A stretch of 64,000 nucleotides of DNA from Candidatus Adlerbacteria bacterium (GTDB lineage Bacteria; Patescibacteriota; Minisyncoccia; Phycocordibacterales; SBAW01). The stretch is taken from assembly GCA_028286685.1 (NCBI GenBank), contig JAQBRA010000002.1, positions 65,073 to 129,072 on the forward strand, given 5' to 3'. The notes beneath the pieces were generated by a model. That model did no database searches and was not told where the DNA came from. It was given only the letters and a program-made list of their open reading frames with translations. Position numbers and translations under genes: made by a program. Positions 1-64,000 of the stretch are shown in pieces. Within the stretch, counting starts at the first letter, position 1. Every line of letters begins with the position of its first letter.

Positions 1-336
1 CTTAAGGTCCGGGTATGCCTCAGAGACGGCAAACAAAGACTTGAGCGCTCCAGTGAGCATGTTCTCGGCCTCGGCTTTTGCCTCGACAGACCCGGCATCC
101 ATGGCGGCGGCGCGCGCAAGGGTTACCTTTTCGAGCGTGCCGGCCTCGTGGGTCATGTAGCCCTTAACCGCCTCTACCAGGTTAGGGATAAGGTCGTACC
201 GGCGCTTGAGCTGCACGTCGATATCCGCCCACGCCTCCTTGGTGCGCTGCACGAGCCGCACAAAGCGGTTGTAGGCCGCGATAACCCAGACCGCGAACAG
301 CACCAGGATCCCCAGCACTATGTAGATTATCGTCAT
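1..336 (-). CDS. LemA family protein (partial; C-terminus runs off the window start)
   Basis: Reverse-strand translation from the ATG at 334-336 gives [60 protein letters not shown]..., which matches the LemA signature. The frame stays open to position 1. Confidence 0.6.
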
Positions 337-423
337 GCCGTAATTGTAACAGGTCTACCCAGATTGCAAGGCCCTTTTAAAAATGGTACTTTCCAATCGG
401 AATCAAACCCAGGAGAAGTACCG

Positions 424-783
424 ATGCGCTCGCTGAATAACCCTCTTTCTGACGGCTCGCCCTACCACCCCAACAGTCATGGCGCGGAGACGACTAAAAC
501 GTATCCGGCCCGGACGATCGTCGTCCTCGACACCGGCAAGCCGGGCCAGAAGCGCGAGTATCGCCTGGCCATACTGACCAGGCGGGACTTCGAGGAAGGC
601 TTGCGCTGCCAAGACGGCATTAGCCTCAATCGGCGCGTGGCCGAGCGGTGTTTTAGCGGAAACACGGTCTACACGGATGAAGATGCGGCGAAGAAGGACG
701 CCCGAGCGCTTGTCCCCGCGGGAGAGAACAGCATCGGCATCAAGATACTGCAGTTCCATCAGGAGTTCCCCGGCATCGATTGA
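424..783 (+). CDS. hypothetical protein (~119 aa)
   Basis: An AGGAGA ribosome-binding site sits 8 nt upstream of the ATG at 424. A TTGCAA-N17-TACTTT promoter-like pair lies upstream. The longer track ORF 148..783 runs antisense to lemA and was trimmed. Confidence 0.4.
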   Translation: MRSLNNPLSDGSPYHPNSHGAETTKTYPARTIVVLDTGKPGQKREYRLAILTRRDFEEGLRCQDGISLNRRVAERCFSGNTVYTDEDAAKKDARALVPAGENSIGIKILQFHQEFPGID

Positions 784-840
784 GCCGCAGTGCTCCCGTT
801 TAGCCACAGGATCGGCACAAACTGATAGAGCAAAGAACAA

Positions 841-885
841 TGCGGCCCGGAACTCTTGGTTCCGGGCCGCATTTTTATTTATTTT
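841..885. terminator. bidirectional rho-independent terminator hairpin between the convergent hypothetical gene and groEL
   Basis: GCGGCCCGGAAC-tcttg-GTTCCGGGCCGC stem with T/A runs on both sides. Confidence 0.5.
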
Positions 886-887
886 GG

Positions 888-2974
<2,087 letters not shown>

Positions 2975-3118
2975 ATCAATCCTATAAAAAAGCTAATAAC
3001 GATATCGTATTTCGGGCTTACTATAGTTCGTCCTTCGGGCCATTTCAAGTCCCGAGGGTCAAGACCCCTTTTCTCTCGCCTATTGCGCCGCTTTTTCGGT
3101 GTGGTACTATACTTACCA

Positions 3119-3346
3119 ATGACTCTCGCGGGGATTCTCCCCTACATCCAGATGGTGCTCAGCATCTTGCTTATCACAAGCGTGCTTTTGCAGCAGACCG
3201 GGGCCTCCTTGGGAGGCGCCTTCGGCGGAGATAACTTCTCTGCGGCATACCATACCCGCCGCGGCTCGGAGCTCTTTCTCTTCTGGGCGACTATCGTCAT
3301 TGCGGTACTCTTTGCAGGCACCGCACTCCTCGCACTCGTTATCTAA
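3119..3346 (+). CDS. secG: preprotein translocase subunit SecG
   Basis: MTLAGILPYIQMVLSILLITSVLLQQTGASLGGAFGGDNFSAAYHTRRGSE... matches SecG. The track ORF was trimmed to the internal ATG. Confidence 0.8.
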   Translation: MTLAGILPYIQMVLSILLITSVLLQQTGASLGGAFGGDNFSAAYHTRRGSELFLFWATIVIAVLFAGTALLALVI

Positions 3347-3400
3347 CTTACTTACACAAGCACAAGCTTAAGGTCGACTTCGGCTTTACGTTTACGCGTT

Positions 3401-5155
3401 ATGTCAAAACTCCATCTCCCGAGCTTACGTTTGCCGTTTTTGCGCAAAGCGCACGAGACCTACGACTCATTCACCGCATCGGGCCGCGCGCTTTTCTTAT
3501 TCTTCGCCGCGCTGTGCGCCCTATCTTCGCTCAGTCTCGTCTATATGCTCAACGCCTCCCTCTTGGTGGCCGCTCCAGCGCGCGGGGGCTCCTTAACCGA
3601 AGGGCTCATAGGCTCGCCGCGCTTCATAAATCCGATCTTGGCGCTTTCGGACGCCGACCGCGATCTAACCGCATTGACCTACTCGGGCCTCCTGCGCGCC
3701 AATTCCGACGGCACCTACCAGCCCGACCTGGCGAGCGCATATACCGTATCCGACGACGGCCTCACGTACACCTTTACGATCCGGCCCGAAGCGACCTTCC
3801 ATGACGGCCGCGCGGTTACTGCGGCAGATATAGTCTTTACGGTACAGAAGGCGCAGGCTGCGGCGCTCAAGTCGCCCCTGCGCGCCAACTGGGACGGCGT
3901 TCTGGCAGAAGCAGTAGACCCCGCAACCGTGCGCTTTACGCTCAAGGCCGCCTACGCGCCGTTTATAAAAAACCTGACGCTGGGCATACTTCCCGAGCAC
4001 CTCTGGGGCAGCATCTCGGAGGAAGAGTTCCCTTTCAGCGAGCTTAATGCCGAGCCAGTAGGCTCGGGCCCCTACCGCGTCGAGCAAGTATCCCGCACCG
4101 CTTCCGGCATCCCCTCTTCCTACGAGCTTGTCCCTTTTAAGAACTACATGCTGGGGCAGCCCTACCTGTCGCTTACCCTGCGCTTTTACCAGAGCGAGGA
4201 CGCGCTGGTGCAGGCCCTCCAGGGAGGCGAGGTTGATGCGGCAAGCGGACTCTCTCCCGACAAGCTCGCGGGACTCAAGGCCGACATCTCGACCGCATCC
4301 CTTAACCGGGTCTTCGGCGTTTTCTTCAATCAGAACCAATCAGAACTCCTGAGGCAAAAGGCCGTGCGCGAGGCGCTCGACGCGGCCATAGATCGCCAGG
4401 ACCTGGTAGAGAAAGTGCTCGGAGGCTACGGCACGCCCCTTACCGGCCCCGTGCCGCCTTCTATCATGGGCGCGCTTAAGAGCGAGCCGGCCTCCAGCAC
4501 GCTTGCCGCGCAAGACCGCCTGGCAAAAGCCCAGAAAATTCTCTCTGACAACGGATGGGAGCTTAATGAGAGCGGCGTGCAGGTAAAGACGACCGGTACC
4601 GGCAAAAATGCCACGTCGCAGACGCTGGCCTTCGACCTTTCAACCGCCAACGTGCCGGAGCTGCGCGCCGCGGCGGAGTACCTGCGTGAGACGTGGGGCC
4701 GGCTCGGCGTCCAGGTTACCGTCAAGGTATTCGAGGCGGGCGACCTTTCGCAGAACGTTATCCGTCCGCGCAAATACGATGCGCTCCTCTTTGGCGAGGT
4801 CATCGGCCGCGAGCTCGACCTCTTCGCGTTCTGGCACAGCAGCCAGCGCAACGATCCGGGCCTCAATGTCGCTGGCTACGCCAACTCGACCGCCGATGAT
4901 GCGCTAGAGTCCCTGCGCCAGACAACCGACCAGGCAGAGCGCGCCAAGCTGTACCAGGAGTTCAGCGACGAGCTCGCCGCGGACATTCCGGCCGTGTTTC
5001 TCTATGCGCCCGATTTCGTGTATAGTATCCCTAAAGACATTCAGGGGCTTAACCTTGGATTAGTTGAGAGCCCGAGCGACCGTTTCTTAAGCGTAACGCA
5101 GTGGCACCGCGAAGTGGACTACGTGTGGCCCGTGTTTTTAGGCGGCAACCGCTAG
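3401..5155 (+). CDS. ABC transporter substrate-binding protein, family 5 (peptide/nickel, Opp/Dpp-like)
   Basis: N-terminal membrane anchor and signal. Internal motifs such as PDLASAYTVSDDGLTYTFTIRPEATFHDGRAVTAADIV are typical of SBP_bac_5. Confidence 0.75.
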   Translation: MSKLHLPSLRLPFLRKAHETYDSFTASGRALFLFFAALCALSSLSLVYMLNASLLVAAPARGGSLTEGLIGSPRFINPILALSDADRDLTALTYSGLLRANSDGTYQPDLASAYTVSDDGLTYTFTIRPEATFHDGRAVTAADIVFTVQKAQAAALKSPLRANWDGVLAEAVDPATVRFTLKAAYAPFIKNLTLGILPEHLWGSISEEEFPFSELNAEPVGSGPYRVEQVSRTASGIPSSYELVPFKNYMLGQPYLSLTLRFYQSEDALVQALQGGEVDAASGLSPDKLAGLKADISTASLNRVFGVFFNQNQSELLRQKAVREALDAAIDRQDLVEKVLGGYGTPLTGPVPPSIMGALKSEPASSTLAAQDRLAKAQKILSDNGWELNESGVQVKTTGTGKNATSQTLAFDLSTANVPELRAAAEYLRETWGRLGVQVTVKVFEAGDLSQNVIRPRKYDALLFGEVIGRELDLFAFWHSSQRNDPGLNVAGYANSTADDALESLRQTTDQAERAKLYQEFSDELAADIPAVFLYAPDFVYSIPKDIQGLNLGLVESPSDRFLSVTQWHREVDYVWPVFLGGNR

Positions 5156-5217
5156 CTAAGACAGCTCCAAAAACAGAGTCTTTCCTTTAATAAAAGTTAA
5201 CCGTTAGCATTACAATC

Positions 5218-7167
5218 ATGGAAGAAAAGAAACCGCAGCACGTGGCGCCGCGCCAGGCCCAGCCGGGACCATCCCAAGGCGGCAACCGCCCGGGCAGAAG
5301 CCCCCAGCAATCGCGCCCGCAAGGCGGCAAACCGGGAGCCAGGAGCCCCTTTGGCTCCGCAGGGCGCTCAGGCGGCCGCGGAGGACGCGGACGCTTGCGC
5401 CAGGGCGGCCCCAAGCCGCATCAGGCGCACCCCGTGCGCCAGGACATTGGCTCGGGCATCCCGGACCCTGAAGATAAGCCTATTCCTCCCCTAGCCCCCG
5501 GCAATATCCGCATCATCCCTTTGGGCGGCGTCGAGGAGATCGGCCGCAACATGACCCTCGTGGAGGTAGGCGATGACATTATCGCTATCGACTGCGGGTT
5601 CCAGTTCCGCGAGGCTGACACCCCGGGCGTCGACTACATTTTGCCCAATACCAAGTACATGGAGGAGCGCCGCGACAAGATCCGAGGCCTGTTCATCACG
5701 CACGGCCACCTCGACCACATCGGCGGCATCCCGTATGTCATCGATCGCATCGGCTACCCGCCGGTCTACACCCGCGCCCTTACCTCCGTCATGATCCGCA
5801 AGCGCCAGGAAGAGTTCCCTAACCTCAAGCCTTTGGACATCAAGGAGGTTGAGAAGGCCGACACCGTTACCGTGGGCAAGCTCAAAGTTAAATTCTTCAG
5901 CGTTACCCACACCATTCCCGACGCGATGGGCGTCATTATCGAGACCCCGTACGGCGACCTCGTCTTTACCGGCGACCTCAAAGTCGACCACAACGACGGC
6001 GTCCCTACCCCCGAGGAAGAGAAGGAGTTCGCTTACTTCAAGGACCGCAAGGTGCTCTTCCTCGCTGCCGACTCCACCAACTGCGAGCGCGCCGGCTTCT
6101 CTATCCCCGAGCGCGTGGTCACCAAGACCATGGACGACATTATCGCCAATACTCCGGGCCGGCTCATCATCGGCACGTTCTCCTCGCAGCTCGAGCGCCT
6201 GATGCGCATCATCGAGCAGGCGGAGCGCGTCGGCCGCAAGATTTTGGTTGAAGGCCGCTCCATGAAGGTCAACATCGAAATTGTTAAGCAGCTGGGCCTC
6301 CTCAAGGTAGACGAGAAGACCTTTATCGATTCCGCCCAGCTTGAAAACTTCCCCGACCCCAAGGTCATGATATTGGCGACCGGCGCCCAGGGCGACGAGT
6401 TTGCCGCGCTCATGCGCATCGCCATGAAGACGCACAAGTACGTCAAGATGCGCAAGGGCGACACCGTCGTCCTGTCTTCCTCTGTAGTCCCGGGCAACGA
6501 GCGCTCGGTGCAGAAGCTCAAGGACAACCTCTCGCGCCAGGGCGCCCGCATCATCCACCGCGAGCAGATGGACGTGCACGCCTCCGGCCACGCAAACCGC
6601 GACGAGACCTTCTGGATCCACCAGAAGATCAACCCGCGCTTCTTTATGCCGATGCACGGCTACCACTACATGCTGCGCGTGCACGCCGACATCGCCAAGG
6701 CCTGCGGCCGCACCGAGGACGAGATCATCGTTCCGGACAACGGCGCGATACTCGAGATCCAGGACGAGGGTCAGAAGATCGTGCGCCTCAAGGAGTCCGC
6801 TCCTAATTCCCTGCGCCTCGTAGACGGCTTCTCTATCGGCGACATCCAGGAGGTGGTCATCCGCGACCGCACCGTCCTGGCCCAGGAAGGCATGTTCGTC
6901 ATCATCGCCACCGTCAATCCCAAGACCGGCAAGCTGCGCAAGTCCCCGGACATCATCTCGCGCGGCTTCGTGTACCTGCGCGAGAGCCAGGAGCTCCTCA
7001 ACCAGGCGCGCATACTGGTCAAGAAATCGATCGAGGATGCGGCCGCGGGCCAGCAGCCGGTCAACTTCGACTTCGTCAAGAATCAGGTTACCGACAACCT
7101 CGCGCGCTTCCTCTTCGAGAAGACCAACAAGCGCCCGATCGTTATCCCGGTAGTGCTCGGCGTGTAA
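5218..7167 (+). CDS. rnj: ribonuclease J (metallo-beta-lactamase/beta-CASP) with an RG-rich N-terminal extension
   Basis: IIPLGGVEEIGRNMTLVEVGDDIIAIDCGF and ITHGHLDHIGGIPYV are RNase J motifs. The first ~100 aa are low-complexity and RGG-rich. Confidence 0.9.
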   Translation: MEEKKPQHVAPRQAQPGPSQGGNRPGRSPQQSRPQGGKPGARSPFGSAGRSGGRGGRGRLRQGGPKPHQAHPVRQDIGSGIPDPEDKPIPPLAPGNIRIIPLGGVEEIGRNMTLVEVGDDIIAIDCGFQFREADTPGVDYILPNTKYMEERRDKIRGLFITHGHLDHIGGIPYVIDRIGYPPVYTRALTSVMIRKRQEEFPNLKPLDIKEVEKADTVTVGKLKVKFFSVTHTIPDAMGVIIETPYGDLVFTGDLKVDHNDGVPTPEEEKEFAYFKDRKVLFLAADSTNCERAGFSIPERVVTKTMDDIIANTPGRLIIGTFSSQLERLMRIIEQAERVGRKILVEGRSMKVNIEIVKQLGLLKVDEKTFIDSAQLENFPDPKVMILATGAQGDEFAALMRIAMKTHKYVKMRKGDTVVLSSSVVPGNERSVQKLKDNLSRQGARIIHREQMDVHASGHANRDETFWIHQKINPRFFMPMHGYHYMLRVHADIAKACGRTEDEIIVPDNGAILEIQDEGQKIVRLKESAPNSLRLVDGFSIGDIQEVVIRDRTVLAQEGMFVIIATVNPKTGKLRKSPDIISRGFVYLRESQELLNQARILVKKSIEDAAAGQQPVNFDFVKNQVTDNLARFLFEKTNKRPIVIPVVLGV

Positions 7168-7185
7168 CTAACCGAATACTTAAAA

Positions 7186-7217
7186 GAAAAAGGCGCGGAA
7201 CATTCCGCGCCTTTTTC
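7186..7217 (+). terminator. rho-independent terminator after rnj
   Basis: GGCGCGGAA-cat-TCCGCGCC stem followed by TTTTTCT. Confidence 0.6.
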
Positions 7218-7286
7218 TAATCTCGTTGCCCTAAATGGACGGGCGTGCTATAAACCTTAGCGGACTTGAACCCAGGGAGGAAATGA

Positions 7287-7493
7287 TTGCGCTCATACAG
7301 GGCCAACGAAAAGAAGCACGCCAAGGATCAGTACGAGAAAAAGAAACAGGTGCCCGGCGGCCGGACAGCTCCGGCGGTGACACACATGGATCCAAGCCTG
7401 ATTCTAAGGAGCGATAAAAGCGCTCCCAGCGGCATGCAGCGCTTCTCGGATAAATACCGCGACCTGATGCCTCTGTTCGGTAAGCAGAGCTAG
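7287..7493 (+). CDS. hypothetical small basic protein (TTG start)
   Basis: GGGAGG lies 6 nt upstream of the TTG, and a terminator hairpin follows the stop directly. The alternative frame 7235..7417 has less support. Confidence 0.3.
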   Translation: MRSYRANEKKHAKDQYEKKKQVPGGRTAPAVTHMDPSLILRSDKSAPSGMQRFSDKYRDLMPLFGKQS

Positions 7494-7504
7494 GGAACGT
7501 TCGG

Positions 7505-7539
7505 GGCGCGGCATTCCATATGCCGCGCCTTTTGCTTTG
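7505..7539 (+). terminator. rho-independent terminator
   Basis: GGCGCGGCAT-tccat-ATGCCGCGCC stem followed by TTTTGCTTTG. Confidence 0.55.
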
Positions 7540-7564
7540 ACAAAAAACCTTTACGCGCTAAAGT
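7537..7564 (+). promoter_or_regulatory. sigma70-like promoter (TTGACA-N16-TAAAGT)
   Basis: -35 TTGACA at 7537-7542 and -10 TAAAGT at 7559-7564, upstream of the small ORF at 7615. Confidence 0.4.
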
Positions 7565-7614
7565 AACCCGTGGGCCACAAGGGGTGGCTTGTTCTATTGA
7601 AAAACGGGGATCTT

Positions 7615-7794
7615 ATGCGGGGACAAGGCAAGCTATCATTAGTGCTGAATCTTGAAGAAGCGCCTATAAGCGACCAGGAGCTGGGCAAGCTCCTGAAAGA
7701 CCAAGGACTCGACATGCAAACCTTACTCATCAGCGCCAGCCAGGCGTTCGAGAAGCAGTTCGGCACCAGCGAGGAGAGCGGGCGGCACTTTTAA
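7615..7794 (+). CDS. hypothetical small protein (~59 aa)
   Basis: GGGGA lies 6 nt upstream of the ATG. The track ORF 7570..7794 was trimmed to this methionine. Confidence 0.3.
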   Translation: MRGQGKLSLVLNLEEAPISDQELGKLLKDQGLDMQTLLISASQAFEKQFGTSEESGRHF

Positions 7795-8579
7795 GCCGCA
7801 ATTCTAAACTTTTTACCGGCCTCGATAATGAGGCCATCCTTCACCAAGCGCGATAGTTCGCGCGCAACCTCTTCCGCTTTGCGGGAGAGGTTTTTTGCTA
7901 GCACGGCCAGGGTTGCCGGATTTTTTAGCAGCTCGCGCAGTATGGCTCCGCGCAGCTCGCGAGCACTGCCCTTAAACTTCGACTGCTTTGCGTAATGCTT
8001 GCTCTTGGCGTTTAGCTTGACTCCTTTTGCCTTAAGATCCGAGCCGTAGTCCATGAGCGCGGCGTAAAAGTCGCGCGGCTCCATTTTGGATTTCTTTAAA
8101 GCTTCTTCAACCAGCGGCAGGAGTTCCGCATCGGACATCGGCTCTTTAGTATCCAGATGATAGAAAAAGACCGTGCGTATGTTGGTCTCGATAAAGACCG
8201 TCGGCTTATTGTGGGCAAAGGCCAAGACCGCTGCAGCAGTGTAGGGCCCCACGCCCGGCAGCTTGCGTCCATTCCACCCTTCTTGCGCCAAAATCTTCCC
8301 TGCCTCGTACAGGTAGCGGCCGCGGCGGTTATAGCCCAAGCCCTGCCACGCCTGCAAAACTTCCGATAACGGTCCCTTAGCGAGGGCCTTTGCAGTGGGA
8401 AACTTCTTGAGGAAATTCTTATAATACGGAATGACCCGGGCGACCTGCGTCTGCTGGAGCATCACCTCGGAAACTAAGATGCGATACGGGTCGCGGGTTG
8501 CGCGCCAGGGCAAATGGGATCTCCCCTCTTTTTTATAAAACGCCCTCAGGTCGCGCAAAAGCTTCTGCATACCCCACAC
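7791..8579 (-). CDS. HhH-GPD base-excision DNA glycosylase (MutY/endonuclease III-like, short form)
   Basis: ILVSEVMLQQTQVARVIPYYKNFLKKFPT...GLGYNRRGRYL matches HhH-GPD. I see no NUDIX-like C-terminal domain; the tail is a basic HTH-like segment. Confidence 0.7.
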   Translation of the reverse strand: MWGMQKLLRDLRAFYKKEGRSHLPWRATRDPYRILVSEVMLQQTQVARVIPYYKNFLKKFPTAKALAKGPLSEVLQAWQGLGYNRRGRYLYEAGKILAQEGWNGRKLPGVGPYTAAAVLAFAHNKPTVFIETNIRTVFFYHLDTKEPMSDAELLPLVEEALKKSKMEPRDFYAALMDYGSDLKAKGVKLNAKSKHYAKQSKFKGSARELRGAILRELLKNPATLAVLAKNLSRKAEEVARELSRLVKDGLIIEAGKKFRIAA

Positions 8580-8589
8580 TCTAAAGCAA

Positions 8590-8619
8590 AATGCCCCGCT
8601 TTGCAGCGGGGCATTTTGG
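8590..8619. terminator. perfect hairpin terminator downstream of the RRM gene
   Basis: AAAATGCCCCGC-tttgca-GCGGGGCATTTT. Confidence 0.6.
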
Positions 8620-8636
8620 ACCTATCGGCCGAAGAA

Positions 8637-8888
8637 TTATGCCTTCGGGCGAGCGTCGGAAACCGTCAGCATGCGTCCGCCGAAATCCTTGCCATTCCAC
8701 ATCTCGATGGCCTTGTCAGCGTCTGCATCCTGCGCCATCTCCACGAAGCCGAAGCCCCGGGAGCGGCCGGTCTCGCGATCGGTCACGATGGAAGCGGATG
8801 CAACCTCGCCCGCCTGGGCAAATGCATCGCGCAGCTCATCACCCGTCGTGCGGTACGGAAGACCGCCGACGAAAAGTTTGCGTGCCAT
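8637..8888 (-). CDS. RRM-type RNA-binding protein
   Basis: MARKLFVGGLPYRTTGDELRDAFAQAGEV...RGFGFVEM carries the RNP2 and RNP1 motifs. Confidence 0.8.
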   Translation of the reverse strand: MARKLFVGGLPYRTTGDELRDAFAQAGEVASASIVTDRETGRSRGFGFVEMAQDADADKAIEMWNGKDFGGRMLTVSDARPKA

Positions 8889-8991
8889 ATCTACGAAAAC
8901 AACTTTCTTGAGTAAAGCGTTCCTCGTAAGGCGACCCTCCTGACGCCTGATGGCACATGGAGCACTTACTGCGAACGCCCTCACTGTAGCA

Positions 8992-9678
8992 CTAGTATGC
9001 GGGCTTTGCAATGACTACCAGCCGCTTGTCAAAACCCCGCTCGCTCTCTATCCACTCGCCCTCGCAGGTAATCAAAACGAGCTGGGAAGGCCCCGAGGTC
9101 GCAAACAGGCTGGCCGCGGGCGCCTCATCGGCGTCAAACAGACGCAGCTCGGCTACCTGGTAGACCAGGGTGCGGCCTGCGGCATCGGAGACGGTTACAT
9201 AGTCCCCTTTTTGTATCTGGCTTAAATGCGCGAACACCCCGGCCTCAGTGAGCGCATTATTGACATGGCCGGCCATGACTGCGCTGCCTGCCGCGCCCGG
9301 CTTTGCGCCCGGCGCATAAAACCCGACCTTCATAAAATCGCGCGGCGTGCCCATCGAGCCGTCGGCCTTTTTGCCCACCTCCTCGACAACGGCATCAATT
9401 CCCAGCGATGGCACCTTGAGGCGCGCGGGCGCCAAGGCCGTAGAGCTCGCCGAAGCTTCCGGCACGACTGCAGGCTTAAGCGCTGCGGCCGGAGCGAAAG
9501 CATCAAACAAAGCGCCGTCTCCGGCGACTGCCTGGGCCAGGCGCGAGCTGACATCGGCCAGGCCGATAACCACCATGAGTATGCCTATAACGACCGCTAC
9601 CCGGCGCAGCCAAAGGGCCCAGGCAGGATCGCTGTCTGCGGACCTAGCGTGTAACAGCAGCAAGGGCTTGTCTTGCAT
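8992..9678 (-). CDS. sortase family transpeptidase
   Basis: N-terminal TM segment, then GTPRDFMKVGFYAPG...LVLITCEGEW, a TLxTC-like catalytic-cysteine motif. Confidence 0.7.
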   Translation of the reverse strand: MQDKPLLLLHARSADSDPAWALWLRRVAVVIGILMVVIGLADVSSRLAQAVAGDGALFDAFAPAAALKPAVVPEASASSTALAPARLKVPSLGIDAVVEEVGKKADGSMGTPRDFMKVGFYAPGAKPGAAGSAVMAGHVNNALTEAGVFAHLSQIQKGDYVTVSDAAGRTLVYQVAELRLFDADEAPAASLFATSGPSQLVLITCEGEWIESERGFDKRLVVIAKPAY

Positions 9679-10174
9679 AGGGGTAAAGCGCTATCGAAGT
9701 GCCCAGCAGGAGCACGACCGCAAAGGCCAGGGCGGCGGCATTGTGCGGAGCAAAGCCCGCATGAGGCCACGAAGGATAGAGGGCCGAGGTCAGCGTGACG
9801 CGCGGCCCTTGGCCATCGTACGGCTGGTAGAAAGACGGCGAAAACGGCTCGCCATAGCCCGGCATGGGGACCACCTCAACGTAGCAGCTGGCGCGGCGGC
9901 TGCCCCAGATAACCGTTACCTGCTGCACGCCCAGCTCGGTCATGGGCGCTACAAAGACGGAACCCGCATCAACGAAGCCGAGATCATTCGTACTCCACAT
10001 AAAAGGACCGGGCGCGGTAGCAACGGCCGTAAAGCGCCCCGCATTGCCCAAAGAGACGACCGGATAAGCTGCGGCGCAATCGAGCTCGGGAGTTACATAA
10101 GAAGTCCGGGCTGCAGTCAAGACCGGCACCAGGAGTCCTGCAAGAGCGAGGGCGTACAGAATGGGTTTCAGCAT
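9644..10174 (-). CDS. hypothetical exported protein with a C-terminal TM anchor
   Basis: Signal peptide MLKPILYALALAGLLVPVLTAA and a C-terminal hydrophobic segment with a basic tail. It sits next to the sortase gene. Confidence 0.4.
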   Translation of the reverse strand: MLKPILYALALAGLLVPVLTAARTSYVTPELDCAAAYPVVSLGNAGRFTAVATAPGPFMWSTNDLGFVDAGSVFVAPMTELGVQQVTVIWGSRRASCYVEVVPMPGYGEPFSPSFYQPYDGQGPRVTLTSALYPSWPHAGFAPHNAAALAFAVVLLLGTSIALYPYARQALAAVTR

Positions 10175-10218
10175 AGCGGGCCAATCCTACCACTTAGGGG
10201 CGGAATTTCAACCCGAAC

Positions 10219-10425
10219 CTAGAGACCTGCGGGGAGTGCGACAGAGCTCAAAAAGGCCGGTATGGCGAGCGGTATAAGTAGGAGCGGAATGACGATAACC
10301 GCCAAGGTAATGATTCCGGTCCAGAGCATGTACTTGCGCATCTTCTCCACCGAGGCCGCGGCAACGTCAAGCTTGCCCTCTAGCTCAGCAAGCTTTATTT
10401 CCATGCGGTCGAGCTGTTCGTTCAT
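10219..10425 (-). CDS. small membrane protein with an N-terminal coiled coil
   Basis: MNEQLDRMEIKLAELEGKLD... followed by one TM helix. Confidence 0.3.
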   Translation of the reverse strand: MNEQLDRMEIKLAELEGKLDVAAASVEKMRKYMLWTGIITLAVIVIPLLLIPLAIPAFLSSVALPAGL

Positions 10426-10440
10426 ACCCGTAGTATACCT

Positions 10441-11160
10441 TTATATCCCCGCCAGCCGAATGACGCCAAAAAGAGCGAGCGCGCCCAAGAGCGTCGCTGC
10501 CGTAGTCCAAAAGGTCGGATGCGCGTGATGAGACTCGGGTATGAGGTCCGAAGCGCCGATGTAGAGGAAGAAGCCGGAAAACAGCGCCAACAGGAGGCCG
10601 AGATTCTCATCCGTCACGCCAAACAGCATGGTGGCCGCGATGCCCAGCACGGGAGCGGCGGCATCCACCAGGAGCCACTGCATCGCGCGCGTGCGCGATC
10701 CGCCGTGGCGCGTGACGACGCTTACGGTATTGATGCCGTCGCTAAAGTCATGCGCCAAGACCGCCACTGCGACGATAAGCCCGACCGCGACATCGACCTG
10801 GAACGCCAGGCCAATTCCGATGCCGTCGAGGAAGCTGTGCAAAGAGAGCGAGCCGGCGCGGACATGGCCGCGGGACGCCTCGTGCTCGTGGTCTTCGTGC
10901 GCATGGCTGTGCAAAAGGAGCAGGCGATCAAGCAGCAGGTACAGCATAAAACCGAGCGCCACGACCCCTAATATAACGCTCGCGTCATAGGCTGCTCCCA
11001 GCTCCAGCGCCTCAGGCATAAGGTCAAAAAAAGCGACCGCAATAACCGCTCCTGCGCTGAAGCCCAGGATAAGATGCAGCCGGTCGCGCAAGCGCAGCGC
11101 CAGGTAGCCGCCAAGCATAGTCGAAGCAAAAGCTGCGGCGGCGATAAAAAATAGTGTCAT
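10441..11160 (-). CDS. ZIP family zinc transporter (ZupT-like)
   Basis: HEDHEHEASRGH histidine-rich loop and HSFLDGIGIGLAFQ motif. Start placed at MTLFF so it does not overlap the regulator gene. Confidence 0.8.
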   Translation of the reverse strand: MTLFFIAAAAFASTMLGGYLALRLRDRLHLILGFSAGAVIAVAFFDLMPEALELGAAYDASVILGVVALGFMLYLLLDRLLLLHSHAHEDHEHEASRGHVRAGSLSLHSFLDGIGIGLAFQVDVAVGLIVAVAVLAHDFSDGINTVSVVTRHGGSRTRAMQWLLVDAAAPVLGIAATMLFGVTDENLGLLLALFSGFFLYIGASDLIPESHHAHPTFWTTAATLLGALALFGVIRLAGI

Positions 11161-11180
11161 GAAAAGTAAGTAGCGGATAA

Positions 11181-11486
11181 TTAACAAACGCGGCACTGCG
11201 CTGAAACCCCGCAGTCGGTGCATACCATGTGGTGATGGTGCGGACGGCCCGCGTACTCGTACTGCATGACGCCCTCGCGCATCCCCTGCCGCAAGAGCCC
11301 CGCCGCCGCCAGCGCCTCTGCAGCGCGGTAGAGCGTTACCTCGTTGAGGTCAGGGAGCTTCTCTTCCAGCTCAGACACGGTAAGCGGGCACCGGGCCCGC
11401 TCCAATACTGCCAAAAGCGCCAGGCGCCCCGGAGTCGCGCGCGACCCGGCGGCCCGGAGCTCTTCCCTGCAGTCATGCGATGGCAT
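11181..11486 (-). CDS. Fur family transcriptional regulator (Zur-like)
   Basis: A winged-helix segment, then HHHH and CTDCG...C metal-binding motifs. It sits between the yibE/F-like and ZIP genes. Confidence 0.65.
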   Translation of the reverse strand: MPSHDCREELRAAGSRATPGRLALLAVLERARCPLTVSELEEKLPDLNEVTLYRAAEALAAAGLLRQGMREGVMQYEYAGRPHHHHMVCTDCGVSAQCRVC

Positions 11487-11539
11487 GAGTCTATCTTACA
11501 TTAAACGCAAATAACTTGCAAATACTTAAATACCAAAGA

Positions 11540-12664
11540 TTAGCTATGGTGCGAATGGCTGTGGCCCGCATGCGCGGCAGGCGCCCTGCCATGGAGCATC
11601 CAGACCGCTAGCGCGGTGGTGAGCGGCACCGCGAGTATGAGCCCGGTCGAGCCTACCAAGGTGCGCAATAGTTCGGTTGCAAAAAGCTCCTGGTTGATCG
11701 TTATCCAGATGCTCTGCGTCGACGTGAGCTTGAAAAGGAGGAGCAGCGGCAGATAGGCGCCGACGTACGCTATCGCCAGCGTATTGACCAGGGCGCCGAT
11801 ATGCTCGCGCCCGATGCGCAGGGCGCGCTTGAAAATATGGGCGCGCGACGCGTCCCGATTCATGCCCAAAAGCTCCTCGACCGCGATGGCTTGACTTATC
11901 GCCGCATCGTAGAGGATGCCCAAGAGACCGATGACCAGGCCGCCCAAAAGGAGGCCGACGAAATCGATGCCGCCGCGCGTATCGATATTGAGATAGGTTG
12001 CCTCTTCGGAGCTGAAGCCGGAGAGCCTCCCCCAATGCACGGCGATATAGGCCAGGATGCCGGTTACGACCACTGTGGCGAGCATGCCCGCGACTGCGGC
12101 GCTCGTAGTCCGATTGATTCCGTGGGTTATATAGGAGCCCGCGATGATAATGATGCCGGCAACGCCTATGGAAAGTGGGAGCGGCGATATCCCGGAAAGG
12201 ATCCCTGGCAAGAGCACGTAGACTATTAAGCCGATGCTTGCGGCAAGCGCCACGAGTCCGCGCAAGCCCTGCAGCCCGCCGAACGCGAACAGACACACCA
12301 GGAAGAGCCCGGCAAAAAATGCCAGGACCGGCAGGCGGTACGGATCGAGGACTGTATAGCGGTTGGTACCGTCGATCCGATTAACGGTGTGCCGTGCATA
12401 AAAAACCTCGCCCGCCTTAAGCCGCAAATAATCATTATCGAGCGTGAGCACTTGCCCCGCATCCTCGCCCTCGAGTATCTCCGCCCTGATGCTCTGGTAT
12501 ATGCTCGTAGCCCCTATCCCCGGTATGGGGCGCGTATCGTCAGACACCACTTCGACCACCTGCGCCTTAACGATAGTGACCGTATCGGGGACAAGCTCCT
12601 GCGCCTGCGCGGCCGTGGCTTGAAAGGAGAGCGCCAAGAACAGTGCTAGTGCGGCGTATTTCAT
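11540..12664 (-). CDS. YibE/F family membrane protein
   Basis: Signal peptide, a soluble N-terminal domain and multi-TM C-terminal half match the YibE/F architecture. Start placed at MKYAALALF. Confidence 0.6.
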   Translation of the reverse strand: MKYAALALFLALSFQATAAQAQELVPDTVTIVKAQVVEVVSDDTRPIPGIGATSIYQSIRAEILEGEDAGQVLTLDNDYLRLKAGEVFYARHTVNRIDGTNRYTVLDPYRLPVLAFFAGLFLVCLFAFGGLQGLRGLVALAASIGLIVYVLLPGILSGISPLPLSIGVAGIIIIAGSYITHGINRTTSAAVAGMLATVVVTGILAYIAVHWGRLSGFSSEEATYLNIDTRGGIDFVGLLLGGLVIGLLGILYDAAISQAIAVEELLGMNRDASRAHIFKRALRIGREHIGALVNTLAIAYVGAYLPLLLLFKLTSTQSIWITINQELFATELLRTLVGSTGLILAVPLTTALAVWMLHGRAPAAHAGHSHSHHS

Positions 12665-12739
12665 CGCCCCCACTGTACCACAATCACGCCAGAGGAATGC
12701 ATTCATATATCATTCATTCCCCTGCCTGCATACTCGACA

Positions 12740-12766
12740 CATATGAGCACGAAGACGTCTCATATG
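12740..12766. promoter_or_regulatory. 8-bp-arm palindrome (CATATGAG-N11-CTCATATG) in the divergent yibEF / DUF892 promoter region
   Basis: Seen in the sequence. It is a candidate operator, possibly for Zur. Confidence 0.25.
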
Positions 12767-12820
12767 TCCGTCGCTCGCTCGGAACCAAAGCCGCGCTTTT
12801 ATTCACTCACTCGCTAGGAC

Positions 12821-13411
12821 ATGGCTACCAAAAAATCAAAACCCAAGGCAAAAACGAAGGCGTCTGCCAGCAGCAAGAAATACGGCACCCTGCACGAGCT
12901 CCTGATACTAAAGCTCCAGAGCCTCTATGACATAGAGCAGGAACTGACCAAGGCGCTCCCCAAGCTCGCCAAAGCGGCAACCAGCTACGAGCTGCGCGAG
13001 GCCTTTGAGATGCACCTGCGCGAGACAGAGGTGCAGGTACGGCGCCTGGAGGAGGCCATGCAGCTTTTGGACGTTAACCCCAGGAAAGAAAAGGTTGCCG
13101 GGATCCGCGGCATTGCAGAGGACGGCAGCTGGGTTGCAGGCCACGTAACTCCGGAGGCGCGCGATGCGGCGCTCATTGCCGCGGCGCAGTATGCCGAGCA
13201 CTACGAGATAGCCGGATACACTTCCGCGCGCGAGTGGGCGGCCATGATGGACCACCAGGGCGTTACCGATCTTCTGGACGCGACGCTTATCGAGGAAAAG
13301 AACGCCAGCAGCAAGCTGGCTGAGCTGGCGCACAATGGCATAAACCAGCGCGCCGGCGGCATCCCCATGGAAGACGCACCGGTTGAAGAGGAAGAGATAG
13401 CACTGATGTAG
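12821..13411 (+). CDS. ferritin-like DUF892 (YciE/YciF family) protein with a lysine-rich N-terminus
   Basis: LQSLYDIEQELTKALPKLAKAATSYELREAFEMHLRETEVQVRRLEE matches the DUF892 signature. Confidence 0.6.
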   Translation: MATKKSKPKAKTKASASSKKYGTLHELLILKLQSLYDIEQELTKALPKLAKAATSYELREAFEMHLRETEVQVRRLEEAMQLLDVNPRKEKVAGIRGIAEDGSWVAGHVTPEARDAALIAAAQYAEHYEIAGYTSAREWAAMMDHQGVTDLLDATLIEEKNASSKLAELAHNGINQRAGGIPMEDAPVEEEEIALM

Positions 13412-13415
13412 CCCG

Positions 13416-14981
13416 CTAGTCGAGCTCAGGCTCTACCAGGCCTAAACGGATCAGGCGCGCCTGTATCGAGCCTTTCTGTCGGCCGAACTCTTTAACAAGT
13501 GCCGCTACCGACTTGCCCTCGCGGAACATTTCAGTGAGCTTGTCATCATCCTCGCGGCTCCACGGGCGGTACGCGTTGGGGAATTTTGCGCGCAATTTAT
13601 CGAGCTTACTGCCGTTCTCTTCTTTGTCTTTCCGGGCCGCTTCCTTTTCTTCCTGAACTACTTCGGGCTCGCGGCCTCCGGATGCTTTTATAAAATTCTT
13701 CTGGAGCACCGAGAGGTCTTCGGGCGGCAGTTTGCCAAATATATCTTCGGCCCCAAGCGACGCCGAGCGGAAGGCCGCGTCGCGCTCCAGAATTTCCGGA
13801 TGCACGCGCAGCGCCTGCTCGTTAAAGCCCAAAAGAAAAAGCCCTTCGAGCGTGCGCACGCGCGAAAGCGCTACGTAGCCCTGCCCGTACTCAAACGCGC
13901 CCGAGAGGTCCATAACCGCGGCATCGAGGCTCATTCCCTGGCTCTTGTGGACCGTCATGGCCCACGCCAGGCGCAGCGGCACCTGGGTAATCTGGGCCAG
14001 GACGCGCTTGCCGTCCTCTATGCGCCACTCCTCCTGGTCAGCCTCTATAAGCGCCCCTTGGCGAGTACGCACCAGAGGCCAGCCCGCAGGGCTCCAGGCC
14101 TCTACAACGCCCAGCGTGCCGTTAACGTAGCCATGCTCGTAGTTGTTGCGGGTAAACATGACCGCGGCCCCTACCTTAAGCACCAAAGTCTCGGGCGAGA
14201 GGCATCCGCGCTTAAGGGCCTCGACCAAAGTGGTAGAGCCCGAGGTGCGCATAGGAAAGGTGTGCACGGCGCCCTCAATCTGGCCCAGCGCGTCGGTGTT
14301 GATGCGGTCGACGTCGAGGTTGTGCGGATACAGCCGGGTGGCATTTTTAGGCGCGCCGTTCTTCTGGTAGCGGCTGCGCAAAAGCTCGCGATGCTCGTCT
14401 TCGAGTTCGCCCGAGCGCAGAGCCCCGAGCAATTGCAAAAACAAGCCGTCGTCTTGGCGGTGCTGCTCGTGCAAGTAACACACTAAAGGGTTAGCATCCT
14501 CCCAGGCAGTGGAAGCAAAGGCAAACTGCGATCGCTGATTTTTAGAAACAGGCGGCAACTGGAAAAAGTCTCCGACAAATACGACCTGCAGGCCGCCAAA
14601 CGGGCGATCCGAGCCGCGCAGGCTCGAGAGAGCGCGGTCGACCAAGCTCAGGAGCTTGGCATCGAGCATCGATACCTCGTCGATAATAAGCACGTGGGCG
14701 CCGCGTACGCGGCGCACCAGGGGCTCGCGTTCCAAGAGCGCCTCTATGTCCCAATCAGTCAATTCTTGCTTAATGCCCACCCCGCTCCAAGCGTGTATCG
14801 TCATGCCTCCCACGTGGGTAGCCGCAATGCCGGTCGAGGCAGTAATGGCAGGCTCGATCCCCCGCTCGCGCAGCCACTCCACGTAGCGGTTGATAACGTA
14901 CGTCTTGCCCGCGCCGGGCTCTCCGGTAAGGAATACGTTCGCTCCTGTTTTTAAGATTGTAAGGGCTTGTTCTTGAGTCAT
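13416..14981 (-). CDS. PIF1/RecD-like ATP-dependent DNA helicase with a C-terminal HTH
   Basis: Walker A GEPGAGKTYV, LIIDEVSML, and a PIF1-like C-terminal half. Confidence 0.7.
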   Translation of the reverse strand: MTQEQALTILKTGANVFLTGEPGAGKTYVINRYVEWLRERGIEPAITASTGIAATHVGGMTIHAWSGVGIKQELTDWDIEALLEREPLVRRVRGAHVLIIDEVSMLDAKLLSLVDRALSSLRGSDRPFGGLQVVFVGDFFQLPPVSKNQRSQFAFASTAWEDANPLVCYLHEQHRQDDGLFLQLLGALRSGELEDEHRELLRSRYQKNGAPKNATRLYPHNLDVDRINTDALGQIEGAVHTFPMRTSGSTTLVEALKRGCLSPETLVLKVGAAVMFTRNNYEHGYVNGTLGVVEAWSPAGWPLVRTRQGALIEADQEEWRIEDGKRVLAQITQVPLRLAWAMTVHKSQGMSLDAAVMDLSGAFEYGQGYVALSRVRTLEGLFLLGFNEQALRVHPEILERDAAFRSASLGAEDIFGKLPPEDLSVLQKNFIKASGGREPEVVQEEKEAARKDKEENGSKLDKLRAKFPNAYRPWSREDDDKLTEMFREGKSVAALVKEFGRQKGSIQARLIRLGLVEPELD

Positions 14982-15137
14982 AGGCTGCGCAAAATCAGAT
15001 TTTTAGGAGTACGTATAATTTTTTGCTAAAAATTTACTCAGTCTCGGCGCCAGTCGCGCCTGCGAAGCCTCCTAAAACTCTATTTTGCTCCGCTACGGCA
15101 AACTTCGCTTGGCGAAGTTTGCCCGGTCTCTGTAAAA

Positions 15138-15230
15138 CCAAGCTTGCCGGAGTGTCTGTAGATTCGACGGAATCGAGGTTAGGGAATTTTTAGCAAAAAA
15201 TTCCCGCACTCCGGCAAGCTTGGTTTTTAT
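15138..15230. terminator. long-stem hairpin with a nested palindrome, probable msrB terminator
   Basis: The 17-bp perfect inverted repeat CCAAGCTTGCCGGAGTG...CACTCCGGCAAGCTTGG encloses GGGAATTTTTagcAAAAAATTCCC and is followed by TTTTTAT. Confidence 0.4.
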
Positions 15231-15246
15231 GGAGACCTTCTGTTTT

Positions 15247-15633
15247 TTATTTCTCTCCTTCCCCAAACTCCAGGCACACCGAGTTCATACAGTAGCGCTG
15301 GCCGGTTACCGTGGGCCCGTCGTCAAACAGGTGTCCCAGGTGGCTGCCGCACTGGGCGCACACCACCTCGGTACGCGCCATGCCCGCACTCTTGTCCGCT
15401 ATCTCTTTGACCGCGCCCGGGAGCGCCTGGTCAAAGCTGGGCCACCCAGTACCGGAGTCAAACTTGGCATTGGACGGAAAGAGCGGGTTGCCGCAGGCCG
15501 CGCACTTAAACATACCATCACGCTCCTCATGCAGCAGCGCTCCAGTAAAGGGCGCCTCGGTCCCCTTCTCTCTTAGTACTTTATATTGCTCGGGAGTGAG
15601 CTTTTTCTTCCATTCCGCTTCGCTGTTGGGCAT
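15247..15633 (-). CDS. msrB: peptide-methionine (R)-S-oxide reductase MsrB
   Basis: CGNPLF...GWPSF...[16 protein letters not shown] are the MsrB zinc and catalytic motifs. Confidence 0.85.
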
Positions 15634-15652
15634 ATGCAGTATTTTTATGCGG

Positions 15653-16324
15653 CTAATTCCACTCCTCTTCCAGCGGAGTAACCTCCTCCATGTTTGCGGC
15701 GCCCGCCGGAATAATGCAGAGCACGCGGCCCGCAATCTTAAAGTCGCCGCGCAGGATGATCGGCTTGTACTTGGGGTCCTTATTCTCCGGGTAAAGGATA
15801 GTTACTCCGTCGCGGCGCTCGAGCCGCTTTACCGTTACCATGTCGCCCACAATGGCCGCCACGCGGTCCCCGTTCTTAACATTGTCGGTAAACTGCACCA
15901 AAATGTAGTCGCCGCTGTTGACCCCGGCGTCGAGCATGCTGTCGCCCACGGCGCGCACCGCCACGATGTCGCCGTTTTCCTCGACGATCTTCTTATCAAC
16001 CTGGAGAAATTCGTCGTACTGCTCCTGGGCAAAGACCGACAAGTCGTCGCAGCCTACATTGGCCACCACCGGTATGGACACCAGGGTTTCAGTGCGGCCG
16101 TAAGCGTCTATGGGGCGCAGCTCGATATTGCGGCGTGCAAACTTGCGGCGCGCCAGGTAGCCCTTGCGCTCGAGAATTTCGAGGTACTGCGCCACCGTGC
16201 GGATGGACTTAAAGCCCAAGTTCTTCCGCAGCTCGTCTATGGTAGGCGGTTCGCCTTTAGCCTGTATGTAGAGCGATATGTTCTCCAATACGCGCTTCTG
16301 CTTGCCAGTGAGAGTGCTGTCCAT
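15653..16324 (-). CDS. lexA: LexA repressor
   Basis: N-terminal wHTH, then the AVGDSM...VKRL S24 peptidase Ser/Lys dyad. Confidence 0.9.
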
Positions 16325-16327
16325 ACT

Positions 16328-16374
16328 TGTGTATATCTAAGCTGCTAATATACACATTGTAGCACAATTTGTGC
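16328..16374. promoter_or_regulatory. candidate LexA operator: TGTGTATAT-N11-ATATACACA, plus a second palindrome GCACAA-T-TTGTGC
   Basis: A 9-bp-arm palindrome starts 3 nt upstream of the lexA start codon. Its arms resemble E. coli SOS half-sites. Confidence 0.45.
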
Positions 16375-16440
16375 ATTCAAAAACAAGAAATACACAAGTT
16401 CTTGGGGATAATACACTCGGAAACAAGCGTTGCCGCGAGT

Positions 16441-16788
16441 CTAGAGCTGTTCCCCTGGTGCGATGATTTCGACAGCATCCTCTGCTACCGGAGCGGGCAC
16501 AGGAGCCTGCGTGCGGCCCATAACGCGGCCGATGATATAAAGTACGAGCCCCACTGCCGCCACCAGACCGCCGACCGGCACCGAGAAGAGAGCGAGCCAT
16601 CCGGTCATCGCCATCATGCCCAAAAGGCCGCCGAAATCGATTCCCCCGATAAGGCACGGGTACGCAGCCGCCTCGCTAAGTTGGCAGCCGTTGGCAACGG
16701 CCATCACAATCGCGATAAGCAAAACTATAACCGGAACGACTGCAAAAATAACGCCTCCTATAAGGGCCCAAAATCCAAGTTTACGCAT
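16441..16788 (-). CDS. hypothetical membrane protein
   Basis: Three to four predicted TM helices. Confidence 0.35.
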   Translation of the reverse strand: MRKLGFWALIGGVIFAVVPVIVLLIAIVMAVANGCQLSEAAAYPCLIGGIDFGGLLGMMAMTGWLALFSVPVGGLVAAVGLVLYIIGRVMGRTQAPVPAPVAEDAVEIIAPGEQL

Positions 16789-16803
16789 GCAAATAGTATA
16801 TCG

Positions 16804-17073
16804 CTAAATGAGTAAAAGTATCGCCGCCGCCAAACAGCTTAAGATTGCCGCCAGCCGCACCGACGAGAGCGAGCGGTGGATGCCGTAGGCCATCCACACG
16901 ACGTTGTTGCCCAAAATGAGCCACAGCGTAAGCGGCGAGAGGTTGTTTTGTACGCCCCAGGCAAGTATCACGAATATCTGCGGGTACAGGGCCAGGCCCG
17001 CAACCGCGCCGTTAACGACGGCCAGCTTGTCTATAAAGTGATGGTGGCCGCGCGGGGCAAGGACATGGGTCAT
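16804..17073 (-). CDS. small PQ-loop/SemiSWEET-like membrane protein
   Basis: ~89 aa with three TM helices, LALYPQIF (PQ motif) and W..YG in the last helix. Confidence 0.4.
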   Translation of the reverse strand: MTHVLAPRGHHHFIDKLAVVNGAVAGLALYPQIFVILAWGVQNNLSPLTLWLILGNNVVWMAYGIHRSLSSVRLAAILSCLAAAILLLI

Positions 17074-17100
17074 ATGCCCCTAGTATAAGGCCGGAATTTC

Positions 17101-17472
17101 TTAGCCGACCACTACCTTAAAGCCGCCGTAGGCCATGCGCTTCATATCAAACGGCATCGCCTGAGGCTTGGCGTCGGCGTACTTCTCGCCGAAGTGGGCC
17201 ATCACCTTCTTGTTGACCTGGTTGCGGTGCGTCTTGGAGCTAAAGGTGATGTAGGAAAACCACACCTGCTCGCCCGGCTTGGCCTTAATCATTTTGCCGA
17301 AAGGGGCAACGATGTCCTTGGGGTTTGCGTCCTCGATAACGCACTCCTTGTAATCGAGCGCGCCGAACTTAAGCCACGCCTCGCGGCCCTCGGTGGCCAT
17401 CTTCTTATAAGCAGCCGCCTTGGCCTTCGGAACGACCAGAACAAACCCGTCTACGTATGTTGCTTTTTCCAT
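17101..17472 (-). CDS. DUF1428 family protein
   Basis: An N-terminal YVDGFVLVVP signature. Confidence 0.5.
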   Translation of the reverse strand: MEKATYVDGFVLVVPKAKAAAYKKMATEGREAWLKFGALDYKECVIEDANPKDIVAPFGKMIKAKPGEQVWFSYITFSSKTHRNQVNKKVMAHFGEKYADAKPQAMPFDMKRMAYGGFKVVVG

Positions 17473-17489
17473 ATAAATTCCAGTATAGC

Positions 17490-17927
17490 TTACGCCTGGG
17501 CAGCGGGAGCGTCCGGAGTAGCCGGGGCTTGCGAAGCGTCGCCGTACATTATTTCCCAGACGTGGCTGTCCAGGTCGGTAAACGAGCGGGCGTACATCCA
17601 GCCATAATCATCGGCGGGGCGGTACTCGCGGCCGCCGGCAGCAACCGCCTTGCCGAGCATTTCATCTACCGCAGCGCGGCTCTCCAGCGAGATGCAGGTA
17701 AGCACTTCCTTGACCTTGCCCGCGTCGGCCTGCTCGTGGGCCGGGATAAAGCCCTTGAAGAACGGCTCGGTAACGAGCATGACATAGATGCTCCCCTCTT
17801 CGACTACCAGGCAGCCGGCCTGCTCGTTGGTAAACTGCGGATTAAAGGCAAAGCCCAGGGCCTTAAAAAACTCCATCGAGCGCGGCAGGTCCAGAACCGG
17901 CAGGTTTACGAATATTTGCTTTTGCAT
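17490..17927 (-). CDS. VOC/glyoxalase-like family protein
   Basis: Size and paired beta-alpha-beta pattern fit the family. The start position is uncertain by a few nucleotides. Confidence 0.45.
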   Translation of the reverse strand: MQKQIFVNLPVLDLPRSMEFFKALGFAFNPQFTNEQAGCLVVEEGSIYVMLVTEPFFKGFIPAHEQADAGKVKEVLTCISLESRAAVDEMLGKAVAAGGREYRPADDYGWMYARSFTDLDSHVWEIMYGDASQAPATPDAPAAQA

Positions 17928-17989
17928 ATGCAGATAGTATAGCAAAAGGGCCAAATTGCCTCCAGCGCCACTTGCTCAGCAGTTAGAGC

Positions 17990-19519
17990 TTAAACCCCGG
18001 ACGCCACGCCCCTAAAATGCTTCCATATCTCGTACATCGCCAAGGTATCGAGCTTGCAGTACTCGAGCATGTCCTTTTGCTTCTGCTCGGCCTCCTCGCC
18101 CTCAATTAGCGCGCGGGTCAGCTGGCGGTAGCCCTCTATGGCGTCGGTCCCGCTCTTAACCGGCAGCTCTTTGTACGACAAGCTCGGCACCAAGACGGGC
18201 AGCACCTTCTTGATAGAGGCACGGCCCATAAAGCCCGGGTGCACGTAGTGCTGGTGCTCCACAATATCCATAAGGTCGTAGGTGCGCTCCACCACGTTTA
18301 AGAAAAAGTCCTTATGCTCAGGCATCAGCGCGGCCATCTCCTTGTTGCGGCTGTTTTCAAACGCCTTGGACCACGATATAACCGTGCCCTTGGGGCCGAT
18401 ATGCGACACCAGCGCCTCGGCGATCTTTTCCGCCGGGTCGCCGCCCAATATCAGGTCGCCATAATGCTTAAGCTCGGCATCGGGTGCCTCGAGCACGTGG
18501 AGCGAATATTGAAAGACAATATGCTGGTAGGGCCGGTAGCCGCTAAAGGGCGGGATAGCTGTGGGATACGTCTCGTAGTCCAAAAAGTACAGCGGATACT
18601 CAAGCTTGTTTAGCTCCTCGGCAAGCCCCACCACATCAATGAGAGGCTCTTGCGAGAGATGCACGCGGACCTGGTTGAGCTTCTTTTCCGTAAGCCGGTC
18701 GTCATTCAGCGGCACATCCTTAACGTGCAAGACGCCGGCATGCAGCAGCTCTTCGAGATACTTTTTGCTCAGGCCAATACGGTTAAGGTCGTGGACGCTG
18801 TAGGCCGGCACGTCGGGGTTGATAAAGGCAAAGCTCGTGCAGTGCGCCGAGCGGCCCTTGTAGTAGCACGGGCAATGGCCCTCGGGCTGTACCGCCTGGC
18901 TCAGGTACTCTTGCGCATGCTTCATCTGATGCACCGCATTTTCCTGCGCCACCGCCATCGCCTCGGTCTTGTCCTCGAGTATAAAAAGGTTTGAGAAGTC
19001 CAAGTCGCCCTGGCGCACGTACTGCCTATTGAGCCGGACCAGGTACTTTTTATTGAGCTTAACGCCGCACGCCTCGACCACGTTTGCCTGGAAGGCCAGG
19101 TCGTACTCAAACTGCTCCTCTTTTTTCCTGTCCTTCCTGCCCTCTCCGTCCGCCTCAGACGAGGACATCTTTATCTCGTACAAGTCGTACGCCCCGGCAC
19201 CGGCGTTCCATACCAATACGTCGGTAGCGGCCAAGCAGGTGTCGGTGGCAAATACGGCCTGGAATAGTACCGGGGTCTGCTCGGCAACAAGCTTTTGAGT
19301 CAGCTCCTGGGCGCCCGCGTGGCGCTGCTCGATAAGGTAGCCGCCCGGAAACATCCCGCGCGCCAGCTCCTCGACCTCGTTGCCCATTTGGGCCAAAGCC
19401 TGTTCGAACTCCGATATCTCGTACTGGCTGTGTATGTCGGGCCGTTGGCGGCGCACCCAGGTGTTGTTAGGGCACTCCCTAAACATGATGTATTCGGTCT
19501 TGGAGAGCTTGGAGGCCAT
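17990..19519 (-). CDS. DUF2779 domain protein (Cas4/RecB-like nuclease fold)
   Basis: YFLDYETYPTAIPPFSGYRPYQHIVFQYSLHVL signature plus the Cys cluster CPCYYKGRSAHC. Confidence 0.55.
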   Translation of the reverse strand: MASKLSKTEYIMFRECPNNTWVRRQRPDIHSQYEISEFEQALAQMGNEVEELARGMFPGGYLIEQRHAGAQELTQKLVAEQTPVLFQAVFATDTCLAATDVLVWNAGAGAYDLYEIKMSSSEADGEGRKDRKKEEQFEYDLAFQANVVEACGVKLNKKYLVRLNRQYVRQGDLDFSNLFILEDKTEAMAVAQENAVHQMKHAQEYLSQAVQPEGHCPCYYKGRSAHCTSFAFINPDVPAYSVHDLNRIGLSKKYLEELLHAGVLHVKDVPLNDDRLTEKKLNQVRVHLSQEPLIDVVGLAEELNKLEYPLYFLDYETYPTAIPPFSGYRPYQHIVFQYSLHVLEAPDAELKHYGDLILGGDPAEKIAEALVSHIGPKGTVISWSKAFENSRNKEMAALMPEHKDFFLNVVERTYDLMDIVEHQHYVHPGFMGRASIKKVLPVLVPSLSYKELPVKSGTDAIEGYRQLTRALIEGEEAEQKQKDMLEYCKLDTLAMYEIWKHFRGVASGV

Positions 19520-19753
19520 GGGTCTATTGTACGGCCATTAGTGATCCCAAGTGGTACAAAATTGGAACCAGCCTATAATAGGAGAGCTTAGCAGGTGACT
19601 ACTCTTTGGACGGGACCTAAAGGCCGAGTTGGGCTAGTACTGCCATTGGGATTAGAACTATATGTATATCCCCTGCCTTGAGCGGCCGCCCGGCGAAAAT
19701 ATACCCTTAAAAAGGGCCGTTTTTAGCAGTGGTTTTTAGTGCTACATAGGACT

Positions 19754-19759
19754 ATAATG
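19754..19759 (+). promoter_or_regulatory. TATAAT -10 element 10 nt upstream of the kinase ATG (short or absent leader)
   Basis: Seen in the sequence. Confidence 0.3.
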
Positions 19760-19769
19760 GGCCCACGTT

Positions 19770-21830
19770 ATGAACCTAATTGGCAAGGTCGTAAATGGGT
19801 ATGAAATCGTTGAATTTATCAACGACGGAGGTTTCGGCGTGGTCTACAAGGCCGAGAAAGAAGGTAAACTATATGCTCTTAAGCTCTTTCGTGAGGCCTA
19901 TGTACTCAAGGAATATCGCAACGGTGGAGACAATCGCATACAGCGCGAGATAGACATTTTGAAGTCGGCGAACCACAAAAGCCTCGTGAACTACGTGGAT
20001 AACTTCGTCACAGACATTGACGGCTCTGCACACCACTTCCTAGTCATGGAGTTCATTGACGGCACAAACCTGCGAACGATAATCGACGGTAAAGGAAAGC
20101 TCGATGAGAAGACTGCTCTCCAATATTTCAACCAGGTCTTGGACGGCCTAGAAGCCTTACATCACACACCTGTGGCCGAGGGGGTCTCGGGAGTTGTCCA
20201 TAGGGATTTGAAGCCTGAAAATATACTTATTGACGGGGCGGGCCAAGTGAAAGTGTCCGATTTTGGCATCTCGAAAATCATCGATTTTACCTCTATAACA
20301 AGCACAGGTGACTTTATTGGCACGAGCCCTTACATGTCACCCGAGCAGATAGTCGACAGCAAGCACGTGGACCGGCGCTCCGATGTATACGCCCTCGGGG
20401 TACTGCTTTATGAAATGCTGACAGGCCAACATCCTCACGACTATCAATCTGAACCTGAGCTCATAGACAAGATAAAGAACGAACCCGCCATACCACCACG
20501 ACGCAGAGTTGCTGATATAAACAACGAAACCGAAAACGTTATCTTGCGATGTCTTGAAAAGCAACCGTACGGGCGTTTTAGTGACGTCGCGCAGTTGCGC
20601 CAGTCGCTCAACCAAAAGTCTGTCGTACTTACAAAGAAAAAATACGACCTCACGCCGCGATTTGTGCTACGGCTCTACGACGACAAAAGTACCTTGGAGA
20701 AGTACCTCCCCACTCACCAAAGTAAGTTCTTTGTAGAGTTCCCTGCAAACCTTGCCGATCATCAAAAGGGCCTCCTAAAAATTGTGCGTGAAAACAAGAA
20801 TGTGATTATGATTGTCGACCCAGCAACAGTGCGTCTCGCGTACGACACTTTCTCTGATGTCGAGGGTCTAAAACGACTTCCCTACGCAAGGGAGGATTTC
20901 CAGCCCATTACCCCAGACAACTTAAAGGACTACAAGGAGCAGAAGGAGTACGTAAAAAAAGTGCTGGATACAGAAGCAGAAATTGGTGCCGACATCTTAC
21001 TCGCACCCTTTCATTACACACACAATAGTAATATTTCGCTTACAACGGCTAACCCCCATGCCGAATGGTTCGACCTCGACGTGAAGCTTTTAAAAGAGGC
21101 TATCGACTATCGTGATGCAACCCCAGCACTACGTGACAAGCCACTATACGCCGGTATCTGCGTTAATCATACGTCGTTGAGCAACGATCGTGATTTGCGC
21201 CACATACTCAATACATTTTCAATTTTTGATTGCGACGGATACATGGTCTATGTCGATTGCATAGACGAAAACACCTCTCGCGCCACACTATCCAACTACA
21301 TCACTCTCTTGCGGGAACTCCAGTTAAAGACTGGGAAGCCGGTTATTGCCGCACGGGTAAATGGAATTGGTCTCGGCTTATTGTGCGCCGGCGTGGCAGG
21401 CTTTACCTCTGGCGCCGCACGCTTTGAAACCTTTAACGAGGACTTGTACAAGGTGGAGAGGCCATCTTTCAACCTGTACGAGCGCTACTATTACCCCACA
21501 CTGATGAAAGCAGTTGCCATCTTGCGCAAAGACCCCGCCCGTTTCGACCTCATTCGCGACAAAATAGGAATATGTACATGCCGTTATTGCGGCGGCAAAG
21601 ATGCAGCAGGATCGATACTGGCGGCAAATAATAAACTCCACTTCCTCGAAATGCGCGCTCAGGAGGTAGCGGAAATCGCTGCCTTGCCCGAAGGCGAACG
21701 GATCGGGCACTTCATCCAGAGAATAAGTACAGCGTTGGATAATTACGCTCTGCTCACGCCGAGCGTCTTTAAGCCATCCGACTATGCACACCTCAACGGT
21801 TGGAAAGATGTCTTTCAGAGGCTAAAATAG
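19770..21830 (+). CDS. Ser/Thr protein kinase fused to an uncharacterised ~400-aa C-terminal domain
   Basis: Kinase motifs are present: VYKAEKEGKLYALK (VAIK-like), HRDLKPENIL, DFG, SPE. Residues ~290-686 match no family I recognise; they alternate beta and alpha segments and contain a CTCRYCGG motif. Confidence 0.8.
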   Translation: MNLIGKVVNGYEIVEFINDGGFGVVYKAEKEGKLYALKLFREAYVLKEYRNGGDNRIQREIDILKSANHKSLVNYVDNFVTDIDGSAHHFLVMEFIDGTNLRTIIDGKGKLDEKTALQYFNQVLDGLEALHHTPVAEGVSGVVHRDLKPENILIDGAGQVKVSDFGISKIIDFTSITSTGDFIGTSPYMSPEQIVDSKHVDRRSDVYALGVLLYEMLTGQHPHDYQSEPELIDKIKNEPAIPPRRRVADINNETENVILRCLEKQPYGRFSDVAQLRQSLNQKSVVLTKKKYDLTPRFVLRLYDDKSTLEKYLPTHQSKFFVEFPANLADHQKGLLKIVRENKNVIMIVDPATVRLAYDTFSDVEGLKRLPYAREDFQPITPDNLKDYKEQKEYVKKVLDTEAEIGADILLAPFHYTHNSNISLTTANPHAEWFDLDVKLLKEAIDYRDATPALRDKPLYAGICVNHTSLSNDRDLRHILNTFSIFDCDGYMVYVDCIDENTSRATLSNYITLLRELQLKTGKPVIAARVNGIGLGLLCAGVAGFTSGAARFETFNEDLYKVERPSFNLYERYYYPTLMKAVAILRKDPARFDLIRDKIGICTCRYCGGKDAAGSILAANNKLHFLEMRAQEVAEIAALPEGERIGHFIQRISTALDNYALLTPSVFKPSDYAHLNGWKDVFQRLK

Positions 21831-21838
21831 CAGTAAGC

Positions 21839-22495
21839 ATGTTCCAGCTTGAAAAAGAGATGATTCCGGTGCTCAAAAGGGATCTATCGAGGATCTTTGG
21901 TGCAGTTCACGCTGCCGAAGAGTTCGTAAGCGGGAACGGTCGTCCAGATTTAGTATTTGCTCGTTTCACAAGCGAGACGTCCTCACGAGGCGCACTTGAT
22001 TACGAGACCCTCCACCTGCTCGTAAGACATTTAAATAAAGAAGGGCGCGTGTACCATGTGGACGAAGTGCTTGGAATTGACCTGCAAAACAGAAAGCGGG
22101 TACATGGCATACTCGATGTGTTGAGCAACTATGGCTTTGTGGAGTACCAAGACGACACCCATTTCATCGTCCGGAGGAAGTACCAACCAGTGGCAGACGA
22201 ATTTGTTTCGATAGAGGCAAAATTAAGTGACTGGAAGTCTGGTGTCAGTCAGGCCATAAGATACAAGTCTTTCTCTAACAGCACGTACCTTGCCATTTCC
22301 GAAGAATATTTAGACCGTGTAGATAGGCAAACCTTGCGCGCCAGCGGCGTTGGGCTTATTAGCGTATCAAGGGAGAATGCTTCGCTTATTTTAAAGGCAA
22401 GAACAAGTAAACCTAAAAGTATGGTATCCAACTACTACCTTACTGAACGCCTCGTTGACACAGTAAACAGTTCTCGAGCTAGTGCAATAGTTTAA
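21839..22495 (+). CDS. hypothetical protein with a PD-(D/E)xK-like motif set and a possible winged-helix tail
   Basis: GRPDLVFARF...VSIEAKLSDWKSGVSQAIRY resembles restriction-endonuclease-fold D...ExK...Q spacing. It lies just after the kinase gene. Confidence 0.35.
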   Translation: MFQLEKEMIPVLKRDLSRIFGAVHAAEEFVSGNGRPDLVFARFTSETSSRGALDYETLHLLVRHLNKEGRVYHVDEVLGIDLQNRKRVHGILDVLSNYGFVEYQDDTHFIVRRKYQPVADEFVSIEAKLSDWKSGVSQAIRYKSFSNSTYLAISEEYLDRVDRQTLRASGVGLISVSRENASLILKARTSKPKSMVSNYYLTERLVDTVNSSRASAIV

Positions 22496-22596
22496 GCTTT
22501 TTTGCGTATCATTTTGTGGTCAGTAAGGAAACCTATTCCCAAGGCGACAAGTCATCCGAAACGGCGCATGTAAAGAGAACAGGGAGTGCTTCTTGA

Positions 22597-22935
22597 TTAT
22601 TTCAATGTCTCGCAAGCAAGACCGTCTTTGTCCGCGTCGAGACGGTGAGGGTCAGAGCTAGGGCCGCCATTTGCAATAAAGAAGGCTTGCGCTTGTGCAT
22701 GCGTAGCAAAGTCAGGGCAGTTTTTGTCGACAAAGCCCGATTTAGCTGCAGTCTTGGCGACAGTCTTTGTAACTACCTTTGCCTCAGTTTTAACCGCAGG
22801 CTTGCTGTGGCAGTGGTAGTTTCCTGTTTTGCTCTCGGTATGGCAGCCTTTTGCGTCGGTGCGGCCGGGGGAAGCCAACGCCACCGCCGGAGCGATGGAA
22901 ATGGCGAGTACTAAACCGGCGAGCAGGGTGCGCAT
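22597..22935 (-). CDS. excalibur calcium-binding domain protein (secreted)
   Basis: Signal peptide and a C-terminal DADKDGLACE motif. Confidence 0.5.
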   Translation of the reverse strand: MRTLLAGLVLAISIAPAVALASPGRTDAKGCHTESKTGNYHCHSKPAVKTEAKVVTKTVAKTAAKSGFVDKNCPDFATHAQAQAFFIANGGPSSDPHRLDADKDGLACETLK

Positions 22936-22936
22936 A

Positions 22937-23152
22937 TTAGCCAATGGTGAAAGCAATAACGAGTGCAGCACCAAAGACGACCGCTGCCATAACGATTGCT
23001 ACAGCCATATTGCCCTGCCTAAGCTCCTCCCACTCGTTAATAGGGGTAATGAAGGAGAACAATTTAACCAAAATACCAAGGGAAATTGCCATCGAGATGG
23101 CGCCAGTAATAGCCCAGCCGAACGTTATAAAATACTGTGTAAATATGTCCAT
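22937..23152 (-). CDS. DUF350-like small membrane protein
   Basis: Two TM helices flanking NEWEELRQGNMAVAI. Confidence 0.4.
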   Translation of the reverse strand: MDIFTQYFITFGWAITGAISMAISLGILVKLFSFITPINEWEELRQGNMAVAIVMAAVVFGAALVIAFTIG

Positions 23153-23206
23153 GGCCCCAGAGTAGCAAATGTGGCGGATTTAGCTACCTACTTAAACTAA
23201 TATTGA

Positions 23207-23235
23207 CATAATAAACTTATGTATGTAATGTATTC
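23207..23235 (+). promoter_or_regulatory. sigma70-like promoter (TTGACA-N17-TAATGT) heading an ORF-poor stretch
   Basis: Seen in the sequence. Confidence 0.35.
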
Positions 23236-23702
23236 GCTGGCTGTTCCCTTTCGTCGGTTTGTCTAGTTGAGCCCCGAAAGGGGTTTCAGCTGCAATATCG
23301 ATGGAGGTATAAGATGGACGTTGTTCAATGGTTCTGTAGTAGCAGGAGTAATATGGCTGTTTGGTTGTGTAGATTCCTTGGGTGCGAGGTAAAGCATAGC
23401 AATCCCTCTCCCGTGGTTATACCACCCCTACCAGTTCCTCTTGTTACAAGACCACTGCCAAGCTCGACTTGTCTCAAGTCGTACTGCAGATGCAACCCCC
23501 ACCTTTGGATTTTTCATCTGGTCATGCAGCATCCTGGGATTAATACTCCTGGCATCCGTCGCAAGATGGGCTGCTACTGCACAGATAGAATTATTCAAGG
23601 AATCTTAGTCGACCTACGGACACAAGGGTATGTACGTATGCACGGCTACGGCCGATGGTCTACGTACTGGCCCAATGCCGTTCTGGTCGACAAATAGCCA
23701 AA

Positions 23703-23737
23703 CCGCGCGCTGCAAGGCGCGCGGTTTTTATTGTTTT
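23703..23737. terminator. hairpin terminator (CCGCGCGC-tgcaag-GCGCGCGG + T-run)
   Basis: It ends the plus-strand noncoding stretch and abuts the stop codon of the minus-strand DUF2726 gene. Confidence 0.5.
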
Positions 23738-24261
23738 AGAACCAATTTCTTTTCTACCTCCCCTTTTATAGCTTCCTTATCCAACTTATCGGCTCTTAAG
23801 TGCAAAATGGATACGCCAGCATCAGCCATCATGCTATCTACGAGGTCGTCCCTATCCATCCGACGAGGGATAGAGTGGCTGCCGCCATCTAGTTCTATAA
23901 CTAGTTGAGGCGCCGCACGCTCTTTGTCGCAGAGCAAAAAGTCGACCGATTTCCTATCTATCCGGCTTCTCAGCCTCATCCGCTCGCGGTAATCAAAGTC
24001 CTTGTTAGGCTCGATAAAATGAGTAAAATTGACCTGGGCAAATATATAAAACCTGTCGCCATACAGCTCAAGCAAAATCTTGTACATCTCAGCCTCAGTC
24101 TTGGTATCGAAAATTGAGGCCTTCTTATTAAAATATTTAACAGCCTCTTCTTTGCTTTGTATGAGCAAGGCTAAAGCAACCAATCCAACAAGAAGCACTG
24201 CGGTAATTGCCCAAACCCACCAAGGGATATGAGGCAACCCAAGTAATTCAAAAATGGACAT
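23728..24261 (-). CDS. DUF2726 (nuclease-related, restriction-endonuclease-like fold) protein with an N-terminal TM
   Basis: KSVDFLLCDKERAAPQLVIELDGGSHSIPRRMDRDDLVDSMMADAGVSILHLRADKL matches the DUF2726 core. Confidence 0.55.
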   Translation of the reverse strand: MSIFELLGLPHIPWWVWAITAVLLVGLVALALLIQSKEEAVKYFNKKASIFDTKTEAEMYKILLELYGDRFYIFAQVNFTHFIEPNKDFDYRERMRLRSRIDRKSVDFLLCDKERAAPQLVIELDGGSHSIPRRMDRDDLVDSMMADAGVSILHLRADKLDKEAIKGEVEKKLVLKQ

Positions 24262-24262
24262 A

Positions 24263-24484
24263 CTACTTAGCTAAAGGGCCATTATGAGTGGGCGCCTCTG
24301 TAGTCTTCTTTGAGACTATCGGGATATCTTTGCGAGTGTTTTCATCTATCTGCTCAAGCAAACTTACTATCCTATTTGTTTTCCAGTACCAAGTGAGCAA
24401 CTCTCTTACTACAAAAAAGCCTACAAGCACCAAAAAGACGAACAAAAGCGGGTCGGTCCCAAAACTTGGGAGGTTTAGATTCAT
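24263..24484 (-). CDS. small membrane protein
   Basis: One TM helix. Located 1 nt downstream of the DUF2726 gene. Confidence 0.3.
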   Translation of the reverse strand: MNLNLPSFGTDPLLFVFLVLVGFFVVRELLTWYWKTNRIVSLLEQIDENTRKDIPIVSKKTTEAPTHNGPLAK

Positions 24485-24601
24485 GCCACCAGTATATCCC
24501 CGTATGAAGGACTCAATATTACGATGTGCACAGCTACTGATTTAATTACGTAAACAAAAAACCGCCTCACCGAGAAGGTCCCGGTGAGGGGAGGTCTTCT
24601 G

Positions 24602-25216
24602 CTAGTGGGCGGTCAATAACACTCTTCTGCCCGTGCCGAGAATATAGGGACGCGAGATCGGATCGTTGTCCCATTCCTCATTGCGTCGCTCTGCCCTCTC
24701 CTGCACTTCGTCCATGCACATATCAATGAGCCACTGTGGTAAAACGAAGCAGCCATACATGATACGGGTCTCGTCGTAGTACCGAACTTGTCCGTACTCG
24801 ATGGCCCGAATGAGGGTATGAATGAACGCATTGAACGCCCATTCGACGCAGTGGTTATGATCTGGGAGGAGGGGACCTCCGCGCCGATCATGCCCCTTTG
24901 CTACGTCTCTCGCCCAAGCGGCCATATACGATACCAACTGTGCATCGACGGGTACGAAATCTTTAGTGGCAAACGCCTTCTCGATTGCACTGAAGAAAGC
25001 CTTGCCCAGCGGGTCGGGCGGCAACTCCTTAAGGGAGCTTAGGTCCGCAGTTCCGTATTCCTGCACCAAAACATAGTCCCAGAGACGCTTTATGTTAGCT
25101 TCTTCATTATCCCAAAAGCGCATGATGTGCTCTTTTCTCAAACCCCCTTTGTTCGGCAGAGGGTAAAACCGTACTATAGCTTTTTCTATTATATACCAAA
25201 ATATATATTTTGTCAA
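24602..25216 (-). CDS. hypothetical protein
   Basis: The ORF has protein-like composition. I cannot recognise the family. Confidence 0.35.
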   Translation of the reverse strand: MTKYIFWYIIEKAIVRFYPLPNKGGLRKEHIMRFWDNEEANIKRLWDYVLVQEYGTADLSSLKELPPDPLGKAFFSAIEKAFATKDFVPVDAQLVSYMAAWARDVAKGHDRRGGPLLPDHNHCVEWAFNAFIHTLIRAIEYGQVRYYDETRIMYGCFVLPQWLIDMCMDEVQERAERRNEEWDNDPISRPYILGTGRRVLLTAH

Positions 25217-25438
25217 CTAAGACTGTGCCGAAAAAATCTTGGAGGGGCTGGTGTGGCCCGACAAAAGGCGAACATCCGCTAAGGGCAGATTGAGGTGGGC
25301 GGCTACCAGCTCGCGCACGCGATGGTTGGCCAAGTTGCGCTCGGCGGGCTCTTTGACCCAGATTTTAAGCCGCCCCTTGGGCAGCTCTTCGACCAGCTCC
25401 TTTTTGGCCCCCGCCACCACCCGAACGCTTACATACAT
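25217..25438 (-). CDS. DUF167 (YggU/UPF0235) family protein
   Basis: MYVSVRVVAGAKK...LKIWVKEPAERNLANHRV...LLSGHTSPSK. Confidence 0.5.
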   Translation of the reverse strand: MYVSVRVVAGAKKELVEELPKGRLKIWVKEPAERNLANHRVRELVAAHLNLPLADVRLLSGHTSPSKIFSAQS

Positions 25439-25776
25439 ACTTACTTCCTTACTTCCGCTTTCCTCCCGGCCAGCAGACGGGGCACACGCCCGTGCCGCGG
25501 TATTTGTGGCCACGGGTGCACGTGCGCCAGACATTCTTAGTTTTTTTGATCATAAGTATCACATCTCCACTGCCCCAACACTACACCTATTCCCACCCTC
25601 ACGACTTTTTATTCTAGCTTTCTGCAGAAGCCTGGAGTGGATTCGGTAGGCTTTTGCTCTGCCATATGCCCTTATAGTACACCCGACAAGAAGCCTTCAA
25701 GTCCCTCCCTCCTGCATAACAAAATAATAAAAGTGGCCGATCCGAAGCGTCGGAACAGCACAGCAAGGCGAACCAG

Positions 25777-25800
25777 ACGCCCGGGCGTTTTTCTTTTGCC
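25777..25800 (+). terminator. terminator-like hairpin, short member of a three-copy family
   Basis: ACGCCCGGGCGT followed by TTTTCTTTTGCC. Confidence 0.35.
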
Positions 25801-25882
25801 CCTGTCGTACGACAATTGCCAAATAGGCCTATTTATTGTATTTTGCCTGCAGACTAGAGAACAACCACAGAGAGGCTAGCTC

Positions 25883-26479
25883 ATGACAACCCTTGTAGCG
25901 CCCCTTACCGGGGAGAGCTTGGAGACCATCCAGTCGCTCGCGCGGAACGTATTCCTGGATGGCGAATGCTATGCGTTTGCCATCGGGCTCAGCCGGGGCC
26001 TTGGCTGGTCTATGGTCGGGCTTATGGAAGGGCCGGTGATCCGGCACGCTCTGGCCTACAACCCAAAAAAGCCCTCCGGCCTGGGCGTGCTCTACGATGT
26101 GCGCGGCAAGCTGGCTCTAAACGAGCCGGAGCTCGGCAACCCTTTCCACCATCGTCCGCCGTATATACTGCGCGAAGTAACCGAGGACGACCTGCGCGCC
26201 GTGCGACCCGTACACGAGCGCAGCATTGCTATGGCCGGCCGGATGGCAGAGGCCATGTGGCCGCACCTGCCCTGGAAACAGGGCCTGGCCGTCCGCGCCA
26301 AGGCATTTGCCGACGCGCTTGCTGCCCTCAGCCGCGAGCACGGGTTTTGGATACGAAGCCCTTACGACACCATGCGCCCCATCCTTTCGGAAGCGCACGG
26401 CGACGAGCGGGGCTACACGATCCGCATACTCGACGACGGGATGGCGTACACTATCGACCGCAGGCTTACCGACGCATGA
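25883..26479 (+). CDS. hypothetical protein (198 aa)
   Basis: The ORF has balanced composition. The overlapping R-rich frame 25966..26739 was rejected. Confidence 0.4.
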   Translation: MTTLVAPLTGESLETIQSLARNVFLDGECYAFAIGLSRGLGWSMVGLMEGPVIRHALAYNPKKPSGLGVLYDVRGKLALNEPELGNPFHHRPPYILREVTEDDLRAVRPVHERSIAMAGRMAEAMWPHLPWKQGLAVRAKAFADALAALSREHGFWIRSPYDTMRPILSEAHGDERGYTIRILDDGMAYTIDRRLTDA

Positions 26480-26493
26480 TAAAAGGAGAACGC

Positions 26494-26739
26494 ATGGCAA
26501 CATCGCCATATCTCTTCGTTCCGGACGAATTCGTTGTCTGGCGCGAACAGGACCAGCCGAACCTTGCAGAGACGCTCGAAGAGTTAAAAAGCGAGTACGG
26601 CGACGGGCCTTTCAGGGTAGAAAGCGTCCAGCTTGAGGAGGAGAACTTGAAGCATCCTCAAGTCGTAACGATCTGGTCCTCCCGCGCAGGCTCCTCAGTG
26701 CCCTTCTCGGGACACTGGTTTAATCCGGTCTCCAACTAG
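26494..26739 (+). CDS. hypothetical small protein (81 aa)
   Basis: AGGAGA ribosome-binding site, and a terminator follows directly. Confidence 0.4.
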   Translation: MATSPYLFVPDEFVVWREQDQPNLAETLEELKSEYGDGPFRVESVQLEEENLKHPQVVTIWSSRAGSSVPFSGHWFNPVSN

Positions 26740-26746
26740 AACAGAA

Positions 26747-26780
26747 CGCCCGGACCATTGGTCCGGGCGGTTTTCTTTGC
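26747..26780 (+). terminator. terminator hairpin, copy A of the repeated element
   Basis: CGCCCGGACC-att-GGTCCGGGCG followed by GTTTTCTTTGC. Confidence 0.55.
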
Positions 26781-26781
26781 A

Positions 26782-27189
26782 CTAGTTTATAAGGTCGTGC
26801 AGCGTCATTTTTATCTTATGCGCGACAGCATCCAGCTGTTCTTGCTCCTCAGCATCCACCTTATCGTCTACATATAAAGTTTTGCGGATGATATCCATGG
26901 AGTCCAGATACGCATACACTCGCTGTGTAACCAGGCGCGACACAGCCCTATGGTCCGGCGCGCAAGGCGCGTATTCTTTTGCCACAGTTACCAAGTACCA
27001 AAACTCATACGCGTGAGTAATGGAAAACTGGTGCCGGAGGTCGATAACTTGCAACTGGCGCTTCATCTCCTTGTCGAGCACCGAAAGAGTATGCACTTTC
27101 CATGCCTTATTTTTGTATACCGATTTCAAGATCGGCATGCCGTAGCGGATCGCCGAGTGCTCCGGCGGAAACCTCTGCTTCCATTCCAT
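26782..27189 (-). CDS. hypothetical protein (135 aa)
   Basis: ORF only. Confidence 0.35.
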   Translation of the reverse strand: MEWKQRFPPEHSAIRYGMPILKSVYKNKAWKVHTLSVLDKEMKRQLQVIDLRHQFSITHAYEFWYLVTVAKEYAPCAPDHRAVSRLVTQRVYAYLDSMDIIRKTLYVDDKVDAEEQEQLDAVAHKIKMTLHDLIN

Positions 27190-27276
27190 AAGGATCTCCC
27201 CTTCTGCCCACCACTGTACTCTCCTGCCCTAAAAAAGAAAGACTGGCAGTTGGATTCATGCACCCAGCAAATAGCG

Positions 27277-27311
27277 CGCCCGGACCAATGGTCCGGGCGT
27301 TTTTCTTTTCC
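27277..27311 (+). repeat. terminator-like hairpin, copy B of the repeated element
   Basis: CGCCCGGACC-aat-GGTCCGGGCG followed by TTTTTCTTTTCC; near-identical to copy A. Confidence 0.5.
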
Positions 27312-27327
27312 TATCGGCAAGCCTGGG

Positions 27328-27720
27328 CTAGATGTCGCCGAGCTCGAACAGATTTATTTCGACCCCGGCCCCTTCCGCGGCCTTTTGCATGGCGCTTATG
27401 TACGGCTTCCACCCGTCACTCGCCTCAACATAAAAGTCGAGTTCCGTGATGCCGAAGTTGGTCATCTGGATGCCAACCTTGCGCGCAAGATCCTCGATAA
27501 CCGCCTCGTCGTCGGGCAGGCGATAATCGTAATGATGCAGCTCCTGGGTGCTGTGCAGCAGGCCGAATCTTCCCGACAAGATGTAATAGTCGGCTTTTTG
27601 GGTCCCGGCAATGTTCTCGACTTGCGCAATGTGCCGGCCCAAATAGAGCTGCGAGGCCGGCATCTGGTCGGGGTCTGCCCGCTTCTTCCAGCTGCAGATA
27701 GTGGCAACGGCTTTTTTCAT
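27328..27720 (-). CDS. hypothetical protein (130 aa)
   Basis: ORF only. Confidence 0.35.
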   Translation of the reverse strand: MKKAVATICSWKKRADPDQMPASQLYLGRHIAQVENIAGTQKADYYILSGRFGLLHSTQELHHYDYRLPDDEAVIEDLARKVGIQMTNFGITELDFYVEASDGWKPYISAMQKAAEGAGVEINLFELGDI

Positions 27721-27790
27721 GACACCTCTCTTTAAAGAATTGTTCCACTTCTACCCTACCAATACTTGGGGGATTTTGCCACGAACGCTC

Positions 27791-28141
27791 CTATGCGCTT
27801 TTCTCCGCTAGGCGCAGCCTTTGGCGCAGGGCTTTATGCTCGGGGCACGCCTGCGCCACCAGCGCCCAAAAATGGGGCCCATGGTTAAACTCGCGCAAAT
27901 GGCACAGCTCGTGGACGATGACATAGTCGGCGACCTCGGGCGGCAAAAACAGGAGCTTATAGGAAAAGTTGAGGTTGCCCTTGCTCGAGCAGCTGCCCCA
28001 GCGGCTCTTGGAGTTCTTTATAAATACGCGCCTGAGCGTATGGTTGTAGTAGCGGTTGTAGTGCGCGAGCCTAGTGTGGACCAGGGCGCGGGCGGCCTCT
28101 TTGTGGGCCGCGTAGTGCTTGGAATTTCTGCGGCGGAGCAT
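27791..28141 (-). CDS. DUF45/YgjP-like zinc metallopeptidase domain protein (short)
   Basis: IVHELCHLREFNHGPHFW is an HExxH...NH motif. Confidence 0.55.
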   Translation of the reverse strand: MLRRRNSKHYAAHKEAARALVHTRLAHYNRYYNHTLRRVFIKNSKSRWGSCSSKGNLNFSYKLLFLPPEVADYVIVHELCHLREFNHGPHFWALVAQACPEHKALRQRLRLAEKSA

Positions 28142-28147
28142 TATTTT

Positions 28148-29590
28148 TTAGTATACCTCTATGGCCTGTGTAAAGGGAGTCTCGTATGGCTCGACTTTGA
28201 GGGTGCCGCGGGCGCGGCGACCATTGAGCAAAAAGCGGCTGAGTATCTTGTAGCTATCGAGGTCAAACACCACCTCGTGGCGCTGCGAGGATACTTCGCC
28301 CTCTGCGTACTCGACGGTCTCCACCAGGCACCACTGGTTGACCACGTAGGCCGTACCCTCGCCCTCGTCGTTCTCGTCGCGCACGACTATGGCGCCCTTA
28401 AATGGCCAGGATTTTATCTTGTAGCGGGCAAAGGCCGCGGCTACACGCTTGTTGTAGCTCGCGGGCGTTTCGGCACCCGTGCACGCTCCTGCGCACCATT
28501 CGAGCTGCCGGCCCCAGCAGGCCCCGCCGCCCTTCTCAAGCCCCAGAAGCTTGCCGCACAGGCCCTTTTCTTTAGCGAGCGAGCGCAAAAAGGCCTTGGC
28601 TTGTGCGCGGGTGCGGCATACGCCCAAGATATTATTAAAGTCCTTGGCTTCAATTTCCGAGCGGTACTCGACATCAGCCGCCGTGTAACCCTCGGCAGTG
28701 GCCCGGGAAACGATAAGCGCCAGCTGTTTGTGCTTGCGCAAAACGCGATTGTAGGTGGGCAGCAACTCCTTGACGAGCTTGGATTCCAAAAACAGTGCGC
28801 CCAGCTCGCCTGAAGTTTCGCGATATTCGATATCGGCCGTGTCCTGGCACATGCGCATTTCTTTGGCAGATGCGTGATCGTTTGAAAAATGGGACAGCAC
28901 CCGCGTACGCAGCGTAACGCTCTTGCCCACGTACAAGACCTCGCCATCTGCTGCGTAGAAAATATAGACGCCGGGGCGGTTGGGTATGGCGCTGATTACC
29001 TCGCGGCTGAGCTGCGAGGGCAGCGTGTTGGACTTAAGCGCGCGATCTATGGCGCCTCTAAGCGCCTCGGTGCCCAAGCCTTTTTCGGCCGAGCGCAAAA
29101 ACTCCCACACCACCTGCGCGTCGTCCATGGCGCGATGCCGGTTGGCGCACGCTATGCCGTGCGCGGCCATGACCTCGTCTAGGTTGTGGCGCGCCTGCAG
29201 CGGGTACAAGGCGCGCGAGAGCTTGACCGAGCATAGGGTTTTAGCTCGATAGGGCTGCTCGATGCGAGCGAACTCGGCCTTGATAAACGCGTAGTCAAAG
29301 CGGGCGTTGTGCGCCACGAATACGGCGCCATCGAGCATTTCGCGGATGTCTTCTGAGACCTGGTCGAAGGTCGGGGCATTCTCCAGCTCCTCATTGCTGA
29401 TGCCGGTAATGCCCATGATGACGTGCGAGATGCGGCGCTCGGGCCTGATGAGCGAGTGATATTTCTTGACCACCCTGCCGTCTTCCACGCGCAATATGCC
29501 TATCTCGATAATCCCGCCATGCGCCGGACTCATGCCAGTCGTTTCAGTATCGACTATGGCGTACGTTCTTGATTTGAGGCTGTGTACCAT
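28148..29590 (-). CDS. DnaQ-like 3'-5' exonuclease fused to a GIY-YIG nuclease domain
   Basis: N-terminal YAIVDTETTG...HNARFD (DEDDh exonuclease), then PGVYIFYAADGEVLYVGKS (GIY-YIG). Confidence 0.8.
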   Translation of the reverse strand: MVHSLKSRTYAIVDTETTGMSPAHGGIIEIGILRVEDGRVVKKYHSLIRPERRISHVIMGITGISNEELENAPTFDQVSEDIREMLDGAVFVAHNARFDYAFIKAEFARIEQPYRAKTLCSVKLSRALYPLQARHNLDEVMAAHGIACANRHRAMDDAQVVWEFLRSAEKGLGTEALRGAIDRALKSNTLPSQLSREVISAIPNRPGVYIFYAADGEVLYVGKSVTLRTRVLSHFSNDHASAKEMRMCQDTADIEYRETSGELGALFLESKLVKELLPTYNRVLRKHKQLALIVSRATAEGYTAADVEYRSEIEAKDFNNILGVCRTRAQAKAFLRSLAKEKGLCGKLLGLEKGGGACWGRQLEWCAGACTGAETPASYNKRVAAAFARYKIKSWPFKGAIVVRDENDEGEGTAYVVNQWCLVETVEYAEGEVSSQRHEVVFDLDSYKILSRFLLNGRRARGTLKVEPYETPFTQAIEVY

Positions 29591-29618
29591 TTATGTAAGC
29601 GTACGCCTACGATAACGC

Positions 29619-29650
29619 TTAGGCCATACACAAAAATGAAGAAGGCACGC
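29619..29650 (-). terminator. terminator hairpin downstream of the 29703..29996 gene
   Basis: AAGCGCGAG-gttctt-CTCGCGCTT with a T-run on the minus strand. Confidence 0.4.
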
Positions 29651-29702
29651 AAAAGCGCGAGGTTCTTCTCGCGCTTGCTGCAATCATAATTTGCCCAATG
29701 AG

Positions 29703-29996
29703 CTACTTGAGCATCCCCTGGGCCTGCTCCTCGATCGTCTTTTTTATCTTACCCTCGAACATGCGCAGCATGAGCGGGAGTTTGGCATTGAGCTCGAACT
29801 CGCCCTCGCGCACCTCAAAGGTGCCGGTTATGGTCTGCTTTTGCGCAGTAAAGCCAAAGTGGAGCGTATCGCCCTGCCACTCTTCCTTGTCTATGGTCGC
29901 CTGGTCGCCCAGATTGGGGCGCGCCTCGTGGAGCGCCCTGATAACGCGCTGCTTGGCATCGAACTTGGAGAATTTGTGCGGGATCTTGATCTGCAT
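29703..29996 (-). CDS. hypothetical protein (97 aa)
   Basis: ORF with plausible composition. Located 2 nt upstream of the cyclophilin gene. Confidence 0.4.
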   Translation of the reverse strand: MQIKIPHKFSKFDAKQRVIRALHEARPNLGDQATIDKEEWQGDTLHFGFTAQKQTITGTFEVREGEFELNAKLPLMLRMFEGKIKKTIEEQAQGMLK

Positions 29997-29997
29997 A

Positions 29998-30681
29998 TTA
30001 CTTGAGCGTAACCGAGGTAATGACCATAGGCTCTACCGGACGATCGCCTGCGCCGACCGGAGTGCCTTCAATGGCGGCAACGACTTCCATGCCGGATACC
30101 ACGTGGCCAAAGACCGTGTGCTTGGTGTCGAGGAAGGAATTCTCCGCCGTATTGATGAAGAACTGGCTGCCGTTGGTATTGGGCCCCGAGTTGGCCATGG
30201 AGATAGTGCCGACGGCATTGTGGTTAGTCGCGGAAATTTCGTCGGCAAACTGGTAGCCCGGGCCGCCAGTGCCCCAGCGCCCCGCCATGGAGTCGTCCTT
30301 GGTCAGCGGGTCGCCGCCTTGGATCATGAAGTCCTTGATGACGCGATGGAACTTGGTGCCGTCGTAAAAGCCTGCGGATGCGAGCTTGGTGAAGTTGGCA
30401 ACGGTATTAGGCGTCGCGTCACTAAACTCGATGACAATGTCGCCCTTAGTGGTGTGGAGTGTTGCCTGCATAATTTTTTCGTTAGTGCTGATAGGCTGTA
30501 CTGCTGCCTGCTGTGTTGTTGACGCGGGAGCCTGCTCTGTTTGGCCCTGCTGCGGCTCCTGCTCCCTAATGGAGTACAGGTCGCTGAGGGGTGCGGGCTC
30601 GGCGCCCCGGTTTATAAAATACCAGCCACCGCCGAAAATGACTACTGCGGCAGCAATTGCTGCGAGTGCTGATTTGTCCAC
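29998..30681 (-). CDS. peptidyl-prolyl cis-trans isomerase, cyclophilin type, membrane-anchored
   Basis: HRVIKDFMIQGGDP...GTISMANSGPNTNGSQFFI. The probable GTG start at 30681 follows a TTACAAT hexamer, and the upstream gene's stop is at 30686. Confidence 0.75.
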   Translation of the reverse strand: MDKSALAAIAAAVVIFGGGWYFINRGAEPAPLSDLYSIREQEPQQGQTEQAPASTTQQAAVQPISTNEKIMQATLHTTKGDIVIEFSDATPNTVANFTKLASAGFYDGTKFHRVIKDFMIQGGDPLTKDDSMAGRWGTGGPGYQFADEISATNHNAVGTISMANSGPNTNGSQFFINTAENSFLDTKHTVFGHVVSGMEVVAAIEGTPVGAGDRPVEPMVITSVTLK

Positions 30682-30685
30682 CGGG

Positions 30686-31297
30686 CTATTGTAACAAATC
30701 CTTAAGCACCGGCGCCAGGCGGGCAGCCAAAAGGGCGTATCCTTGGGCGTTCGGGTGGATCGTGTCGGACATATACTCTTTCTTTCCAAAGAGCCCAGAA
30801 AGCGCGTCGGGCACGTAGGCGGTGCGGTACGTGCGCGCAAGCTCCTCAAACCGGGACGCGTACGGGTCGGCTAGCACTCCGCCGCGGATGCCCACCAAAA
30901 GCACCGCAGCTCCCCTGCGCTGCAGGCCCTCTATAATGCTCGCCAGATTGGCAAAGACCGCCTCGTCGCTCACCTGCTGCAGGTAGTCATTGCCGCCCAC
31001 CAGCAGTATGACGACTTTGGGGCGGTAGGCATCAAGATCGTCCAGGCGCCCCAGCACGTCGCTAGTCGTGTCGCCCGGATGCCCCAAGTTGGCGATAGGC
31101 TGGCCTATGTCATTTGAAAGGACCGGCACGAAGCCGCTTTCCCGGGGAGCACCGGTGCCGTATACCAGGCTGTCGCCCAGCGCGATAATGTCGGTGCCGG
31201 CCGAGGGATAGTTGGCGATATCCGGAGCGCGCAAAAAGAAAAACCAGGCCGCCGCGGCCACAGCCAAAACCACCACTCCGGCCCAAAGCAATCTCAT
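30686..31297 (-). CDS. SGNH/GDSL family hydrolase
   Basis: IIALGDSLVYG (GDSL block), GGNDY, and a DxxH-like C-terminal block. Confidence 0.7.
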   Translation of the reverse strand: MRLLWAGVVVLAVAAAAWFFFLRAPDIANYPSAGTDIIALGDSLVYGTGAPRESGFVPVLSNDIGQPIANLGHPGDTTSDVLGRLDDLDAYRPKVVILLVGGNDYLQQVSDEAVFANLASIIEGLQRRGAAVLLVGIRGGVLADPYASRFEELARTYRTAYVPDALSGLFGKKEYMSDTIHPNAQGYALLAARLAPVLKDLLQ

Positions 31298-31301
31298 GGA
31301 G

Positions 31302-31913
31302 CTATTTTAGCACCAGGCTCTTGCGGATCGCGTCGAGCTGGCTTACGAGCGCCGCGCGGTCAAACTCGCGCACAGTCCCCTCCGGATAATTTTCTACTGT
31401 AGTTGAGTGTATGAAGTACCGCACGCCGACGCAGCCGCCCTCAATTGGCGTGGCGTAGACGCGCTCCTCGTAGCGATTGCCTGCGCCAGCACCCCCGCCG
31501 CGCGCGACCGAGAAGCGCTTGCCGTTCTCATCGACAAAGCCCTCGTAGGTCGGGTTGCTCATGTATATCTCGGCGCTGCAGGAATTTACGGCGCCCGGAA
31601 GAAACTCGATCGAAATGCCGGAATCCGGCGAGAGATTAGTGCCCGTAGCCATTTCGGCCGGCACCACGAACTTGACCCCGGCAATGTCGCGGCCGGGACC
31701 GAGCGCCTGATAGGCATAGGGCTCTACCACCGAGTACCCCTCGGGGTACAGCAAGGAGAACCCGTACGCGCTGTTGTCGTACGCCACGAAGCCCGACGGG
31801 GTCGTGGTCGCGTTGCCCGACTGCTCGGCAGGCTCGATGCGCCCCATGGTAAGCGAGAGCCACACGCCCAAAATTAAGACGAGCACTACGAGGACGCCCA
31901 GGGTCGCTTTCAT
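31302..31913 (-). CDS. hypothetical secreted protein
   Basis: Signal peptide. Confidence 0.4.
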   Translation of the reverse strand: MKATLGVLVVLVLILGVWLSLTMGRIEPAEQSGNATTTPSGFVAYDNSAYGFSLLYPEGYSVVEPYAYQALGPGRDIAGVKFVVPAEMATGTNLSPDSGISIEFLPGAVNSCSAEIYMSNPTYEGFVDENGKRFSVARGGGAGAGNRYEERVYATPIEGGCVGVRYFIHSTTVENYPEGTVREFDRAALVSQLDAIRKSLVLK

Positions 31914-32293
31914 ACTTGTTGAGACGGCATAAGCGGATTTTTGTTACGCGTACGCCAAGCATTGGCAGCAAGCGCTAAGGATGCGGCAGCTATCGCGAGG
32001 TCGCGGAAGAGTATCTCGAACTGGGCCAGGTTAAACAGCACAATGCTAACCAGTATGACCGTGGCGGCCATAGCGGGCCAGAAGAGGTTGCGGCCCATCA
32101 GGAGCCAGACCGCGATCCCGACCTCGAGCGCGCCGAAGCCGTGCAAGAGCAGCTCGCTTGGAATGCCCGAGTTGAGCAGGAAGGGCGGGAAATACCCTAT
32201 CCATGAGTCGGGGTTGCCAAGCGCATTGAGCGCCGGGTACAGGAAGGCAAAAGCCACCCCGACCCGCAGCAAGAGATGCGCAGTCCTGTCCAT
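31910..32293 (-). CDS. hypothetical membrane protein (DoxX-like topology)
   Basis: Four predicted TM helices. Confidence 0.35.
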   Translation of the reverse strand: MDRTAHLLLRVGVAFAFLYPALNALGNPDSWIGYFPPFLLNSGIPSELLLHGFGALEVGIAVWLLMGRNLFWPAMAATVILVSIVLFNLAQFEILFRDLAIAAASLALAANAWRTRNKNPLMPSQQV

Positions 32294-32296
32294 ATG

Positions 32297-32803
32297 CTAC
32301 TGGACCGTCACGACGCCCCCGAACTGGGCTGCCGAGTGATTGTGATACTCGAAGGTCCCCGTCTTATCAAAGACAAAGGTGTAGGAGGATCCGTTCTGGC
32401 ACTCGTCAAACGGCGTGGCGCCTTGGTAGGAGCCCGAGCAGTGTGTGGTGCGGTCAGTGCCGTCAAACTCGGTGTGCGTCGGATGCTGGTTAGAGCCTAT
32501 CCACATAGGACCCGAGGTATCGTTGATAAAAGTGACGCCTGTTCCGCGCACAACGGTAACGTTAGCTGGCTCGAAGCCGGCTGCGGTGTAGTGGACCTCG
32601 ACGCGGGTCGAGGCGTCGCCGACGCCGACATCGACGCTTCCGTCTGCGCCGACCGCGCCGTTATTAGCCGTGCCGGTGCCGGTCTGCTGCGTAGCGGTAG
32701 TGTCGGTTACTGCGGGCGCGGGCGCCTGCGCGGAGTACCACCAAACGCCGCCGATAATGACTAGGAGTGCTACGATGACTGCTGCCCATCCGGTATTGCT
32801 CAT
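32297..32803 (-). CDS. hypothetical exported protein (beta-rich, His/Cys-containing; possibly cupredoxin-like)
   Basis: N-terminal TM anchor and a TG-rich linker. The fold assignment is weak. Confidence 0.3.
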   Translation of the reverse strand: MSNTGWAAVIVALLVIIGGVWWYSAQAPAPAVTDTTATQQTGTGTANNGAVGADGSVDVGVGDASTRVEVHYTAAGFEPANVTVVRGTGVTFINDTSGPMWIGSNQHPTHTEFDGTDRTTHCSGSYQGATPFDECQNGSSYTFVFDKTGTFEYHNHSAAQFGGVVTVQ

Positions 32804-32901
32804 GAGAGAAGAAGGATTAGTGAAAGGTTAATAACGCCACTATATCACACCACTCTTTGGCTGAAGGCTATATGAACTAAAAAATCCGGCTGAGGCCGGA
32901 T

Positions 32902-33144
32902 TTAGCGATGCGAGGAGGTGGTGAGGTAGGCCATGCAGCGCAGGCACTTGGCCTGGGACGCGCGGGTCTTGAGGTATTTGTTACCGCAGTCGCATACGAG
33001 TATGGGAGTCTTCTTCTCCTTTACGATCCAATGCCCGTCCTGCTGGAAGGTCTTAGTGGGGCCGCGGCCCATGCGCGAGGGCTCCGAGCGCACCTTAGAG
33101 TCGTGCTCGGGCTTGGCAACGATTTTGGCGATAGTCTTTTTCAT
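32902..33144 (-). CDS. small zinc-ribbon protein
   Basis: CDCG...CLRC motifs in a basic 80-aa protein. Confidence 0.35.
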   Translation of the reverse strand: MKKTIAKIVAKPEHDSKVRSEPSRMGRGPTKTFQQDGHWIVKEKKTPILVCDCGNKYLKTRASQAKCLRCMAYLTTSSHR

Positions 33145-33148
33145 ATAG

Positions 33149-34444
33149 TTACTTAGACTCGATGAAGGTCAATGCCTTACCTTTCTTTCCAGCGCGGCCG
33201 GTGCGGCCGATGCGGTGGATGTAGTCCTCGTGCGTGTTGGGGAGGTCGTAGTTGATGACGTGCGAGACGCCGGAGATGTCGAGGCCGCGGGCGGCAACGT
33301 CGGTAGCGCAGAGGATCTGCACATGGTCCTTCTTGAAGTAATCCAGAGCGCGCACGCGCTGGCCCTGGCTCTTGTTGCCGTGGATGGATTCGGATTTGAG
33401 GCCCTTCTGCACCAGCTGCTTGGAAAGGCGCTCGACGCCGTGCTTGGTGCGGCCGAAGATGATTACCTTGTCGAAGCCCGGCTGGATCAGGAGGTCGTGC
33501 AGGACCTCGAGCTTGTCCTGGCCGGGGGCCACGCGCACGATGTCCTGGTCGATAGAAGAGGACGTGTCGCGGGTCTTAACGGAAATGCGCACGGGCTCAT
33601 TGAGGAACTCGCCGATGAGCTTCTCGATCTCAGTCGAGAGCGTCGCGGAGAAGAAGAGCGTGTGGCGCGGAGTCGGCAACAGGGCCAAAATCTGGCGCAT
33701 GTCGTTTATAAAGCCCATGTCGAGCATGCGGTCGGCCTCATCGAGGATGGCCGCGGAGAAGTCGTCGAGCTTGAGCGCTTTGCGCTCCAAGAGGTCCTTG
33801 AGGCGGCCGGGCGTGCCGATAACGAACTGCGGGCGGCGGGAAAGCTCGCGGATCTGCGGGCCAATAGCAGCACCACCCACGCACACGGTCGCGTACATGC
33901 CGAGACCCTTGGCAAAGCCCTTGAACTCCTCGTTAATCTGGATCGCGAGCTCGCGCGTGGGCACCATGATAAGCACGCGGCCCGAGCCGGCCTGGAGGCG
34001 CTTGTTGATGAGCGGAATGAGGAACGCGGCGGTCTTGCCGGTGCCCGTGTTGGCGATGCCGACGACGTCGGCGCCGCGGATGACGTGCGGGATGGCGCGG
34101 TCCTGGATCGGCGTCGGGTCGATGTAGCCCTTGTCGGCAATGTTCTTTTTGACGCGCTCGTCGAGTGCAAAGTCCGCAAAGCGGTGCTCGGGGATGAACT
34201 TCTCTACCTCTTCGGTAATGACCGCCTTATTGATGAATTTGGAGATATCGGAAAAAATCTGCGGCTTGTGTCCGCCGCCACGGGAGCCTCCCCTGCCGCC
34301 AAAAGACGGGCGTCCGCCCCCGAAGGATGGGCGCGAAGAAGAGCCCGAGCGGTTAAACGGGCGGCGGAAAACGGGCTTGGCACCCCCAGGGCGCGAGCCG
34401 CTATAGGACCTTGAAGGTCCCTTATTGGATCCGGTATTCGGCAT
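33149..34444 (-). CDS. DEAD-box ATP-dependent RNA helicase with an RGG-rich N-terminal tail
   Basis: GTGKTAAF, DEADRMLDMGF, SAT and HRIGRTGRAG motifs. The N-terminal ~60 aa are S/R/G-rich. Confidence 0.9.
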   Translation of the reverse strand: MPNTGSNKGPSRSYSGSRPGGAKPVFRRPFNRSGSSSRPSFGGGRPSFGGRGGSRGGGHKPQIFSDISKFINKAVITEEVEKFIPEHRFADFALDERVKKNIADKGYIDPTPIQDRAIPHVIRGADVVGIANTGTGKTAAFLIPLINKRLQAGSGRVLIMVPTRELAIQINEEFKGFAKGLGMYATVCVGGAAIGPQIRELSRRPQFVIGTPGRLKDLLERKALKLDDFSAAILDEADRMLDMGFINDMRQILALLPTPRHTLFFSATLSTEIEKLIGEFLNEPVRISVKTRDTSSSIDQDIVRVAPGQDKLEVLHDLLIQPGFDKVIIFGRTKHGVERLSKQLVQKGLKSESIHGNKSQGQRVRALDYFKKDHVQILCATDVAARGLDISGVSHVINYDLPNTHEDYIHRIGRTGRAGKKGKALTFIESK

Positions 34445-34492
34445 CTATATTAGTATAGTATCAAATGAACCGCCAATTGTCAATTAAGCGGC

Positions 34493-35953
34493 TTATTTGA
34501 GCACAGACCACAAGTTAGAGTCCTCGCCGCCGTCGATCTTGAATATTGCGACGCCCTTAAGCCCATAGTTTTTAGCTTGCTCTATCTGATTTTGGATAGC
34601 TACCGAGTCGCTCCACCAAACAATGTTAACCGGAGCCGAACCGGTGCCCGCCTGGGCGCCCGCGTTGGTTGCGCTCTCGGTCGCCATATTGCCCGTGCCG
34701 GTTTCGGTCGTCTCAGAGGCATCGGGCTCTTCAGCCAAGCTCGGGCTGTAGGTAAACGACAGCTCGCCTGCCGAGTTGCGCTTGGGCGTAATGCCGAGCT
34801 GCTTAGCGAGGTCGGTAGCGTAGCGCGGGTTGAAGGCCCACTGATAGTCGTAGCGGTAGCCGAACTCGGAGAGCTTGGTCATCTCGTACTCGCGGCCGTA
34901 GGTAGCGACGCCGATGACGAGCTTCTTAGCCGGAATGCTCTGCTTGGTAAGCTCGATGACCTTGCCCACCCACCCCGGGTCAGAAACCGGTATGTAGGGG
35001 GCGAAACGCGCCTTGTTAAGCACCACGTCGGCCGTGCCCTGGTCGTAGGTCATGAGCTTGACCCGGTCGCAGTACTTGTTGATCTCGACGTAGTTGTTGC
35101 CATACTGGCCGGCGTCGGCCGGGCGCGGGCGCGTCTCGTCGTACAGAGAATCAAGCGGCGTACGCGCTTCGATCGTGCAGGAAACCCACTTCTGACCCAT
35201 GCGCTGGTAGAGGCCCTTGAGGAAGGTCGAGAAGAAGGGGCCCGTCTCGTAGCTCTTGCCCTCAAAATCGAGATCGATGCCGTCGTAGCCGCTGTCGTTA
35301 ACGAGCTTGACGATGCGGTCTTCCAGCGCGATGCGCGTGGTCTGGTTGGAGAGGATGCGGTACATAGCCTCGCTATCGCTCCACATGAGGGTCGGAATGA
35401 TGCGGACTTTTTTAGCCTGAGCGGCCTTGATAAGATTCTGCCACGCCGGCTGGCTCATGTCCGCCGCATCTTTAATTGAGCCGTCGGGCTGGCCGATATA
35501 TACAAATGGGTTGATTTCGCTCAACTGGTCGAGATGCGCCATCGCGTCTGCGGTACCGAGCTCGGTGCGCCAATACGGTATCCAGCCGGAATATTCGAAC
35601 TTGCCCGCAGCGCCAGCACCGCTCGTCGCCGTGCCTCCGCCAGTTGCAGCGCCGCCCAACGCCGCCTGCGTGCGCGGGCCGGCAACGCCGTAGCCGGCCG
35701 CCGTAGTGCCCGAACACATGATGCCCTGCGCGCACTGGAACTTCTTGACTGCGGCGAGCGTAAGCGGTCCGAACGTCCCCGTGTTGTTGCCTGCGGCAAG
35801 ATGGCCCTTAGCAATGAGCTGATTTTGCAGGGCCGTAACGTCGCTCCCGGACATGCCGGAAGAAAGCGAGCGGGCAGAAGCCGTGCCCGGAAGCACGGCG
35901 AAACTTAGGACAAAAATAAAGGCGGCCAAAGCGCCAAATGATGTGATACGCAT
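34493..35953 (-). CDS. secreted peptidoglycan-binding domain plus GH18-like (chitinase/cortex-lytic-like) glycosyl hydrolase
   Basis: Signal peptide, a PG_binding_1-like LQNQLIAKGHLAAGNNTGTFGPLTLAAVKKFQ segment, and the GH18 catalytic block DGIDLDFE. Confidence 0.65.
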   Translation of the reverse strand: MRITSFGALAAFIFVLSFAVLPGTASARSLSSGMSGSDVTALQNQLIAKGHLAAGNNTGTFGPLTLAAVKKFQCAQGIMCSGTTAAGYGVAGPRTQAALGGAATGGGTATSGAGAAGKFEYSGWIPYWRTELGTADAMAHLDQLSEINPFVYIGQPDGSIKDAADMSQPAWQNLIKAAQAKKVRIIPTLMWSDSEAMYRILSNQTTRIALEDRIVKLVNDSGYDGIDLDFEGKSYETGPFFSTFLKGLYQRMGQKWVSCTIEARTPLDSLYDETRPRPADAGQYGNNYVEINKYCDRVKLMTYDQGTADVVLNKARFAPYIPVSDPGWVGKVIELTKQSIPAKKLVIGVATYGREYEMTKLSEFGYRYDYQWAFNPRYATDLAKQLGITPKRNSAGELSFTYSPSLAEEPDASETTETGTGNMATESATNAGAQAGTGSAPVNIVWWSDSVAIQNQIEQAKNYGLKGVAIFKIDGGEDSNLWSVLK

Positions 35954-35986
35954 ATATACAGTATAGACGAAGCGGGCGCTTTTGCC

Positions 35987-36256
35987 TTACGAATCGCCTT
36001 CGGCCAACATTAGCTCATCACGCGCGATAAACTCGTAGACCGAACTGTCGTCGTCTTGGATATGCGCGAAGGCCATGCCCTCCTCCTCGAATATATCGAA
36101 AAAGTCGCGCCAGGAAAGGCGCTCGAGCTCGTCCCCGCCTTCGCCCCAATCGAAGCGCAGGCCGGTTTCGGTACCTAAGAGGAGCGCCGGGGTGCCGCCG
36201 CGCTCCAGCGCCCAAGCCCGTATAATTTCGTGGCCGGTGGTGATAACTTGCTGCAT
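35987..36256 (-). CDS. hypothetical protein
   Basis: ORF only. Confidence 0.3.
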   Translation of the reverse strand: MQQVITTGHEIIRAWALERGGTPALLLGTETGLRFDWGEGGDELERLSWRDFFDIFEEEGMAFAHIQDDDSSVYEFIARDELMLAEGDS

Positions 36257-36296
36257 ACTCCCTTGTACCCCGGACGGCGTGTAGGGAGTGTGAACA

Positions 36297-36848
36297 CTAC
36301 CAGCCCAAGCCGCGCGCCAACAGGCCGATGAATACGATGCCCATGAAGTTCATGCCATAAGCAATAAGCAAGAACGTGCGCGTGCGCAATTTTGAAACTC
36401 CCAAGAGCGCGAGGCCCAGCTCGTCGGGCAATGGCGAGGCAATGATGAGCGCGCCCATGACCGGCAGCACGCGCCTGAAGTGCCGGCTTTTAAATATATG
36501 CAGGGCGCGGCGGATGCGCGAGCCGCGCAAAAGGTATGCGGCATCCTGCGAGACGCGGTCGCGCACGAAAGCGTACAAGAGATAGTCGCCCGCAACCGCG
36601 CCCACAGAGCCCACGAGCGCTATCAAAAATAAATTACCCTCCAAAGACAGCTCACCCAAGACGGCAATAGCAGGCGCAGTCGTAAGCAGCGAGGTAAAAA
36701 AGAGACCGGCCAGCAGGCTCGCCCACAATAGTCCGTCCCCCGCCTGAGCGAGCGCTTGCGGTACAAAATTAAAATGCACGATGGCCCATGCCGCCCAGAT
36801 GCTGGCGACGACAAGCAGGGCGTCTTGAAGCAAACGCGTGCGGCGCAT
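36297..36848 (-). CDS. DedA/VTT-like membrane protein
   Basis: Multi-TM protein with a G..GD..LY-like segment. Confidence 0.35.
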   Translation of the reverse strand: MRRTRLLQDALLVVASIWAAWAIVHFNFVPQALAQAGDGLLWASLLAGLFFTSLLTTAPAIAVLGELSLEGNLFLIALVGSVGAVAGDYLLYAFVRDRVSQDAAYLLRGSRIRRALHIFKSRHFRRVLPVMGALIIASPLPDELGLALLGVSKLRTRTFLLIAYGMNFMGIVFIGLLARGLGW

Positions 36849-36875
36849 TAGCTACATTATTGCACGAGGCAGGAG

Positions 36876-37277
36876 CTACTCGGTGGTGGAGCCGTCCCAA
36901 TGATCGTTCGACTCGTCCGCATCAGCTTCTGCTTTGGTCTTATGCACCAGGCCGTCCTTGTGGTTAGGCGGCGTATATACCGTGTAGAGCTTAAGCGGCA
37001 CCTCCGGCGAGGTGTTGATGATGTTGTGCTTGGTGCCTGCGGGCACTGTGATTGAGAAGCCGTCAGCAAACTCGTGCTCGACGGCGTCGAGCACTGCCTT
37101 ACCCTGCCCTACCTCAATGCGCAGAAACTGGTCAACGTCATGCACCTCCTCGCCAATCTCACCTTTAGGATCGATGCTCATGACCACCAATTGCGAGAGC
37201 TTGGTCGTATAGAGCACCTTCCTGAAATTATCGTTGGCAAACGTCGCTTTTTCTATGTCGTTTATATAGCCTTTCAT
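36876..37277 (-). CDS. cupin domain protein
   Basis: Spacing of the beta-barrel motifs in GEIGEEVHDVDQFLRIEVGQGKAVLD...H. Confidence 0.55.
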   Translation of the reverse strand: MKGYINDIEKATFANDNFRKVLYTTKLSQLVVMSIDPKGEIGEEVHDVDQFLRIEVGQGKAVLDAVEHEFADGFSITVPAGTKHNIINTSPEVPLKLYTVYTPPNHKDGLVHKTKAEADADESNDHWDGSTTE

Positions 37278-37350
37278 ATGCGCGCATTATACCATTTGGA
37301 GTTTTTGGTTGCCCGTAAGTCCTATATTGGATTACCTGCCGCACTATAGC

Positions 37351-38283
37351 CTATTTTACGTAGGGCCCGATGGCGCTCCGGATAGAATCACGCAACTTTA
37401 CCAACTCGGGATACTGGTAGAAGAAAAGAATCTTTTGGTCTTTGACAAGAGAGCCGGTCGGCTTTGCGCGAAGAACAAAGTCGGTGAACGCCTCGGCAAT
37501 ATCCTCCTCGGGGCCCGTGGCCGCATAAACCGTCGTAAAACTGTTCTTGTTCTGCGCGTAGTAAAGGTCAGTCGCGCCGGTCGTCGCCGAATCTTTGGCC
37601 GCTTTTTGGGCCGACGCTGTCCAGAACTTCTGTGCAAATGCCGAGAGGTAGGAGTCCGTGAGCGTGCATCCATCCCCATTCGTTGCATACAGGTTTGCCT
37701 TTCTGCACTTGAGTTTGTTGATCTTCTTATAGTCTACTTGCGAAGAGTTAAGGGTGATAAGGTGCGCATATTCGTGGACCAGCGTTATGGAGATGTCGCG
37801 CTTCCATGCTGCATTTGAGAAGTTGATGCCGTTGGTATTGATAGCGAGGCCAAAGGCGGGATTCTTGCTGTTTACGCGCGCAACGAAGCCCAAAACCGGG
37901 CTTGGCAGCTTGTACGTAATGTATTGGCGGATGTTCTTATCAATGAAATCCCAGCCCGCTATGCCGGCAAAAATATCCCACACCTTTTGCTCGTCAGGAT
38001 TCGGCTTGTAGGCGCTCGAATTTTTCTCAAGCTTTTTGTTGAAGACGACGTAATCGGTGACAACGTCGCCGGCATCATATTGGATATCCTCCATGGCCTC
38101 GACGCCAATAGGCACGTTTAGCGAAGAGCGGTCAACACTCCAAGTTTGGGGCGCGGCAGCGGGATTAGGGATAGTAGAAAGGGGTGTCGCTTTGCCTGCC
38201 GCGTGGGCAGTTAAATGACTTGGACTTATAACCAGCATGGCAACAACTACCGCAAAATAGGAAAAAAGCCTCCGTCGATTCAT
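37351..38283 (-). CDS. secreted HExxH metallopeptidase-like protein
   Basis: Signal peptide and a LVHEYAHLITLN zincin motif. This marks the start of a visibly AT-richer stretch. Confidence 0.45.
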   Translation of the reverse strand: MNRRRLFSYFAVVVAMLVISPSHLTAHAAGKATPLSTIPNPAAAPQTWSVDRSSLNVPIGVEAMEDIQYDAGDVVTDYVVFNKKLEKNSSAYKPNPDEQKVWDIFAGIAGWDFIDKNIRQYITYKLPSPVLGFVARVNSKNPAFGLAINTNGINFSNAAWKRDISITLVHEYAHLITLNSSQVDYKKINKLKCRKANLYATNGDGCTLTDSYLSAFAQKFWTASAQKAAKDSATTGATDLYYAQNKNSFTTVYAATGPEEDIAEAFTDFVLRAKPTGSLVKDQKILFFYQYPELVKLRDSIRSAIGPYVK

Positions 38284-38664
38284 AAAATAATAATTAAAAG
38301 TAATTCCTTCTATTGTGGAGCTTCCACCTGAAGGATTGGTGAAATATAAGCAAAAAACCCGAATGGTACCTGACAGTATTTTCCTCCCCTCTCCCCTTTT
38401 CTTAAACAATTTTAATACAAAGCGACAGTTTCTATTAGATTATGTACAGAACGTAACTTACTGGGACGACAAGATTGAACTTCGCGGATTTGTACCAGTG
38501 AAGTCAAAAGCTTACGCAGATGGAGAAAGTCGAAGTGAATTAGGAAAACTGGAATTCCGCATAAGTGGACATCTTCCAAGGATTGGAGGGATAAAGATTG
38601 AAAGAAGACCTTACGCCTCAACAGAGGTTATAGGCAGGAAGGAGTATGATCTATTGGCTTCCAG

Positions 38665-38886
38665 TTAAACTAATTTGAGAAAAAGAAGTAGGAACCATAC
38701 TGAAAATATTAGGCTACTTAGAACCAATCTAAAGGAATGTATTTGGAACAAGAAATCCCTGTCCTCCTTTTCAAAGTTTAAGAAAACTTTTGTACGAACC
38801 TTATAAGAGAACGGCTCGGAAACCATCATTCCAATACTTGTAAGAAACACTAGAAAACTAAACGCAGATAAGATTAACCAAATCAT
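38665..38886 (-). CDS. small membrane protein (candidate orphan immunity protein)
   Basis: Two TM helices. AT-rich, in a tandem series downstream of the RHS toxin. Confidence 0.35.
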   Translation of the reverse strand: MIWLILSAFSFLVFLTSIGMMVSEPFSYKVRTKVFLNFEKEDRDFLFQIHSFRLVLSSLIFSVWFLLLFLKLV

Positions 38887-38938
38887 AAATATTTTTAATT
38901 ATCTATACTTCCCGTCCCTGAATCTAGAGTATTATTAT

Positions 38939-39208
38939 TTATTTTTTGAAAAAATGCTTATACCCCATTCTCAAAGTCACGACAAACAAAACAGAAAGAA
39001 TAATAATTCCCACCCAAGATCTTACCAAGTTTACCTCTGGAGGAAAATAATTTGATAAACGAGTCAAGATAGCGAAAAAGAGAGCAACTAGTGCACCTAT
39101 GCTTAAAAAGAGGTCTTCTTTATCGTTACTTTTATTCCAGTTATAGAGGCAAAAAATAACAAGAGCAACACCGAGTGCTGGAAAGATTAAAACTTCAAAG
39201 TGTAGCAT
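38939..39208 (-). CDS. small membrane protein (candidate orphan immunity protein)
   Basis: Two to three TM helices. Confidence 0.35.
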   Translation of the reverse strand: MLHFEVLIFPALGVALVIFCLYNWNKSNDKEDLFLSIGALVALFFAILTRLSNYFPPEVNLVRSWVGIIILSVLFVVTLRMGYKHFFKK

Positions 39209-39221
39209 TTACTTTTTTAAA

Positions 39222-39425
39222 CTACTTATCCGAAGGCGGAGATTTGAGTTTGACTACCAACATCGCTAGAGCGGCAATACCAAAGCAGACTACAAAAATG
39301 GTAATTAGGTCGTGAAAAATATTACTGACCTGGACGAGGGCAATTATTGTCACAGCGAATACCACCCACCCCTCCCATGAGGCCGGGTATAATCCTTTAT
39401 CTTTTTTGAACCAGTATTTATTCAT
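39222..39425 (-). CDS. small membrane protein (candidate orphan immunity protein)
   Basis: Two TM helices. Confidence 0.35.
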   Translation of the reverse strand: MNKYWFKKDKGLYPASWEGWVVFAVTIIALVQVSNIFHDLITIFVVCFGIAALAMLVVKLKSPPSDK

Positions 39426-39436
39426 AAGTAATATAA

Positions 39437-39916
39437 TTACACATTTCCAGCAAGTTTTTCAGCATAACCACTAAGTTCTATATTAGGATTTAGTTGTTTA
39501 AGATCTTTAACAAGTCTACCAAGAGTTTTTTCTGAAAACAGAGTGATGCGAAACTCAATATACTTTATACTCCCATCCTGGTCTTTATAAAAAATATAAA
39601 GGGACCGAAATGATCCTTTAGCTGTTTTATAAGTTGCCTGGTCATTGATTTCAGTTATTGAGTCGATATTAACGGTTCTTCGATAAAAAAAGAGATAGAC
39701 GTATGTGAGAGTGTTGTTTGTGATAGATGCATATGAATAACAAGTGGTAATAAGTAGAAAAAAGGCCCAAAATATTACCCAAATTAATAGCCCCTTAATA
39801 GCGACATCCGTACCAAGATCAGGGTTACGGTTTAGATATAAAGTAAATGCCATTAATACACCAGCACTAACTCCAATCATAAGAATACTCTTCCAGTCAG
39901 TAGTATACTTTTTCAT
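39437..39916 (-). CDS. membrane protein directly downstream of the RHS toxin gene and overlapping it (candidate cognate immunity protein)
   Basis: Three to four TM helices. Its start overlaps the toxin stop codon by 4 nt. Confidence 0.45.
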   Translation of the reverse strand: MKKYTTDWKSILMIGVSAGVLMAFTLYLNRNPDLGTDVAIKGLLIWVIFWAFFLLITTCYSYASITNNTLTYVYLFFYRRTVNIDSITEINDQATYKTAKGSFRSLYIFYKDQDGSIKYIEFRITLFSEKTLGRLVKDLKQLNPNIELSGYAEKLAGNV

Positions 39917-42900
39917 TTTTTATCATTCTTAACCTTAAAAGCACTCATGAGATTTTGGACTGCCTTTGCTTGTGTTGAATTTGTAGGAGCAAAAGCATTT
40001 CGAATACTCGAAAAGAGTGAAGCTTGAGACTGTCCACCTTGGTACATTTGACCTGCATTACTTTGAACATTTCCATAGTAAGTATCAATACCTACTCCAA
40101 AGGCAGCCTCTTGCGCATACCGTTGCGCATGAGCACCAGTATAATATGTACTTCCTAGAACTTTAGTGGCTTGTACTCCTCTTACCTGAGGGAGACCTTT
40201 TAGATAACCAGCCGTCAACCCAGTGACTGCTCCATCAGCGACAGCTTGCACTGCACCCTCTGGAGTAATGGTGCCATTTTGCAAGTAGTTTTCTCCGAGG
40301 GAAATGGTGGAAGCTGTTCCTGCGCCCGCCCACGGACTTACAGCTGTAGCAAGTCCTATAACTGCTCCCTTACTCATTGATGTGCCGTATGCTCCAAAGC
40401 CACTAAATTGGCCTGATTGGAGATCAGAAATACCTTGGTATATACCTCCTCCAATACCACCCAGCACGAAACCAGCCGCGAGCACTTGAGGGATAAATCG
40501 TCCAGATGGATCCTTATTAAGGATCGGATTATTCCCTGCGTAAGAATAACTATTCTGTAGTTGAGGATTGATAAGCGCAGCCTTTCCGTCCTGAGTCTGC
40601 CCTATCTCCCAGAAGACTGGGTCTTGGCTCAAGAACTGACCACGTCCCCCGTCGTAATAACGTGCATTTAGATAATTGAGCCCCGAGAGCTCGTCCGCCA
40701 CCTCCCCTATATACTCCCGCTGGCTCACGTCCGTGCCAGTTTCTGCCTGTACCGAGCCGAAGGGATAGTAGGCCAGGGATTGGACCGGAGCGCCACTCTG
40801 GTCGGTTACCACATGGGTAGAGCCCAGGTGGTCGGTGTGTATGTACCGGGTAGTGCCCCCTGCCCCGCCGGAGATGCTTATCAGGCGTATATCGTCGTAG
40901 TAGACCGTGCCGGTGGAGTCCTTTTGGAACACGAAGCCCGTGGTCATCGCGCCTGCGATGCCCAAGTCCGCTAGCGGGATGTCTATGCTGTACCAGGTGT
41001 TGGCCGCTATGGTGCCGCCGGAGACGTAGGAAGAGAGCTGGACCGTGTTGGCCGGAGAACCGCCTGAGTTGTAGCCGATGACTTGCAGGAGCGGCGAGGC
41101 GGAGGTGGAGCGGAACGCCAGGCGCAGGTGAGTAGAACCTACCGTGCTTATGCCCGCATTATGAAGATATAGCCCGCCCCACGCTTCGGTGTACGTAACC
41201 GCTATGGAATTAGAGCCTGCGTATGTCGGACTGGTATTGCTGAAGTTCTGCGTCGAGCCCCACGACCAGTTGTCCCATGAGGTGGTATCGGCGTAGATAG
41301 TCTGGGTTGTGGAAGCCGTGGGCGACCCAACGCTCGCGGATGATTTTTCCACGGTCGACACCAGCATGCCGGCGGCGTAGATGTTCTTAGTAGTAGTGCC
41401 CGCCCCGCCCGCCATGGCGCTATAGAGCCTGTTGGGGAAATAGGTGGTCTTTGAGCCCTCAACCAGCTTGATGCGGCTGCTTTCATGATCGTAGGAGTAC
41501 GTGGAGGTTGCCGTGCCGCTGCCCGCGCTTGCGAGGCGGTTGGCATAGTCCCATGCGTAGGCAAATCCGCCGCCCGAGGCAAGGTTGCCGTTGTTGTCGT
41601 AGGCATAGGTAGAGCTGGCGATGCTTGTAGGCGCGTGAGGATTAGCGTAGCCAGTGCCCGCGTACGCATACGCTCCCACGTCGGACTTGGCAATAATATT
41701 TCCCAAGATGTCGTAGTTGTACGTCTGCGTATAGCCGCCTGAGGCCGTGGACGTGCTTGTCGAGCCTACGGACCAGAACGAGGACGGCGACGACATGTTG
41801 TTGTAACGAGTCGCCAAATAATTGTCGCTGCGGGCCGCACTATGCACGCGTATTTCGTCCAAGCGCCCATCAAGGCGCTCGCCGCCCGCGTAGTCGGCAC
41901 CAAAGCGCAGGACGTCGTTGGAGTTAAAGGTAGTGCCGGGCGTATCGGCCGTATAAGTATTGGCGCTCGAGCCGTTGGCGCGCACCGACGCCTCTGCAGT
42001 GGTGCTGGCCGGGTCGTGGCGCAGCGCGACATAGTACCAGGTGCCGGTTGCCATAGAGCCCGCATAGGTGCCCGCGTACGAAGTGCTGCTGGCAGCGCTT
42101 ATCCATTCGCCATCGAGCCGGTTAGTCGGGCTCGATACGTATGAGGAGTAGGAGCGCCAAGGCGAGGCAGTGTGCTTCTTGCTGATGAGCCGGGCATTTT
42201 CGCCACGCGCGCTCGGCGTCGCATCCATATATACCCAACCCTCAAGCGTCATGGACGCTCCTTCAAAATTGCTGCTATCGGGCACGTCGATAGTGTCGTC
42301 GACACCATCGAAGTTGGCAGCGGCGCCGAACTTGCCGGTAGTGGTACCTATGGCTGACGCCACATAGTTTGAATACATGGTGCCGTTATGGCTTCCCGAG
42401 GTTGAGTCTTTGATAGCTCCCCCGGTAGCGCTATTTTCCTCCAAATGCCAGACGCCCTCAGTATCGGAGTCATACACCTCCCGAGCTCCATAAGTGTTGC
42501 CCGCAGAATAGCAGTTAGCATCCGGGTTGCCGTAATAGACGTAGTATTGCGCAGACGAACTCGCAGAAAGGGCGTTGCCGGTCGAGAAGTGGAGCTGCCC
42601 TGCTCCGGCACCATAGGACACCAGGTCTATGGGCAGCTCAGTCGTGCCGTCTTGCTTGGTTACGCGGATATCGCAGCCATTGGCTTTGACCCCGGTATGG
42701 AAGCTTATAGGCAACAGCGACAAGTCGAGATAGACGTCTTTAGTATCTTCCAGCACCTTGGTAGAGCTGGCTGCCACCGGCACGCGATAATCCCAGTTCG
42801 GGTCGTACCAATCGGAAGAGGGGCCGACTGCATACTGTGCCTGAGCCAGACGGTACAAATCATCGTAATCGTAACTTGCTGTTTTTGGCGCTGTAGAGCT

Positions 42901-45900
42901 TGCCAGGTCGGAAATCTCCACAATATTGCCGACAGGGTCGTAGGTATAGTTGAAGTCCTGGAGGGTAAGGCCGGAGGAGTTTTTTGCCTGGACTCGCGAA
43001 AGTCGGTAGAGCGCAGCGGCATTATAGGTGCTGGTAGAGACATCGCCGTTGGCGTATGCCACGACCGCAGGCTTGCCCGTAGGGGCGTAGTCAATCCGCG
43101 TTACAACGCCCGCAAAAGAAGGCTCTCCGCTTTCTTTCTTCTGTACGGCATCAACAAGCCCGGCAGCATTATAGAAGTACGCAACCTGCGCCTGGTCGGG
43201 ATACGTCACGAGCGTCTGATTGCCTTGGCGGTCATACTCATAGGCAGTTGCAAATGCGGTCGTAGTACCGACCAAGGTTGAAGTAGCAGCCCTAACAAGG
43301 CCCGCAGGATTATATGCATATTGGACAAGAGAGTTGGTGGAGCTTGCCGTGCACAGCCTCCCTACCCCGTCTTGGCAGGAGTCATAGACGTAGGACACCT
43401 CCGTACCCGCCTGACCCGTGTAATTTTCTGATACGGGACGATTGAGCACATCGTAGGAATACTGGACCGTTTGGCCCTTTGCATCGATTTTTTGGGTAAG
43501 ATTGCCCGCCGCATCATAGCTATAAGTGGTCGAGCCGAATGAGGCATCTGCCGGAGCATGGAGATCTCCCGCAGAAGTGCGCCGGCCGAGGCCGTCATAC
43601 GCAAAGCTGCGCACATTGCCCGCAGCGTCGGTCAGACTCACAAGACTGCCCGTAAGATCCCACGCATAGGTAGTGGTATACGGCGTCCCCGAAAGATACT
43701 CAACAACGCTTATAAGATTGCCGCGCGCGTCTTTTGTATATTCTTTTGCCTTATCATTAGCGTCCGTAGTGGTAGTCTTCCATTGGTCATAGGCATTGGT
43801 GGTCGTGCCCACGGCAGTCCCAACCCCCACCGCGCGCTGGAGCGGATCATACAGGTAGTTCGTGTAGAGCGTCCCAATCGAAGTGGCAGAGGAACGCGAG
43901 GAGCCCGAGGCAAAGTACGGCAAGCTTTCGGAAGACATGAGGCCCCTCCGGTCATACTTCCAATCCCTTACTGCAAACGTGCCCGCAACCTCGGCTTGCG
44001 AGCGCTCCTGGAATTTGCGGTTTAAGCCGTCAAAATACGTATAGCGCGAGGTGGTTGTAGCAGCGTTTAAGTACCTAGTTTCCTCTACGCTGGTGGAGCC
44101 CGGCGTGCTGCTGGCGCTGTACGCATAGGCAGTCGTAGTAGCGAGCGTACCAGTTAAAGGATCGGGCTCTTGCACAGCGAGCACCCTGTCCAGACCATCG
44201 TAAGCTTTTACATGCAGGCGCCCGTTGGGATCGGCAATCTGGCGCACCTGGCCGGAAGAATAGTCGTACAAATACCCGGTTGCCTGACTAAGCGCGTTGG
44301 TGGTAGTCGCTGGATACAGGTTGAACGCATCATAGGCGTAGGCTGTAAGATTTGACTTGGCGTCACGCTCCTGAGTTACCAGGCCATAGGTACCGTACAC
44401 CTTGGTGGTAGACGCGTAGGCAGAAGCGGCAATCCAATCCTCCTTTTTAGTCAGATTACCTTTGACCAGACTGCCAAGCGTCTGGTTGTCATAGTAATAG
44501 CGCGCCTCTTTTATTTTGGCTCCGCTCTGATTATGCGTAAGCTCGCTTGACGGAAGACCGACAAGAGTCGAGCTCGCCGCGTAGGAGATAGTCGTTGAGG
44601 CAAGATCGCTGCCAGTATCGCTAAAAGTGCCGTCGCCCGAGCCGGTTACCTCGCCCCAGTCGATCTTTTGAACCAGGTTACCATTGGTATTGTTGTAGGC
44701 ATACGAGACAGCCTTGTCTTTATGGTCGGAATCACCGTCATACTCCTGCTCGAGTGCCTGTGTTGTTTTGACGAACCTAGCTTCCCCGCCACGGTCATGA
44801 GTCTCCCACTTATTTATATTTGACTTAAACAGGTCGCCGGAACTATCGGAAACATCCGTACGGAATACTTTGCCTATCTTTGAGCGGTCGTCAGAGTATT
44901 CTCCCAAAGAAGATTCTGAGGCATTGCCTTGGTGATAGCGGGTAACGACCGTATCCCCTACTGCATCAGTCTTGGTTATAGACCCAAAGCCCGCAATGCG
45001 CCTATCAAACGGATTGTCGAAGTAAAAGTCACCGTCTGCGTACTCGAACGTATCGGTACTGGTCGCAGAGAGACCGTCACTGATTTCAACCTTCTCAAGG
45101 GTCGTTAGTGTCGCTGGAAGCGAGGGATTGAGCAACTCATCGCTGTCATCCCTGTATTGCGCACTGCCTTTGTAGGCCACACTAATAGTGCCGCCTGTCT
45201 GATTAATCACCCGGGAGAGCAAGTCGGGTTCCTGGCCCTGGGATATAAATTGACTGTCCTGCTCCCAGGAATAGAAATGGGGCTGGCCCCAACCATACGC
45301 GACAAAATCGGCAATACCGTCGCCATTAAGGTCTGCAAACCGCACGCCGCCTTCTTGTCCGCTGTGCCGCAGCGCGACAGGCGCCCACCTGGAGTGATCT
45401 TGAATAAACCCAATGCCAGTATTGAGGTAAACGCTATTTCCCAGCCAATGAACAACCGGAGGGGTTGGATACGGCCCCACCTGAGCCTCGCTTGAGACCA
45501 CATCGGGCAAGCTATCTCCATTTATATCCACCAGGCGCGCAGATTGGCCGCCTATGTCTCCCGGCAACGACCACGCAGGATCAGATGACCAGCCTGAGCC
45601 GGTATTGATATAAACGGAACCTTCTTGTGTTAGGTCGGCAAGATTGTCGCCATTGATGTCGGCCACCTGGCCGCGACTATTACCGTTATGGTTACTGTTT
45701 CCAAAGAGTATAGTTGTTGTCGGGAACGCCCACCCAACAGCCGTGGTCCAACCAGCCCCCGTATTGAGATATATGCTTTGCGAGTATGTTGTAGCCCCAG
45801 TGAAGGCGTTTATATTTGCGAAAGAGCGCAACACGTCAATCAATCCGTCGCCATCTATATCGCCGAAGCGCACGCCATTATCATACAAGCCCTCGAATCT

Positions 45901-47520
45901 TATACTTAAAGGCAACGACCATGCACTTGCCGACCAATTGCTACCGGTATTGAGATATACATTCGTGTCGCATATGAAATCAGGCAGGAGGTCTCCGTTG
46001 ACGTCCGCTAGCCGGCCTCCCCCATCGAATAAATAATTGTTAGATTCGAGATAGGTGAACGTGCACGGAGGAGTCCAGCCCGAGTCGAGAGTCCAACTCT
46101 CGCCGTTATTTATGTATACATGGCGATAAACGTCATAACCATTCCTACCGTTCCACGCATCATAAGCTTGCACCTCATCTGCAAGCCCGTCGCCATTAAT
46201 ATCGACAACATTGACGCCCTTATCCCAGCCATCTCCGACGAAACCAGTAGCCATAGGCTGGGTCCACGTAGTCGTGGCCCACGTTTTAGAAGACTCCGTA
46301 TAACCAAAGGCTGTCTGCGGCAAAGCGATCGGCGTAGAACTTCCTTCGGCCTGGCCTGCTTCTGTAACACTGGCTAATATAAGCCTGGAATCGTTGTCCC
46401 CAGCACGATAAGTAAGAGTATAAGCATGAACAGTATCGCCACTCACCTTGGCTGTGATGGCGTCTATCTTGTATTTGGTCTTTACCGTAAAACCGGTAGC
46501 AGTAGAAGTGGCTGTGGAAGTGGCACGCAAACTTTTGGCAAAGTCGACTGAAAATATGCCTGTACTAGAGCCGCTGCCCGTATAGGAAATTGATGCCGGA
46601 TAGATTTGGCCGGAATCCTTAGAATAAGAGTAGATTATCGTGTTGCCGTTAGAGTCCGTTACCTGCTGCAGCATCCATTTAAATATTCTCCCAGAGTTAC
46701 CTGGATCATCCTGCCTCCCGCTGGTTGAAGTGCCGAAAAGATACGTTTTGCCGGTTTTATCCGTTACAGTCCAAGCATTGCCACTGAATGAATAAGACAA
46801 ATTTGAACCATCATCATCGCGCGCCACAAACAAGGTCGAAGTTGAAGTTGTAGCCAACTCGCCCGACATCGAGGAGGAGAAATAGACCGGCGACGTCGTC
46901 GCGTACAGCGTACCGAGGCCTTTTTTGTTTATGCGCTCAATATACGGGATAGGCATATCCCAACCATATCCGTAAAAATCGTCGTCATGGTGCGATTGGG
47001 ACGAGTACACAAGCTTAAGATCCGGCTCCATGCCACTGCGCCCTGGCGGCACCTTCAGCGGGACCTGGTAGAGATACGCTCCCGTATATGATTCGGATGA
47101 GCTGTCCGGCACGCTCCCCAGCGCAGCACTTTGCCTGATAAATGAAGGCAGATTGTCGTCAACGGCGCTTGCCGAACTAAGCGACTGGGGTTCAGGAGTG
47201 AGGGAGTCCATTGACTCAACCGTGGAGGGTTCTGTAAAACTTTCCTCAAGGACTGATTCCTGCTCTGTCGGCGAACTAACAGGAACTGCCGCCGGTTCAA
47301 TAATCGGCCCTTCTTCTATGGGAAATATTGGGTCAGGCAGCGGACTTGTCTGAAATTCAGGTATTTGAACTTGCGAAGAATTCGGGGGGATAATTTCTGC
47401 CTCTTGGGCATACACTTGCACTAAAGGCGTGCCTGCCAAAGACAAAACTAAGCCAAAAGCAATTGCGCGAACCAAAAACTGACCGGGAGTTGCGCGGAAA
47501 GAAATGCCTCCTCTGCTCAT
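39913..47520 (-). CDS. RHS/YD-repeat polymorphic toxin with N-terminal FG-GAP-like repeats, a LamG-like domain and a glycine-rich C-terminal toxin domain
   Basis: Signal peptide; repeated D(I/V)NGDGL(A/P)D motifs; many YD repeats such as YAYDAFN and YSYDAAGNL; the RHS core end YSYAGNNPILNKDPSGRF; and a ~190-aa tail with GGIGGGIYQG and VIGLATAV glycine-zipper-like segments. Confidence 0.85.
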   Translation of the reverse strand: MSRGGISFRATPGQFLVRAIAFGLVLSLAGTPLVQVYAQEAEIIPPNSSQVQIPEFQTSPLPDPIFPIEEGPIIEPAAVPVSSPTEQESVLEESFTEPSTVESMDSLTPEPQSLSSASAVDDNLPSFIRQSAALGSVPDSSSESYTGAYLYQVPLKVPPGRSGMEPDLKLVYSSQSHHDDDFYGYGWDMPIPYIERINKKGLGTLYATTSPVYFSSSMSGELATTSTSTLFVARDDDGSNLSYSFSGNAWTVTDKTGKTYLFGTSTSGRQDDPGNSGRIFKWMLQQVTDSNGNTIIYSYSKDSGQIYPASISYTGSGSSTGIFSVDFAKSLRATSTATSTATGFTVKTKYKIDAITAKVSGDTVHAYTLTYRAGDNDSRLILASVTEAGQAEGSSTPIALPQTAFGYTESSKTWATTTWTQPMATGFVGDGWDKGVNVVDINGDGLADEVQAYDAWNGRNGYDVYRHVYINNGESWTLDSGWTPPCTFTYLESNNYLFDGGGRLADVNGDLLPDFICDTNVYLNTGSNWSASAWSLPLSIRFEGLYDNGVRFGDIDGDGLIDVLRSFANINAFTGATTYSQSIYLNTGAGWTTAVGWAFPTTTILFGNSNHNGNSRGQVADINGDNLADLTQEGSVYINTGSGWSSDPAWSLPGDIGGQSARLVDINGDSLPDVVSSEAQVGPYPTPPVVHWLGNSVYLNTGIGFIQDHSRWAPVALRHSGQEGGVRFADLNGDGIADFVAYGWGQPHFYSWEQDSQFISQGQEPDLLSRVINQTGGTISVAYKGSAQYRDDSDELLNPSLPATLTTLEKVEISDGLSATSTDTFEYADGDFYFDNPFDRRIAGFGSITKTDAVGDTVVTRYHQGNASESSLGEYSDDRSKIGKVFRTDVSDSSGDLFKSNINKWETHDRGGEARFVKTTQALEQEYDGDSDHKDKAVSYAYNNTNGNLVQKIDWGEVTGSGDGTFSDTGSDLASTTISYAASSTLVGLPSSELTHNQSGAKIKEARYYYDNQTLGSLVKGNLTKKEDWIAASAYASTTKVYGTYGLVTQERDAKSNLTAYAYDAFNLYPATTTNALSQATGYLYDYSSGQVRQIADPNGRLHVKAYDGLDRVLAVQEPDPLTGTLATTTAYAYSASSTPGSTSVEETRYLNAATTTSRYTYFDGLNRKFQERSQAEVAGTFAVRDWKYDRRGLMSSESLPYFASGSSRSSATSIGTLYTNYLYDPLQRAVGVGTAVGTTTNAYDQWKTTTTDANDKAKEYTKDARGNLISVVEYLSGTPYTTTYAWDLTGSLVSLTDAAGNVRSFAYDGLGRRTSAGDLHAPADASFGSTTYSYDAAGNLTQKIDAKGQTVQYSYDVLNRPVSENYTGQAGTEVSYVYDSCQDGVGRLCTASSTNSLVQYAYNPAGLVRAATSTLVGTTTAFATAYEYDRQGNQTLVTYPDQAQVAYFYNAAGLVDAVQKKESGEPSFAGVVTRIDYAPTGKPAVVAYANGDVSTSTYNAAALYRLSRVQAKNSSGLTLQDFNYTYDPVGNIVEISDLASSTAPKTASYDYDDLYRLAQAQYAVGPSSDWYDPNWDYRVPVAASSTKVLEDTKDVYLDLSLLPISFHTGVKANGCDIRVTKQDGTTELPIDLVSYGAGAGQLHFSTGNALSASSSAQYYVYYGNPDANCYSAGNTYGAREVYDSDTEGVWHLEENSATGGAIKDSTSGSHNGTMYSNYVASAIGTTTGKFGAAANFDGVDDTIDVPDSSNFEGASMTLEGWVYMDATPSARGENARLISKKHTASPWRSYSSYVSSPTNRLDGEWISAASSTSYAGTYAGSMATGTWYYVALRHDPASTTAEASVRANGSSANTYTADTPGTTFNSNDVLRFGADYAGGERLDGRLDEIRVHSAARSDNYLATRYNNMSSPSSFWSVGSTSTSTASGGYTQTYNYDILGNIIAKSDVGAYAYAGTGYANPHAPTSIASSTYAYDNNGNLASGGGFAYAWDYANRLASAGSGTATSTYSYDHESSRIKLVEGSKTTYFPNRLYSAMAGGAGTTTKNIYAAGMLVSTVEKSSASVGSPTASTTQTIYADTTSWDNWSWGSTQNFSNTSPTYAGSNSIAVTYTEAWGGLYLHNAGISTVGSTHLRLAFRSTSASPLLQVIGYNSGGSPANTVQLSSYVSGGTIAANTWYSIDIPLADLGIAGAMTTGFVFQKDSTGTVYYDDIRLISISGGAGGTTRYIHTDHLGSTHVVTDQSGAPVQSLAYYPFGSVQAETGTDVSQREYIGEVADELSGLNYLNARYYDGGRGQFLSQDPVFWEIGQTQDGKAALINPQLQNSYSYAGNNPILNKDPSGRFIPQVLAAGFVLGGIGGGIYQGISDLQSGQFSGFGAYGTSMSKGAVIGLATAVSPWAGAGTASTISLGENYLQNGTITPEGAVQAVADGAVTGLTAGYLKGLPQVRGVQATKVLGSTYYTGAHAQRYAQEAAFGVGIDTYYGNVQSNAGQMYQGGQSQASLFSSIRNAFAPTNSTQAKAVQNLMSAFKVKNDKK

Positions 47521-47611
47521 AAAATATTAATGAAATAAATAATACCCCAATCATGAGGTATTAATATGAAGTTTTTATGAAGTTGTCAGAAAAACCTTTA
47601 AATACGGCTGC

Positions 47612-49375
47612 TTAGCGCGTGCGGCCGCCGGGCTGCTTGCGCAGGCGGATCGACTTGGGCGTAACCTCGAGGTATTCGTCGCCCTGCATTACCTCGAGCC
47701 CGCGCTCGATAGTAAGGGTAAACGGCGGAATGAGTTGTATTGCCTCATCCGAGCCCGATGCGCGCATGTTGGTGAGCTGCTTCCCTTTGGTCGGGTTGGC
47801 AAACATCTCATCGCCCTTGGAGGTATTGCCGATGATCATACCTTCGTACACCTCGGTAGCGGCGCCGATATAGAGCGCGCCGCGGTCCTGGAGGTTATAC
47901 AGCGAGAAGCCCAAGGCTTTTCCTGCGGCCATGGAAACCATCGAACCCACCGGGCGCTTCTCTATCTCGCCGGCGTACGGACGGAACTCGATAAAGCGCG
48001 AGGAGAAGATGCCTTCGCCCTTAGTGTCGAGCACGAACTGCGAGCGGAAGCCCAAGAGGCCGCGGGTCGGGCCCTCGAAGATCATGCGCACCACGCCCGA
48101 GCCCGGCTTCATATCCTTGAGTATCGCCTTGCGCTTGCCCAAGCGCTCGATGACGGAGCCCTGGTACTCTTCCGGAACGTCGATGATAACCTCTTCGTAC
48201 GGCTCCTCCTTGGTGCCGTTGTTGTCGTGGAAAATAACCTGGGGCTCTGACACCTGGAGCTCGTAGCCCTCGCGGCGCATATTCTCAAGAAGGATAGCGA
48301 TGTGGAGCTCGCCGCGGCCGTAGACGCGGAATGCCTCGGCCGAGGAAAAGTCCACCTTAAGGCCTACGTTGATCTCGAGCTCTTTCTCGAGGCGGTCGCG
48401 GATCTGTCGAGTGGTAACGAACTTGCCCTCGCGGCCGGCGAACGGCGAGTTGTTAACGAGGAAGTTAAGGCCGATGGTCGGCTCATCCACAGCAATAGTC
48501 GGGAGCATCTCTACCGTCTCCAGCTCCCCTACCGTGTCGCCGATGTAAACGTCGCCAAGGCCGGCAACGAGCACGATGTCTCCGGCCTGCGCCTCCGGGA
48601 TTTCGATGCGCTCAAGGCCCTTGAATGAAAATATTTTGATTACTTTGGCTACGTGGCTCTTGCCGTCCGGCTTCTTAACAAAGAGGCTCTGGCCAGTCTT
48701 AAGGATGCCCTCGTAAATGCGCACGACCGCGAGGCGGCCGAGGAAGTTGTCGTAGCCGAGGTTAAACGGCTGCATGCGCAAGGGCTTGCTTGCAAGCGAC
48801 TCGTCTACGGACGGCACGTGCTCAAGGATCGCATCCAAGAGCGGTGTGAGGTCCTTAGAATCGTCGTCGAGCTTCTTCTTGGCAATACCCTGGCGGCCGA
48901 TAGCGTAGATGACCGGAAAATTGGACTGCTCGTCGTTGGCGCCGAGTTCCAAGAAGAGCTCAAGCACCTGCTCCTCTGCCTGGGCCGGGTTGGCTGCAGG
49001 CTTGTCTATCTTGTTGATGATGACCATCGGCTTGAGGCCCAGCTCGAGGGACTTCTTAAGAACGAAGCGCGTCTGGGGCATCGGGCCCTCCTGAGCGTCG
49101 ACAACGAGGAGCACGGAGTCGATGGAACGCAGCACGCGCTCGACCTCGGAGCCGAAGTCGGCGTGGCCCGGCGTGTCGACGATGTTTATCTTGGTGCCCT
49201 TGTACTCGACGGCGGCGTTCTTGGCGTAAATGGTGATGCCGCGCTCGCGCTCAAGGTCGTTGGAGTCCATGGAGGTACCCTCGCCCGCAGCGCCGGTCTG
49301 GCGCATAAGTGCGTCAGTAAGGGTGGTCTTGCCGTGGTCCACGTGTGCGATGATGGCGATGTTGCGGATTTCCAT
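47612..49375 (-). CDS. typA: translational GTPase TypA/BipA
   Basis: [26 protein letters not shown] and the EF-G-like domain order. Confidence 0.9.
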
Positions 49376-49520
49376 AATAGTTTTAGCGATCTTTTTATAT
49401 ATGCTTGCGGGCGCCGCCGCAAACAAAAAAGCGCCTGGGCGCTCTCATATATATAGTATACGCCAAATGCGCGATAAGACAAGCCATCGCGCACGGGCAT
49501 ATATCCGGCTATTGGTCTGG

Positions 49521-49979
49521 TTACCGAGCCTGGGTACGGACAGAACCGCCGGCCGGAGCCGCCATGCCAGCCGGGCGGATTTGGACCGACTGGGCGGTCA
49601 CGCTGCCGTCGCCGTTGGCGCTGCCGGTTACCGTGACCATGGTGCCGATTGAAAGGTCATCCGCGCTTCCCTCTGCCTGCTTGAGCACTTGGGTCGAGCC
49701 GCCTATCAGTACAAGCTTGGTGCTGCCGTCCTGCATTTTGACCGTTACGCCATTTGCATCCTTGGACAGTATCTCGCCCGCAACAAGTCCGCCGCCGCGC
49801 ACCATAGTTGTCCCTCCCGCGCCGCGCATCATAAATTGCGCATTGCCGCCTGCGGCTGAAAAGCCGCTGCGCATCGTCGAGGCGCTTTTGGCATAGCTCA
49901 TGCCGCCCCAAAAGCTCGCACTGAGGAGCACTACTGCCGCGACTGCGCCCCCTATCATCTGATTCTTCGTTATATGCAT
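49521..49979 (-). CDS. hypothetical exported protein (G/A-rich)
   Basis: N-terminal TM/signal segment. Confidence 0.35.
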
Positions 49980-50012
49980 ATGCGTTATTTCTAACTTCTA
50001 GTAGTAATGCTG

Positions 50013-51242
50013 TTACTCGTACCGCAGCGCCTCAATGGGGTTGAGCCCCGCTGCGCGCCGCGCCGGATACCATCCGAACACGATGCCGATAATCGCCGAG
50101 GTACAAAACGCCAGTGCCACTGCGGTGAGCGACAGGCTGGTCGATATGAGTCCGCTCTGGTTGACGCCCCACGATATCGCCGCACCAAGCGCAATGCCCA
50201 CCACGCCGCCTATGACCGTCAGCGCCATGGCCTCGACTAGGAACTGGCGGCTTATGTCGGAGCGGCGCGCACCTATGGCTTTGCGCAGGCCTATCTCGCG
50301 GGTGCGCTCGGTCACCGTCGTGAGCATCATATTCATGATGCCGATGCCGCCGACCAAAAGCGATATCCCGGCGATAGCGCCCAAAAGAAGGGTCAGCGTT
50401 GCGGTAATGGACGAGGCGCTCGAGAGTATATCGGCCTGGTTGAGCACGCTGAAGTCAGCCGCCGAGGAGTCGCTGATGCGATGTCGTTCAAGCAGGAGCG
50501 CGGTGATATCGGCCTGCACCCCAGTCATCACATCGGACGAGGCAGCCTGTACGTCGATAGTCGTCAAATATTTATCGCCCGCAAGATAGCGGCTGGCCGG
50601 CTGCTGCGGGATATAGATGATGTCGTCCTGGTTTTGGAATCCGCTCCCGCCCTTTGCCGCCGTAATGCCGATCACCTTGAACTCCATGCCCTTGATGCGG
50701 ATCGCAGAGCCTATGACATCGGCAGCGAGCGCTTCTTCGCCGAAGAGATCGGCCATAGTGGTAGGCCCTAGGACCGCTACCTTTGCCGCAGAGGCATCCT
50801 GGCTCTCGCTGAAAAACGAGCCCTCGGCCACAGCCAGGTTTCGTATCTCCGGATAGGAAGCAGTGACGCCGTTAACCGTCGTATTAGTATTGGTGCCTTT
50901 GGCGGTTATCTGATAGCGGCCCGATACTTCGCCGGCAACGCCTAACACTCCCTCAAGGCTCGCGATCGTTTCGGCGTCGGCTACCGTCAGCGTCTTAGCG
51001 CCGCCGCGACCGCCCGAGGCACTGAAGCCCTGCGTACGGGCTGCGCCGGGAGAAATAAGCAGCAGGTTGGAGCCCAGGGACTCGATGCTCGACTGTATGG
51101 AAGAGGTCGCGCCCTGCCCGATGGAGACAAGCGCAATGACGGAGGAAATGCCGATAACGATGCCAAGCATCGTGAGTCCCGAGCGGGTCTTGTTTGCCGA
51201 AAGGGCGGCGTATGTTTCCTGGAGGGTATCGTTGAAAGTCAT
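50013..51242 (-). CDS. ABC transporter permease, MacB/FtsX family
   Basis: An N-terminal TM, a large periplasmic domain and three C-terminal TM helices. Confidence 0.85.
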   Translation of the reverse strand: MTFNDTLQETYAALSANKTRSGLTMLGIVIGISSVIALVSIGQGATSSIQSSIESLGSNLLLISPGAARTQGFSASGGRGGAKTLTVADAETIASLEGVLGVAGEVSGRYQITAKGTNTNTTVNGVTASYPEIRNLAVAEGSFFSESQDASAAKVAVLGPTTMADLFGEEALAADVIGSAIRIKGMEFKVIGITAAKGGSGFQNQDDIIYIPQQPASRYLAGDKYLTTIDVQAASSDVMTGVQADITALLLERHRISDSSAADFSVLNQADILSSASSITATLTLLLGAIAGISLLVGGIGIMNMMLTTVTERTREIGLRKAIGARRSDISRQFLVEAMALTVIGGVVGIALGAAISWGVNQSGLISTSLSLTAVALAFCTSAIIGIVFGWYPARRAAGLNPIEALRYE

Positions 51243-51315
51243 AAGCTTCTAGAAAAAGTTCCTGAAAAAAGTCCTCGGGTCTCCCGTATCGCGCTCGGCG
51301 CGCTCTCGGGCCAGA

Positions 51316-52020
51316 CTATTTTTCATAAACTTTTTCTCTGCGCGATTTCTCGTCGGATACGATAACTCCGTCGCGGATCGTAATGACGCGGTCGGCATGC
51401 GCCGCCACATCCGGCTCGTGGGTAATGAGAATAATAGTGCGGCCGTGCTCGCGGTTGAGCGTTTGGAACGTGCCGAGCACGATCTCGCCGGTCTTGGTGT
51501 CGAGATTGCCGGTCGGCTCATCGGCCAGAATGAGCGTCGGGTCGTTGACTAGCGCCCGCGCTATGGCCACGCGCTGGATCTGCCCGCCGGAGAGCTCATT
51601 GCTCTTGTGTAGAAAATGGGTCTTGACCATGCCTGCCGCCTCAAGGGAACGCTCGGCGCGCCGCTGCCGCTCCCCTTCCTCTACCCCGGCGTACATCAGC
51701 GGCAGCATGACGTTGCGCAGCACGGTCGTGCGCGGCAGCAGGTTAAACGCCTGGAACACGAAGCCGATGTGGTCTTTGCGGATATCGGCAAGCGCTTCGT
51801 CGTCGAGCGTCGACACGTCTTTGCCGTCGAGGAGGTACGCGCCGGATGTCGGCGTATCGAGGCACCCCAATATGTGCATGAGGGTCGACTTGCCCGAGCC
51901 CGACGGGCCCATGATGGCGACGAATTCTCCGTCTTCGATTCGGAATGAGACTCCCTTAAGCGCCTGGAATGCGGTCTCGCCCTGCCCGTATGTCTTGGTT
52001 ATGTCCTTAATTTCAATCAT
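51316..52020 (-). CDS. ABC transporter ATP-binding protein (MacB/LolD-like)
   Basis: [25 protein letters not shown] and [11 protein letters not shown]. Confidence 0.9.
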   Translation of the reverse strand: MIEIKDITKTYGQGETAFQALKGVSFRIEDGEFVAIMGPSGSGKSTLMHILGCLDTPTSGAYLLDGKDVSTLDDEALADIRKDHIGFVFQAFNLLPRTTVLRNVMLPLMYAGVEEGERQRRAERSLEAAGMVKTHFLHKSNELSGGQIQRVAIARALVNDPTLILADEPTGNLDTKTGEIVLGTFQTLNREHGRTIILITHEPDVAAHADRVITIRDGVIVSDEKSRREKVYEK

Positions 52021-52025
52021 GAAAT

Positions 52026-53729
52026 TTAGAAGGCCCGCATGACCGCTCCCGCCGGGGCCGTGCCGCCCACGCCGCCAGTGCGTACTCCGGTAGCGCCACT
52101 AGCAGATCTTGTGGCAGATGCAGTGGCGGCGCTTGAAGCGGCAATTGAGCGCACTACGATCTGGCGCCCCTCCTCCAAGCCGGAAACTATCTCAACATTC
52201 GCATCGTCGGAAATTCCAACCTCGACTTGAACCTGTACCGGAGCGACGGCGGAGGCGACTCCTTGCGAGCCGGCTGTAGCCGCACTCTCATCAAGGACCG
52301 GGTCAAAGACGAGCACGTAATTCTGGCCCTGCGATGTTTTAACCGCGCTTGCGGGCACCATGAGTACGTCGAGCGCCGTCTCAGTCTGGATATTCGCGTT
52401 GACCGTCATGCCTGGCTTGATGCGGCTATCCTGAGCGTCGAGCGCTATCTGCACGCCATAGGAAACGACCCCGGAGCTTACGGCGCCGATCGCATCAACT
52501 TCGACGACCGTGCCGGTAAGCGTCAGGTCTTCGAGCGCATCGAACGTGAGCGTCGCCTTCTGGCCTACCGCTACTTTGGCCGCATCAACTTCATTGAGAG
52601 ACACTTCGGCGATCTGGGACTTACTAATGAGCGTCGCCACTGCAGTGCCGCTGCTGCCGGCCTCCCCTACTTTGGCATCCACGGAAGCTATTACGCCGCT
52701 AAACGGCGCATATACGGAGTAGTCGGCGAGCGCTTCGCGCTTCTGAGCAACTTCTAGCGCCTGCGAGCGGCGATCCAGATCGTCCGGACCATCCTTTATG
52801 TCACCAAGCGCATCCTGCGCCTTGGTCAAAGCTCGCTTGCTTGCAGTAATAGATGCCTGCGCCGAGGAAAGCGCCGAGACGATGCCGTTTGCCGTCCCCG
52901 TGAGCTCGGTTACAGAAGCGTAGGCTTCATCAGCAGCGGAATTGCCGTCATGACTGCGCATATACACGACTGCATCCTGAGAATATTTGGCGGCCGAAGA
53001 CACTGCTGAAGCTGCCTCGTATGACTGATTAAGCAGTGTATCAATCTCAGACTCTGAAGCGGCGAGCGGCACCGACCGGTAACTCTTTACAAGGGCACTG
53101 AGGAGCAGGTCTGCTTCGTACCAGGCGTCCCGCGCGCGATCACGGTATTCCTTCTCTGTCGGAGTAAGGCTGTAGTTTTGTATAGATAGATACCCAGTTC
53201 TGGCAAACAGGTCGTTGAGGCCTGTCAGAACATCCGGCATGTCGGTCGACGCCTTGGTGAGGGTTGCCCGAGCTGACACATAAGACGCCTCGACATTTTC
53301 CCCTGCTTCGTCTGCGGATGTCTGTGCATCACGCAGATCGCCCGAATCCACCGTCACCAGCTTTTCGTACTCAAGCTGCGCGGTCTCAAGAGCGTCGGCC
53401 GCGTCTCCCGCGTCGAGCCGCACCAGCAGCTGGCCTGCCTTTACTTCCTGGCCGGCCTTAACTCCGACATAGGTCACCTTGCCCGACGCCCCAGGCTTTA
53501 GATCTACTTGGTTGGATGCGGATACCTGACCGGAAGCCGACAAGGAGGAAACGATCGTCCCCCGCTCGACCGTACCCAGCACATAGCGCGTCTCAATGCT
53601 TGCCGCCGTTGCCTTGCCGAAGACATACCATCCTCCCGCAAGCAGCAAGACAGCTGCCACGAGGCTTATGGCCCTGTGCGCGGATACATATGTCCCAAGT
53701 GCGGAGAAAAATCGAGCAAGCGTATTCAT
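52026..53729 (-). CDS. HlyD/MacA-family periplasmic adaptor subunit with a long S/A/G-rich C-terminal tail
   Basis: N-terminal TM, coiled-coil hairpin and barrel-sandwich motifs. Operonic with the ABC ATPase and permease. Confidence 0.7.
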   Translation of the reverse strand: MNTLARFFSALGTYVSAHRAISLVAAVLLLAGGWYVFGKATAASIETRYVLGTVERGTIVSSLSASGQVSASNQVDLKPGASGKVTYVGVKAGQEVKAGQLLVRLDAGDAADALETAQLEYEKLVTVDSGDLRDAQTSADEAGENVEASYVSARATLTKASTDMPDVLTGLNDLFARTGYLSIQNYSLTPTEKEYRDRARDAWYEADLLLSALVKSYRSVPLAASESEIDTLLNQSYEAASAVSSAAKYSQDAVVYMRSHDGNSAADEAYASVTELTGTANGIVSALSSAQASITASKRALTKAQDALGDIKDGPDDLDRRSQALEVAQKREALADYSVYAPFSGVIASVDAKVGEAGSSGTAVATLISKSQIAEVSLNEVDAAKVAVGQKATLTFDALEDLTLTGTVVEVDAIGAVSSGVVSYGVQIALDAQDSRIKPGMTVNANIQTETALDVLMVPASAVKTSQGQNYVLVFDPVLDESAATAGSQGVASAVAPVQVQVEVGISDDANVEIVSGLEEGRQIVVRSIAASSAATASATRSASGATGVRTGGVGGTAPAGAVMRAF

Positions 53730-53853
53730 GTGGCTATGGTATTTAAAGAATAAAATGAGTGAGACGGCAAAAACGGACGACAGTACTCCATTACAAGCAT
53801 TTCAGCTTACCTGGCTACTAGTACACCCCTCGCAAGCCATTTATTTCATATAT

Positions 53854-54279
53854 TTACCAAAACAGAACCAAGGCCAGTATGGCCGCTCCGACCCACGATG
53901 CGGCAGAAACCGCGCCGCTCAGCATCAGCGGGATTTTTTGCTTTTTCGTCAGCGAGGCAAACGAGCCCCGGGTCGGCAAGTGCATGAGCTTCTCTATAAC
54001 GAATGCGTTGATTACCAAGGCTCCGACGAACGCCATCTTCATCCAAAAGAGCGGCTGCCCGAGCAAGTAATCGCGCATCGGCCAGAAAAGTATGAGGCCA
54101 GTCAGGATAATGAGCGAGAGGGCTACCGACACTACATGATGCGCCCTGAGAATGTGCTGGTGCAGCAGCACATCTTTTTTGCCACGCAGCCAAGCCAGCG
54201 CCTGCGAATCCGCATAGAGCATGCCCAGCGCCGCAAGCGCGAGACCGGCTATATGGATATACAGAATTAGGTCATCCAT
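53854..54279 (-). CDS. hypothetical membrane protein
   Basis: Four TM helices. Confidence 0.35.
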   Translation of the reverse strand: MDDLILYIHIAGLALAALGMLYADSQALAWLRGKKDVLLHQHILRAHHVVSVALSLIILTGLILFWPMRDYLLGQPLFWMKMAFVGALVINAFVIEKLMHLPTRGSFASLTKKQKIPLMLSGAVSAASWVGAAILALVLFW

Positions 54280-54284
54280 ACCAA

Positions 54285-54731
54285 TTATTGGGCGAGCGCT
54301 GCCAGATAAAAGCTTGCGAGCTCAGACTCGGGGCGGCGCTCGCCACCATGCTGGCCGTTGAAGGCCGCAGAGCCGTCGCGCCCACACATCGACAGTATGG
54401 CTGACTTGCCGCCCGGATGCTGATTTATCCAAGAGGTAAGGTCGTACACCTTGCCATTGACGACGCTCCAGCAGCTTGCGGCGGAGTTATGTGTTGCGAC
54501 CGCCGCCATGGTGTAGGGCGACGCGGTCGGTGTTTGAACTGGGGCCTTAGCCGGCGCTGTCGGCTTTGTTGTGGAATCGGGCGCGGAAGAAGTCGGGACG
54601 GAGGACTTCGGAACCGGGATTGCCGCCTGCGGCGCATCCGCCAGGGACATCTCCGGGGTGCGCATATAGAAGGCTGCCGAAAATACGACAATTGCAACGA
54701 AGCCTACAAGGCCCAAAATTTTAGTACTCAT
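54285..54731 (-). CDS. membrane-anchored cytochrome b5-like heme-binding domain protein
   Basis: N-terminal TM helix, a P/T-rich linker, and YTMAAVATHNSAASCWSVVNGKVYDLTSWINQHPGG. Confidence 0.55.
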   Translation of the reverse strand: MSTKILGLVGFVAIVVFSAAFYMRTPEMSLADAPQAAIPVPKSSVPTSSAPDSTTKPTAPAKAPVQTPTASPYTMAAVATHNSAASCWSVVNGKVYDLTSWINQHPGGKSAILSMCGRDGSAAFNGQHGGERRPESELASFYLAALAQ

Positions 54732-54765
54732 ACTTCCTTAATACAAACCAAGAAAGGTTATTATT

Positions 54766-55512
54766 TCAATTTTCTATCTCCTGCGTCTCCGGCGCATGGG
54801 ATGGCACCTTGCGCACACCAAAAGCGCGTATAACCACATCGTCCTCATCGTTATCCTTGTCTCCATCGCCCGCAATAAGGACGGTGTCCCCTACCACAAG
54901 CCCCGAAGTAGTCGCTCGAAGATCATTTAGGGGCAGAATGACGGTTACGAGCGAACCGCTGCGCACGTCTTTAACCTGCAACATGTTTTTATCTATGTTC
55001 AAAATACTGCATACACATATACCATTCCTAGGCGGCGGCATACGGCGAACCTGTCCATAGAATATGTTTGCGGGCCGGAATAGCTCGTCCCTGTCGGAGC
55101 GGCGCAAGAGCTCGTCGTTGAACCCTGTTCCCCGATCAAGTAAAAATCCAAAAACAAGCGTGCCAAGCACAAGACCCGCAAGTACATATGCCACAGGAAT
55201 CCGATAGCCAAAGCGGAATTCCCGTATTAGCCATTGAAGCGCGAAAACGAGAGCAGTATCGATAAGCAGAAGCACCCAAGGAAAGAACGCCAAAAACGCG
55301 AACACGCCGCGCGGGCCGAATCCAATAAGCGTTCCCTGGCTGTTGATGCGGATGCTAAAGAGGATGAAATTGAGTATGAAAACCGAAACCACCAGTATTG
55401 CAGCAGCTATTGCCGACAAGGCTGCCACCTTGAGCACGAAGTAGTACCGCGGGCGCATGGATACCTGGCCGTCGCGTATTTTTTTCAGTAAATTCTCTTT
55501 TAGATTATCCAT
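54766..55512 (-). CDS. membrane protein downstream of, and overlapping, the ECF sigma gene (putative anti-sigma factor)
   Basis: An 8-nt overlap with the sigma gene, and multiple TM helices. Confidence 0.4.
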   Translation of the reverse strand: MDNLKENLLKKIRDGQVSMRPRYYFVLKVAALSAIAAAILVVSVFILNFILFSIRINSQGTLIGFGPRGVFAFLAFFPWVLLLIDTALVFALQWLIREFRFGYRIPVAYVLAGLVLGTLVFGFLLDRGTGFNDELLRRSDRDELFRPANIFYGQVRRMPPPRNGICVCSILNIDKNMLQVKDVRSGSLVTVILPLNDLRATTSGLVVGDTVLIAGDGDKDNDEDDVVIRAFGVRKVPSHAPETQEIEN

Positions 55513-56059
55513 AAGATTTTTCCAGCTTTTCGTACTCCTTCCTGAGCGCCTCTTTCGCCCGCCTGAGCCTGATCCCCACCGTGCCCTGCGGCACCTGGAG
55601 GATGTCTGCTATGTCCTTATAAGAAAGCTCTTCTAGGTAGTAGAGTATCAGCACTTCGCGGTACTTATAGTCGAGGCCGTCGAGCGACTTCCCGAGCATC
55701 GCTTTTATTTCTTCCTGCTCGCGCTCGCGCGGCGCAGGATCGTCGTAAGCCGGATGCGCCAAAAACGTATCAAAGTCGACATACACCAGAGGGTTGCGCG
55801 ACTTGCGGCGCAGGCCGTTTACGAACGCGTTGTGCGCAATACGGTATATCCAGGGACTGAACTTCTGCGAAGCATCGAAGCTTTGGATGTTCTGGTACGC
55901 GCTCACGAACACGTCCTGCACGATATCCTCTATGTCCTCGCGCGCGGACAGGAACTTGCGCCCATAGCGCAGGAGTTTAGCCTCGTATTGTTCCACCAAA
56001 GGGCCGAACATGTCGGGATTGCCCGCCTGCACCGCTTTTGCGAGCTCTTCGTCGGTCAT
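55505..56059 (-). CDS. RNA polymerase sigma-70 factor, ECF subfamily
   Basis: Region 2 (FSPWIYRIAHNAFVNGLRRK) and region 4 (ILYYLEELSYKDIADILQVPQGTVGIRLRRAKEALR). Confidence 0.85.
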   Translation of the reverse strand: MTDEELAKAVQAGNPDMFGPLVEQYEAKLLRYGRKFLSAREDIEDIVQDVFVSAYQNIQSFDASQKFSPWIYRIAHNAFVNGLRRKSRNPLVYVDFDTFLAHPAYDDPAPREREQEEIKAMLGKSLDGLDYKYREVLILYYLEELSYKDIADILQVPQGTVGIRLRRAKEALRKEYEKLEKSYG

Positions 56060-56148
56060 CCCTTAATAATACAACCCAGCTGCCCGGTTTATTTCATACA
56101 GGCTACAGGCCCCGCAAAGGGGCCTGTAGTGCCTATGGACTGCTTCGG

Positions 56149-56577
56149 TTACTGCACCCGGGGTGTCCCGCGGCCGTGCCGACCAGTCTCGGTTGCGGTA
56201 ACTGCGTAGTTTTGGTCGAACTTTACCGTGACGCGGCTGCCGTCTGCCTTAGTCATGTGAGCCTCGTAAGCAGCGCCCTCGGCGTCGTTCTCGACTCGCT
56301 CGACTGTGCCTCCGGGGACTGCCGCCAAGGCCGCTGCAGTGACTCGAGCCGCGGCGTCGCCGGTCAATAGTTCCTCTTTGATGCCATTGTGCCCGACGTG
56401 GCCCCCCATATGCGGACTGCGTTGCGACTGAGCCGATGCGGAGGTATCGGTCGTTGTAGTGACCGCCGTGGCCGCATCGACTGTCTGCGCGCTTGCGAGA
56501 GTCGCCATGCCTGCCCCGCCCCCAAGCGCCGCGAGGGCGCCTAGGGCAAGGAGGGATTTAGTCAGTGTGCTTTTCAT
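56149..56577 (-). CDS. secreted PepSY-like domain protein
   Basis: Signal peptide and a C-terminal VERVENDAEGAAYEAHMTKADGSRVTVKFDQNYAV segment. Confidence 0.45.
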   Translation of the reverse strand: MKSTLTKSLLALGALAALGGGAGMATLASAQTVDAATAVTTTTDTSASAQSQRSPHMGGHVGHNGIKEELLTGDAAARVTAAALAAVPGGTVERVENDAEGAAYEAHMTKADGSRVTVKFDQNYAVTATETGRHGRGTPRVQ

Positions 56578-56691
56578 GTATGCGTTGGTGTTAGGAATTA
56601 ATGCCGGCGAGGGTCGGATCTTTCCTTCCCTCACCTATTACTACACCCGCCTTACAGCGATTATTTCACCTTTACAAAGGCTCTTTTTATT

Positions 56692-58854
56692 TTATTGCGA
56701 TGCAACGACGCGCACCGTGCCTATGTTGTCGAAGCGCTTATTGAGCAGGCCGTCGGCATTGTTGAGCACTACGACAGACACCGCATAATCGCCGGGCGAC
56801 AGGGTCGCAGGCACTCTGAGGCTGAAGGACTTTTGCGAGTCGTGGAGTATATCGGCATTTGTCCTGCTCTCTGCCGCAACTGCGCCGCCGCTGTTTATAA
56901 GCTGCACGCGTACCGATACATTGTTGGCATTATCGCCCTGGCTTATGAGCGAGGCGCCGACCGAGGGCTGCTGGCCTTGCACTACATTCTGCTTGGGCAG
57001 ATCGGTAACTACAATCTGTACATTGCCGTTGCGGATGGGCGATTGTGCTGGGCCGGACGAGGGAGGAGGAGAGGCCGGCGGAGTCGAGGTAGGCGAAGGA
57101 GGGGGCGGGCTTTGCGGCTGGCCGCTTACGACCGAGAAGGCCGCCGCCTCGTTGTTCCAGACATAGAGCTTGGACCAATCGGGGCTGAATACTGCCGAGG
57201 TTATGCGGTACGTACCCGCCGCCGGAGGAGTCCAGGAAAGCGAGTAGCTTTTTATCTCCCCCGCCGCAAAGCTTTGCGCGCCGAAGAATTGCTGGAACTT
57301 CTTTTGCCCCGCGGAGTCGTACACCTCGACGTCGACCAGGGCAGACGCAGCCCCGCCCGTGGCTTTTGCCGAGGCGGTAAAGCCTACCGCCTGGCCGAGC
57401 GGAGATTGCGCCGGCGCCGAGGCGCTTGCAGTAAACGCGGCGGCCGCAGGCGGCGGAGTCGGCGTGCCTGAGGAAACAGCTACAGTGCCAGCGCTGCCGT
57501 TCCACGCATAGACCGGAGTCCATCCGGGCCCGAAGACCCCCACTTTTATCTGGTAGGTGCCGGGGGCGGACGGAGTCCACGATACGGAGTAGTTCTTGGT
57601 ACCGAGGGGGATGCTCTCATTTTCATAAAATTTTTGCAGTACGCGGGCGCCTGCCGAATCGTACACCTCGATATCGACCACAATGCCCTGCTCTGCCTGG
57701 CCGGTATTGGTAACCGACGCGCTGATGGTCGCGGCCGAGCCCGGAGCTACAGTAGCCGACTGCGCGCTTGCGGCAAGCGCATGCGGGCCGCTTGAGGCGG
57801 GAGGCGTCGAGGACGCGCCGCCGCTGAACCAGTTTTTCATTGTGATTTCCGCCGGTTTGTTTTGGGGCGAGTAATTGGTGTCTTGGCCGGAAGGGTTGGG
57901 CCGCGCGCTCCACTCCCACAAGTACACGCCGCTCAAGTACGGCGAATTGTTCCAGTAAGAAAAGAGCGCTTCATACGCGTTGTCCTGCTCCTGCAGGTTG
58001 ATGCCGTTATTTATATAGTAGTCACCCGGGTCCAGGTGCGCGCCGCCGGTCGACTTGTACCCTATCTCGCTGAACACGATACGCTTGCCGGTGCGCTGCG
58101 CGAGAGGCCCGAGATCGTTCTTGTCTACGGCCTCCCACGCCGCCTTAAAGGTCGCAACCGAGTTGTCGTTGTAATCGTTACCGAGCTTGAAGTACGCGTC
58201 GATGGCTATATAGTCGACCGCATCCCAAAAAGCGATGCGGTTCTTTTCGTCGTTCCATTGGCCCTTGGGGCCCCAGTTGGCCGCATATGACACCGTGCCG
58301 GAGTAGACCGAGCGCACATCGGCTATGATCTTACGCCAGCCGGGAGTATTGGCTGCACTGGCGTCGCCTGCCGACATCTTTATAAGCTCAGTGCCGACTA
58401 TGAGGCTTTCGGCGCCGTGCGCCTGCGCGAGCGAGGCGTAGCGCTTGATGGTGGCGCCATAGGAGGCAAACCAGGGCGCACGGTCGGCATCTATATTTGC
58501 GCGCCATTGCCCGTCTTGGGGATCAAGATGCGGCTTTAGCGTGACCGAAAGCCCGAGACTGTGTGCAAAATCTATCGCGCGGCCGATAGAGGCATCGCTC
58601 GGCGTCTGCCCCCCGGCGTAAATTTCGGAAGAATAGATATTGGCCTGGAAGATGGGCACCACCAAACTAACCGCATTAGCATGGTCGGCCTTAAGCTGCC
58701 GCAGCGACTGCTTGAATTCCTCGCTGTCAAAATCGGTCGACCACATGGGGGCGATATTGGCTCCCCGCTCGCCAGAGGCGATGCTGGCCCACGAGACGGA
58801 TGGGCAAACCAAAAGCGCGAACGCGCACAAAATAATGCCCGCATGTCGATACAT
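56692..58854 (-). CDS. secreted TIM-barrel glycoside hydrolase (GH5-like) with two tandem ~90-aa beta-sandwich repeats and a P/S-rich linker
   Basis: Signal peptide, FSEIGY and LWEW motifs, then two related modules (ATISASVTNTGQAEQGIVVDIEVYDSAG... and ALVDVEVYDSAGQKKFQQFF...). Confidence 0.55.
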   Translation of the reverse strand: MYRHAGIILCAFALLVCPSVSWASIASGERGANIAPMWSTDFDSEEFKQSLRQLKADHANAVSLVVPIFQANIYSSEIYAGGQTPSDASIGRAIDFAHSLGLSVTLKPHLDPQDGQWRANIDADRAPWFASYGATIKRYASLAQAHGAESLIVGTELIKMSAGDASAANTPGWRKIIADVRSVYSGTVSYAANWGPKGQWNDEKNRIAFWDAVDYIAIDAYFKLGNDYNDNSVATFKAAWEAVDKNDLGPLAQRTGKRIVFSEIGYKSTGGAHLDPGDYYINNGINLQEQDNAYEALFSYWNNSPYLSGVYLWEWSARPNPSGQDTNYSPQNKPAEITMKNWFSGGASSTPPASSGPHALAASAQSATVAPGSAATISASVTNTGQAEQGIVVDIEVYDSAGARVLQKFYENESIPLGTKNYSVSWTPSAPGTYQIKVGVFGPGWTPVYAWNGSAGTVAVSSGTPTPPPAAAAFTASASAPAQSPLGQAVGFTASAKATGGAASALVDVEVYDSAGQKKFQQFFGAQSFAAGEIKSYSLSWTPPAAGTYRITSAVFSPDWSKLYVWNNEAAAFSVVSGQPQSPPPPSPTSTPPASPPPSSGPAQSPIRNGNVQIVVTDLPKQNVVQGQQPSVGASLISQGDNANNVSVRVQLINSGGAVAAESRTNADILHDSQKSFSLRVPATLSPGDYAVSVVVLNNADGLLNKRFDNIGTVRVVASQ

Positions 58855-58896
58855 ACGGGCATTATCCTTGAATTCAGCTGAAGGAAGCTTGAAGTC

Positions 58897-59325
58897 CTAG
58901 AGCTTAAACCAGAGCCGGTCGAGCGAGTAGCGTCCCGCCCCTGAAACCAGAAGCGTCAGGCATGCGGCAAAGATAAGTACAATAAACTCGTAGCCGCCAC
59001 CGCCGACGAAGAAGCCATGGCTTGCATGTACCGTCAGGAATGCCATGAGCGCCACGAAACCGGTTACGAATGCAGAGAGTCGGGTAAGCGCTCCTAATAT
59101 GAGCAGGATGCCGCCGCCGAGCTCTGCCGCGATAAGCAGCACCGCGAAGACTTCCGGCATGGGAAAGCCGAGGCCGCCAAGGAAGCCGGTTACGCCCTCA
59201 ACGCCCATCTGGGTCAGCTTCTGGTAGCCATGCATAGCGAATACTGCGCCCAATGCCAGGCGCAAGACAAGAACTCCCGCGTCGCCCCAGCTTGCCGCCC
59301 AATGGAATGAAAGGAACTTGTGCAT
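58897..59325 (-). CDS. DoxX family membrane protein
   Basis: LRLALGAVFAMHGYQKL and four TM helices. Confidence 0.7.
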   Translation of the reverse strand: MHKFLSFHWAASWGDAGVLVLRLALGAVFAMHGYQKLTQMGVEGVTGFLGGLGFPMPEVFAVLLIAAELGGGILLILGALTRLSAFVTGFVALMAFLTVHASHGFFVGGGGYEFIVLIFAACLTLLVSGAGRYSLDRLWFKL

Positions 59326-59334
59326 GAATTAAAA

Positions 59335-59349
59335 ATCTAAGCTGCTAAT
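59335..59349. repeat. 15-mer ATCTAAGCTGCTAAT, identical to 16335-16349 upstream of lexA, at the same offset from a minus-strand start codon
   Basis: An exact match seen in the sequence. Confidence 0.4.
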
Positions 59350-59461
59350 GCCGTAAGTATAACCCGAGCGAGCGAGCGAAATAAAGCAAAGCTTTCTTTC
59401 CGAGCGAGCGACGGTTATATGAGCGCCGAGGCTCATATACCATTGTGCCGTTTGGGGCAGC

Positions 59462-60913
59462 TTACTTGGAGAGATCCAGGACTTCGTCGATGCGGATCTT
59501 TTCGATAAAGTCCGGCACGTGCGAGACGACTATCATGGGGCCCTCGTAGGCGGAGAGCGCCTCGGCAATTATGGGCAAATGGCGGAAGTTGATGTGGTTG
59601 GTAGGCTCGTCGAGTATCAAAAGACCGGGCTTCAAGAGGACCAGGCGCGCGAACGCGACCAGACCCTTCTGCCCTTCCGAGAGCGTGCCGATTTTTGAGT
59701 GGAATATCTCGCCCGAGATAAGAAACCCGGCTGCCACGCGACGCACCTCTTCCTCTATCGGGCGACTCAGCACTGCGGAAAGTTCCTGATAAACCGTCTT
59801 ATCAAAGTCGAGGTTGGAGAAGTCCTGTCGGTAATACCCCAGGCGCACGCCCGGGAGCAGCGTGGCGCCTTTTGCCGTGCCGTCCGCCAAAGATTGCAAC
59901 AGTGTCGACTTGCCGATGCCGTTGGGGCCCGCCAAGAGGAGGTGGAAATTGCGGCGCAGCGAAGCTTTCATTTTGCGCTCAACCGGCTTATGGTTTTTTA
60001 TAACCAAAAGCGAAGAAATGGTGAGTATCTCCCCCACCAGGTTCTCCTGGAACGGGATACGGAAGGAGCGTATGGCCTTGTCCTCTTTGCGGACATCAAC
60101 CTTGGACTCCTCGAGCTCCTCGGCCTTCTCCCTCATGCGCTTGGCGACCATGCGCATCTGGCCGCCTTTGTTGGCAAAGAAGTTGGCCTTGTCCTTGTTC
60201 TCCTGGATTTCCTTGGCCAAGAGCGCGTTCTTGCGGTTTTCTTTCTCGATGCGCACGGAGATCTCTTGGAGCACGTCGTCATAGTTGCCCACATACTGCT
60301 CTACCTTGCGGGTGCGCACGTCCAGGTAGAGGACGCCCTGGGTAAAGGAGTTGAGGAATTCGGCATCGTGCGAAATGACGATTACCGTTTTCTTGTAGTC
60401 GATGAGGAACTTCGTGAGGTGCTCGATGCCGTCGTGGTCGAGATTGTTGGTGGGCTCGTCCAAAAGGAGGAGATCCGGATTCTGTATGAGGGCCGAAGCA
60501 AGCAGCAGGCGCGCCTGCTGTCCGCCGGAAAATGCGCGGATTATCTTATCGTGCGGCGCAACAAGGTTCACCACCTCGAGCACCGCATCGATCTTAGGGT
60601 CAATATCGTATACAACCTTGGGAAATACTTTCTGGAAAAATTCGCGCACCGTGAGGTCGAGCTGGTCGCGCGGTATGACCTGCCGGCTTATAGCGATCGA
60701 GAGCCCGCTTTGGATATGGATGATGCCCTCGGTGGGCTCGCCCGTACCAGTAACTAGCCCGAAGATGGTGCTCTTGCCCGCGCCATTCTGGCCCATGAGC
60801 GTAATCTTGGAACCTTTGCGTATGGAAAAATCAACCTCTTCCAAGATAGGCTTCTTGATGCCGAAGTCGTACGAGACGCCTTCGAACCGGACTATGACCT
60901 CTCCGCGGGTCAT
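59462..60913 (-). CDS. ABC-F family ATPase (two tandem ABC domains, no TM)
   Basis: Two Walker A / signature / Walker B sets separated by a charged linker. Confidence 0.85.
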   Translation of the reverse strand: MTRGEVIVRFEGVSYDFGIKKPILEEVDFSIRKGSKITLMGQNGAGKSTIFGLVTGTGEPTEGIIHIQSGLSIAISRQVIPRDQLDLTVREFFQKVFPKVVYDIDPKIDAVLEVVNLVAPHDKIIRAFSGGQQARLLLASALIQNPDLLLLDEPTNNLDHDGIEHLTKFLIDYKKTVIVISHDAEFLNSFTQGVLYLDVRTRKVEQYVGNYDDVLQEISVRIEKENRKNALLAKEIQENKDKANFFANKGGQMRMVAKRMREKAEELEESKVDVRKEDKAIRSFRIPFQENLVGEILTISSLLVIKNHKPVERKMKASLRRNFHLLLAGPNGIGKSTLLQSLADGTAKGATLLPGVRLGYYRQDFSNLDFDKTVYQELSAVLSRPIEEEVRRVAAGFLISGEIFHSKIGTLSEGQKGLVAFARLVLLKPGLLILDEPTNHINFRHLPIIAEALSAYEGPMIVVSHVPDFIEKIRIDEVLDLSK

Positions 60914-61320
60914 TTGACCGCCTTGCGTGCCGGAGTGTCCCCCAGAGCCGCGACCATGCGGGTAAGCGTATCTATTTTTGCGGTGAGCGCCTGTACCTCG
61001 GAGCGGAGGTCGTCCTGGCGCGGAACGATGCTGCTGCGCACTACCGTGCGCTCGGCATATGCGGGCTTCGATGCGTATTGGCGCGTCGTAGAGCCGCTCT
61101 CTTGGGTTGCAAAGCAGTCGCGGCAGAAGACCGGCTTCTTGCCGTTGGGCTTGAAGGGCACCTCGCAGAACTTCTTGCAGCTGACGCAGGTAGCCTGATG
61201 CATCTCAAGCGGTCCCGACTTATCGCGCTTGGGAGCCCCCTTAAACCCGCCGGCGCGCGGGCCCTTAAAGGGGATAGGATTGTAGGAGCCCTTGCGCGGA
61301 CCCTTCTTAAACTCTTTCAT
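60910..61320 (-). CDS. hypothetical basic zinc-ribbon protein
   Basis: CVSCKKFCEVPF...FCRDCF motifs. Start placed at MKEFKKG. Confidence 0.4.
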   Translation of the reverse strand: MKEFKKGPRKGSYNPIPFKGPRAGGFKGAPKRDKSGPLEMHQATCVSCKKFCEVPFKPNGKKPVFCRDCFATQESGSTTRQYASKPAYAERTVVRSSIVPRQDDLRSEVQALTAKIDTLTRMVAALGDTPARKAVK

Positions 61321-61330
61321 ATACCGAAAT

Positions 61331-61362
61331 ATAACATTGATTTCGGTAAAAATCAATGTTAT
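61331..61362. promoter_or_regulatory. perfect 12-bp inverted repeat ATAACATTGATT-N8-AATCAATGTTAT, 10 nt upstream of the zinc-ribbon gene start
   Basis: Seen in the sequence. It overlaps a second palindrome, CCGAAAT...ATTTCGG. Confidence 0.4.
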
Positions 61363-61523
61363 CGACCTAATGCGCGGCCCCTGAGAGCGCTTACACAGGG
61401 CACTTAGCTAGTTGCCCGTCCCTCCCTTTTTGGGCTTCTTTTTGTCCTTGCGGTATGCGTTGTTTCCTTTTCCCATATGGCTTTATTATAGCTCGTCTAT
61501 TGTCCACTGTTCTTCATTCCTCA

Positions 61524-61538
61524 GCTGCCAGACTTGGA
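61524..61538. repeat. 15-bp direct repeat of the tRNA-Gln 3' end (att-like)
   Basis: GCTGCCAGACTTGGA is identical to 61654-61668. Confidence 0.5.
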
Positions 61539-61654
61539 ACCTCACATCCTGGAAAACCCTCGGTTTTCCCAATCCTTCCTCCACGGGGAACTCCCGTTCC
61601 CCGACCCCTTCCCGGTTCAAATCCAAGTCAGCGCTTCATCACTATGTTCTTTTG

Positions 61655-61725
61655 CTGCCAGACTTGGATTCGAACCAAGATAAACGGATTCAGAGTCCGT
61701 TGTCCTACCATTAGACGATCTGGCA
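61655..61725 (-). tRNA. tRNA-Gln (anticodon CTG)
   Basis: Hand-folded cloverleaf: acceptor TGCCAGA/TCTGGCA, D-arm GTCT-AATGGTA-GGAC, anticodon arm ACGGA-CTCTGAA-TCCGT, T-arm CTTGG-TTCGAAT-CCAAG, discriminator G. CCA is not encoded. Confidence 0.8.
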
Positions 61726-61834
61726 ATACAGCACTACCGGTCTTATACCATTAGTGGACCTGGCAATACCACCGAAAGATATCAGAAAAACGCTATTTTT
61801 CAAGGCTTTCGCGCAACACTCGCCAGGCCTTTGC

Positions 61835-62764
61835 CTAGATTTTCAGATACCGGCGCACTGCCAAGAAGCTGGCGATAGCTCCCAGGAAGACGCCGGTGCC
61901 GACGATTATCCCGAAGAACATAAGGAAGTTCTGGAGGTAGTAGGTGAAGATGTTGACCCCGCCGAAGAACGAAGCGGTAGCCGAGCCCAGCCACCACGTG
62001 AGCGGGTAGAACAGCAGCAGCGTGACAACGCCGGCCACGAGCCCGTAGAGCATGCCCTCTATCATGAAGGGCGCCCGGATAAAGAACTGCCCTGCGCCGA
62101 CGAGCCGCATGACCTGTATCTCCTCGCGGGAGGAGTAGATAGCGAGCCTGAGCGTATTGAACGAAATGGCGATCGTCGTGAGTATGAGTATGGCGATGAC
62201 GATAAGCCCCAGGCGCTGCGCCGAATCGGTAATGTCCTGCAGGCGGTCGAGCGCGACGCGGTACTTGGCGTCGTAGAAGCTTATCTTGTCTATGCTTGCG
62301 GCGGTGCCGGACTCGGTGTCCTGGCTTTCCGCGAACTGCGCTATGGCCTCGTACTGCGCAATATCCTTGGCGCGTATCTGGAGCGAAGCCTCAAGAGGAT
62401 TCTGCCCGAGCTCCTCCAGCGCCTGCAGCGCCAGCTGGTCGTCCTTGTAGCGCTCGCGGAATTGGGCCAAAGCCTCGTCGCGCGATATGTAGCCCACTGA
62501 AGTAACCTCGGGACGCGCCTCAAGCGCCGACTTGAGCGTGAGGATGCGCTCCTCGGGAGTGTCGGTCAGGAAGTAGACGCTGACGTCGACCTTATTGCGC
62601 AGCTCGGCGATGGTGAAGTTGAGCATCACGCCCGCGAATATCGTGAGTCCGACTACAAAGAGGGTTACCGTCATGACCAGGATGGACGCGAAGGAGACGA
62701 AGGCATTGCGCCAGAAGTCGAGGAAGCCGGCGCGGAATATTCTTTTTAAGGTTACCCAGTTCAT
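61835..62764 (-). CDS. ftsX: cell division protein FtsX (permease-like)
   Basis: An N-terminal TM, a periplasmic domain and three C-terminal TM helices. It lies downstream of ftsE. Confidence 0.85.
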   Translation of the reverse strand: MNWVTLKRIFRAGFLDFWRNAFVSFASILVMTVTLFVVGLTIFAGVMLNFTIAELRNKVDVSVYFLTDTPEERILTLKSALEARPEVTSVGYISRDEALAQFRERYKDDQLALQALEELGQNPLEASLQIRAKDIAQYEAIAQFAESQDTESGTAASIDKISFYDAKYRVALDRLQDITDSAQRLGLIVIAILILTTIAISFNTLRLAIYSSREEIQVMRLVGAGQFFIRAPFMIEGMLYGLVAGVVTLLLFYPLTWWLGSATASFFGGVNIFTYYLQNFLMFFGIIVGTGVFLGAIASFLAVRRYLKI

Positions 62765-62779
62765 ATGATAGGTGCGGTT

Positions 62780-63460
62780 TTAGAGTATGTACTTTCCTTC
62801 TCGGTCGTCGCGGATGACCTTGCCGCGATCCATGGTGATAACGCGCTTCTTAAGGCTGTCGATGACGCCCTTGTTGTGGGTGGTAAGTATGATGGTCGTG
62901 CCGAGGTCGTTGATTTTCTTCAAAATCTGCACCACTTCGAAGGTGTTGACCGGGTCGAGGTTACCAGTCGGCTCATCGGCGATGATGACGTCCGGCTGGT
63001 TGACGATGGCGCGGGCTATGGCAACGCGCTGCTGCTCGCCGCCGGAAAGCTCGTCGGGGAAATTGTTCAGCTTGTCGCCGAGGTCCACCAGCTCCAATAC
63101 GTGCGGCACGTCGGAGCGGATATCGGCCTCGGAGCGGCCGGCGGCCTCCATGGCAAAGGCGATGTTCTCGTACGCGGTCTTGTTAGGCAAAAGGCGGAAG
63201 TCCTGGAACACCGTGCCGATCTTGCGGCGCATCTCGCCGATGCGGTGCAGCGGGAGCTCGTGGATATTTATGGACTCGAAGAATACCGAGCCTGCGGAGG
63301 GCCGCTCTTCGGCCAGAAGCATCTTCACCAGCGTGGTCTTGCCCGCGCCGGAGTGCCCTACTATGGAAATAAATTCGCCCGGCTCGACCGAAAAAGACAC
63401 GTCTTCAAGAGCCGTGGAGTTGTCTGCGTATATCTTGGATACGCGGTCGTAATAGATCAT
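62780..63460 (-). CDS. ftsE: cell division ATP-binding protein FtsE
   Basis: [25 protein letters not shown] and [11 protein letters not shown]. Confidence 0.9.
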
Positions 63461-63511
63461 TGTTCTGAATTAGGGGGTCGTGCGGCCGCAACGGAAAAGA
63501 CCCACCTATTA

Positions 63512-64000
63512 TTATACACCTTTTGTATCCGTGGTGACCAGAAAGGGCTCAATGTCGCCCCCCAATACCCCTTCGGCATCATGGACCTCTACCCCGGTGC
63601 GATGGTCTTTAACGAGCTTGTAGGGATGGAGCACGTAGGAGCGTATCTGGCTGCCCCACTCTATTTTATTCGTCGCAGTCGAGAGATCATCGACGCGCTC
63701 CTTGCGCTCGGCCTCCAGCTGGCGCATGATCTTGGCGCGCAAGATTGCGAGCGCCTTTTCCTTATTCGCGCCCTGCGTGCGCTCGCCGTCTACGTGCGCC
63801 GAGAGGCCCGTCGGGGTGTGGACAATGCGCACGGCAGTCTCGCGCTTATTGACGTTCTGTCCGCCGGGGCCCGAGCTGCGCGCTACGGTAATTTCAAGAT
63901 CCTTCTCATCAAGAGCAATTGCGCCCACTTGATCTATGACCGGCAGGACCTCGACCAGCGCGAAAGAGGTTTGACGCTTCTGGCTGGCATTAAAGGGCGA
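63512..64000 (-). CDS. prfB: peptide chain release factor 2 (partial; N-terminus lies beyond the window end)
   Basis: GGQ motif ([11 protein letters not shown]), and an SPF tripeptide in the in-frame upstream translation that continues to the window edge. The track's M at 63928 is a GTG inside the gene. Confidence 0.8.

Follow-up and report, generated by a model that had tools for sequence, protein, structure and literature searches.

WapA/WapI of Bacillus subtilis, a system of Gram-positive contact-dependent inhibition, combines a Sec signal, YD/RHS repeats and a polymorphic C-terminal toxin with an adjacent immunity gene. The protein described here shares these features and, like WapA, comes with no dedicated injection machine; the tips of WapA differ in being tRNases with soluble immunity proteins, and WapA is devoid of a TcB-like propeller half.

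Tse5 (PA2684) of Pseudomonas aeruginosa is an Rhs-encapsulated pore former whose C-terminal fragment, Tse5-CT, measures 149 aa (~15.6 kDa) and whose immunity protein, Tsi5, has two TM helices; the Tse5 shell acts as chaperone of this integral-membrane toxin and is sufficient to deliver the CT to bilayers (PMC9637101, PMC10684867). Depolarising toxins are also known on other scaffolds, as the CdiA-CT ionophores (EC93 family) and as EsxX, TelE and TspA of the T7SSb, their neutralising partners (CdiI, ExiCD, TsaI) being membrane proteins. The TM+bPH proteins YdbS/YdbT confer on B. subtilis protection against amylocyclicin, a membrane-active bacteriocin; homologues of both are found in leaderless-bacteriocin clusters as transport/immunity genes.

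Here we consider an RHS gene and its downstream neighbour, both annotated as "hypothetical" in the MAG of a Candidatus Adlerbacteria (CPR) and located in a window of 64 kb, the whole stretch of DNA that was analysed (Table 1). We propose, with a probability of roughly 0.6, that they encode an RHS-encapsulated, membrane-inserting, depolarising toxin and its membrane-anchored immunity protein, a pair like Tse5/Tsi5 in function and not detectably homologous to it. The likeness to Tse5 comprises the Rhs shell, the aspartyl-protease core and a small helical C-terminal fragment without enzymatic signature (here 193 aa, with a core of ~15 kDa); Tse5-CT and the predicted released tip share a hydrophobic N-terminus of the type I-P-x-V (IIPLV versus (F)IPQVL), the neighbouring gene encodes a membrane-embedded two-TM immunity protein in both cases, and homology is detectable between the shells (8cp6, E 3.7e-13; the other PDB relatives of the shell are Rhs 7q97 and TcdB2-TccC3). 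By contrast, no sequence similarity was detected between the tips: with the tail as query, neither the sequence search nor the profile search of PDB retrieved a chain of Tse5. Tse5 is moreover a T6SS-fired protein whose N-terminus is PAAR-like. The window protein instead combines a Sec signal with a TcB-like half, which includes an FG-GAP propeller, and with lectin inserts, in a CPR host where a T6SS is not evident, and its immunity protein differs from Tsi5 by an extra PH-like domain.

Table 1. Features of the RHS locus, with positions in the window
Feature	Position	Strand	Basis
Whole RHS toxin gene	39913..47520	minus	open 2535 codons; NCBI MDB5225183.1
Predicted signal peptide, aa 1-38, cleavage between VYA and QE	47407..47520	minus	real only with the M1 start
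SpvB/TcB-like N-terminal shell, ~aa 143-430	46231..47094	minus	Pfam SpvB E 2.5e-19
FG-GAP beta-propeller, aa 440-738	45286..46227	minus	Pfam FG-GAP_3 E 3.3e-14 and motif scan
TcdB_toxin_midN, aa 723-856	44953..45354	minus	Pfam E 8.9e-13
RHS/YD-repeat shell, ~aa 900-2250, two inserts	40771..44823	minus	RHS_repeat E 2e-23, YD_repeat_2x, RHS_core
Shell insert 1, weak DUF2341 and Laminin_G_3, aa ~1590-1905	41806..42753	minus	Pfam
Shell insert 2, ~150 aa, Ser/Thr/Gly-rich, aa ~2075-2225, before the Rhs core	40846..41298	minus	sequence
Rhs-associated core, predicted to be an aspartyl autoprotease plug, up to KDPSGR(F)	40498..40770	minus	TIGR03696
Toxin tip (tail), 193 aa, 19.6 kDa, pI 9.3	39916..40494	minus	region after DPSGRF
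Tail residues 1-100, four predicted helices	40195..40494	minus	AF2, conservation, Foldseek
Tail residues 88-135, most conserved block, VTGLTAGYLKGLPQVRGVQATKVLGSTYYTGAHAQRYAQEA	40090..40233	minus	family conservation
Tail residues 146-193, C-terminal extension, variable and modular, with Lys at its end	39916..40059	minus	family comparison
Candidate immunity protein, 159 aa, MDB5225182.1	39437..39916	minus	synteny in six loci
67-aa two-TM ORF (MNKYWFKK...)	39222..39425	minus	same position in Andersenbacteria L003, 43% identity
Small membrane ORF, 89 aa	38939..39208	minus	inside low-GC island
Small membrane ORF, 73 aa	38665..38886	minus	inside low-GC island

Architecture of the RHS protein

The 2535-aa protein consists, in order, of a signal peptide, an SpvB/TcB-like N-terminus, an FG-GAP propeller, a TcdB_mid region, the RHS/YD shell, an Rhs core ending in DPSGRF and the 193-aa tail. 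SpvB, FG-GAP propeller, TcdB_mid and RHS shell in a single polypeptide recall TcB-TcC fusions, and in the Tc BC components (TcdB2-TccC3, YenB-YenC2) it is likewise the C-terminal hypervariable region that is encapsulated following aspartyl autoproteolysis. The differences are the Sec signal of the window protein, the absence of a TcA-like translocator from the window and the nature of the cargo, which is here a helical and hydrophobic tip accompanied by an immunity gene, versus a eukaryote-directed ADP-ribosyltransferase, and so points to an antibacterial logic.

The first-pass annotation of this DNA had read FG-GAP-like Ca-binding repeats (at least six), a LamG/pentraxin-like insert, a long YD-repeat shell and an RHS core end, all of which were recovered by profile searches (Table 1). 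The Ca-binding motif D[IVL][ND]GDxLxD occurs exactly six times by motif scan (aa 440, 506, 554, 621, 665 and 730). In the first shell insert, a candidate surface- or receptor-binding module, Laminin_G_3 covers aa 1738-1899 (Pfam, E 4.5e-16) next to a DUF2341 match that is under the cut-off (E 4e-4); the second insert, for which the Pfam search gave no family, reads as beta-rich and carbohydrate-binding-like. The Rhs-associated core (NCBIfam TIGR03696, aa 2251-2340, E 4e-15) contains two candidate catalytic residues, Asp2300 (SQDPVF) and Asp2337 (KDPSG), proposed after D1141 and D1164 of Tse5.

The Sec signal that had also been described holds only for one of two possible starts: the NCBI gene call begins at Met104 (2432 aa), with which the signal is lost, and a second pipeline gives 2535 aa. 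We favour the M1 start because the 103 extra codons contain no stop and specify an n-h-c signal of canonical form, with a Pro/Glu/Ser-rich linker from there to ~aa 140, and because a homologue from Ryanbacteria (L004) likewise begins with a signal/TM segment; a terminator-like hairpin that ends just 20 nt upstream of M1 counts against it.

A tail family carried by Rhs cores

The tail had been described as ~190 aa rich in small residues and as belonging to no recognised toxin family, and both statements hold. It contains 16% Gly and 14% Ala, with a Lys-rich C-terminus, and gave no match in Pfam (2025), even at E=10, or in NCBIfam (2026), PDB sequences, plasmids and phages; comparison of 23 members of the tail family with Pfam models also gave 0 matches. 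An exhaustive phmmer search over 1.84 billion (1.84e9) representatives returned just 17 matches, one of them spurious and another the window's own protein, and a profile search added 15 further relatives, distributed over three subtypes and labelled as RHS-associated or Patescibacteria. Almost all of the true full-length relatives are from Patescibacteria, and every true phmmer match long enough to include the junction sits after an Rhs core.

The tail is carried both by full-length proteins (L004, 2848 aa) and by orphan tips adjoining transposases (L001, L007), and on homologous Rhs cores it is swapped for other subtypes, the family having at least three in all. These observations support the initial reading of the 2535-aa protein as a polymorphic RHS toxin, here of a CPR bacterium, with the tail as a swappable module on Rhs cores; the tail is most likely a new family inside a well-known class of bacterial weapons.

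Probable membrane character of the tail

The helices predicted by AF2 in the first 100 tail residues (2-27, 33-52, 54-73 and 78-100, each of 20-26 residues; pLDDT 61-91 per 10-residue block) are rich in Gly, Ala, Ser and Thr and moderately hydrophobic, with Kyte-Doolittle means (-0.2 to 0.9 for the window's tail and 0.44-0.66 over the family) under classical TM values. The glycine zipper attributed to the tail is partly borne out: the pairs G8xxxG12 and G43xxxG47, plus G96, are kept across the family, but the enrichment is modest, with 6 strict zippers versus 2.4 expected from composition (p ~0.04), an excess that subtype A shows marginally and subtypes B and C do not show. The real signal is the family-wide conservation of these five glycines, rather than the zipper count.

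The sole neighbours of tail residues 1-100 in the profile search and in Foldseek are the four-TM, GxxxG-rich proteins NDUFA11, Tim22 and Tim23, with weak scores that are not significant (E 0.5-2, TM-score 0.3-0.45). The four Gly/Ala-rich helices and the GxxxG packing that the tail has in common with Tim17/Tim22/Tim23 and NDUFA11 thus most likely represent convergent small-residue helical packing, not homology. In CdiA-CT ionophores, EsxX, TelE and TspA, too, the C-terminal toxin domain is small and helical, and its helices carry GxxxG motifs or glycine zippers; the scaffolds are different (CdiA filaments, LXG/T7SS), and no sequence relationship was detected. EsxX in addition depends on soluble immunity proteins in the cytoplasm, while in the present case the producer would be shielded by the RHS shell. 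Membrane permeabilisation is the best-supported proposal for the function of the tail because its small-residue helices carry conserved GxxxG pairs, because Gly and Pro dominate its conservation (7 Gly and 1 Pro, with Y36, N73, T94 and H122, make up the 12 best-conserved positions), and because its weak fold neighbours are all four-TM proteins and its immunity protein is a membrane protein.

The strongest conservation, however, is found not in the zipper helices but in residues 88-135 (LTAGYLKGLPxVxG...[FY][FY]xGxH), a block mostly outside the confident helices (AF2 pLDDT < 50) in which G96, G106 and G120 are invariant and T94, P102 and H122 near-invariant. His122 is kept in 22 of the 23 sequences, over three subtypes, and could, with Y36, N73 and T94, form the active site of a membrane-embedded or membrane-associated enzyme that acts on a lipid or lipid-linked envelope precursor (lipid II, undecaprenyl phosphate), like TelC, colicin M or Lipocone proteins, the helices only positioning this site at the membrane. 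RHS and polymorphic toxin tips that are four-helix, membrane-associated enzymes are indeed documented, with TM proteins or lipoproteins for immunity (PMC12419801). We nevertheless consider an enzymatic tip unlikely: the tail does not show the Lipocone signature, in which H2 has a His, H3 a Glu and H4 an Asp; its H2 has Y36/G43/G47, and His122 is C-terminal to the four helices and replaced by Gln in one sequence (P0029). There is also no invariant acidic or basic residue in the tail family as a whole, Gly accounts for 7 of the 12 conserved positions, and the 23 members gave no match to an enzyme family in Pfam, NCBIfam or PDB.

The membrane-anchored partner

The gene downstream of the toxin, whose start and the toxin stop share 4 nt (ATGA), had been taken to encode a multi-TM protein. 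The overlap and the membrane anchoring stand, but there are only two TM helices (8-28 and 36-59), followed by a soluble PH-like domain of ~100 aa (aa ~60-145) for which the positive-inside rule predicts a cytoplasmic location. The PH-like fold is confidently modelled (pLDDT 85.7), the best Foldseek matches of the model are all PH-type (probability 0.90-0.98) and 12 of the 31 immunity-family members have sub-threshold matches to bPH_4. A TM hairpin then a PH-like domain is the organisation of YdbS/YdbT, from which the 159-aa family differs in that its Pfam bPH_4 match remains under the curated cut-off (19 versus 22.9 bits); the literature searched does not describe any bPH protein that serves an RHS toxin as immunity partner.

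Six independent loci combine the tail (profile E 1e-61 to 1e-88, 44-59% identity) with a homologue of this protein (51-58% identity) encoded directly after it. This supports the downstream gene as the cognate partner, and its membrane anchoring agrees with the membrane-based immunity previously suggested, by which it would protect the producer. The C-terminal extensions of the tail family are of at least four types, some of them common to several subtypes, and a single immunity family accompanies four of these types, so that immunity tracks the conserved core of the tail.

The exchange of such modular extensions between subtypes would also be expected of a bipartite tip, in which the Gly-rich helical half served only for membrane entry or translocation, like the entry domains of CdiA-CTs, and the effector was either the conserved 101-150 block or the variable extension, directed at a target in the cytoplasm or at a membrane protein. 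An N-terminal helical entry domain is present in CDI ionophores and other CdiA-CTs (PMC11630599), and the conservation within the immunity family, which is far higher in the cytoplasmic PH-like domain (62-80% identity) than in the TM hairpin (24-45%), would fit the recognition of a conserved, cytoplasm-facing toxin segment. This arrangement is nonetheless improbable, since the extensions are short (~45-70 aa), of low complexity, matchless and too small for known enzymes, the 101-150 block has ~50 residues and no invariant charged one, and the pairing of one immunity family with four extension types indicates that the core is the part that is neutralised.

Proposed mechanism

For the membrane-inserting toxin that we favour, the signal peptide suggests that the 2535-aa protein is exported by Sec, and the structures of TcdB2-TccC3 and Rhs suggest that SpvB, the six-bladed FG-GAP propeller, TcdB_mid and the RHS shell close into a TcB-TcC-like cocoon. 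If the protein behaves like Tse5, RhsA and Tc toxins, the aspartyl protease of the Rhs core would cleave after DPSGR(F), and the freed 193-aa tip would remain within the shell, its chaperone. The lectin-like shell inserts (DUF2341-LamG and the second insert) probably bind the target-cell surface, and on contact the tip would pass to the cytoplasmic membrane of the target; this route from cocoon to membrane is conjectural because no TcA, T6SS or other delivery machinery is visible within the window, where the largest other ORF is of at most 720 aa. The four Gly/Ala-rich helices would then insert and oligomerise via their conserved GxxxG faces into an ion-conducting pore, with collapse of the membrane potential. 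In the producer membrane, the 159-aa partner, assigned by synteny, would block insertion or oligomerisation of incoming or escaped toxin by means of its TM hairpin and cytoplasmic PH-like domain.

A low-GC cassette

Across the cassette, GC content drops from ~58% to 31-40%, and the low-GC island is formed by the tip together with its immunity gene and the small ORFs for membrane proteins, which is consistent with cassette replacement via recombination at the Rhs core. That the whole protein is instead a surface adhesin, a YD protein like the teneurins, and the tail its membrane anchor at the C-terminus or a structural plug, with an unrelated protein or an assembly partner encoded downstream, is very improbable: lectin-like inserts and a Sec signal occur in adhesins, but the position of the tail after a complete Rhs core with a DPxG cleavage motif, the orphan tip-plus-partner cassettes adjoining transposases, the replacement of the tail by other subtypes on homologous cores and its location inside a low-GC island are hallmarks of polymorphic-toxin tips that anchors do not display.

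Among the small ORFs of the island, those of 89 and 73 aa are not conserved in related loci and their membership of the cassette is uncertain; the 67-aa two-TM ORF is possibly an accessory or second immunity gene.

Architecture of the RHS protein and its start codon

The 193-residue tail that ends the giant RHS protein of the window and the 159-aa protein encoded immediately downstream are very probably a toxin and its immunity protein. Both genes are annotated as "hypothetical protein". The elements listed for the giant protein in the first-pass annotation (RHS, FG-GAP, LamG and others) were each confirmed by domain scans, with SpvB, a beta-propeller and the TcdB middle domain lying ahead of the RHS shell, and a motif scan for the calcium-type signature D[IVL][ND]GDxLxD returned exactly six copies. 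The shell is homologous to the PDB structures Rhs 7q97 and Tse5 8cp6, the latter being the pore-forming Rhs toxin of Pseudomonas aeruginosa, and the toxin also matches TcdB2-TccC3 in the PDB at E ~1e-11. Two inserts interrupt the shell, a DUF2341-LamG unit and a second segment that reads like a carbohydrate-binding beta-sandwich; in homologues the position of this second insert holds others, such as Ig_Rha78A_N in the Ryanbacteria protein of contig L004.

Features of the RHS locus and of the surrounding window
Feature	Window position (nt, strand)	Protein position (aa)	Evidence or remark
RHS toxin gene	39913..47520 (-)	1-2535	2535 codons, open; MDB5225183.1
Terminator-like hairpin	47540..47563 (-)		10-bp stem, ends 20 nt upstream of M1
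Start-discrepancy region	47211..47563		start calls M1 and Met104
SpvB		248-304 (best stretch)	Pfam, E 2.5e-19
FG-GAP_3		three stretches	Pfam, E 3.3e-14
Calcium-type motifs		440, 506, 554, 621, 665, 730	motif scan
TcdB_toxin_midN		723-856	Pfam, E 8.9e-13
RHS_repeat		four stretches	Pfam, E 2e-23
Further shell matches			TIGR01643, E 2e-11; NF041261 RHS_core
Laminin_G_3		1738-1899	Pfam, E 4.5e-16
DUF2341, in DUF2341-LamG insert			E 4e-4, sub-threshold
Second shell insert, ~150 aa	40846..41298	~2075-2225	just before Rhs core; Ser/Thr/Gly-rich; no Pfam match
Rhs_assc_core TIGR03696		2251-2340	NCBIfam, E 4e-15
Tail	39916..40494		193 residues after ...YSYAGNNPILNKDPSGRF
Putative immunity gene	39437..39916 (-)		159 aa; MDB5225182.1
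67-aa membrane ORF	39222..39425		MNKYWFKK...
352-aa ORF	37351..38409 (-)		at island edge
Low-GC island	38250..40200		~1.8 kb, GC 0.31-0.40
Second lower-GC region	19770..26000		GC 0.48-0.50
DUF2779 protein	17990..19519		just upstream of second lower-GC region

The Sec signal noticed at first reading has the expected n-h-c layout (MSRGGISFRATPGQFLVRAIAFGLVLSLAGTPLVQVYA/QE) when translation begins at M1, as called by one pipeline (2535 aa), but would be removed if the NCBI start at Met104 (2432 aa, without signal peptide) were correct. We favour M1 as the probable start because the reading frame stays open over the 103 extra codons, which specify a proper signal, and because the Ryanbacteria homologue likewise has a signal/TM segment at its N-terminus, shortly before SpvB. 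Counting against M1, the terminator-like hairpin before it leaves little room for a promoter; a promoter and terminator scan gave counts at background and yielded no operon boundaries.

The tail and its family

At the junction (...NKDPSGRF/IPQ) an Rhs core with a DPxG cleavage motif directly precedes the tip, and a core ending in DPxG[RKE][FC] stands directly before the homologous region in every member long enough to include it. The predicted N-terminus of the tail, (F)IPQVL (aa 2342-2348), reads [IV]PQA[IV] across the window's subtype, and that of the released C-terminal fragment of Tse5 (Tse5-CT), determined by Edman degradation, is IIPLV (PMC9637101); a hydrophobic I-P-x-V start after the cleavage site in both may be coincidence or may reflect a shared protease or plug requirement.

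The tail (19.6 kDa, pI 9.3, 16% Gly, 14% Ala) had been described as unrecognised, and this holds in the catalogues searched: it matched nothing in Pfam at E<=10, in NCBIfam or among PDB chain sequences, nor did tblastn against 72,556 plasmids and 50,697 phage records return anything, and the 23 aligned members gave only four scattered single-member chance matches against Pfam at E<=1. Relatives came from larger collections. A word-indexed search of 5.8 billion proteins found one (contig L001), an exhaustive HMMER scan of 1.84 billion cluster representatives gave 17 matches, one of them the window's own protein, and a profile search added 15 proteins whose source labels read "RHS repeat-associated", Patescibacteria or Candidatus Paceibacterota. 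One match, P0011 (2728 aa, 15 matched stretches, E 8e-21), was discarded as a false positive, being a repeat protein in which weak stretches add up. The tail family is rare, with about 30 sequences; a narrower tail alignment found only two loci in genome contigs, and the metagenome scan found three.

The family splits into three subtypes: A, to which the window belongs (LTAGYLKGLPQVRGVQAT..YYTGAHAQRY), B (GLTGGLLEG..PKVPGRIPNLF..FFTGSHMTN) and C (GGLTFG..VPGVPGRLPNFGT.AFFFGKHTQQSA). Across 23 sequences, Y36, G43, G96, G106 and G120 (tail numbering) are invariant and G8, G12, G47, N73, T94, P102 and H122 nearly so, G8 and G12 being conserved at 96%, G43 at 100%, G47 at 96% and G96 at 100%; in one member Gln replaces H122. 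Conservation is dominated by Gly and Pro, and the tail carries no enzymatic signature. Past residue ~145 the members fall into at least four types of short extension, low in complexity and often ending in Lys, some of them common to several subtypes, and judged from the alignment these extensions are modular and cross subtype boundaries. The extension SLVQQLQSLVSSLKSLVSSLSKK occurs in P0005 (subtype A) and P0017, YSFSGG.N.YGESY in P0008 (subtype A) and P0014, and that of the window (LFSSIRNAFAPTNSTQAKAVQNLMSAF) resembles FSSLVQVGNAFSPKNSAQSQALQNVFNAF of the subtype-C protein P0025. A further match, P0013 (218 aa), is a chimeric gene call in which an N-terminal multi-TM segment is in frame with the C-terminal half of a subtype-A tail, nearly identical to the tip of L004; it seems to be what recombination left of a displaced tip.

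An AlphaFold2 model from the 23-sequence alignment places four helices at residues 2-27, 33-52, 54-73 and 78-100 of the tail, with pLDDT of 61-91 per 10-residue block in the helices and below 50 beyond residue ~100. Gly, Ala, Ser and Thr make up 41-58% of the helices family-wide, each helix bears one to three charged residues, and hydrophobicity is moderate (mean Kyte-Doolittle -0.2 to 0.9 in the window, 0.44-0.66 family-wide). The glycine-zipper character proposed at first reading stands as regards the conserved pairs G8xxxG12 and G43xxxG47, but the motif count is only modestly above that expected from composition: strict zipper starts lie at tail positions 8, 13, 39, 84, 88 and 92, that is six within residues 1-110 against 2.4 in shuffles (p ~0.04), and the enrichment, seen in most subtype-A members, is not significant in subtypes B and C. 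The only, weak neighbours of the tail, NDUFA11, Tim22 and Tim23 (profile-sequence search E ~0.6; Foldseek E 0.5-2, probability <=0.85, TM-score 0.3-0.45), are all four-TM, GxxxG-rich inner-membrane proteins, a likeness that we read as a shared packing style and not as homology.

A membrane-anchored partner that accompanies the tail

As first noticed, the downstream gene overlaps that of the toxin, beginning inside its stop codon (4-nt ATGA overlap). Its product had been taken for a multi-TM protein; it has two TM helices but is not polytopic, the remainder forming a soluble domain. The AlphaFold2 model from the family alignment (pLDDT 85.7) has TM helices at 8-28 and 36-59, then a C-terminal domain of six strands (within 62-123) capped by a helix (129-142), for which the best Foldseek matches are all of PH type (Spt16/Pob3, MTMR6 PH-GRAM, CheF and myosin-1c tail; probability 0.90-0.98). 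Against Pfam the bPH models remained sub-threshold, bPH_4 reaching 19.0 bits with a cut-off of 22.9, and such matches were obtained for 12 of 31 members. The positive-inside rule, applied to the distribution of Lys and Arg, would make both termini cytoplasmic, and with them the PH-like domain. The 34 family members, ~156-165 aa long, come from Adler-, Ryan- and Giovannonibacteria and all lack annotation.

That this gene is the cognate of the tail, as the first-pass annotation had supposed, is borne out by its conserved adjacency, a homologue following the tail immediately in six independent loci. The loci beyond L001 were sought through immunity homologues on long contigs and through matches to the tail profile. 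Two of these encode full-length toxins, the 2535-aa protein of the window (Adlerbacteria) and a 2848-aa SpvB/FG-GAP/TcdB/RHS protein in L004 (Ryanbacteria); two hold the C-terminal end of an RHS protein cut by the end of the contig (L003, Andersenbacteria, and the unlabelled L010); and two hold orphan tips, beside transposases in L001 (labelled as an Alphaproteobacteria MAG) and after an rve transposase in L007 (Giovannonibacteria). The gene after the tail in L001 is 51-57% identical to the 159-aa protein, tails reached by way of the immunity genes (L004, L007 and L010) match the tail profile at E 1e-61 to 1e-88, and by tblastn the tail is 44-59% and the partner 51-58% identical over the five related loci. 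Within the partner, identity over the six loci is 24-45% in the two N-terminal TM helices and 62-80% in the C-terminal ~100 residues. The partner family accompanies all four extension types and therefore tracks the conserved core of the tail; covariation between toxin and immunity protein over the six loci (15 pairs) gave Spearman values of 0.04-0.59, with no clear pattern.

The tip is modular and mobile. The surrounding genome has a GC content of 0.55-0.61, and the 3' part of the RHS shell lies within 0.55-0.63. The value drops to ~0.48-0.53 where Rhs core and tail meet and is lowest in an island (against ~0.58 elsewhere) that takes in the final third of the tail, the immunity gene and three small membrane ORFs (67, 89 and 73 aa); recombination at the Rhs core typically leaves such a drop when a tip/immunity cassette is acquired. 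In L001 (contig_14525, 10001..13200) two orphan RHS tips, of subtypes A and C, are each followed by a two-TM protein and flanked by Transposase_mut and DDE_Tnp_1; this contig also encodes an OMP beta-barrel protein, and it represents either cross-phylum transfer of an otherwise CPR-restricted cassette or a mis-binned or chimeric contig. The 132-aa protein after its subtype-C tip shares the layout of the partner with no detectable sequence homology and was rejected as a homologue. Short subtype-C tip-end remnants (...HWVTPSGAVVTWEGQL...) followed by further two- or three-TM proteins occur in L003 (3103..3988) and L007 (2855..3534); these are arrays in which displaced tip fragments have kept their immunity genes, like those of classical rhs loci. 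After the orphan subtype-C remnant of L007, the 165-aa two-TM protein is homologous to the partner through its PH-like domain (hhalign probability 93%, E 3e-7). With its shell and core, exchanged tips, orphan cassettes and adjacent putative immunity gene, the giant protein can be classed by sequence as an RHS/YD polymorphic toxin.

Probable mode of action

The reading that we prefer, with a probability of roughly 0.6, is that the tail acts by pore formation and depolarisation. The toxin would be exported by Sec and would fold as a closed TcB-TcC-like cocoon, in which aspartyl autoproteolysis after DPSGR(F), with Asp2300 and Asp2337 as candidates by analogy with D1141 and D1164 of Tse5, would leave the 19.6-kDa tip encapsulated within the shell. 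The DUF2341-LamG insert and the second insert might bind the target, after which the tip would be transferred to its cytoplasmic membrane, where the four helices would insert and oligomerise into an ion-conducting pore.

The most conserved block of the tail (residues 88-135, with the near-invariant H122) lies outside the zipper helices, as might be expected if the tip were instead a membrane-associated enzyme; we hold this to be unlikely, given that no acidic or basic residue is invariant, that one member lacks the His and that the Lipocone pattern is absent. Lipocone tips have a four-helix core with conserved His in H2, Glu in H3 and Asp in H4 (PMC12419801). Compared on the conserved-residue pattern under that definition, the tail has Y36, G43 and G47 in H2, N73 at the end of H3, His122 after H4 and no invariant acidic residue, and a Lipocone/TelC-like enzyme was rejected. 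Slightly less probable is a bipartite tip whose helices serve as an entry domain: the modular extensions and the predicted cytoplasmic location of the conserved PH-like domain would fit, but immunity follows the core, and the other segments of the tip are too short for known enzymes.

It is only a long shot that the tip does not primarily kill but is a Tim17-like four-helix channel, put by an episymbiotic CPR cell into the membrane of its host or neighbour through a TcA-independent BC cocoon, making that membrane leaky to ions or metabolites that a reduced-genome bacterium cannot make, with the PH-domain membrane protein preventing self-insertion. If true, parts of a polymorphic toxin would here have been turned into a nutrient-tapping device, and the exploitation of partner cells by Parcubacteria would gain a first molecular handle. 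Least credible is a non-toxic anchor or adhesin, which the orphan cassettes, subtype swapping and low-GC island contradict.

Relation to known systems

For a pore-forming tip, Tse5 is the precedent: Tse5-CT, which the Rhs shell encloses and chaperones, forms pores as an integral membrane protein; the shell by itself binds to bilayers and hands over the CT; and its immunity protein, Tsi5, contains two TM helices (PMC9637101, PMC10684867). Here the partner adds a PH-like domain to such a pair of helices. Searches of PDB chain sequences with the tail and its profile (E<=10) returned no Tse5 chain, the presence of Tse5-CT in that set being unconfirmed. To our knowledge, Tse5 is the single characterised example of a membrane-active RHS tip, and the tail is a candidate for a second, apparently unrelated family. 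The TM+bPH proteins YdbS and YdbT shield Bacillus from amylocyclicin, a membrane-active bacteriocin, and are also found in clusters for leaderless bacteriocins, so a membrane-anchored PH-like immunity protein is a natural partner for a membrane-active toxin. CDI ionophores and EsxX, TelE and TspA follow the logic proposed here on other scaffolds.

The type of system is known, namely RHS polymorphic toxins whose tip probably acts on membranes and which are paired with a membrane immunity protein, and the finding extends this class without overturning a concept or being conceptually surprising. The tip and immunity families are both undescribed in the catalogues and literature searched, the only related item being a passing mention that a Saccharibacteria genome encodes a 2487-aa RHS/YD protein next to an immunity gene (PMC6031116); the TM hairpin with a PH-like domain adds a new immunity architecture of about 34 sequences. 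The scaffold, with its Sec signal, fused TcB-TcC-like cocoon, lectin inserts and CPR genome, is unusual but not unique, since the L004 homologue has the same build; it differs from Tc toxins in that the 64-kb window contains no TcA translocator. As the toxin is presumably Sec-exported, with a Tc-like cocoon and no visible injector, it bears on how RHS cocoons may release cargo without TcA or T6SS. Both families are restricted almost entirely to Patescibacteria/CPR and are annotated as hypothetical. For CPR biology this small pair is a concrete, testable effector candidate, and at 7.6 kb the toxin gene is costly for a bacterium with a reduced genome.

Neighbouring genes

The 64-kb window contains no second RHS gene, no orphan tip and no ORF of TcA size (none besides the toxin gene exceeds 720 aa), and the neighbours are housekeeping genes (BipA, a MacB/ABC/HlyD transporter, GH18, RhlE and cupin). 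Of the small ORFs in the island, that of 67 aa is matched at the equivalent place in L003 by the N-terminus of a 292-aa protein (43% identity, E 2e-16); those of 89 and 73 aa are absent from the related loci and may be orphan genes for immunity against other membrane toxins. At the edge of the island, the 352-aa ORF encodes a signal/TM segment and a HEYAH (HExxH) motif, with a weak Peptidase_Mx1 match (E 0.004, below the cut-off). The second lower-GC region, which may be another acquired island, encodes a 686-aa Ser/Thr protein kinase, a DUF2726 (DUF559-like) protein and several family-less ORFs.
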